Source: Desulfobacterales bacterium
GTDB taxonomy: Bacteria; Desulfobacterota; Desulfobacteria; Desulfobacterales; UBA5616
Assembly: GCA_046483495.1 (NCBI GenBank)
Contig: JAWODC010000028.1
Location: 1-36,626 of the forward strand
Reading direction: 5' to 3'
DNA: 36,626 nucleotides
The notes beneath the pieces are model-generated. The model was not told the origin of the DNA, did no database searches, and saw only the letters and a program-made list of their open reading frames with translations. A program made the translations under genes and the position numbers. Position 1 is the first letter of the stretch, and each line of letters opens with the position of its first letter. Positions 1 to 36,626 of this stretch are shown here, piece after piece.

Positions 1-1
1 T

Positions 2-277
2 GAAAGGCGCTATGAGCTGAAAACCCGGGGATATGATCTGGATGCATTGGCCAAACGGGTAGAAGATTTGTTTGAATTGGAATCCGGAGAAATTTATTCT
101 CCGGGCAAATACAAACGGCTGATTAAGCCCAGGAGCGTATTTTGCTACTGGGCGGTTCGTGAATTGGGAATCACGGCAACGGCCTTGGCCAGAAAGTTGG
201 GCCTGAGCCAACCCGGGGTCAGCAAGTCTGTGGTAAGGGGTCAGGAAATCGTCGAAGAGCTTGAAACCGAGTTCTAA
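2..277 (+). CDS. 3' end (partial) of a probable REP-associated tyrosine (Y1/RAYT-like) transposase; C-terminal DnaA-C-like HTH
   Basis: Frame is open from base 2 (ERRYELKTRGYDLDALAKRV...). RSVFCYWAVRELG...LARKLGLSQPGVSKSVVRG resembles the C-terminal HTH of long Y1 transposases. The catalytic HUH domain is outside the window. Confidence 0.7.
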   Translation, partial: ERRYELKTRGYDLDALAKRVEDLFELESGEIYSPGKYKRLIKPRSVFCYWAVRELGITATALARKLGLSQPGVSKSVVRGQEIVEELETEF

Positions 278-287
278 CTCCAAGTTG

Positions 288-872
288 TTATTTCATGGAC
301 GCTACCTGCCCTTGTGCCTTGGATTTAAACGTTATGGAAGGGGCAATAGATTTTTCGTACGTAAATCCCTCCGTCTCCCGTATATCGCCATACTTTACCC
401 GCAACTCATTTAGGGTGCCGGAGTCCAGGGCAAACATGGGACATGCATTTACGCAAACCGGATCTTTGCCCTCCTCAAAACGTTTGAGACATAAATCACA
501 CTTCTGCATTTTGGCGCCTTTTTTCGGGCCGAATGCCGGAACATCATAAGGACAAGCACTTTTGCAATAGGCATTGCAATCTTTATTGCCCAAGCATACA
601 TCACGGTCCACCACCACAATGCCATCCTCATCCCTTTTTGAAATAGCCCCCACAGGGCAGGCATTCACACAGGCAGGATTTTCGCAATGAAGGCAGGGCA
701 TTGCAAGATACGCCCTAAACAGATCCGGAAAAGCGCCTTTCGTGATGGATACGATCTGAATCCAATCCTCAGGTTCCCCGCCAATTTCCGTTTCGTGCCA
801 ATCCTTGCAGGCAATCACACATGTATAACACCCGGTGCAGCGTGTTTGATCAAAATAAAAACCCCGTTGCAT
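288..872 (-). CDS. dmsB: 4Fe-4S dicluster protein, DMSO reductase subunit B-like
   Basis: CTGCYTCVIAC, CLHCENPACVNACP and KCDLC...PVCVNACP motifs; directly follows the molybdoenzyme gene. Confidence 0.85.
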   Translation of the reverse strand: MQRGFYFDQTRCTGCYTCVIACKDWHETEIGGEPEDWIQIVSITKGAFPDLFRAYLAMPCLHCENPACVNACPVGAISKRDEDGIVVVDRDVCLGNKDCNAYCKSACPYDVPAFGPKKGAKMQKCDLCLKRFEEGKDPVCVNACPMFALDSGTLNELRVKYGDIRETEGFTYEKSIAPSITFKSKAQGQVASMK

Positions 873-873
873 C

Positions 874-3072
874 TCATTCCTCCTCTAGGAATTTTTCAGC
901 CTGCACAAGGCATCCGTTAAAGGGAAAGGCGCCGCCAGGAGAACAATCATCCCGGGTCAGTACATTGGGGCATCCCCCCCGGTCCCTCCCCTTCTCGTCG
1001 GGTGAATACCATGCGCCTTCAGCTATGGCTACAACTCCCGGCATGATCACCTCCCCCACGGAAGCTGGAATTATGGTTTCACCTCGGTCATTGAACACCC
1101 TTACCATATCCCCATCCGCGATGCCCCTTGCTTTGGCATCTTGGGAATTGAGGTATACGCTCTGGGGTTTTATTTTGTTGACCCAGGTATTGGTGTAAAA
1201 GCTGGAATGCCCGCGAAAGCGGGGATGAAAGGTAATGAGTTGCAAGGGCAGCCGTTCGATCAAGGGGTCTTCCAGACTTTCCCAACCGGCCATATGCTTT
1301 GGGATGGGCGGAATTTCAGGATCATCGAGATCTGCGAGGATTTGAGAATAGATCTCTATTTTTCCAGAAATAGTGGGGAAGGGATGATCTTTCGGATTTT
1401 CAATCTGTTCCTTGAAACTGATGGGAGGTTCCGAACGCCTTATCTTATGGATACCCTCTTTTATAAATTTCTGATAATCGGGAATCTCCGAAGGCATGTC
1501 CTGGGTCAGATCCATCATCCTTCGAATCATTTCTTCTTCCGGAAGATCGAAGAAGGGGTCCTTTATATTCAATCTTCCGGCCAGTTCCCGGCATATTTCA
1601 ATATCCGTTTTGCTTTCTCCTAATGGCTCGATCACTTTATTTTGATAAATGAAATAGGGGCCGCCCATCCAGGGTCGGGCGAAATCGTTTCTTTCCCATA
1701 CGGTGTTAACCGGCAGCAAAATGTCCGCAAATCGGGCCGTGGCTGTCATAAACTGCTCGTGAACAACAATGAATTCCAGTTTTTTCAAGGCCTGAACCCC
1801 TTTGTTTGTATTCAACCACTGGTTTAAAGGATTGTTAAAGGCGATGTAGGCCATTTTATAGTCGGCCGGATATCCTCCGGCTTTTCCCTTGAGTATGGCA
1901 TCCCATACTTTAGATGTATGGGGCTGCCTTTTCTTGCGGCCGGGTGTATCCAATCGCTTTTTTTGCTGATCGTATGATCCCCCTTCAAAAAGACGGGTCA
2001 TCACTTCCGGTACCATGGGGATGACCGGCGGCCGTTCGAAACCGGCAGCATTACCGCCGTGAATGCCCACATTTCCGGTCATGGCAGCAAGTGTCGACAC
2101 AGCACGATGGAATTGCTCACCAAAGGCATTGCGGCCGGGGGCCATACCGGCGATCAAGGCGCCGGGCTTGAGTGTTGCATATTGGCGCGCTAATGACACG
2201 ATCCTTTCTGCGGGCACCTCGGTTTTGGTGAAGGCCCATTGCGGTGTCTTGGGGATACCGTCCTCCTCACCCATAATGTAGTTTCTGTACTGATTGAAGC
2301 CTGTCGTATAGTTTTCCAAAAATTCCTGATCGTGAATGTTTTCGTGGATCATGACATAGGCCATGGCGACAAGCATGGCCGTATCCGTACCCGGCCTGAT
2401 GGGAATCCATTCATCGCCAAGAATCGCGGCAGATTCGGTAAACCTGGGATCGACAACGATGACCTTTGCACCAGCTTCCTTGGCCCGTTTGATTTGAAAT
2501 GGGGTATTGGTCCCGTATAAGGAGGTCACCGGATCGATGCCCCAGAGCAGGATCAGTCTGGAGTTCATCAGGTCATCCCGGTCGTTGGCGTTTGTCAGGG
2601 TGCCGTACGTGGTCCGTGCGTCGAAGATGGCGCCTTCACCGGAAACATCGCCCCATGTGGAGGAGTACCCGCCGTAGCTTTTCAGGAAACGTCGCACAGA
2701 CTGGTTACTGGAATGCACCATGCCGCTCGACCCGGCGAGGGTTTGAACCATGATCGCCTCAGACCCGTAAGTTTTTTTTATGCGGGAAAGCTCGGAAGCT
2801 ACCGTGTCCAAGGCTTCGTTCCAGGAGATTCGGTCAAACTTACCTTCACCGCGCTCGCCCGCGCGTTTGGCGGGATATAAAAGACGATGGGGTGAATAGA
2901 CCTGTTTGCGAAGTGCCCGTCCTTTAGCGCAGGCCCTGTATTGCGCTCCTTCTCCATCATCCGTTTCCACCCGTATCATTTTTCCGTCTTTTACATGCAC
3001 CTTCAGGACGCATCTTCCGCCGCAATCGTAGCAGCCGCCTGTGGGAATAATGGTTATGGGATCTTCTGCCAT
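874..3072 (-). CDS. dmsA: Molybdopterin oxidoreductase, DMSO reductase subunit A family, no Tat signal
   Basis: CYDCGGRC...C FS0 motif, RLLYP..R.GERGEGKF.RISW.EALD, IRPGTD.A, FMTATARFADILLP, T.SGKIE and a C-terminal molybdopterin dinucleotide-binding domain. AGGAG RBS present. Confidence 0.88.
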   Translation of the reverse strand: MAEDPITIIPTGGCYDCGGRCVLKVHVKDGKMIRVETDDGEGAQYRACAKGRALRKQVYSPHRLLYPAKRAGERGEGKFDRISWNEALDTVASELSRIKKTYGSEAIMVQTLAGSSGMVHSSNQSVRRFLKSYGGYSSTWGDVSGEGAIFDARTTYGTLTNANDRDDLMNSRLILLWGIDPVTSLYGTNTPFQIKRAKEAGAKVIVVDPRFTESAAILGDEWIPIRPGTDTAMLVAMAYVMIHENIHDQEFLENYTTGFNQYRNYIMGEEDGIPKTPQWAFTKTEVPAERIVSLARQYATLKPGALIAGMAPGRNAFGEQFHRAVSTLAAMTGNVGIHGGNAAGFERPPVIPMVPEVMTRLFEGGSYDQQKKRLDTPGRKKRQPHTSKVWDAILKGKAGGYPADYKMAYIAFNNPLNQWLNTNKGVQALKKLEFIVVHEQFMTATARFADILLPVNTVWERNDFARPWMGGPYFIYQNKVIEPLGESKTDIEICRELAGRLNIKDPFFDLPEEEMIRRMMDLTQDMPSEIPDYQKFIKEGIHKIRRSEPPISFKEQIENPKDHPFPTISGKIEIYSQILADLDDPEIPPIPKHMAGWESLEDPLIERLPLQLITFHPRFRGHSSFYTNTWVNKIKPQSVYLNSQDAKARGIADGDMVRVFNDRGETIIPASVGEVIMPGVVAIAEGAWYSPDEKGRDRGGCPNVLTRDDCSPGGAFPFNGCLVQAEKFLEEE

Positions 3073-3098
3073 TTTTTACTCCTGATGTATCGTTGGAA

Positions 3099-4682
3099 TT
3101 ACCTGTTTTTTGGATGTATGTGATTATTAAAGCGAACATCAACTTCAAAACAAATCTCTTCGTATGTTTGCTCAATGGCTTGAATTTCAGTATCCATCAA
3201 TTTTGTGAACTCTCTTTCTCTTGCCCGTTTGGACAGCTTACCATTATTTTGGGCCAAAAAGCGTATAAGAAGATCAACGAGCTTATCAGGCATATCGATG
3301 TAGTTTTTAATGAACTCATTAAGCATGTCGTATTTTTTAAGGTATGCGACTTCCTCAGGAAGCGTTTTATTTACTGTTTCCTCAACGCATTCAAAGAAAA
3401 ACTCGGCCTGTTTGGTTGCATCAAAATAGCGATACAGATCTATGGTTTCATTTAGCACCTCAACATTGTTTTTTTCTGTCGGTCGCCATTTAATCAAATC
3501 GAGCCTCGGTTTTGAAAAATGCTCCAATATTTTTTTATATTCCTCTATGCGGTTTAGAATGACGGCGGACACCGGGAATATTAACCCTTTTGGGACGAAA
3601 CTTTTTTCAGCTAAGACATGATGAAACAAATACCGGTGAATCCTGCCATTTCCATCTTCAAAAGGGTGAATAAATACAAAACCAAAGGCAAGGACAGTTG
3701 CTAATAAAACAGGATCAAAATTATCCCTACAAAGAAGCTCATATGTTTCCATCAGGCCGACCATAAGCGCTATTAAATCATCAGGCCGTGCAGAAATGTG
3801 ATCCGGCATGGGCATGCCTGTTGAACGATCATGTTGCCCAACAAAGCCGCCTTCCAATCGCAGTCCCGGCTCCATAAACCTATTATCGGAAATAACACGT
3901 TTCTGTAAATGCTCCAGTTCAGGAATGCTGAGTTGGCGTTGCCCGGCCCGGCCAATTATTCTTCCCCATCGTTCGATGCGATTGTGTGGCGGGCTTTCCC
4001 CTTCAATAGTGTAAGAGGCTTTTGAATCTTTAAACATCAGAAAGGCAGCAGCCCGGCTGAGAAGATCGGGATGGATCTGGCCGATATTTTCTATAGCTTT
4101 TTGTGATAGTGCTTTACCTATAAATCGCTCAATCTTCTCTGTTTTTCGGATCAGAGGGCAAAAATTGCGTGTCCCCGGCAAATTATTGAGAACCCGATGG
4201 CGCCGGGATGGATATGATTTGCCTTCGTATTGTAACTTGCTATTGATGACGGGAGTGTAATTTCCTGTGCTTGCATCTTCAATATCCAGTTGGTCATCGC
4301 ATAGCCATTCCCACAAAAACCACAATTTCCGGCTATAGCTGCCCGTTGGCTCAGAACGAATTATCTCCTTGATTTTTTCGGCATCAATATCTTGAAATAA
4401 TGCATTGAGAACCGCCAGATCAATGCCTTCATACTTTAGTGCAAAGACCAGGTGTCCATGAAGCGTATCTTCCGGTTTATGGCGGGGTGTAAAAATATGC
4501 CAACGCCCATAATCGTATTTTTTGTGTTTTGTTCCCACCGCGCAAAGATGATCCGGCAGAGGGATTTTCAGATCATGGGCTTGAATTAATGCAGAATATC
4601 CAGCTAAGCAAGCCCCTTCTTCCAAAGCCGGGAATCCATGAAAAACAGTTAAGCTCTGTGAATTTTGATTATAATTTGCCAT
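3099..4682 (-). CDS. Large Fic family protein
   Basis: Canonical Fic motif HPFEDGNGRIHR; SYTIEGE inhibitory-type motif. Confidence 0.9.
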   Translation of the reverse strand: MANYNQNSQSLTVFHGFPALEEGACLAGYSALIQAHDLKIPLPDHLCAVGTKHKKYDYGRWHIFTPRHKPEDTLHGHLVFALKYEGIDLAVLNALFQDIDAEKIKEIIRSEPTGSYSRKLWFLWEWLCDDQLDIEDASTGNYTPVINSKLQYEGKSYPSRRHRVLNNLPGTRNFCPLIRKTEKIERFIGKALSQKAIENIGQIHPDLLSRAAAFLMFKDSKASYTIEGESPPHNRIERWGRIIGRAGQRQLSIPELEHLQKRVISDNRFMEPGLRLEGGFVGQHDRSTGMPMPDHISARPDDLIALMVGLMETYELLCRDNFDPVLLATVLAFGFVFIHPFEDGNGRIHRYLFHHVLAEKSFVPKGLIFPVSAVILNRIEEYKKILEHFSKPRLDLIKWRPTEKNNVEVLNETIDLYRYFDATKQAEFFFECVEETVNKTLPEEVAYLKKYDMLNEFIKNYIDMPDKLVDLLIRFLAQNNGKLSKRAREREFTKLMDTEIQAIEQTYEEICFEVDVRFNNHIHPKNR

Positions 4683-4890
4683 ATCTATGAATTGTTTTTA
4701 TAATATTGAAACTTAATATGGCATGAAAAACAATTATTGTCTATGAATTTTAATTAAATAAAGAGCTTTTTATGAAATTTGATTCTAATCTGAATGAAAT
4801 TGTTGCTAAAAGACGTCACGGAGATAAATATCAAAACCAATGACAAAATATTCTATCTCATCTATTTGCTTTTTCGAAGCCAGTGTATTG

Positions 4891-5044
4891 TTACCGGGAT
4901 CGGGCCAAGACAAGCGACGGATAATGCATGAAAGTATGTGTAAAAATAGCTTAATACAAGGGCTATAATCATCTTTTTGATATTGAAATAGAGGATATAG
5001 GAAATTCAATGGCAAGAGCACGTCGGCATTTTATTCCCGGATAA
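4891..5044 (+). repeat. Copy 1 of an imperfect ~150-bp repeat ending in a RAYT-like start (MARARRHFIPG*, 5009-5044)
   Basis: Aligns by eye with 6401-6556 (GATAATGCATGAAA...GGCTATAATC.TCTT.TTGATATTGAAA...GAGGA.ATAG.AAATTCA...GCATTTTAT.CCC). Confidence 0.8.
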
Positions 5045-5128
5045 TTGAGGATCATCATTTTTAGTTTATTGTGTCAAATTGTATTTAGACTATTATGTTG
5101 TGTTGTATTTAGGTTATGGAATGAAGGG

Positions 5129-6292
5129 CTAAGGCAGTTCGGTCCCCTGGTTCATGATATCGATATACGCGCCATAAGAGTAGATTCGGTTTCTTTTCTT
5201 CCCTGTGATTTCTTTCAAGATTCCCACATTCTCCAATTCTCTCAGACAGGTGTTAACGGTTGCAGGAGACAACCGCGTTTTCTGCTGAACCCGGTTCGGA
5301 GAGGCCATGGGGTGTTCGAGCAGTGATTTATGAACCAAATGAGCAGACCCGGAAATGCGCTTCATATCCGCAATTCGTTGTCCATCCTCCTCGGCAAGCG
5401 CTAATAATTGTTTTGCCGTATTTACAGCCTGGGTGGCGGTGTCAATAACGGCATCTGTAAAAAAGTCAATCCATGCCTCCCAGTTTCCGGAAAGTCTAAC
5501 ATTATTGAGCAATTGGTAATATTGTTCCCGGTGACTTTTAAAATAAAGGCTTAGGTAAAGCATCGGTTCTTTAAGCACGCCTGAGGAACAGAGCAGAAGC
5601 GTGATCAAAAGCCGTCCCAACCTGCCGTTTCCATCCAGAAAAGGATGAATGGTTTCAAACTGAACATGTGCCAAAGCCGATTTTAACAGCACCGGTGTCT
5701 TCTCCGGCTTATCATGGAGGAACAATTCCAGTTGCCCCATGCATTCCATAACCTTATCCGGCGGTGGCGGCACAAAAGCCGCATTTCCTGGCCGAGAGCC
5801 GCCGATCCAGTTCTGGGTTTTCCTAAATTCACCCGGGGACCGGTCTTTTCCCCTGCCTTTTGAGAGCAAAATGCCGTGAATCTCCTTGAGCAGACGCAAA
5901 GACAACGGAAAGCCTTCAGTTAGGCGTTTGAGTCCGTGGTTAAGTGCTGTCACGTAATTGCTGACCTCACGTACATCGTCTAAAGGAACCCCCGGCTGAT
6001 GCTCAAGCTCAAACATCAGCAGGTCGGATAATGACGATTGGGTTCCTTCAATCATCGAAGAAAGCACCGCTTCTTTTCGCACATACATATAAAGGAAAAG
6101 TCCGGTGTCAGGCAGTAAGGTCGATACACTGTCCAGCCTTCCCAAAGATAACAGTGCCCGATCAAATTTATCGCGGCGTTCGGCTGTCCACTCAACCGAC
6201 GGCACTGGCGGCAGGGGCGATGGGACAAAGGCCTTGACCTTCTCGCCGGCAGTTGAAACGGTCAAATAGGTGCCCTGGAGTTTTCGGTTCAT
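5129..6292 (-). CDS. Fic family protein with N-terminal Fic_N-like and C-terminal HTH domains
   Basis: HPFLDGNGRLGR, EAVLSSMIEGT, PGEFR.TQNWIGG; C-terminal winged-HTH-like segment. Confidence 0.92.
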   Translation of the reverse strand: MNRKLQGTYLTVSTAGEKVKAFVPSPLPPVPSVEWTAERRDKFDRALLSLGRLDSVSTLLPDTGLFLYMYVRKEAVLSSMIEGTQSSLSDLLMFELEHQPGVPLDDVREVSNYVTALNHGLKRLTEGFPLSLRLLKEIHGILLSKGRGKDRSPGEFRKTQNWIGGSRPGNAAFVPPPPDKVMECMGQLELFLHDKPEKTPVLLKSALAHVQFETIHPFLDGNGRLGRLLITLLLCSSGVLKEPMLYLSLYFKSHREQYYQLLNNVRLSGNWEAWIDFFTDAVIDTATQAVNTAKQLLALAEEDGQRIADMKRISGSAHLVHKSLLEHPMASPNRVQQKTRLSPATVNTCLRELENVGILKEITGKKRNRIYSYGAYIDIMNQGTELP

Positions 6293-6302
6293 ATCCGCAT
6301 TT

Positions 6303-6370
6303 CCTTATTTCAGGCATTGAAATAAGGTTTTTCCTTATTTTAATTTAATTAATAATTTAAAATAAGGAAA
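6303..6370. promoter_or_regulatory. Two related palindromes upstream of the fic gene (probable operators)
   Basis: CCTTATTTCA-N5-TGAAATAAGG (6303-6327) and TTTCCTTATTTTAA-N13-TTAAAATAAGGAAA (6330-6370). Confidence 0.6.
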
Positions 6371-6400
6371 CTGTTTTGTCAATAATCAGTGATGTGCTAT

Positions 6401-6556
6401 TTACCGGTAGCGGGTGTCGGACCAAGGAGGGTCACTGATAATGCATGAAATCATATGTAAAGATAGCCTAATATAAAGGCTATAATCGTCTTATTGATAT
6501 TGAAAATTGAGGACATAGAAAATTCATTAGTAAGAGTATGAGCATTTTATACCCCG
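6401..6556 (+). repeat. Copy 2 of the ~150-bp repeat (more degenerate, ATG lost)
   Basis: Colinear similarity to 4891-5044. Confidence 0.8.
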
Positions 6557-6768
6557 TCATCGTATAATGTTCTTTTCGGCCCCAAAAACAAAAATATAGA
6601 GGCAAATAACCGGATTTAGGATTTATCAATTTTAATTAATATCGATACGTTAAATTGATCCGGCCCCAATAACGTACAATTTGGCTTTTTATTTATATTG
6701 ATTATAATTAATACTTATGATAAAAATTTTAAAAGTATTAATTATAACTGACAAAACGTATATGGGCG

Positions 6769-7974
6769 ATGAAAATTCCTGATTACATTAGGCGGCCTAT
6801 CTATCTTGACCGCGTCATGCCGTATGTCCAAAAAGATGTCATGAAAATCTTTGTCGGCCAACGGCGTGTCGGAAAAAGCTATATGCTTTTTCAACTGATG
6901 GACCAGGTTTCGGCTCTCTATCCGGATGTCCAACAGATTTACATCAACAAGGAACTTAATGAATTTGCTGACATTCGGCAGTCTGACGACCTTCTTAAAT
7001 ATATGGCCGCTCATCGCCTACCAGAGCGGCGCCTGGCACTTTTTATCGATGAATTGCAGGAGATCGAAGGATTTGAAAACGCCTTGCGGAGCCTACAGGC
7101 CGAGGGAAATGTGGATATTTACTGCACCGGAAGCAATGCAAAACTACTTTCCGGTGAACTGGCCACATATTTGTCCGGGCGATATATCGAAATCAAGGTA
7201 TATGGTCTGACATATGGAGAATTTTTAAAGTTTCATGGACAGGAAAAAGGCAGCAAGAGCCTGCAAAGCTATCTGAAATTTGGAGGACTCCCTTACCTGC
7301 GCCATCTTCCTCTGGATGACACCGTCATTTTTGATTACCTCCGAAACGTTCTCGATGCCATACTTTTAAATGATGTCGTGTCCCGATACGACATTCGCAA
7401 TGTGCCCTTTTTGCAGCGACTAACCCGTTTCCTGGCGGATAATGTCGGCAGTTTGGTTACGGCCCGAAAGATCAGCGAGTACCTGAAATCCCAGAAGATA
7501 AAAATTTCTCACAATCTGGTAATCGATTATCTGTCTTACTTATCCAATGCTATACTCGTATTGCCCGTAAGACGTTTTGATATTGCGGGGAAAAAAGTTT
7601 TCGAGATCGGAGAGAAATATTATTTCGAAGATCTGGGTATCCGGCATGCACTGGTTGGATTTCGTGCTGTGGATATCAACAAGGTTATTGAAAATATTAT
7701 TTTTACCCATTTGAAGGTGGCCGGATACGATGTCACCGTTGGCCGGATCGGCAAACAGGAAGTGGACTTTGTCTGCGAGAAAGCAGGTGAGCGGATTTAT
7801 ATTCAGGCGGCATACATGATTCCCGACGATAAGGTCAGAGACAGGGAATTTGGCAATCTGCTTGCGATTCCCGATAATTTTCCTAAAAAAGTAATATCCA
7901 TGGATGAAGTTGCCGGAAGCTCCTATCAAGGCATCGAACATGTTCACCTGGAGGATTTTCTACTGTCCTTATAG
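6769..7974 (+). CDS. ATP-binding protein, AAA_14 + DUF4143 family
   Basis: Walker A GQRRVGKS, Walker B FIDELQ, TGSNAKLLSGELATYLSGRY, FGGLP, KYYFEDLGIR, EVDFV. Confidence 0.9.
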   Translation: MKIPDYIRRPIYLDRVMPYVQKDVMKIFVGQRRVGKSYMLFQLMDQVSALYPDVQQIYINKELNEFADIRQSDDLLKYMAAHRLPERRLALFIDELQEIEGFENALRSLQAEGNVDIYCTGSNAKLLSGELATYLSGRYIEIKVYGLTYGEFLKFHGQEKGSKSLQSYLKFGGLPYLRHLPLDDTVIFDYLRNVLDAILLNDVVSRYDIRNVPFLQRLTRFLADNVGSLVTARKISEYLKSQKIKISHNLVIDYLSYLSNAILVLPVRRFDIAGKKVFEIGEKYYFEDLGIRHALVGFRAVDINKVIENIIFTHLKVAGYDVTVGRIGKQEVDFVCEKAGERIYIQAAYMIPDDKVRDREFGNLLAIPDNFPKKVISMDEVAGSSYQGIEHVHLEDFLLSL

Positions 7975-8376
7975 AGCATTTTTCACCGCATAGGGCAACA
8001 GTCCAATAGATAAAAATCCGTGTGAGAATCTGTGGGAGAAAATTTTCCAAAATGTGCTGAAACTTCCAAAATCAGAAAAAAATAAAAACTGTATGACTAA
8101 TAAAAAAAAGAGATGGGATGTATGAGATCATCCTTCCATCCTATAAATTATTGACTCTTCCTCCGTATTCCGGTTAAAATTAACCACTTAAATTCCAGCT
8201 CAATCGATGCACCACTTTCACCTGCTAAAGCCGGCCTTCACCTCCAGCGAATACTCATTTTCTTGTCCTTAAAATTACCCGCGAACCTTGAGTCGGCAGT
8301 TCTGCTTCTGATGAGGATGAAAAAGACTCAATGATTCTAATTCTGCAACAGATTCATATATCCAAGAGGGGTACAA

Positions 8377-9039
8377 ATGGAAAATTTTCTGGAAAAAGTC
8401 GAACCATTCGCAATCGAAATAAGAAAATCAGTAATGAATGATTTGAAGCCGCGTGTTGCTCATCTTGTGGATGCAGGTTGGCCGGAAGTAATACAAGCCG
8501 TCAGAGATTATGAGATTTCCCTCGAAAAAACGAATGCCTGGCGTGTTGAAGATGAAAAGGGCGCCATACACTTGAAAACAGGGTGTACGATTTTGGCTGT
8601 CTATCGAGCCCTCGAGCCGTATTTTGAGGACAAACAGAAACTTCTGGATGTTATGAAGGAAATGATCGATCAGGTTGCCTTTGGCGAAGGGGGCGAAAAT
8701 CACCTTATTAACCGTTATGGTCTCGACCCTCATAATCCATCAGAAGCCTGGGACCGGTTTTGCTCCAGTTTTTTAAGAATAGGGCAGGAAGAATATGGAG
8801 CTTCATGGGTATACGAACAGGGAATTAGAGATCATAAACGGTTCTTTATCAATATCCGGAAGTGCGGCTTCAAAGATTTTTTCATTGAAAACGGAGCCAG
8901 AGAGGTTCTCTATCTGCTTTGTTCTGTCGATTACATTTGGGCCGATGCTTTAGAAAAGTACAACATCACATTTTTGAGGCCGACTACCCTTTCCGAAGGC
9001 AGTGATGCGTGCCGATTTCAATTTTTCAAATCGGATTAA
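8377..9039 (+). CDS. L-2-amino-thiazoline-4-carboxylic acid hydrolase family protein
   Basis: C-terminal C...CSVD...RPTTLSEGSDACRF signature; GAGGGG RBS. Confidence 0.7.
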   Translation: MENFLEKVEPFAIEIRKSVMNDLKPRVAHLVDAGWPEVIQAVRDYEISLEKTNAWRVEDEKGAIHLKTGCTILAVYRALEPYFEDKQKLLDVMKEMIDQVAFGEGGENHLINRYGLDPHNPSEAWDRFCSSFLRIGQEEYGASWVYEQGIRDHKRFFINIRKCGFKDFFIENGAREVLYLLCSVDYIWADALEKYNITFLRPTTLSEGSDACRFQFFKSD

Positions 9040-9129
9040 AGCCGGGGGATCCAATTCCCCAAAATAAGAGCAATTGGCAAAGCCCTGATGATTGAATAAT
9101 TCTATTTGATCAAATAAAAGAGGAATATC

Positions 9130-10329
9130 ATGGAAAATCAGATTTTTTCGCCGTGCAGCCTCGCTGGAATCAAGCTGCAGAATCGGATAATTCGATCAGC
9201 TACGCATGAGGGGCTTGCAGATGAAAATGGAAAACCGAATGAGAAATTGAAAAAGCGATATACTGCAGTGGCGAAAGGTGAAGTCGGGGCTATCATCACC
9301 GGATATGCCGGAATTCAGCAAAATGGGAAAAGCCCTTTTTACAATATGCTGATGATCAATAAAGATGAGCACATAAATGCCTACAACGATCTGACGGATG
9401 ACGTGCACAGATACAATACGCCCATAATCATGCAAATTGCTCATTGTGGACGGCAAACCCGGTCCGCGATAACGGGTGAACACCCGGTCGCCCCTTCCGC
9501 CATAAAGGACAAGCTCTATAATGAAGAGACCCCAAAAGAGCTCGATGAAAATGCAATTTATGAAATTATCGAAAATTTTGTCAGAGGAATAGACAGAGCA
9601 AAAACATCCGGATTCGATGGCGTACAACTTCATGGAGCTCACGGCTATCTGCTATCGCAGTTTTTATCTCCTTATATGAATCGGCGCAATGACCGGTGGG
9701 GCGGAAGCCTCGAAAATCGGTTTCGAATTATCGAGGAAATATATAAGGAGGCAAAATCGACAGTTGGCGATTATCCGATTTTTATTAAGATTAACGGGTA
9801 TGACGGAAGAAAAAACGGCATGAGAATTCCGGAGGCAGTGGAAATATCAAAACTCCTTCAAAAATCAGGATGTGCCGGTATCGAAGTTTCATGTGGTATT
9901 GTCGAGGACGGCATGCATTCGGTAAGGGTGGAAAAAATACCGACTGAAGCGATTCTGGAATATAATTTCAGGTTCAGGAATATGCCGCCGATCATTAAAA
10001 AAATTTCGAAACCGGTTTTTGGCATGATGTACCGCAGCATAAAGCCATTGTCGAAATACAATGTCGAAGCGGCAAAAGCGATTAAAAAGGCGGTCGATAT
10101 TCCGGTTATTGCAGTTGGCGGTTTTAGTTCTTTAGATGATATACAAGAGGTAATCGATCGAAACGATGCTGATTTTGTTTCAATGTGCCGGCCTTTTCTT
10201 ATCGAACCGAATATCGTTAAAAAATTCAGAAACGGCGCTCAAAAAAGATCAAAATGTATTTCCTGCGGGTATTGCGTTATCGCACAGGAAGTCCTTCCAA
10301 CACGATGCTATTATGGGAAATTGAGATAA
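9130..10329 (+). CDS. NADH:flavin oxidoreductase (old yellow enzyme family)
   Basis: NRIIRSATHE, QIAHCGRQ, GFDGVQLHGAHGYLLSQFLSP..N.R.D.WGGSLENR; C-terminal CISCGYC. Confidence 0.93.
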   Translation: MENQIFSPCSLAGIKLQNRIIRSATHEGLADENGKPNEKLKKRYTAVAKGEVGAIITGYAGIQQNGKSPFYNMLMINKDEHINAYNDLTDDVHRYNTPIIMQIAHCGRQTRSAITGEHPVAPSAIKDKLYNEETPKELDENAIYEIIENFVRGIDRAKTSGFDGVQLHGAHGYLLSQFLSPYMNRRNDRWGGSLENRFRIIEEIYKEAKSTVGDYPIFIKINGYDGRKNGMRIPEAVEISKLLQKSGCAGIEVSCGIVEDGMHSVRVEKIPTEAILEYNFRFRNMPPIIKKISKPVFGMMYRSIKPLSKYNVEAAKAIKKAVDIPVIAVGGFSSLDDIQEVIDRNDADFVSMCRPFLIEPNIVKKFRNGAQKRSKCISCGYCVIAQEVLPTRCYYGKLR

Positions 10330-10502
10330 TTTTTTACCGGTAGGTTCCATAACCCCGGCGTATGGATATGCAATTTTGAAATGCCCTATTATCCCAAAAT
10401 CGGCTTGTGGAAAGTATTCCGAGCTTGAAGTTCTCTTTAAGACATTTCATCGCATTTTCTTGACGACTCAAGCACATTGGTGGGTCCGGTCGTTCTGCAG
10501 AG

Positions 10503-11174
10503 TCAATACGCCATAATTCGCTGGGCCAGGCGATGCAATTCCGGATTAGCCAGTGCTACGACTTTTTTCTTTACAGCTCTGGAGTAATACTCTTTTTCGG
10601 TTTTGGTCAAAGGCAGCCCATCAAGCTTTTTCCTGAACAGATCTTTCTGTTTGGGTGAAAATATTTGTGAAAGAGCGTATTCCAGAGATAATTCTTCAAA
10701 TTTTTCTTTCTGCCGGCGATTCTTTTCGGCATCTTTTTCAAAATATAACTCAAAGGCATTCTTCAGGAGTGTCGGATGAAACTCTAATCCGTTAATTGTG
10801 AAACTGTTTCCGGATGACAATTCTTTGCCCAGATTTTTAAGTTCTGCTTTTTCGTTTTCAGAAAGCATTTCCTTTAGATGCCCCGACCAGGAAAATGACA
10901 AATGGTAGTAAGCATAGAGCGTAAGCGAAACCTGGATTAGAGAATGAAAGGTTTTTTTCTGCTTCTTATTTTCAAGATGTTCCAGAACCCGTTCATATCC
11001 AAACAAAAAGTTTTTGGCTGCATTGACAAGCAATACGGGAAAGCCTTCATATAATCGTACATCCCCACTTCTCACCACTTCTGCAAGAGTCTGATTTACA
11101 TCAAACTCGTCTCTTGGCTCAAAGAGGGGAAGACCAAGTCGTGACAGCCTTTCAGGTAATGGTTTTTTCATCAA
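10503..11174 (-). CDS. Hypothetical protein, translationally coupled to the upstream nucleotidyltransferase
   Basis: 223-aa ORF with ATGA overlap at 11171-11174; conserved-looking C-terminus FSPKQK...LTKTEKEYYSR.VKKKV.ALAN. Confidence 0.7.
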   Translation of the reverse strand: MMKKPLPERLSRLGLPLFEPRDEFDVNQTLAEVVRSGDVRLYEGFPVLLVNAAKNFLFGYERVLEHLENKKQKKTFHSLIQVSLTLYAYYHLSFSWSGHLKEMLSENEKAELKNLGKELSSGNSFTINGLEFHPTLLKNAFELYFEKDAEKNRRQKEKFEELSLEYALSQIFSPKQKDLFRKKLDGLPLTKTEKEYYSRAVKKKVVALANPELHRLAQRIMAY

Positions 11175-11728
11175 AAAATATTCTCTTCTTCAAAGAGTTC
11201 GACAAATCGACCAATATGGACGACTATTCGCTTTTCAGCAATATCATAGCCGGCAAGTTCATGGTAATGGTTTACCCGTTTTTTGATATCGATGCGATGT
11301 CGTCTGGCTTTCATCAACATCAGGCAATCATCGAAATCAACGGGTGTACCCCGCATCAATTTGCTTGCGATCAAATCGTATTCATTCAAAATTCCGATAT
11401 AGAGTCGACTGTATTCCTTCAGCAGAAAATGGTTGCCCGGTTCAAGTGGTGATTCCAGCAATTCAGTCGTGTGAATTCGATTTCCTTCGAATAAATCGAA
11501 CCTGAAAATGTCCCCCTTTCGCTGCCATCCATTTCCGGTAACCTGTTCGTAACCAAGCGTTTTCAACAATTTGATCAGGTATTCATATTCATTGGCCTTG
11601 GGAACCATGAAATCGACATCCTTGGTGGAGGGTTTCACTTGAAGCAGGGTCAGTGCCGTTCCGCCACACGCAACAAGATGGACTTTCCGTTTCAGAAAAC
11701 GATTCCATTGCATCATGATTTCGATCAA
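11171..11728 (-). CDS. Nucleotidyltransferase, DUF6036/AbiEii-like; start uncertain
   Basis: GGTAL...STKDVDF NTase motif and SKL.RG..VDFDD. Confidence 0.72.
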   Translation of the reverse strand: MIEIMMQWNRFLKRKVHLVACGGTALTLLQVKPSTKDVDFMVPKANEYEYLIKLLKTLGYEQVTGNGWQRKGDIFRFDLFEGNRIHTTELLESPLEPGNHFLLKEYSRLYIGILNEYDLIASKLMRGTPVDFDDCLMLMKARRHRIDIKKRVNHYHELAGYDIAEKRIVVHIGRFVELFEEENIF

Positions 11729-11769
11729 GGCCTGTTTATCGCTCCTGTAATTCCATATAAATTGACCAA

Positions 11770-11812
11770 TTATACAAATTATTGTATAAATATATACAAT
11801 GAATTGATTGTA
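11770..11812. promoter_or_regulatory. Palindromic operator-like sites upstream of the NTase operon
   Basis: TTATACAA-N4-TTGTATAA (11770-11789) and TACAAT-N6-ATTGTA (11795-11812). Confidence 0.5.
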
Positions 11813-11949
11813 AATGTACAGCTTTTTTTAAAAAAACTTACCCCAAGACTTTTAACGAACTAAAAATAAAGCCTCCTAAACGCGCTTGAAGGTGGGCATT
11901 TATGCGGATACATCTAAATATTGTTGGGCATCTGAGAAGGCGTGTAAAA

Positions 11950-12204
11950 TCAATAATGGTATCGAAGCTGGGCAATCAGAATGGAATCAGCAGAGACTTT
12001 GTACACAATTCTGTGCTCTTCATTAATTCGGCGCGACCAGTATCCTGACAATGCGTGTTTCAACGGCTCGGGTTTGCCGATTCCTTCAAAGGGACTACGC
12101 TTAATTTCTTTAATTAGCATATTTATTCGACGGTGGATTTTCTTATCGGTTTTTTGCCAATAAAGGTAGTCCTCCCATGCATTTTCTGAAAAGATGAGCT
12201 TCAA
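11950..12204 (-). CDS. yoeB: Txe/YoeB family toxin
   Basis: AWEDYLYWQ..DKK, PFEGIGKPEPLKH.LSGYWSRRI..EHR.VY, C-terminal RYHY. Confidence 0.96.
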   Translation of the reverse strand: MKLIFSENAWEDYLYWQKTDKKIHRRINMLIKEIKRSPFEGIGKPEPLKHALSGYWSRRINEEHRIVYKVSADSILIAQLRYHY

Positions 12205-12452
12205 TCCAAAAGCTCTCTTTCTGATCCTCGGCCTTCTTCGAGCTGAGCAACAGATTCAATCAGGCGTCTTGTGTTTTTCGGAGAGCGCAAAAGGTAAGCG
12301 GTTTCTTCCAGAGATTCATAATCCTCAAGGGACATGATAACCACCGATTCAGTGGATTTTCGCGTAACGATAACGGGAGCGTGATCTTTGCACACTTTTT
12401 CCATTGTCTTTGCAAGGTTTTGCCTTGCGGCGGTATATGTAATCGCTTTCAT
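12201..12452 (-). CDS. yefM: Phd/YefM family antitoxin
   Basis: MKAITYTAARQNLAKTM...SLEDYESLEETAYLLRSP.N.RRL. Start moved to 12452 behind a GGAGGT RBS; 4-nt overlap with yoeB. Confidence 0.95.
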   Translation of the reverse strand: MKAITYTAARQNLAKTMEKVCKDHAPVIVTRKSTESVVIMSLEDYESLEETAYLLRSPKNTRRLIESVAQLEEGRGSERELLD

Positions 12453-12463
12453 GAGACACCTCC

Positions 12464-12487
12464 TGTACATGTCCGGAATATTGTACA
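12464..12487. promoter_or_regulatory. yefM-yoeB operator (two TGTACA cores)
   Basis: TGTACA at 12464-12469 and 12482-12487; TGTACA is the known YefM operator core. Confidence 0.65.
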
Positions 12488-12557
12488 TATATTTGAGGCT
12501 ATGTCAAGATTAAACCCAAACCTTGTTGCAGAATGCTGAATTAAGCGTAATGATCTG

Positions 12558-12884
12558 GTCCAACGCCTAATCCCAAACTTGATCTCGATCAGCTGATCTA
12601 ACGTTATCTGCACCAATCTTAAACTCGATGACGAAAATAACAGAGCTTATCAGAAGTACGGCATCTACACGCTTACCCATGCGGGGGATGGAATATTCCA
12701 GGAAAATTTCACCACCTCGATTAGAAAGAGCGTCTTGTAAAATATGAATTTGCTCTATTCAGGCGTCCCGCTGGGTAGTTTCAAGTGTAAACGGGTTTTC
12801 TGTTGCCATTTTTCCAAGAATGGTACTTTCATGGCAGGTTAGAAAATCCGGTATAGAATTTCGATAAAACCATCTACGGGTCAT
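12558..12884 (-). pseudogene. 5' fragment of a DUF2075-family nuclease/helicase gene
   Basis: Reads MTRRWFYRNSI...ETTQRDA*IEQI...FLEYSIPRMGKRVDAVLL...IEFKIG...DQVWD*ALD, with in-frame TGA (12759-12761) and TAG (12567-12569), then breaks off. Not in the ORF track. Confidence 0.75.
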
Positions 12885-12947
12885 TATCAGGATTGTCCTA
12901 AGAATAAGAAGTGTGACTGATCCATTGGGTTTGGCATTCCGTTCAAA

Positions 12948-13928
12948 TTAACTGATAAACACCTCACGCCGGTGGTAATCCAAATTGTCCTGTGCCGGCC
13001 GGAAGCGGTCCTCTTTCGGTACGAAGATCGGCCGGTCGGAGAGTGTAAGAATGTGACCCGGGTTGTTGCTTTCCATGCGCACTCGCTTTGAGACGATCAC
13101 TTCGTAAGACCGGCCGACACTCATCAGGCCTTCGTCAAAGCTCCAGTGGCAGAGGCGGCATAGGCAAAGGCCGTTGGTGGGCCTGTCATCCCTGGATTTG
13201 CTCCATCCGATGATGTGGGCCGCTTCCACTACGGTGTGACCTTCGGGGGTCAGCATTCGGATGCCGCATAGGGCGCAGCGATGATCGTAAAGCGCCACGA
13301 TGGCCCTGCGAAAGCCCTGGTCCCTTATCTTTTTTTCATCCTCTTCTTTCGATTCGCCAAAGCTTTCCAATCCATCAAAAATTTCGGTCGTCAGATGTTG
13401 TGCATAAATGCCCGAGGCATAATTGATCTTGCCCTGGCTGTAAACCAGCGGCTGAACAGCCGGAGCGAAATACGATTTCACCAGCACCGTGCGCATTATT
13501 TCTCGTGTAGATAGATCCTGCAAAAGAGCATAAAGAGGCTCGTCGATTTCGGCTCCGGCATAGATTTTCCTGATTCTTGTCATGGAGCTGAATGTTTGCC
13601 CCGGCCGGTCCTGATGCCCGGGTCGAGGAATCAGCCGCCAAAACGGTTCGTTGCGCATGTGATAAAACGGATATGACATTAGTCCCCTGCGGGTAATCGG
13701 CATCACCGCCGACCAATAGGTGGCGAATGTTTCCGTCAGGTCGAAGGAGGGTTCAATAAGGTTCGAAGTGATATGGCCCTGCGCCACCAGGTCGATAATG
13801 GATAACAGCAGAAAGGGTTTGTGGGGCGCCCGATGGGTGGTCGCTTCCGGATAGTGATTCCGGTTTTTGTCCACCCGAAGATTCTGGAAAAGGGATGTGT
13901 AATGGTCCAATGTGTTAGTGGAATTCAT
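12948..13928 (-). CDS. SBD-HNH endonuclease (probable phosphorothioate-dependent type IV restriction enzyme)
   Basis: HRAPHKPFLLL and YPFYHM sulfur-binding-domain motifs; RDQGFR...CALCG...EAAHI...NGLCLC.LCHWSFD.G HNH domain. Start is 13928 or the in-frame 14012. Confidence 0.8.
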   Translation of the reverse strand: MNSTNTLDHYTSLFQNLRVDKNRNHYPEATTHRAPHKPFLLLSIIDLVAQGHITSNLIEPSFDLTETFATYWSAVMPITRRGLMSYPFYHMRNEPFWRLIPRPGHQDRPGQTFSSMTRIRKIYAGAEIDEPLYALLQDLSTREIMRTVLVKSYFAPAVQPLVYSQGKINYASGIYAQHLTTEIFDGLESFGESKEEDEKKIRDQGFRRAIVALYDHRCALCGIRMLTPEGHTVVEAAHIIGWSKSRDDRPTNGLCLCRLCHWSFDEGLMSVGRSYEVIVSKRVRMESNNPGHILTLSDRPIFVPKEDRFRPAQDNLDYHRREVFIS

Positions 13929-13939
13929 TTTGATTTTTG

Positions 13940-14057
13940 CGCGGTATTCGAGAAAATGTTTCTGATAGAAGTCACCGTCGGATTGTGGATGTGCCGGATG
14001 TTCGACGGCCATGGCTCTGCCTTTCAGATCTATTTGCCTTTCTGCAGGAATTTTTTT
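13940..14057 (-). repeat. ~115-bp repeat: 5' UTR and first codons of a methyltransferase gene, second copy at ~24693-24811
   Basis: MAVEHPAHPQSDGDFYQKHFLEY vs MTVEHPADPQTDGDLYQRNFLEY; shared upstream GCCTTTCAG.TCTATTTGCCTTTCTG. Confidence 0.85.
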
Positions 14058-14260
14058 TACGTCGATGCCTTGAATCGAATCGGCTCTTATCCGCATACGG
14101 ACCGAAACTGAAATGGTACAGATGGGAATACTTATTAAGGACAAAGCCATACACCTGAACAAAACAAAAATTCAACCCCAATCGGCACTTTAAGAGAAAT
14201 TGACTGTTTCTATCCTTAAAACTTACTTTTAACCTTCGGTCCTGTCGGCAACAGGGAACA

Positions 14261-14278
14261 TATTGACATTAGTCAATA
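14261..14278. promoter_or_regulatory. Palindrome overlapping a TTGACA hexamer
   Basis: TATTGAC-ATTA-GTCAATA upstream of the serine hydrolase. Confidence 0.4.
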
Positions 14279-14466
14279 ATAAACGTAGGTTGTACCAACC
14301 TCAACATTTATCATGCTTCTACAGTCTTCAAGATTTTCCATGATAGACTTGAAGGATGGGATCGATGAAAACAAAGGAAGCCTTGACTATTCTCAAGAAA
14401 AACCGAGAGGCCATTCGTGCCGCATAGAAGATGGAAGCTCAGGCGATAAAATCTAAGGAGGCAATC

Positions 14467-15666
14467 ATGAGAAAATGGTTTATTGGAATTCTGGTCGTGC
14501 CGGCAGTCTTGGGCGGCATCTTGATGGCAACGGCCGACAAGGATACGCGAGAGCTGATACTGCATATGCCGACCGACAGGAATGTTCTTTTTTGGTCAAT
14601 TCCGCAGCGCGATGCAGCTTTCCGCGCTATGGACCGAATACCTTTCTTTTCCAAACACCGGATCATTTCCAGGGGCGAGGAAGTCTATCCCTTGCCGAAG
14701 GGGGCTTCGCTCGAGATCGGTACAGATGTGGAAGCCTATATGAAGGATCAGCGCACCGCAGCATTGGTGATCATTCACGATGGGAAAGTCCGCCTTGAAA
14801 AGTACGGACTCGAATTCGGTCCCGATAAGCGCTGGACCAGTTTTTCGGTTGCAAAATCGTTCACCTCGACGTTGGTCGGTGCAGCAATCAAGGACGGCTA
14901 TATCAAGAGTATCGATGACAACGTATCGGATTACATTCCCGACCTCAGAGGATCGGCCTATGATGATGTCACCATCGAGCAGCTGTTGACAATGACATCG
15001 GGCGTGAAATGGAATGAGGATTACAGTGACCCTGAATCGGACGTGGCATTGTTTAACGAGCACAAAGCCGATCCAGGCGTCGATGTGACGGTGAGCTATA
15101 TGCGCAAATTGGGCCGCGAGGCACCTCCCGGCACAAAATGGGTTTACAAGACCGGCGAGACCAATCTGATCGGAGTTCTGATCAGTTCGGCAACCGGGAA
15201 GAACCTGTCAGACTATTTATCGGAGAAAATCTGGCAGCCTTTTGGCATGGAAAATGATGCGAGCTGGCTGCTGGGATCCACCGGTCATGAGATCAGCGGC
15301 TGCTGCATACAGGCATCGACGCGCGACTTTGCGCGTTTTGGTCTGTTCATGCTGAACGGGGGTATCGCAAATGGCAAGCCGGTACTGCCGGACGGCTGGA
15401 TGGCTGAGGCTACGGAGAAGCACGCGGATACCGACAGTCCCGGTCACGGTTACGGATATCAATGGTGGACCTGGGATGACGGCACCTATATGGCGCAGGG
15501 GATCTTCGGCCAGGGCATTTTCATCGATCCCAAACGGAACCTGGTCATCGCTTCGAACAGTAACTGGCCGCATGCTACTGATCGTCAGGGCGGCGATCAA
15601 GATGAAAAGCAATCAGCCTTTTACAAGCAGGTTCAACGGGCTGTCGATAGAGAGGCAAAGCAATAG
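14467..15666 (+). CDS. Serine hydrolase, beta-lactamase/NylB-like family, exported
   Basis: SVAK (SxxK), LLTMTSG, YKT, GYGYQWW; hydrophobic N-terminus; AAGGAGG RBS before ATG 14467. Confidence 0.88.
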   Translation: MRKWFIGILVVPAVLGGILMATADKDTRELILHMPTDRNVLFWSIPQRDAAFRAMDRIPFFSKHRIISRGEEVYPLPKGASLEIGTDVEAYMKDQRTAALVIIHDGKVRLEKYGLEFGPDKRWTSFSVAKSFTSTLVGAAIKDGYIKSIDDNVSDYIPDLRGSAYDDVTIEQLLTMTSGVKWNEDYSDPESDVALFNEHKADPGVDVTVSYMRKLGREAPPGTKWVYKTGETNLIGVLISSATGKNLSDYLSEKIWQPFGMENDASWLLGSTGHEISGCCIQASTRDFARFGLFMLNGGIANGKPVLPDGWMAEATEKHADTDSPGHGYGYQWWTWDDGTYMAQGIFGQGIFIDPKRNLVIASNSNWPHATDRQGGDQDEKQSAFYKQVQRAVDREAKQ

Positions 15667-15669
15667 AAA

Positions 15670-15879
15670 CTGGTGCGGTAAAAATAAAGATCGGCATTTT
15701 TGTCCGTGGTCCGCACCCATTTCACGATTTCAGAAATTACCATGGTCTCGTAAAGCCGACCGTTCATCTCACCTCGATAGCCGGTCAACCGACGCCAGAT
15801 GCCGACATCGGTCCAGAACAGTTTGGGCGTTTTGACCGTCGAACCGGTCCGATGATCATAATACGGCTGGAGCAGTAAG
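15670..15879 (-). pseudogene. Internal fragment of a DUF4143-type ATP-binding protein gene
   Basis: Startless frame LLLQPYY...VKTPKLFWTDVG...GRLYETMVISEIVKW...LYFYRT. Confidence 0.65.
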
Positions 15880-16183
15880 GCCGGTAAGCACTACCACTCT
15901 TCGAGAAAACGAATCAGGCAAACGGCGGTTGATATAACAGTATTTCAGTAAATCAGACGACGTTATCGTAAATTAACCTGTAAAATTGACGATGTGAACT
16001 TAAAATTTACAGATAAAGCCTGGCTTGTTCCACCCCTATGTCGAAGCAATGATCCCCTGGAATTGATCCTTTATGCCCCTGATTGGATCGGCTCTATTTT
16101 ATGGGAACCGGATAAAGATTAAAAATTTGACATGGATTTAACGGATTTTACGATTAGAATCAAAAAATTTTTGCTATTTTTAG

Positions 16184-16198
16184 CGATAATCATTATCA
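16184..16198. promoter_or_regulatory. Fur/PerR-family box upstream of katG
   Basis: cGATAATcATTATCa, one mismatch to the 7-1-7 consensus TGATAATnATTATCA; TTGACA at 16127-16132. Confidence 0.7.
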
Positions 16199-16224
16199 TT
16201 TAATAAACGGACTTCATCAACTGA

Positions 16225-18444
<2,220 letters not shown>

Positions 18445-18668
18445 TGGACTGGAAGGATAAGAAGTTGCTTTCAATCGAATGCTGTGTGGCAAAATGCGGC
18501 TTGTTTTTCAAATGGAAATCCAACGGTGTTTCGCACATTGAAAAGCACGCTATGTATTCGCCCGGTGTAGCATTGCAAAGACGGCCGCAGCCGGTCTCAC
18601 GTGATGATCTGCTGTGGCCTAAAACCATAGGCATTATACGCTGAACGCCTGTCGACGAGGGGTGGAAA

Positions 18669-19208
18669 ATGAATTCAACGCGCGTGATGGTGTTTATTTT
18701 CCTTAGCCTTTTTCTTATTACAGGAACGAATTGTTTTGCCGCGGATATCAGCCCGAAAGGGGATCCGATCATCAGGTCCGGTGGTAACCGACCGATCGAA
18801 TTTGGCGCCTTGCAACGGAACAGCCTCTACATGAATGAAGAAATACCGCGAATTTCAGAACGACTGGATCGGGCAGCCGAAAAAGGGTGCATCGAAGAAA
18901 GAGACCGGAACGAGGTCAAGACGATCCTTTCAAAATCCGGAAAAACGCTCGCAGGCATTGTGAAAAAAGCGGAAAAAGGGAATCTTTCGGCCAAGGACAG
19001 AAAAGATTCGGCCCATCGATTGCGTCACCTGGAAGAGACGCTCAGAGAAAAATTATCACATATGTTCACGCCGAAAACCAGGGATACCTCGTTGCTGACC
19101 ACGGAAATTTCGCAGTGCGTGAATGAAATAAACCGTCTTAACTCGATGTTCTCGAACATGCTGAACAAGCTTCATGAATCTCGGATGGCCGTCATTCGGA
19201 ATTTGTAA
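18669..19208 (+). CDS. Hypothetical exported helical protein
   Basis: Sec-type signal (…GTNCFA-A); GAGGGG RBS; amphipathic C-terminus FSNMLNKLHESRMAVIRNL. Confidence 0.65.
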   Translation: MNSTRVMVFIFLSLFLITGTNCFAADISPKGDPIIRSGGNRPIEFGALQRNSLYMNEEIPRISERLDRAAEKGCIEERDRNEVKTILSKSGKTLAGIVKKAEKGNLSAKDRKDSAHRLRHLEETLREKLSHMFTPKTRDTSLLTTEISQCVNEINRLNSMFSNMLNKLHESRMAVIRNL

Positions 19209-19243
19209 TCCGTTAGACACTCCGATCGACCTTGTGCTTTATC

Positions 19244-19388
19244 AGTGCCTATCCAGAAATGGCCAATTCGCTCCATTTCGGCGTTGGCCGGAAATTTTTA
19301 ATCATCAAAATACTCCATGTATTCCTGCGGGTAAAATTTCCAGGCCGCCTTGAACTGAACCGAATTTTCTCGTTTCTGGATGGACGCT
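19244..19388. mobile_element. 145-bp MITE-like element
   Basis: Imperfect 16-bp terminal inverted repeats AGTGCCTATCCAGAAA / TTTCTGGATGGACGCT (13/16); an inverted partial copy lies at 31382-31430. Confidence 0.7.
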
Positions 19389-19424
19389 ATTTATACATGT
19401 GATGCATAAAAAAGGGAGATACCC

Positions 19425-20429
19425 ATGGCGAACCATGAAGAAAATGAACGGCTGGTCGAGCGATATATGCAGGAAAACAACATCGAAGCGGCCGTCAATC
19501 TGCTGTTCGATCTGATCGTTTCGTCTGCAGGGTCGGGGAATATCTCAAAAGCCAAAATCTTGCGGGAAAAACTTCTCGAGGTTGCCCCCCTGGCGTTGAC
19601 GGAAATAACAAAGGCAGCGGACATCATTGAAGAAGAAGAGTCCAAACTGCTGGACCCGGCCCACTTGAGCACCTGGTCTAAGTTATACAGCACCCTTACG
19701 ACAGAGGAGACCCATGCCCTATTTTTCGCCATGGAACCTGCCGAATACAAAGAAGGGGAAACGGTGTATGTACAGGGTGAGAAAAATGCCAGGCTTTATT
19801 TTATCGACCGGGGCCGGTTGAAACGGGTCTATCGAAAGGAAGAAGAGGATTTTCTTGTAAACGAGTTTGGCCCGGGTGATCTTTCAGGCAAAGACTCTTT
19901 TTTTTCGATTACCAACGCCAATGCCGCCTCCTTGATTGCGGTTTCCGGCGTGAAATTGAGAATACTGCACAATAAAGTGCTGAAAGAATGGGGCACGATT
20001 CACCCGGGGCTTTTCTCGAAACTGCATGATTTTTGTACAAGAGCCGGGAAAACCGATGACGTTTTCACAAAATTGAACATCGATCGGAAGATGCAGAAAA
20101 GGTTCGAAATTTCCGTCAACGGCAAATTCCAGCTCTTGAAAAACACCGGTGAACCCTTGGGAGACCCTTTTAAAGGCACCCTTTCTGACATTTCCTCAGG
20201 GGGATTGTGTTTTTTTATGAGAGTTTCAAGACGGGAAACGGCGCGCCTGTTGGTGGACAGGAAAATAAAAATGGAAATTCAGATCCCGACCAAACAGGGT
20301 GTGTTGAATATCGAAAAAAACGGCATCATTGTCGGTGTCCACGAGTATGCGTTTCAGGACTATTCCATACATGTCAAATTCGACCAGGAGCTTGGCAAAA
20401 ATATAACCGATCTATTTGAAGAATTCTAA
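19425..20429 (+). CDS. Cyclic nucleotide-binding domain + PilZ domain protein
   Basis: GETVYVQGE...LYFIDRG...GPGDLSG cNMP fold; RKMQKRF...DISSGG PilZ-like motifs. Confidence 0.8.
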   Translation: MANHEENERLVERYMQENNIEAAVNLLFDLIVSSAGSGNISKAKILREKLLEVAPLALTEITKAADIIEEEESKLLDPAHLSTWSKLYSTLTTEETHALFFAMEPAEYKEGETVYVQGEKNARLYFIDRGRLKRVYRKEEEDFLVNEFGPGDLSGKDSFFSITNANAASLIAVSGVKLRILHNKVLKEWGTIHPGLFSKLHDFCTRAGKTDDVFTKLNIDRKMQKRFEISVNGKFQLLKNTGEPLGDPFKGTLSDISSGGLCFFMRVSRRETARLLVDRKIKMEIQIPTKQGVLNIEKNGIIVGVHEYAFQDYSIHVKFDQELGKNITDLFEEF

Positions 20430-20513
20430 AAGAATGGGCAATCGTGGTGGCGTAACTGAAAAACGGTCTTAAACGCATGCAGTATCACAAAACCAGGTTC
20501 ACATTGAAGATCT

Positions 20514-21263
20514 ATGATAATATCGGAGAGGGTTTCAATGGATGAGGATAAATTGAGGTCGATGCTGCTGGAAGATGCGGCACTTAGGCCGGTCGAGGCA
20601 AATATCTACTCGGTTTTGCCGAACGATGAAACCGGCAATGCCTATGACAGCCGGTTCGGGTTTATATATGACATGGTGGCATGCAATTCCATCTATAACC
20701 GGCTGATCTGGGGATATTCGGTGGACATATTCCGTCGTATGGCGAATGATGCGCTTCGATCTTCATCCGAAGGCAATGTGCTGGATCTGGCCTGCGGTTC
20801 CCTTGCATTTACTGCCAAAGCCTACAGCCGATATGGCGACCGGCCCGTGATCCTGATGGATCAGTCGCTCAAAATGCTAAGGATCGCAAAATCCAGGCTG
20901 ACAGCACAAGGCGGCAGCCTTGCTGGAAATCTAGTGTTTCTTCATTCAGATGCATCCTGTCTCCCGTTTAAAGAAAACGCATTCACTACAATTCTTTCAG
21001 AAAATCTGCTGCACTGCCTCGATGATACGACGCCGCTGCTGAACCAGCTGAAAACCATTTTAGCGGGCAACGGAAAAATATTTTTTACGACCCTGGTAAA
21101 AAACGGCCGTTGGGCTGACATATACCTTCAGGCATTGGCAGCCGGCGGCAAGTTGATTTCGAGATCCGAGGACGACCACAAAGAGATTTTCAGGGGGGTC
21201 GGCCTGGCCGCAAAGTATGAGACGATCGGCAATCTTTTGTCGATCGAATGCGAACCCCAATAA
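20514..21263 (+). CDS. Class I SAM-dependent methyltransferase
   Basis: VLDLACGS, DQSLKML, DASCLPF. Alternative start at 20538. Confidence 0.85.
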   Translation: MIISERVSMDEDKLRSMLLEDAALRPVEANIYSVLPNDETGNAYDSRFGFIYDMVACNSIYNRLIWGYSVDIFRRMANDALRSSSEGNVLDLACGSLAFTAKAYSRYGDRPVILMDQSLKMLRIAKSRLTAQGGSLAGNLVFLHSDASCLPFKENAFTTILSENLLHCLDDTTPLLNQLKTILAGNGKIFFTTLVKNGRWADIYLQALAAGGKLISRSEDDHKEIFRGVGLAAKYETIGNLLSIECEPQ

Positions 21264-21338
21264 TATCGGCGCAAGGCCTTCTTCACCTGATGAGAAAAGC
21301 GCCAAGAACCGGTAATGAACCTTGCCTTGTCCCGGGAG

Positions 21339-21923
21339 ATGAAAAAGCAGCCGACCATCGAAACGAAACGCTTGATTCTCCGGCCCTTTGCCGTCACCGA
21401 TGCCGCGGATGTCCAGCGGCTGGCCGGTGACCGGGCCATAGCGGATACGACTGTCAATGTCCCGCATCCCTATGAGGACGGTTTTGCCGAATCCTGGATC
21501 GGCACCCATCGATTGAATTTCGACAACGGCACGGACGTTCACTTCGCGATCACGATTAAACCTGACGGCCAACTTGTCGGCGCAATCAGTTTGATGGGAA
21601 TGGTCTCCGGGCATCAGGCCGAACTGGGATACTGGATCGGGAAGCCTTACTGGAACCGGGGATACTGCACAGAGGCAAGCTGTGCTGTACTGGCGCACGC
21701 CTTTTCAAAGCTGGGCCTGATTCGGGTTCATGCATGCCATTTTGCTGGAAACCCGGCATCCGGCCGCGTTTTGCAGAAGATCGGCATGGCATACGAGGGA
21801 TGCCGTCGGCATCACGTCCGGAAATGGGACAAGCCGGTAAACCTCGAGATGTACGGAATCCTTGAAGCGGAATGGTTCGGATCGTACAACGCATTCACCG
21901 GTGATGGGGATCAGCGCGACTGA
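21339..21923 (+). CDS. GNAT N-acetyltransferase, RimJ/RimL family
   Basis: ETKRLILRPF, AELGYWIGKPYWNRGY.TEA, NPASGRVLQKIGM; GGGAG RBS. Confidence 0.92.
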   Translation: MKKQPTIETKRLILRPFAVTDAADVQRLAGDRAIADTTVNVPHPYEDGFAESWIGTHRLNFDNGTDVHFAITIKPDGQLVGAISLMGMVSGHQAELGYWIGKPYWNRGYCTEASCAVLAHAFSKLGLIRVHACHFAGNPASGRVLQKIGMAYEGCRRHHVRKWDKPVNLEMYGILEAEWFGSYNAFTGDGDQRD

Positions 21924-22018
21924 GTTCGATCCCTTGCGCCAGGTTTAATGTGAAAAGGCGTACCATTGAATATCTATGAATACTTATCTGCGAACCCTTC
22001 CAATCAAGGAGGAAGCAC

Positions 22019-22549
22019 ATGCCTTATGAAAAGCTGATGCAGCCGGTCAACATGAACCTGATTTCAGTGACACAACGCCTGAAAGTAGCGGAAGTAACCA
22101 TCGATGACATTGATTTGTTGTATCAATTGACGGGGAATAAAGATGTGATGAGGTACTTTCCGAAAATACTGAGCTATGATGAAACCAAACAAATGATCCG
22201 CAAAATTCTGGATCATTACAAGAAATACGGATATTGCTTTTGGAAAGTCTTGTTAAAACCAAAGGATGAATTTATAGGTATTGCCGGTCTGCTTCATCAA
22301 AAGATTGATGGTAAAGTGGAGACAGAGATCGCTTTTCGAATTAGTCCGGAACATTGGAACAATGATTATGCAACCGAGGCGGCCAAGGCATGCAAGGACT
22401 ATGGTGAAACTGTCTTGAGGAAAAAGAAATTCATCTCATTGATTCATCCCAAGAATAACGCCTCTAAACGGGTAGCGCAAAAACTCGGAGCCAAAAGATC
22501 AAGATCAGTAATATTCATGGGGCATGAACACGAGGTCTATGTTTATTAG
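22019..22549 (+). CDS. GNAT N-acetyltransferase, RimJ/RimL family
   Basis: FIGIAGL, EIAF...HWNNDYATEAA, ISLIHPKNNAS.RVAQKLG. Confidence 0.9.
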   Translation: MPYEKLMQPVNMNLISVTQRLKVAEVTIDDIDLLYQLTGNKDVMRYFPKILSYDETKQMIRKILDHYKKYGYCFWKVLLKPKDEFIGIAGLLHQKIDGKVETEIAFRISPEHWNNDYATEAAKACKDYGETVLRKKKFISLIHPKNNASKRVAQKLGAKRSRSVIFMGHEHEVYVY

Positions 22550-22611
22550 ACATAACCTTGCAGTCCAAGGGACAGCAAGGGCCGAGCCGCTATGAAAAAT
22601 AGTGCGTAAAC

Positions 22612-22676
22612 ATATAACCACCGCCCCCACGCGGACCCCGCAAAAAGTGCGGGTCCGGTGAGGCGGAACGTTAGCA
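22612..22676 (+). repeat. Integron attC site
   Basis: ATATAAC...GTTAGCA enclosing an imperfect palindrome CCGCCCCCAC-G-CGGACCCCGCA / TGCGGGTCCG-GTGAGGCGG with an extrahelical G; 65 bp. Confidence 0.75.
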
Positions 22677-22721
22677 TTCGATCGACAGCCCTATTCTTGC
22701 CTGGCTAAGGAGTAATGGTCA

Positions 22722-23072
22722 ATGAACGGCAGCAATTTGTATCGGCCTACCGAACAGTTTGCAAAAAAATTGGAGAAGGTAAAGCAATCCGACCCTCTTG
22801 GTTATAAACGGATCCTAAAGGTTGTGGAACGCCTGATCGCAGAACCTGACGAGGCAGATGGTAAAATGCATGGGCTTTATCAGGGACGTTACAAAAAATA
22901 TGTGGGCAGGAAGGATTACCGGGTCATTTATTATTGGTGCAAATTGTGTCGCAAAGAGAACCGTCGATTGGAAAAAGAATGCAATGATTGTCAGATCATT
23001 CCAGACAATAGCGTAATCTTCTTTGACCTTTATCATAAAAATGAAATGAAAAAATTCAAGAAAAACAGTTAA
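22722..23072 (+). CDS. Hypothetical basic protein, RelE/ParE-like fold with CxxC...CxxC insert; integron cassette ORF
   Basis: TEQFAKKLEK...VGRKDYRVIY...VIFFDLYHK pattern; TAAGGAG RBS; flanked by attC cores. Confidence 0.6.
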   Translation: MNGSNLYRPTEQFAKKLEKVKQSDPLGYKRILKVVERLIAEPDEADGKMHGLYQGRYKKYVGRKDYRVIYYWCKLCRKENRRLEKECNDCQIIPDNSVIFFDLYHKNEMKKFKKNS

Positions 23073-23095
23073 AGGAACTTAATCCTGACGAAAAG

Positions 23096-23144
23096 TGCCA
23101 ACATTGGGAATTCAGCCGACGAAAAAAACCGCGCAACGTTCATG
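23096..23144 (+). repeat. Internally deleted attC remnant
   Basis: TGCCAAC...ATTCAGCCGACGAAAAAAACCGCGC...GTT with the right arm missing. TGCCAAC matches the reverse complement of the upstream GTTAGCA at 6/7. Confidence 0.55.
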
Positions 23145-23222
23145 ATTAAAATGGATCAAGGAGCGAACGAAAAATGTATATATTACCAGCATGGAGTCAT
23201 AAAGAACAGTCGGAGGTTTAAC

Positions 23223-23594
23223 GTGTCCTCAAAGAAAGCCGGCAACATCAAGGGGAGTGTGGCAGAGGCAATTCGTATACGGAAAGAACGAGAAAAAAGT
23301 TATCGGGAACGTGCTCTCAAAATGTTTCCCAAAATTTGCGCGCGGTGCGGAAGAGAATTCAGCGGAAAGCATTTGCGTGAGCTCACAGTACACCATAAAG
23401 ATCACAATCATGACAATAATCCTCCTGATGGAAGCAACTGGGAGCTTTTGTGCATTTATTGTCACGAAAATGAACATACACGTCAACAGGTTGCCGATGC
23501 TTATGCTGGAAAGCCCGGCGATGAATACCCGGATGATAGCTTAATGCATAGTCCTTTTGCAGAATTAGCGGACTTAATAAAAAATAAGAAATAG
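23223..23594 (+). CDS. yajD: YajD family HNH nuclease
   Basis: YRERALKMFP.IC.RCGREF...LRELTVHHKDHNHDNNPPDGSNWELLC.YCH.NEH; GTG start after GGAGG. Confidence 0.88.
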   Translation: MSSKKAGNIKGSVAEAIRIRKEREKSYRERALKMFPKICARCGREFSGKHLRELTVHHKDHNHDNNPPDGSNWELLCIYCHENEHTRQQVADAYAGKPGDEYPDDSLMHSPFAELADLIKNKK

Positions 23595-23687
23595 ATTTAC
23601 AAAAAGGTCCGGTATTTGGCGGTTCTGAAGTGCTGTCGTTAATGATGTTCTATGTATCCTTTAAACCGAGTTCGAGCGAGGATTACC

Positions 23688-24509
23688 ATGAAAATTCTAC
23701 TGTGTTATTTCAGTGCCACCGGAAACACGGCTACCATTGCCAAAGCCATTGGGACCCGCTTACAGATACTTGGGGCCGATGTGGATACCAGGGACATGAC
23801 GATTGCCTCCGCACGCGAGAAAAATTTGGATCCGGCGTCCTGCCAGGCAGCCGTATTCGGATCGCCCATTCACTCCATGCGGTCACCACGGGTGTTCCGG
23901 GAATGGTTGGCCAAGCTGGATGGAAACGGCATGAAATGCGCCATGTTTTTTACTTACGGCGGGTTTCAGGTTCACCCGACTCATTCCACAACATGTGAAA
24001 TATTGGAAAAGAGCAACTTCAAAGTTGTGGCATCGGCCGAATTCCTGGGAGCCCATACGTTCAACCTGGGCGGCTTTCAGGCAATGGCGGACAGACCCGA
24101 TGATTCCGATCTGGCTGTGGCCGAGGAATACGCAGATCGTATATACGACCGTTTCACGGGCAAGGATCCGGGTAAGGTCAAGGATTTGGACCCCGGGCCG
24201 TATACGGAAACGGAACTCGACAATTTTGAAAATTTCCGGTTTATGGCCGTGAATAAGCTGCCCACTCGCGATGGAGCCGAATGCCGGATGTGCATGCTGT
24301 GCGAAGAAATGTGCCCCACCGGCGCAATGGATGCGGAAATCGGTGATGTGGACAAGGACAAGTGCATAGTTTGCCTGCGGTGCGTCAAGGATTGCCCGGA
24401 CGAGGTCCTGGTGATTAATGACCTTACACCGATTTTTCAGAAAAAAATGGAGGCGGATAAGGAAACGCCGGATACGTTGAGGGCGAAGAAAAGCAAGATG
24501 TATTTGTAG
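23688..24509 (+). CDS. EFR1-family flavodoxin-ferredoxin fusion
   Basis: YFSATGNT flavodoxin loop; CRMCMLCEEMCP and CIVCLRCVKDCP. Confidence 0.88.
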   Translation: MKILLCYFSATGNTATIAKAIGTRLQILGADVDTRDMTIASAREKNLDPASCQAAVFGSPIHSMRSPRVFREWLAKLDGNGMKCAMFFTYGGFQVHPTHSTTCEILEKSNFKVVASAEFLGAHTFNLGGFQAMADRPDDSDLAVAEEYADRIYDRFTGKDPGKVKDLDPGPYTETELDNFENFRFMAVNKLPTRDGAECRMCMLCEEMCPTGAMDAEIGDVDKDKCIVCLRCVKDCPDEVLVINDLTPIFQKKMEADKETPDTLRAKKSKMYL

Positions 24510-24578
24510 ATGAGAAGCGGGAGCTGTCAAACATGCTCGTCTCGCTCCTTCCGCGCGTCGTGTGCTCACTCTATCCAT

Positions 24579-24767
24579 TCACAAAAGCAGATGCCTTCCG
24601 GATCCGCACCCAACGTCCAGTATGCTGGAACAGGCTTCCAGGTGTTTCACAAGGGGCTCCAGAAACGAAGACGGATCGATGGTGAAGGTCCTGCGGTGAT
24701 ATTCGAGAAAATTTCTCTGATAAAGGTCACCGTCTGTTTGTGGATCTGCCGGATGTTCGACGGTCAT
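24579..24767 (-). pseudogene. Truncated class I SAM methyltransferase
   Basis: Ends just after motif I (ILDVGCGSGR) at 62 aa. Confidence 0.75.
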
Positions 24768-24828
24768 GGCTTTGCCTTTCAGGTCTATTTGCCTTTCTGT
24801 CGAGATTTTTTAAAGTCTATAGGACTTT

Positions 24829-24855
24829 GGGGACCTTCGTGCAGAAAGTGCAGAG
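24829..24855 (+). repeat. Left-type element end GGGGACCTTCGTGCAGAAAGTGC
   Basis: Near-identical to 32106-32127. Confidence 0.8.
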
Positions 24856-24923
24856 GAAATTGACAGGATCCTCTTCGCCCCTGAATGCGTTCTATTCTTC
24901 ATTATTCCCAAATTAAAAAATCC

Positions 24924-25267
24924 TCAGATATTGCTCATGCGCGGGTCCGCTTTTCGCTCCAGTGCACTGCGGTCCCAATCGGCGAGATCGGCCTCTGCTT
25001 GATAGGTACTCTGCAAGAAATCCAACAGCACGGTATCGGGTTCGCCGGCCGTCCGCACGGCTTCGTAAGGCAATATGAATTCTCTGAGCTCCTTGTGGTA
25101 ATAGGCGGCTTCCGGTTGAACGGCAAACTCGCCAAAGCCGACCGGTTCCGGATAGGCATATGCATAAAAGGCAGCCTCGCCCAAGCCTGCACCCGGCCAG
25201 AAACCGGCGCTTGAAATTGCCACTGATCCAGTGGCAACCTCGGCCATGGTTCGTTTTTTATGGTCAT
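24924..25267 (-). pseudogene. DUF5996-family gene with a large internal deletion
   Basis: N-terminal MTIKNEPWPRLPLDQWQ is joined out of frame to C-terminal SSAGFWPG...AFYAYAYPEP.GF...EFILPYEAVR...FLQSTY...WDRSALE. Confidence 0.72.
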
Positions 25268-25403
25268 CCCATTTCCCTTTTTTTCTATTGGTTATAGGGA
25301 AAATATGAGATTAGTTTTCAACAACGTCAATGGTTTTTTTTGGAGATATTGCCCCTTCCTGCAGGTATCTTCTCAACGTTGCGCGAGATGTCCCGGCCAA
25401 TTA

Positions 25404-25463
25404 AGCAGTTTCTGACCTGCAAAAAAATCAAGTGAAGTGATAGCAGGGTCGCTTATCAGATCG
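25404..25463 (+). repeat. ~60-bp imperfect direct repeat, copy 1
   Basis: AGCA.TTCTG.CCT.CAAAA.AAATCAA.TGAAG.TGATAGCAG.GTCGCTTA.C.GATCG, shared with 27884-27945. Confidence 0.75.
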
Positions 25464-25466
25464 TTT

Positions 25467-26699
25467 TTATTTAAAACATTCGGTTATTTTCAACCTCTGA
25501 TCGATATCCTTGCCGATATTTTCGGCATCCTTTTCCGGAACATTATAATTATGGAAGACTTCGGGCCATTTCGATACAGCCCTGTGTGTCTCGGCAATGA
25601 TTTCCATTGACAGTTGACGCTTTTTTATCCCAAAATGTTTTGCCTCGGCAAGAAGCGTTTCAGCATTCGGCGGCCGGGTATCCAGGCCGATTCGGAGAAC
25701 GTGTTCCCGGTAAAATCCGATGTTCGGCACTAAATCGAAGGCGGGGCTCAGGCGCCAACCGTTGTCGTCGTGCAGCATGATGAAGTTTTTCAGATGATCG
25801 TCGGTATTGCCGATCATGGTATTGAATACCATCTGTCGGTAAATTCTGTTTAGATCACGTTTTGGTTGTGATGAAATGTGCTTAATTACGTCCGTCAGGT
25901 CCTTGTATCCCGCATTGTAATAGCCATCAGCCTTGAGCAGTGAGTGCATGCTGATCAAGTGATTGCGGCCGCCGGCTTCGTTGATGTCGAAACGCTTCAC
26001 CAGCAGACATTTTAGTGCTGCACCCAGGGGGATCAAAAGGGTATCGGCTGTTTCGATTCCTGACATGCGACCCAGTTCCATAGATGCGGCCTCGAGACTT
26101 ACCACGTCCAACCGGTCTTTGTGACCGGCAAACTTTGCCAGGTATGCTTCCTTTTCGTCATTCACGAGTGCCTTGGGGCGGGCGCCGCCCGGTGAACTGC
26201 CTGCTTGAAACAACAAAAAGAGTTCATTGTCGGATACAGTTGCGGGCTCCCTTTCGAACTGTTGTGCAAGCAATGCCAGCTCCTGTAGATGCTCGTTGGA
26301 AACCCCGGTTGTTTTCACTTCAGGCCTGCCTACCTCGACGTAACTCAAGGCCCCCAAGCCCTGGTTGCCCAGCAACTTCAATAAATGGGGAACACGCTGC
26401 TCGGTGCGGCCCAGCTTATGGCGGCGGATCATGAGCTTACGTCCCCAGTCATCGGGCAGGCTGTCTTCAAAAACACCATGAATACCTTCACGCGGCCGGT
26501 TCGCTTCAAAGACTTCTGTGGACAATGACAAGTGAAGGGGATCAAGCGGGAAAGCTCGCGGGTGCCCCAGGTACTCGGATGTGTAGCGAAACTGTCCCTG
26601 CAACTCCCCTTTGACAGGATCGGGGTCTCCGACAACCAGAGAGCCGGTCTTAACGCTTTCTCCTGATGGTAGGGTCAGCCAAACATCGAGTCGAATCAT
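25467..26699 (-). CDS. hipA: HipA family kinase toxin
   Basis: DSLPDDWGR, GSSPGGARPK, LLVKRFD, GNTDDHLKNF, LSPAFDL. Confidence 0.93.
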   Translation of the reverse strand: MIRLDVWLTLPSGESVKTGSLVVGDPDPVKGELQGQFRYTSEYLGHPRAFPLDPLHLSLSTEVFEANRPREGIHGVFEDSLPDDWGRKLMIRRHKLGRTEQRVPHLLKLLGNQGLGALSYVEVGRPEVKTTGVSNEHLQELALLAQQFEREPATVSDNELFLLFQAGSSPGGARPKALVNDEKEAYLAKFAGHKDRLDVVSLEAASMELGRMSGIETADTLLIPLGAALKCLLVKRFDINEAGGRNHLISMHSLLKADGYYNAGYKDLTDVIKHISSQPKRDLNRIYRQMVFNTMIGNTDDHLKNFIMLHDDNGWRLSPAFDLVPNIGFYREHVLRIGLDTRPPNAETLLAEAKHFGIKKRQLSMEIIAETHRAVSKWPEVFHNYNVPEKDAENIGKDIDQRLKITECFK

Positions 26700-27010
26700 A
26701 TCTTTCTCTTTCGTTTGCCGCCGGCCCTTTGACGTTTACTGCTTTTTTTCTCGAACTCAGCAAACAGGTCTTCCTTCTCGGCCAGTATATTTTTCCAATC
26801 GTCGAGCCTGCCGAGAATGCTGCTCGCAGCCAACCAGTTGCCGATCATGGTCTGTAAAGAGCCTTTTTCCATCAGGCTGTAAGACTGGCGGGTCAGGCCG
26901 ATTCGCTGAGCGAACAGCTCCTGGCTTTCGTTCCGAGACAGGCGCGCCTCTTTCAACCGTTGTCCGAGTTGTTTCAAAAGCGACTCGATATCGATATTAT
27001 CGTTAAACAT
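26696..27010 (-). CDS. XRE HTH protein, HipB-like antitoxin
   Basis: LGQRLKEARL...SQ..FAQRIGLTRQSYS.MEKG; ATGA overlap with hipA. Confidence 0.85.
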   Translation of the reverse strand: MFNDNIDIESLLKQLGQRLKEARLSRNESQELFAQRIGLTRQSYSLMEKGSLQTMIGNWLAASSILGRLDDWKNILAEKEDLFAEFEKKSSKRQRAGGKRKRKI

Positions 27011-27153
27011 ATTTTACCTTATATATCTAATTACGATACAATGTAAAGTATTTTTTACTTATAAAATTGGGCGTGCCGTCGAAAAGTGATTGGGAATGAA
27101 TTTTTTACAGGGACATGGGTCTGTAGCCGTCCAAACTAATGTCGTGGATATAA

Positions 27154-27501
27154 TTACTTATTATCCTGAAGAATTTGTTTGATCTTTTCCTTTAAAATCG
27201 GGATATCATCCCTTGCCGTCAACCAAACCGTATCAATATCAACACCAAAATAATCATGTATTAATTTATCCCTCATTCCTGAAATGTCCTACCAAGGTAT
27301 TTCAGGATACTCTGAACGTAATTCCTTAGAAACCCGTTTTGTCGCTTCTCCAATAATTTCGATTTGACGAATAACACCATCTTGAAGAAGAGGATTTCGA
27401 CCGAAGTCAACGGGCGTGATTCCCTGCAAATAAAAATCTATACGGTCGCAGGCATCACGAATGTGGTTCAGATATAATGTATTATCCCGCTTCTGCTTCA
27501 T
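27154..27501 (-). pseudogene. hepT: HepT/DUF86 HEPN ribonuclease toxin interrupted by one amber codon
   Basis: EIIGEA...PEIPW*(TAG 27289-27291)DISGMRDKLIHDYFGVD...; frame continues to TAA at 27154. The RX4HXY motif lies after the stop. Confidence 0.85.
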
Positions 27502-27775
27502 AGATGACTGTAAGTTCCTTAAGTATTCTGTCCTTTAGGTATGGACTAATGGCGCCTTCGGTTATCAAATCCACTTTTTTGCCAAGAGCTTCGGTAAGAT
27601 TTCTTTCGAGCTTCACAAGGGAGAGAAGGCTTTTGGGTTTGGACAATTGTACTAATAGATCGATATCGCTGGATTCTGTGGCCTCACCCCGGGACCTTGA
27701 TCCAAACAGCCCTATTCGGGAAATATCATTTTTCCTGCAAATATCTATGATTTTATCTTGATCGGCTTTATTCAT
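27482..27775 (-). CDS. mntA: Minimal nucleotidyltransferase antitoxin (MntA family)
   Basis: LFGSRSRGEA...SDIDLLV and LGKKVDL; overlaps the HEPN gene. Confidence 0.9.
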   Translation of the reverse strand: MNKADQDKIIDICRKNDISRIGLFGSRSRGEATESSDIDLLVQLSKPKSLLSLVKLERNLTEALGKKVDLITEGAISPYLKDRILKELTVIYEAEAG

Positions 27776-27883
27776 AACCTTTGTCCGATAACTGTAAATG
27801 GCATGGCTCGGGTATCCTGCCGCAGTTGGCTGATTTCATCAGTGGCATGAAAGTTGATCTATATCAATATCTTGGAAAAACAT

Positions 27884-27945
27884 AGCAATTCTGCCCTACA
27901 AAACAAATCAAATGAAGTTTGATAGCAGAGTCGCTTACCGGATCG
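27884..27945 (+). repeat. ~60-bp imperfect direct repeat, copy 2
   Basis: Matches 25404-25463. Confidence 0.75.
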
Positions 27946-27954
27946 CTGAAATTG

Positions 27955-28002
27955 TGAATGCTCTGCACGAACGTCCCCTATCTTGGACGTCCCCTATCTT
28001 GG
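27955..28002 (+). repeat. Right-type element end plus 16-bp tandem duplication
   Basis: TGAATGCTCTGCACGAACGTCCCC; (ACGTCCCCTATCTTGG)x2 at 27971-28002. Confidence 0.85.
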
Positions 28003-28003
28003 A

Positions 28004-30703
28004 TCAGGGACGCCTTTTTGAAAGTTTTCGGGACAAAAGCTTGTCGGCCTCCACCACCACCAGAACCGAGAAAGCCAGACCAAGGCACATGGCAAGTTCA
28101 GTGGGGGATAGCGGCACGGTGCGCAGCAGCCATTCCATTTGGGGTACATAAAGAGCGGCGAGCTGGGCCGTCAGGGCAAGACCCACCGCAATGAAGAGAA
28201 AGGGGTTGTGCAGGTGATTCATGGCGAAAACCGAGCGCCGCAGGGACCGGGAGTTGAAAAGCTGTACAAACTGAAATGTCACCAGGCTGGTCAGGGCCAG
28301 TGTCCGGGCATGCTGGAGGCTTGCCCCCCCACCCAGCGCATGATGAAATAAAAACAGGGTCCCCCCGGCCAGCGTGAGGCCTACCAGGACAATGCGCCGA
28401 AGCAGAACGGACGTCAGGATGCCTTCTTCCGGAGGCCGGGGCGGCTGATCCAGAATTCCGGGTTCCCCTCGTTCAAAAGCCAGCGACACATCCTGGAGGG
28501 CCGATGTTACAAAGTTGAGCCAGATAATCTGGGTAGCATTGAGGGGCAGGGGCATGCCCAGAAACATGGTGCCTAAAATGGCCATGAGAATGCCGATTCC
28601 TCCTCCCAGGAGATAGAGGGTGACTTTCCGGATGTTTTCAAAAACGATGCGGCCCTCTTCAACCGCATGAAAAATCGAAGCAAAATTGTCGTCGACCAGA
28701 ACCATGTCCGAGGCTTCCTTGGCCACATCCGTACCGGTTTTGCCCATGCTGATGCCGATGTGCGCGGCCTTCAGGGCGGGGGCATCGTTGACACCGTCCC
28801 CGGTCATGGCCACAATCTCGCCTCCGGCCATGTAAGCCTGGGCGATACGGAGCTTGTGTCTGGGGGACACCCGGGCAAAAACCGACACCTCTCTTACGTG
28901 CTCCTCCAATTCCGTATCGCTGAAGTTTTCGACTTCACGGCCTGTCAGGGCTTTCGGGTGCTCTCCCCCGATGCCGATCCGGGCTGCAATGGCCGTGGCC
29001 GTTACCATATGGTCGCCGGTGATCATCACCGTTCGGATTCCTGCTTCGGCACAACCCCGAACCGCCTCGGCCGCTTCGGCTCGGGGTGGATCGATGATGG
29101 CGGCCAGACCGGCAAAAGTGACTCCATGGGCAAGCTCTTCGGTGAGGCCTTCAAAAGACAACCCCGGCTGCAGCTCTTTCCAGCCCAGGGCCAAAACCCT
29201 CAGTCCTTCTTTCGCAAGCTGATCGGCTGCGAAAAGCACTTCATCATGGCCGCATTCCACCTGAGACCGTTCCATGGCACAGATATCCAGGAGCTTCTCC
29301 GGTCCGCCTTTGAGAAAGACGATATCCCGGTCATTGTGCTTGTGCAGACTCGCCATATAGCCTCTTTGGGATTCAAAGGGAATGATGGCCGCAGTTGGCC
29401 AGGCTCTGCGCTCCTGTTCGGCATCCAAGCCCGCTTTATAGGCCGCCACAATCAGAGCCGCTTCGGTGGGATCTCCCTTTATCTCATGCCGGTCTCCAAG
29501 CCATTGGATACTGGATTCCGTGCAGAGCAGACCAATGCGAAGGGCCGTTTCCAAATCCGATCCGGGTTCGAACTCGAAATGGGTTCCGGAATCTCTTTCC
29601 GAAAACGTTCCTCTTAATTCATAACCGCTGCCGCTGACATCGAAATAACGGCCCATGGAGAACATTGCCCGAACCGTCATCTCATTCCGTGTCAGGGTGC
29701 CGGTCTTGTCCGTGCAGATCACCGTTGTGGAGCCCAGGGTTTCAACAGCATGGAGCTTTCGAAGAATGGCGTTGCGCCGGACCATTCGGGAAACGCCGAT
29801 GGCCATGGTGATGGTCACCACAACGGGAAGGCCTTCGGGTATGATGGCAACGGCCATGGCCACCGCCGTCATGAACAGGTCCATTGTTTCCATGCCTATG
29901 AAAAACCCGAACCCGAAAACGAAAACCGCAAGTGCCAGAACCGCCAGCCCCAGCCGCCCGGCGAACCGCTCAAAACGCTCCTGGAGTGGCGTTTTGACAA
30001 TGGTCACCGTTCGGACATCTTCCGCAATCTGCCCCATGAGAGTATCTGCACCGGTGGCCGTAACCACCCCCAGTGCCCTGCCGCTCACCACCACCGTGGA
30101 CATATAGGCCAGGTTGGAACGGTCCCCGGGTGGAAGTTCGGGGTCTTCGAGGGGTTTGATATGCTTATCTGCAGGAACCGATTCCCCGGTGAGGGCCGCT
30201 TCTTCAATTTTCAGCTCGGTTGCCGAAAGCAGCCGGATATCCGCCGGCACCCGGTCTCCGGATGCCAGCATCACCACATCGCCGGGTACCAGGGCCTCGC
30301 TGTCGATCTCGTTCTCCCTGCCGTTTCTTAAAACCCATGCCCTGGCTTTGACCAGTTGCTGAAGCGATCGCATGGACCGTTCGGCCCGGAACTCCTGCCA
30401 GAACCCGATGGCCGAGTTGATGATGATGACCGCCAGAATGACCGCTGCGTCCTTGAAATGACCGACAGCGGCCTTGACCGCCACTGCCGTAAAGAGAATG
30501 TAAATCAGCGGATTTTTCACCTGTTCCAATAGGATCTTAAGCCGGCTGATGGGTATCTCCTCGCCCAGTGAGTTGGCTCCGAAAACCGCCATACGCTGTT
30601 CGGCCGTTTTCGGGTCAAGGCCCTGCTCGCTGGTTTCCAGACGCTCCAGCACTTCTTCCGGTGTCATGGTATGCCAGGCAATACCGGAAATGTTTTTTTC
30701 CAT
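28004..30703 (-). CDS. Cation-transporting P-type ATPase (type IIA, Ca2+-ATPase-like)
   Basis: LTGES, IPEGL, DKTGTLT, MITGD, MTGDGVNDAPALK; multiple TM segments. Confidence 0.95.
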   Translation of the reverse strand: MEKNISGIAWHTMTPEEVLERLETSEQGLDPKTAEQRMAVFGANSLGEEIPISRLKILLEQVKNPLIYILFTAVAVKAAVGHFKDAAVILAVIIINSAIGFWQEFRAERSMRSLQQLVKARAWVLRNGRENEIDSEALVPGDVVMLASGDRVPADIRLLSATELKIEEAALTGESVPADKHIKPLEDPELPPGDRSNLAYMSTVVVSGRALGVVTATGADTLMGQIAEDVRTVTIVKTPLQERFERFAGRLGLAVLALAVFVFGFGFFIGMETMDLFMTAVAMAVAIIPEGLPVVVTITMAIGVSRMVRRNAILRKLHAVETLGSTTVICTDKTGTLTRNEMTVRAMFSMGRYFDVSGSGYELRGTFSERDSGTHFEFEPGSDLETALRIGLLCTESSIQWLGDRHEIKGDPTEAALIVAAYKAGLDAEQERRAWPTAAIIPFESQRGYMASLHKHNDRDIVFLKGGPEKLLDICAMERSQVECGHDEVLFAADQLAKEGLRVLALGWKELQPGLSFEGLTEELAHGVTFAGLAAIIDPPRAEAAEAVRGCAEAGIRTVMITGDHMVTATAIAARIGIGGEHPKALTGREVENFSDTELEEHVREVSVFARVSPRHKLRIAQAYMAGGEIVAMTGDGVNDAPALKAAHIGISMGKTGTDVAKEASDMVLVDDNFASIFHAVEEGRIVFENIRKVTLYLLGGGIGILMAILGTMFLGMPLPLNATQIIWLNFVTSALQDVSLAFERGEPGILDQPPRPPEEGILTSVLLRRIVLVGLTLAGGTLFLFHHALGGGASLQHARTLALTSLVTFQFVQLFNSRSLRRSVFAMNHLHNPFLFIAVGLALTAQLAALYVPQMEWLLRTVPLSPTELAMCLGLAFSVLVVVEADKLLSRKLSKRRP

Positions 30704-31143
30704 TACCCCCTCGATTGTTGATCCCTATCCGCCCTGCATTTTTGGAAGGTCGCGGCCGGGAGCCTGTTTTGGGTCTTCAGGTCGGAACAGACCATCAGTA
30801 TTTGGTCTTTCCGGTTCGTATCCGGCTTTGAATAACTCCACAGCATAACGTCTTTTGCAAATTTTAGCAGAGATTGCTTTTTTTTGGCACCGAATAATTG
30901 CATGGGCGACCATTCGCAGCAGCAACTGCTTGTCTTGGGGGCGGCCGGAGGAAGGCTGCTGATTTGCGGATACTCGGCGAAGGCGCTTTTGTCGAGCAGA
31001 CCATTTCCGATCTTGACTCCCCATTGAAAAACAACGTAAGACTATCGGGACAAAAGGATTGACATAAAGAGGCTTGCCGGAAAGGGTCGCTGACCATCCG
31101 GCATCTTCATCGTCGCGCTCCGGTGATCATTTCATTGATTTTA

Positions 31144-31168
31144 TGAATGCTCTGCACGAACGTCCCCT
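31144..31168 (+). repeat. Right-type element end, 25-bp perfect copy of 27955-27979
   Basis: TGAATGCTCTGCACGAACGTCCCCT. Confidence 0.88.
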
Positions 31169-31381
31169 GACGGGTTGCCCAGGATCAGCACATCGATTCC
31201 CTCTTTCTGCATAGACTGCCTGACTTTTTCTGCATTTTTCCTGAAGAAAGAATAGTGCATTTTCCGCTTTCCTCTCTTTTTGAATCGCTTCGAAGCGTTT
31301 CAGTACATATGCCGGGCCGCCCCGGCGCCGTGTCTCGCTTGTTCATTTATATAACCATACATGCCATCGCTGATTCTTTAA

Positions 31382-31430
31382 AGTATTTCGAGGATTAAAA
31401 TTTTCCGGCTAACGAAGAAATGGAGTGAAT
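31382..31430 (-). mobile_element. Partial inverted copy of the 19244-19388 MITE
   Basis: Reverse complement ATTCACTCCATTTCTTCGTTAGCCGGAAAATTTTAATCCTCGAAATACT matches 19266-19314. Confidence 0.65.
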
Positions 31431-31435
31431 CAGGA

Positions 31436-31831
31436 CTACGTCGTTCCATAAAGGCCCCGGCCGAGCATCTTTACCTGCCCCTGTTTTTTCAGCCTGGAGA
31501 TGAGGTTCTGGACTTTCTTACTGTCAAATCCGGTTTTTCTCATTAGTTGTGATTTGCTGATTCCATTTTCTGTCCCTTCAATAATCTTCAGCACTTTGCC
31601 TATCGCCGATTCTTTGGCCGATTTTGCAGATCTGGATTTGCTTTTTTCGGTTTTTTTTGCCGGGGAATGCTTATTAGAGGATTTTTTGACTTTTTCCTTT
31701 GGTCCAGGTTTGGATTTGGTTTCCGGTTCGGATGTTTCCAGCTGGTTGACCACCGCGACCATTCTGTTCAGGATTTCTGCAATCTTTTCCAACTCTTTGT
31801 TTAATTGTCGCAACTCTTTTCTAAAAGTCAT
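31436..31831 (-). CDS. Lys-rich hypothetical protein with a C-terminal winged-HTH-like domain
   Basis: N-terminal coiled coil, K/S-rich linker, VLKII...GISKSQLMRKTGFDSKKVQNLISRLKKQG.V...GRGLY. Confidence 0.7.
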   Translation of the reverse strand: MTFRKELRQLNKELEKIAEILNRMVAVVNQLETSEPETKSKPGPKEKVKKSSNKHSPAKKTEKSKSRSAKSAKESAIGKVLKIIEGTENGISKSQLMRKTGFDSKKVQNLISRLKKQGQVKMLGRGLYGTT

Positions 31832-32105
31832 ATTCAGGTCCTTTCTATATTTGTTTTTTTATATCTCCTTGCACTTGCCCGTCTGAATACAGAAGACTTT
31901 ATTTGTTGGAAGAAACTAACATTTTTTTGTGAGTACCCCCTCCGTTTTTTTTTTACAGAATTGGGAATCATTGGGGATTGAAAATTATGTAGAGAATGAA
32001 TTGGAAATCCTCTTAACATGTGAAGGGAAAATGGACAAATGCTTTTTTTGCGGAGGTTTGGGTATAATTAAAAGCGTCGGGTACAATCTATGCTGACACA
32101 TAATA

Positions 32106-32209
32106 GGGACGTTCGTGCAGAAAGTGCGGAGAACCGGATTTACAAGGCGGGACTTAATTTGGGAATGTTCTGCACGAACGTCCCCAACTAGGACCGTCCC
32201 CAACTAGGA
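32106..32209. mobile_element. Minimal 80-bp element with inverted ends (32106-32185) followed by a tandem duplication
   Basis: GGGACGTTCGTGCAGAA (32106-32122) / TTCTGCACGAACGTCCC (32168-32184) form a perfect 17-bp IR; CGTCCCCAACTAGGA at 32179 and 32195. Confidence 0.8.
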
Positions 32210-35200
32210 ACTGTAAACCACCTCAAGAACCGGCAGTTCCCATTCGTTGGCTTTGATCCATTTTTGAAAGTCTTCATCGGGATCATTGCGATCCCGCCTA
32301 AGCATTGCCACGACCCGAACATCCAGGATGTGATCCAGCCTGTCGATCCATTTGTTCGAACCCTCGTTGGACAATCGGGCCAGGCATGGGCTGTTATGGT
32401 TGTAAACGCCCAATTTCCCGTTGTGCTTGCGCAGCGAAACGGACTGACCTGCCTGCAGCGCAGCCAAATGACGGTGAATGGCGTCCGATTGCGGAAATCG
32501 GGCTGCATAATCCAGGTAGATTTCGTTCAACCCAAGCAGCTCGTATCTTCTTGGGCGGTGCTCTTTGGCATACATTGGTTTTCGGTATGCGAGGGGCAAG
32601 GCAAAATCGCCCTTGATTTCAGGCAAGAACGGGTTGGGTCTTTTCGGGATCCGCAAAATCCGCAATGTTTCCCCGGCCCGTGTAATGCCCACATACATGA
32701 CGCGCCGTTCTTCTTCCCATTGCGGGATGTCGGTGGGCCTGCCCCAGTCCCCGTCGAGAATGAACACATGGGGGAACTCCATGCCCTTGGCCGAATGAAT
32801 GGTGCTTAAGAATACGCCCTGGCCGATCACTTTTTCCCGGCGCTGATCCGATATGAACTCATACAACCGGTCGATGGCCATGCCGGCCGGCAGCATGCTG
32901 TCGACGGTCTCTTCCCGATAGCTTTCCAGGAAAAGGCGAATCAGGTCCAACCATACATTAGTCTCATGCCCCTCCCAAAGCGCACCGATTGCTCTTCTGA
33001 TGTTGCTTGCCCGCAAGTGCTCCTTTTCTCTTTTCTCCAGCCAGTCCAGGGACAGGCGAATCTCCCGCACCCGGTGCAGCGGAAGGGATTCGTCCAGCGT
33101 CATTTTGATCGGATATCCGGCGTCCTCGAAAAGAGCCCTGACAGCAGTTAAAGGTGCTTTGGTTCGGGACAGTACGGCCATATCAGACCAGCCGATCTTC
33201 GGATCGATATCCTTCAAACGATCGATTTCATCTTGAACATAGAGCGCCTGATGATGCATATTCCCAATGGATACGATCTGGACCCGCCCTTTGCTCACCG
33301 GATCCAAATGCTCCCATTTTCCGCCGGGAAGATTCATTTCCCGGTCGCGGTTTATGCGTATGGGATGTGCACCTTTCATTCGGTCCTTATTGGCGCGGAT
33401 CAGGGCGTTCGAAGCGGAAATGATGTGCCTGCCGGAACGGTAGTTTTCGACCAGATAGACTACGTTTTTGCTGTAATCGTCCTGGAACTGCCGAATGAAG
33501 CGGACATTGGCGCCCCGAAAGGTGTAGATGTTCTGGTCGTCGTCGCCGACGGCCAATATGGAAAGGCGGGCATCTTCCTCCGAAAGCGTCCGGCCGGCAA
33601 TCGCCGATACCAGCTGATACTGATCCTCGTCGATGTCCTGATATTCATCCACCAGGATGTGGCTGTAGCCGGCCAGCAGGCGGTCACGGTGTTCGTCCGG
33701 TTCGATGCCGGGGATTTCCGTTTCGCCGTTCAGCAGCTTGACCGCGTCTTTGATGATGCGTTCAAAATCGATCCGGTCTTTGTCGGGCGCTGCAGCCATG
33801 TCGCGAATCGAAATGCCGGCAAGTCGCATGGCAACGCCGTGGTAGGTCGCGACCGTTACGCCTGCGGCCGCCTTTCCCACCAGGGCGTGAAGCCGCTTGC
33901 GAAGCACCATGGCCGAACTGTGATTGAAACAGAGCACAAGGATCTGCCCCGCCGGAACCCGTTCCACCTCCAGAAGATAGGCGCAGCGGTGTGCGATTAC
34001 GGTGGTTTTGCCCGATCCGGGACCGGCCAGAATAAGCATGCTGTCTTCTACGGGACTCCCTACGGCGGATATCTGCACCGGGTTGCGCAAATTTTCAACG
34101 AGGATGCGATAGGATTCAGCAGTGGTGGCTTTTTCCAGCAGCTCGGTTTCTCCATCGAAGTACTTGTTGATGAACTTGACGCGGCCCAGGGCGAAGTAAT
34201 CCAGAACCAACGTGAGCGCACGGGCGATCTTTTCAAGCCCGAGGGTCGCATAGTGCATCATGACGTGAACCTGAAACCGCCGTTCCCGATAGTGAACCGA
34301 AAGGGGCTTGTAATCGCCTTGGTTGTAATAGCGGCCCCGGGCCGTCGGCGCCAGGCGAATGGTCATCGCCTGCCTGAGAATCGCCAACCCGTTCTTCAGC
34401 TCGATCACATGGTGTTCATGGAGGAACAGGAGGGCGCGCTCGATTGCCGGCAAAACCTTTTTGACTTCTACACTCAGAATCAAATCCGATTTGAGGGCGG
34501 CCGACAATTCGTCGCTGGTAAAGGACAGATGAACATCTCCGGTGATTTCAGCGTTGGATTTTGCGGCCTCTTTTTTGGCCGCCTTGATGAGCGTTTGCAG
34601 AATCAGGCGGGCGACGCCCTGCCTCAGCGAAATGGTCTTGAGAATGGTCTGCCAATTGCGTTTCAGCCGGATTTGATACCGGTTCCGATCCACGTGACCG
34701 ATCTCGAAGCTGCCCGTCGATGCTGCAAATCCCTTGCCGTCGTATGATATGCTCTTTATCAACCGCCGCAGGACATCCGGGCCGGCGGTGTATCCCTTGT
34801 TCGTCATCTTTTGATTGAGACGGCGGATGTCCAGCTCCACCCAGTTGCCTTCATCGGCATTGGGGTCCTCGACACGGAGAAGCTCAATGAGCTTGTTTTC
34901 AAGTTCGCACACCGCCTCAAAGGTCTTGGCGGCATTGTTTTTGCCCTTTGGCCGAAAGGTCGCCGACATCATGAGGCCCTGATCCAGCAAACCGGCCTCC
35001 GCCATGTCATGCAGCGCCTTTATCACGATTTGTGCGGCGGTGAGCCCGGCTTCTCGCTCCATTTCCAGCAGCAGCTCTTTTTCCGGAAACAGCGCTTCTG
35101 CAAGTGCATCGGCCCGCAATCCGGTTTTTCGCCCGCTGTTGATGATTTGCTGAAGTATATTGAGCCACAGGCTGCGGGTTTGCGGACTTAAGTTGAACCG

Positions 35201-36462
35201 TTCCATTATGGACGCGGCCTCTTCCAGGGAGTCGACCAGCGGTTTTCCCTGAAAGGCCTCGGTCAAATTCAGGTTGCGCTCCAGAAAGCCTGCCCGCTCC
35301 AGCCATGCAACGGCGGTTCTTATCCTGGTGTCCCTGAATTCGGGTTTCAGGGCCTTCATGTCGGCCAGGTCTTCATCCCGCAGCAGTTCGTCGCCGGTGG
35401 CCACGATTTCGCCGTACGGGTTCTTTTTCTTTCGCCGCAAAGCCCGCAAAATGCGCGCGATTTCCTTCTGTTTTAACTCGGACAATGCCCCCATGGCAAA
35501 TTGCAGATGAATATCCCGGGGATCGTAGAGAAGAATGCAGCGCGCCGGTTTTTGATCCCGTCCCGCGCGTCCGGCCTCCTGAATGTAATTTTCCAGCGAA
35601 CCCGGAATATGGTAGTGCAGGACCAGGCGGATGTTCTCCTTGTCGATTCCCATGCCGAAGGCATTGGTGGCGCATATGACAGGGATTTGGCCGTCCACGA
35701 AACCCTCGATAGTGTCCCGCTTTTCCATGGCATCCAGCCCGCCGTGAAATATTTCTGCAACGTGGCCTTGATGGTGGAGAAAATCCCGTATTTCCTCCGT
35801 TGCATGCCGGGTGGCGGCGTAAACGATGATTCCCCCGGGCTCATCAGCGGTGTCGAGATGTTCTTTGATGAGTTCATGGGTGCGCTCCAGTTTTTCCGCC
35901 GTTGACACCGGAATGACTTCAAACGAGAGGTTTTCCCGCCCCACCCCACCGGCAAAAACCTGCAGTTGCTGTCCGAGCTCCTCACGAAAGTGGGTTTCGA
36001 TTTCATCGATGACGCTCGTTTTCGCGGTGGCGGTAAAACAGCTGATCGGCGGCGCCGGCAAACCCTGTTCCTTGGCGAATTCCCGGATAAAGCGGGCGGC
36101 GTAAAGATAATCCGGCCTGAAATCATGTCCCCACTTGGACAGGCAATGCGCTTCATCGAATACCCAGCAGCCGATCTCGCGCTGGTTGAGAATGTTTCGA
36201 ACGCCGGTGCTCCGAAGCTGCTCAGGCGACATGTACAGGATTGCGGTGTCCCCCAAACGGACCCGTTCGAAAACCTCGCCGCGTTAGGGCAGACTTTGCA
36301 GTCCGGAAATCGCCTCGGCAAACAGCGTGCCGGTCTTTCCGCCCAGGTTCTCCACCCGATCCTTCATCAGGGCCTGCAACGGCGAGATCACGATTGTCAA
36401 TACCCCGCGCCGCCGATACCGCACAAGGGCCGGCAGCTGGTAGCAAAGCGATTTGCCGCCGC
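32204..36462 (-). pseudogene. RecQ-family helicase fused to a UvrD/Rep helicase; 5'-truncated, with an in-frame TAA at 36284-36286
   Basis: [57 protein letters not shown]; then AGPGSGKT, LVDEYQD, VGDDDQNIY.FRGA, TIHSAKGMEF, EERR.MYVGITRA. ORFs 36284-36472 and 32204-36256 share one frame. Confidence 0.88.
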
Positions 36463-36626
36463 ATTGTTTCAATCCACTCTTCTTTTCTAATAGCAGCAGA
36501 GCCTATAACTATAGCTTTAGCACCACACTTTAATAATCTATTCGCATATTCATAGCTGTTTATCCCGCCTGCAACTTGTAATTTATTGGGAAACTGTTTG
36601 ACAAGATTTATCAACAAGTTCCTATT
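36463..36626 (-). other. AT-rich fragment of a HisA/HisF-type TIM-barrel gene abutting recQ
   Basis: [32 protein letters not shown] pattern; abrupt drop in GC content. Confidence 0.7.

Follow-up and report, generated by a model that had tools for sequence, protein, structure and literature searches.

TIRtrons and their transposases, the TIRYTs, were named in 2013 (Di Nocera et al. 2013, PMC3733652). In the part of that account covered here, the likeness to the present family lies in a RAYT-like tyrosine transposase gene, in long terminal inverted repeats (TIRs) at about 55-60 bp, in repeats that are, in addition, dispersed as a small family including dimers, and in a G-rich head. The consensus GGGGWSAS occurs in some but not all TIRtrons, and because the TIRs of others are unrelated (PMC3733652), the head of the present family, GGGGACGT, which fits the consensus at 6 of 8 positions and misses the last two, is not excluded from the TIRtrons by this mismatch. 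TnpA-Y1 subclass 2.1 is equated with TIRYT in the portion of Quentin et al. (2018, PMC6006769) covered, where the role of the C-terminal domain is left open; by domain architecture our transposase resembles this subclass, with a Y1 core, a C-terminal Bac_DnaA_C-like helix-turn-helix and no REP hairpins. RAYT/REPIN and Escherichia coli TnpA-REP/BIME, as far as covered, share with it an HUH single-strand enzyme, gene-less hairpin-forming miniatures and cleavage whose distance from the bound site varies, and tandem amplification has been modelled for them by rolling-circle-like steps (PMC3333891, PMC5581495). The present family differs from REPtrons and REPINs in that its ends are 22-bp inverted repeats without a GTAG-tagged hairpin, its copy number is 15-30 rather than hundreds, and the gene-bearing element itself is found in several copies and fragments per genome.

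HUH chemistry without target duplication, as here, is also a feature of IS200/IS605 (IS608) and IS91/ISCR, and the lone ends joined to foreign pieces (see below) are reminiscent of one-ended capture of adjacent DNA by IS91-like elements. The ends of IS200/IS605 are subterminal hairpins, not inverted repeats, and in IS91 the enzyme is of the Y2 type and the ends are ori/ter. Like the miniature elements (minis) in our data, MITEs and Tn3-derived TIMEs are short gene-less derivatives with both ends kept; unlike the minis, they depend on DDE transposases for movement and show target duplications.

The stretch analysed (36,626 nucleotides, referred to as the window) contained five copies of the terminal motif, at 24829 and 32105 on the plus strand and at 27962, 31151 and 32169 on the minus strand, each with 0-1 mismatch, where shuffled sequences gave a mean of 0.07 copies and a maximum of 1. 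We consider it probable, at about 0.72, that these motifs are the TIRs of a 1.08-kb TIRtron and that the window's holdings (one 79-bp mini, one truncated copy and two lone ends) are likely products of an enzyme of the type encoded on contig C94, cutting and rejoining DNA near the repeats. By its architecture, as read from sequence, the element is a TIRtron/TIRYT element, and the proposal of an earlier note that the locus represents an undescribed system was accordingly dropped. Much of what that note had described was borne out, namely five copies of one terminus forming oriented element ends, the subterminal AAAGTGC of left-type and GAATG(C/T) of right-type ends, spans of 3.1, 6.3 and 7.4 kb with the genes named in them and neither DDE transposase nor recombinase inside, and a small pair that is a non-autonomous derivative (its interior, given as ~45 bp, is about 47 bp). 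It had overlooked a remnant of the cognate Y1 gene at 30938-31122, and its pairings of 24829 with 27978, 31168 or 32185 were found to be geometric only.

The left-type lone end (24830..24851, plus strand) has one mismatch and is preceded by a 7-8 nt outer tag, placed by the point at which similarity to a paralogue at 13945-14074 stops; its interior beyond the repeat matched no other element end. Beyond the repeat, neither of the window's two lone ends has sequence in common with the inside of the full element. Inside it follow a DUF5996 gene remnant (24935..25267, minus; Pfam PF19459) that has lost about 600 bp internally, seen as a two-piece alignment to the homologue at locus L245, and, adjoining the hipA stop codon, a repeat copy without terminal repeat (25410..25463, minus) that is 84% identical to the 57 bp just inside the 27977 end. 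A hipB-hipA type toxin-antitoxin pair (25467..27010, minus; Pfam HTH_3, Couple_hipA, HipA_C) is followed by a type VII pair (27163..27775, minus) of intact mntA and a hepT with one in-frame stop at about 27289; this stop and the DUF5996 deletion refine the earlier gene list. The right-type lone end (27956..27977, minus) carries a head duplication (27972..28003), a 16-bp unit present twice and made of the repeat's first 6 nt and 10 nt of outside flank, which terminates at the stop codon of a P-type IIA-like cation ATPase of 899 aa (28004..30703, minus).

The truncated TIRtron (30938..31166, plus) consists of a piece of the full element from about 689-883 fused to the element's final 38 bp, and ends in a right-type repeat with its core at 31151-31166. 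Its stretch at 30938-31122 is 76% identical in DNA to the cognate Y1 transposase gene (residues 213-250 at 60%), and since this remnant immediately adjoins the inner side of the 31166 end, the latter was assigned to its own truncated element; no profile match to a left end, even a decayed one, was found near 30860. A 131-aa protein with a C-terminal winged helix (31436..31831, minus) sits between outward-facing ends. The mini (32106..32184, plus) consists of the full element's first 22 bp (21/22) and last 29 bp (26/29), folds into a 17-bp stem, and has a 92% identical copy at C94:2479-2557 with different flanks. At its right end a second head duplication (32179..32209; 6 nt of repeat and 9 nt of flank, period 16) overlaps the recQ-uvrD stop codon, and a contig from a separate study carries the same duplication, with zero differences over 32118-32287.

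The full element (C94:36594-37669, 1,076 bp) encloses a single gene, for an HUH/Y1 transposase whose C-terminal domain is DnaA-like. The protein matched Y1_Tnp (PF01797) above the cut-off and Bac_DnaA_C (PF08299; 31.6 bits, residues 259-308), and scored 70.7 bits against NF047646 REP_Tyr_transpos, below the cut-off of 80. H60, H62 and Y119 were invariant among 30-31 aligned homologues. Whether RAYT genes are bounded by the same ends, as the earlier note had asked, could be answered positively for the cognate gene, which the same left and right ends enclose in the source genome and in other genomes, with paired full-length ends at C94 and in 10 more copies. Genes at least 65% identical (n=11, query included) had the left end in 10 and the right end in 7 cases, and 11 of 20 more distant genes had other paired repeats sharing the GGGAC head. 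The exact motif was present in 9 of the 10 other genomes having a close gene, against 16/290, a co-occurrence overstated because the genomes are related. Relatives of the gene were detected in 115 of 301 genomes of the class; the closest full-length copies of three soil genomes (L211/L212/L213) represent a single orthologous locus and are thus not independent insertions. The repeats are dispersed as singles, dimers or clusters, with period-8 autocorrelation (z 6.7 for 24 repeats in 12 variants, again overstated by relatedness) and a period of 9 in the window's family, and single ends fold weakly (-0.8 to -2.5 kcal/mol). Searches of Rfam and, by sequence, of PDB gave no match. A RAYT-like Y1 enzyme remains the likely mobiliser, as had been suggested, but not through the Y1 tail at the window's start (2..300, plus), which belongs to another subfamily, is 28% identical to the C94 protein over 64 residues and ends in a decayed repeat of a different type.

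Among 37 adjacent inward-facing pairs of ends, 20 were minis of 53-225 bp, which are internal deletions of the full element, 3 were deleted copies, 11 were full elements of 1,076-1,127 bp and 3 were longer. Direct repeats flanked one of the 37, as expected from shuffling (mean 0.95), so that no target-site duplication was found. Lone ends were the commonest state. A tandem head duplication, consisting of 6-15 nt of flank and the first 4-29 nt of the repeat, was present at 27 of 259 ends, while the outer boundary at junctions varied from 0 to about 10 nt. No guide-type pairing between the outer tag and inner sequence was seen by eye. The absent target duplication, the prevalence of lone ends, the head duplications and the copying of lone ends with foreign DNA were not found in the literature covered; in the part of Di Nocera et al. 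(2013, PMC3733652) covered, mobility is not tested, and end duplications, capture by lone ends and lack of target duplication are not described.

Together, these four features point to a cut a short way outside each end and another a short way inside. The C-terminal helix-turn-helix would bind the pair of 8-9-bp direct repeats that lies within each end, a candidate site for this domain, and the HUH core would place one nick in single-stranded DNA about 7-10 nt beyond the end and a second, looser one inside it, most often just after GGGACG; these cut positions are deduced from junctions. Rejoining of the 3'-OH of one site to the 5'-phosphotyrosine of another could then yield whole-element moves, internal deletions, head duplications, or lone ends with foreign DNA. 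Distant, low-specificity cutting with strand transfer has a precedent in E. coli TnpA-REP, in the part of PMC3333891 covered. The TIRYT literature covered contains no biochemistry of the subclass, and the action of the enzyme on the ends is a prediction here. Counting against this reading are the failure to find an empty-site allele or circle junction, in shallow contig data and in relatives too distant for the comparison, the varying outer boundary, and the window's lone ends with interiors unlike that of the full element.

A possible alternative, compatible with TIRtron identity and held tentatively, is that the enzyme moves one end with whatever DNA lies on its inner side, and that 25.4-31.2 kb is a one-way stack of an end with remnant and ATPase (3.2 kb), an end with mntA-hepT-hipBA (2.5 kb) and a headless copy with DUF5996. 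Directly repeated ends were the commonest class (15/25) among neighbouring pairs 0.3-8 kb apart and free of transposase remnants, and lone ends were copied along with foreign DNA of 0.2-0.5 kb. For at least five ends, the end and 190-480 bp of such DNA occur at two places, with the breakpoint at the end (an RHS fragment in L156/L158, a VapC fragment in L319/L321, a DUF433 start in L173, L316/L320 and L312/L324). Left-end stacks with variable 5' gene pieces (L095, L071, L060), a toxin-antitoxin array in which ends from several GGGGACG families share one direction (L173) and the 57-bp repeat at 25410/27889, which fits a second, headless unit, point the same way. However, the foreign pieces are below 0.5 kb and mostly gene fragments, and a multi-kb unit was seen at two sites only as a tandem triplication between minis (L203), explicable by homologous recombination or assembly. 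Ends were absent from all 29 homologous cargo loci and showed no enrichment behind stop codons (10 in the end-adjacent bin versus 7-14 in most others, 214 ends), a landing preference that was rejected, and debris of such kind gathers in islands anyway. The joint claim that TIRYT enzymes are one-ended gene-capture engines, cutting just outside a single repeat, copying it with variable inside DNA and stacking units head to tail into toxin-antitoxin or accessory arrays in sulfate-reducer-type bacteria, with 25.4-31.2 kb as such a stack, is more doubtful still. Gene capture as previously proposed has support in a weaker form, single ends with a few hundred bases, and not as two-ended units.

Passive decay, in which ordinary deletions and replication slippage followed old TIRtron insertions and the enzyme had no continuing role at the ends, is unlikely. 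The region is rich in broken genes (DUF5996, hepT, a methyltransferase fragment), and shallow contig data gave no sign of current activity: four runs compared with window positions 20000-36626 and four with C94:28500-39000, all as contigs of low depth, showed no empty-site alleles or circle junctions, counted as joints skipping an element with long sides (run X2 covered 24.4-27.2 kb poorly, from which nothing follows). Against this reading, head duplications were seen nowhere but at element ends (3 of 1,692 GGGACG sites in the source genome, all three of them ends), have a preferred inner breakpoint (after GGGACG in 10/27) and flank length (mode 7), and near-identical minis occupy different sites.

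The model of the earlier note, non-autonomous two-ended elements that carry kilobases of genes and grow by nesting, is improbable. The ends at 24830 and 27977 do face inward with accessory genes alone between them, and inward ends lie 7.4 kb apart in L157 and 2.8 kb apart in L208. However, the window's own pair was the sole inward one among the 25 neighbour pairs free of transposase remnants (6 expected at random, P 0.007), a comparison in which outward pairs are inflated by neighbouring intact elements and long pairs under-sampled because most loci compared span 3-6 kb. The ends in L157 and L208 have transposase remnants, and L208 was withdrawn as a cargo element because its gene has a decayed right end of its own. 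The ends at 31166 and 32184 are those of the truncated element and the mini, respectively, seven ends on other contigs of the source genome have no partner, and hipAB, mntA-hepT and DUF5996 occurred separately in 400 relatives, never as one unit; the homologous hipB-hipA pairs of other genomes lack an element end, as do all 29 homologous cargo loci. The empty site proposed, recQ next to the methyltransferase, was found at none of 14 recQ homologues, and none was found in five family relatives, which are too distant. A search of 300 genomes at E 1e-25 brought up no homologue of the ATPase 5' end or of the HTH gene. Most probably, the ATPase and the toxin-antitoxin genes are neighbours in an island and do not form a unit carried between a left and a right end. 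An integron neighbourhood was also rejected (one attC-like hairpin by eye, no regex match, no integron integrase above the cut-off).

That the motif is a DDE insertion sequence end or a recombinase site is highly improbable, as its inverted left and right ends are typical of DDE elements but each of the 15 inward pairs spanning 301-1,300 bp encloses Y1 sequence, as the gene or a remnant of it, target duplication is absent, plasmids and phages gave no annotated match, and the gene content of full-length copies contradicts it.

For the favoured reading, cutting and rejoining by a TIRYT enzyme, the junction patterns predict a binding site (the 8-9-bp direct repeats), two nick positions and no target duplication, and a 79-bp natural substrate is found beside an intact enzyme gene within one genome. 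The TIRtron literature covered describes no test of HUH single-strand enzyme action on inverted-repeat ends. If lone ends do shuttle neighbouring genes, this would be an overlooked route to building accessory islands. In the motif scan of the genome collection, of which 8 of 64 parts were covered, 23 of 125 loci had Y1 sequence (L010 included, some overlapping); many of the remaining loci were chance matches or 300-bp flanks.

A full copy of the element was identified on contig C94 of the source genome (G000), where a left and a right end surround 1,076 bp with a single gene of 332 aa, whose product carries Y1_Tnp and Bac_DnaA_C domains. The HUH histidines and the tyrosine at the catalytic position were invariant across 30–31 aligned homologues. 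Four short pairs of ends (79–225 bp) also lie on C94, three of them retaining pieces of the gene. In the window, the 79-bp pair corresponds to the full element's first 22 bp and final 29 bp. Positions 30938–31166 hold a 3′ piece of the full element with a deletion and the right repeat at its end; this transposase remnant was overlooked in the earlier note. The interiors of the window ends at 24830 and 27977 have nothing in common with the full element.

In the available text of Di Nocera et al. (PMC3733652), the names TIRYT and TIRtron are given to Y1 genes with long flanking inverted repeats and to the elements, respectively, and the repeats also form dispersed families. TIRYTs form subclass 2.1 in the parts available of Quentin et al. 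(PMC6006769), with a DnaA-like domain whose role is left open there, and Group 1 RAYTs are described as the most IS-like ones in the available text of Bertels et al. (PMC5581495). The C94 element fits the TIRtron definition, and its head departs from the GGGGWSAS consensus. A literature search mostly outside subscription journals brought up no publication dealing with mobility, duplicated ends or capture in TIRtrons, and the figures or supplements of PMC3733652 may list the repeat. At a fetched locus (L208, 4942–5345), a TIRtron has ~340 additional bases between the left end and the start codon, including a gene fragment resembling a four-helix bundle (named by eye).

The window is the entire contig C53 of a 4.19 Mb genome. 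The five motif copies described from the sequence were all recovered as a 17-mer with 0–1 mismatch (average of 100 shuffles, 0.07), and the subterminal letters of the left-type and right-type ends, the spans and the gene names had been described correctly. Among the enclosed genes, hepT is broken by a single in-frame stop and DUF5996 by ~600 bp missing internally. Genome-wide, 15 copies had at most one mismatch (five on C53, nine on C94, one on C88); a profile scan gave 26 matches versus 5 in the reversed genome, and these 26 included seven further unpaired ends on C3, C23, C33, C50 (two), C67 and C88.

The exact 16-mer was present in 26/301 genomes of the class and its reversed control in none. 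Among the best 150 protein matches, with 106 more unlisted, at least 10 other genomes carried a transposase copy at ≥65% identity. Among the matches listed, where kin are not independent, the motif occurred in 9/10 genomes with such a copy versus 16/290 others. When genes were searched for ends, 10 of the 11 genes at ≥65% had a left end and 7 a right end, and 11/20 more distant genes had other paired repeats starting GGGAC. Records carrying the full end signature were, where named, mostly Desulfobacterota-type genomes. The feature is real and RAYT-linked, as the earlier note had sensed. Its suggested mobiliser, the enzyme whose tail starts the window, is unlikely on sequence grounds, because this tail has 28% identity to the C94 protein and its terminal repeat is of a third type. 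On C18 lies another intact Y1 gene, the second in the genome, with a separate repeat and separate minis (short gene-less pairs of ends).

No target duplication was evident, with flanking direct repeats at 1/37 pairs (shuffled, 0.95). Lone ends were the commonest state among the 196 callable ends (252 in total), with 88 lone ends without transposase sequence, 27 with a fragment, 49 ends in minis and 32 in gene-bearing pairs. At 27/259 ends a head duplication was present, a tandem copy of 6–15 nt of outside flank plus the repeat's first 4–29 nt, with the breakpoint directly after GGGACG in 10/27; two of the 27 head duplications lie in the window. In the source genome, tandem duplication occurred at 3/1,692 GGGACG sites, all three being element ends, and the mini's right end with its duplication recurred in a contig from a second study. 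Head-to-tail stacks of left ends with 5′ gene pieces of variable length were found in three genomes. Outside the repeat, near-identical copies at different sites have 0 to ~10 nt in common (C53 and C94 minis, 10 left and 7 right). At least five combinations of a lone end with 190–480 bp of foreign DNA each occurred at two sites, the breakpoint coinciding with the end; the foreign pieces include fragments of RHS, VapC and DUF433, recognised by eye in translations. Within the repeats of 12 variants an 8–9-bp periodicity was detected (period 8, z 6.7). The most similar full copies, from three soil genomes, occupy a single orthologous locus, which counts against current mobility.

A second TIRtron family (G000:C18:10512–11601) comprises a Y1 gene, a repeat and minis of its own as well as a single head duplication, with further sites at C25:3027–3223, C18:121115–121314, C89:5881–6400, C91:4645–5184 and C50:4273 and 6657. 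Locus L173 (G025:C76:2000–12340) is a toxin-antitoxin array in which at least five GGGGACG-headed repeat families contribute many ends, in one orientation throughout. At L203 3272–7936 (G021:C320), a 2.2-kb tandem unit (99%) lies between composite minis, in which one repeat variant's end is 41 bp outside another's.

Minis made up 20 of the 37 adjacent inward pairs and full copies 11, with 3 deleted copies; the remaining 3 pairs were longer, two with transposase remnants at their ends and the third the window's own. Fetched loci were mostly 3–6 kb, so that long pairs are under-sampled; in a larger set, neighbouring ends 0.3–8 kb apart without a transposase remnant formed 15 direct pairs, 9 outward pairs and one inward pair, the window's own. 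With direct neighbours the most frequent, the window may hold a one-ended stack of multi-kb units, a reading we consider rather unlikely. Among 400 relatives, hipAB, mntA-hepT and DUF5996 were each met separately. The two-ended cargo units proposed earlier, with genes carried between a left and a right end, are very doubtful, given the single inward pair among 25 transposase-free neighbours and no end in the flanks of 29 fetched homologue loci of these genes. The empty site suggested for them, recQ beside the methyltransferase, did not materialise in any of 14 recQ homologues, and neither empty sites nor circles were seen in contigs from public runs. The architecture is that of the known TIRtrons and not a two-ended cargo system.

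From the observed gene, ends, deletion derivatives and junction patterns, and by analogy with E. coli TnpA-REP, a mechanism is proposed with a probability of about 0.7. The C-terminal helix-turn-helix would bind the direct repeats inside the ends and the HUH core would nick a single strand, both outside the end and at a looser inner site; strand transfer between nicks could then move elements, delete parts of them, duplicate heads and leave lone ends joined to foreign DNA. In the available text on TnpA-REP (PMC3333891), the enzyme is active on single strands only, carries out strand transfer and cleaves at CT sites whose distance from the bound site can reach 400 nt or more, and a rolling-circle-like model is proposed for tandem amplification. 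The end-processing signatures make the TIRYT mechanism directly testable.

Window positions 36199–36462 and G000:C94:270–533 overlap over 264 bp (98%), with a recQ-uvrD gene divided over both contigs. C53 and C94 are probably adjacent, in which case the two 79-bp minis would flank recQ-uvrD and a PIN-domain gene; the tips of both contigs continue into unrelated sequence. The HNH (yajD-like) gene at 23212–23595 has a 95% second copy at G000:C33:53119–53502, ~200 bp from the C33 lone end, and the ATPase 5′ end (30594–30696) a 93% stray copy at G000:C50:14051–14153. Truncated methyltransferase gene starts occur in two copies (24578–24811 and 13945–14056; 88%), one of which forms an in-frame fusion with an HNH nuclease gene. 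An attC-like hairpin (22550–22670) follows two GNAT genes, and no integron integrase above cut-off was found in the genome. A separate intergenic repeat of ~150 bp (19240–19390, half copy 31382–31433) has >100 genome copies at 70–91% identity and folds into a long imperfect hairpin with no Rfam match. Direct repeats (4900–5038 and 6417–6554; 81%) lie either side of a Fic gene, and part of the repeat resembles a promoter with the first codons of a further Y1 element.
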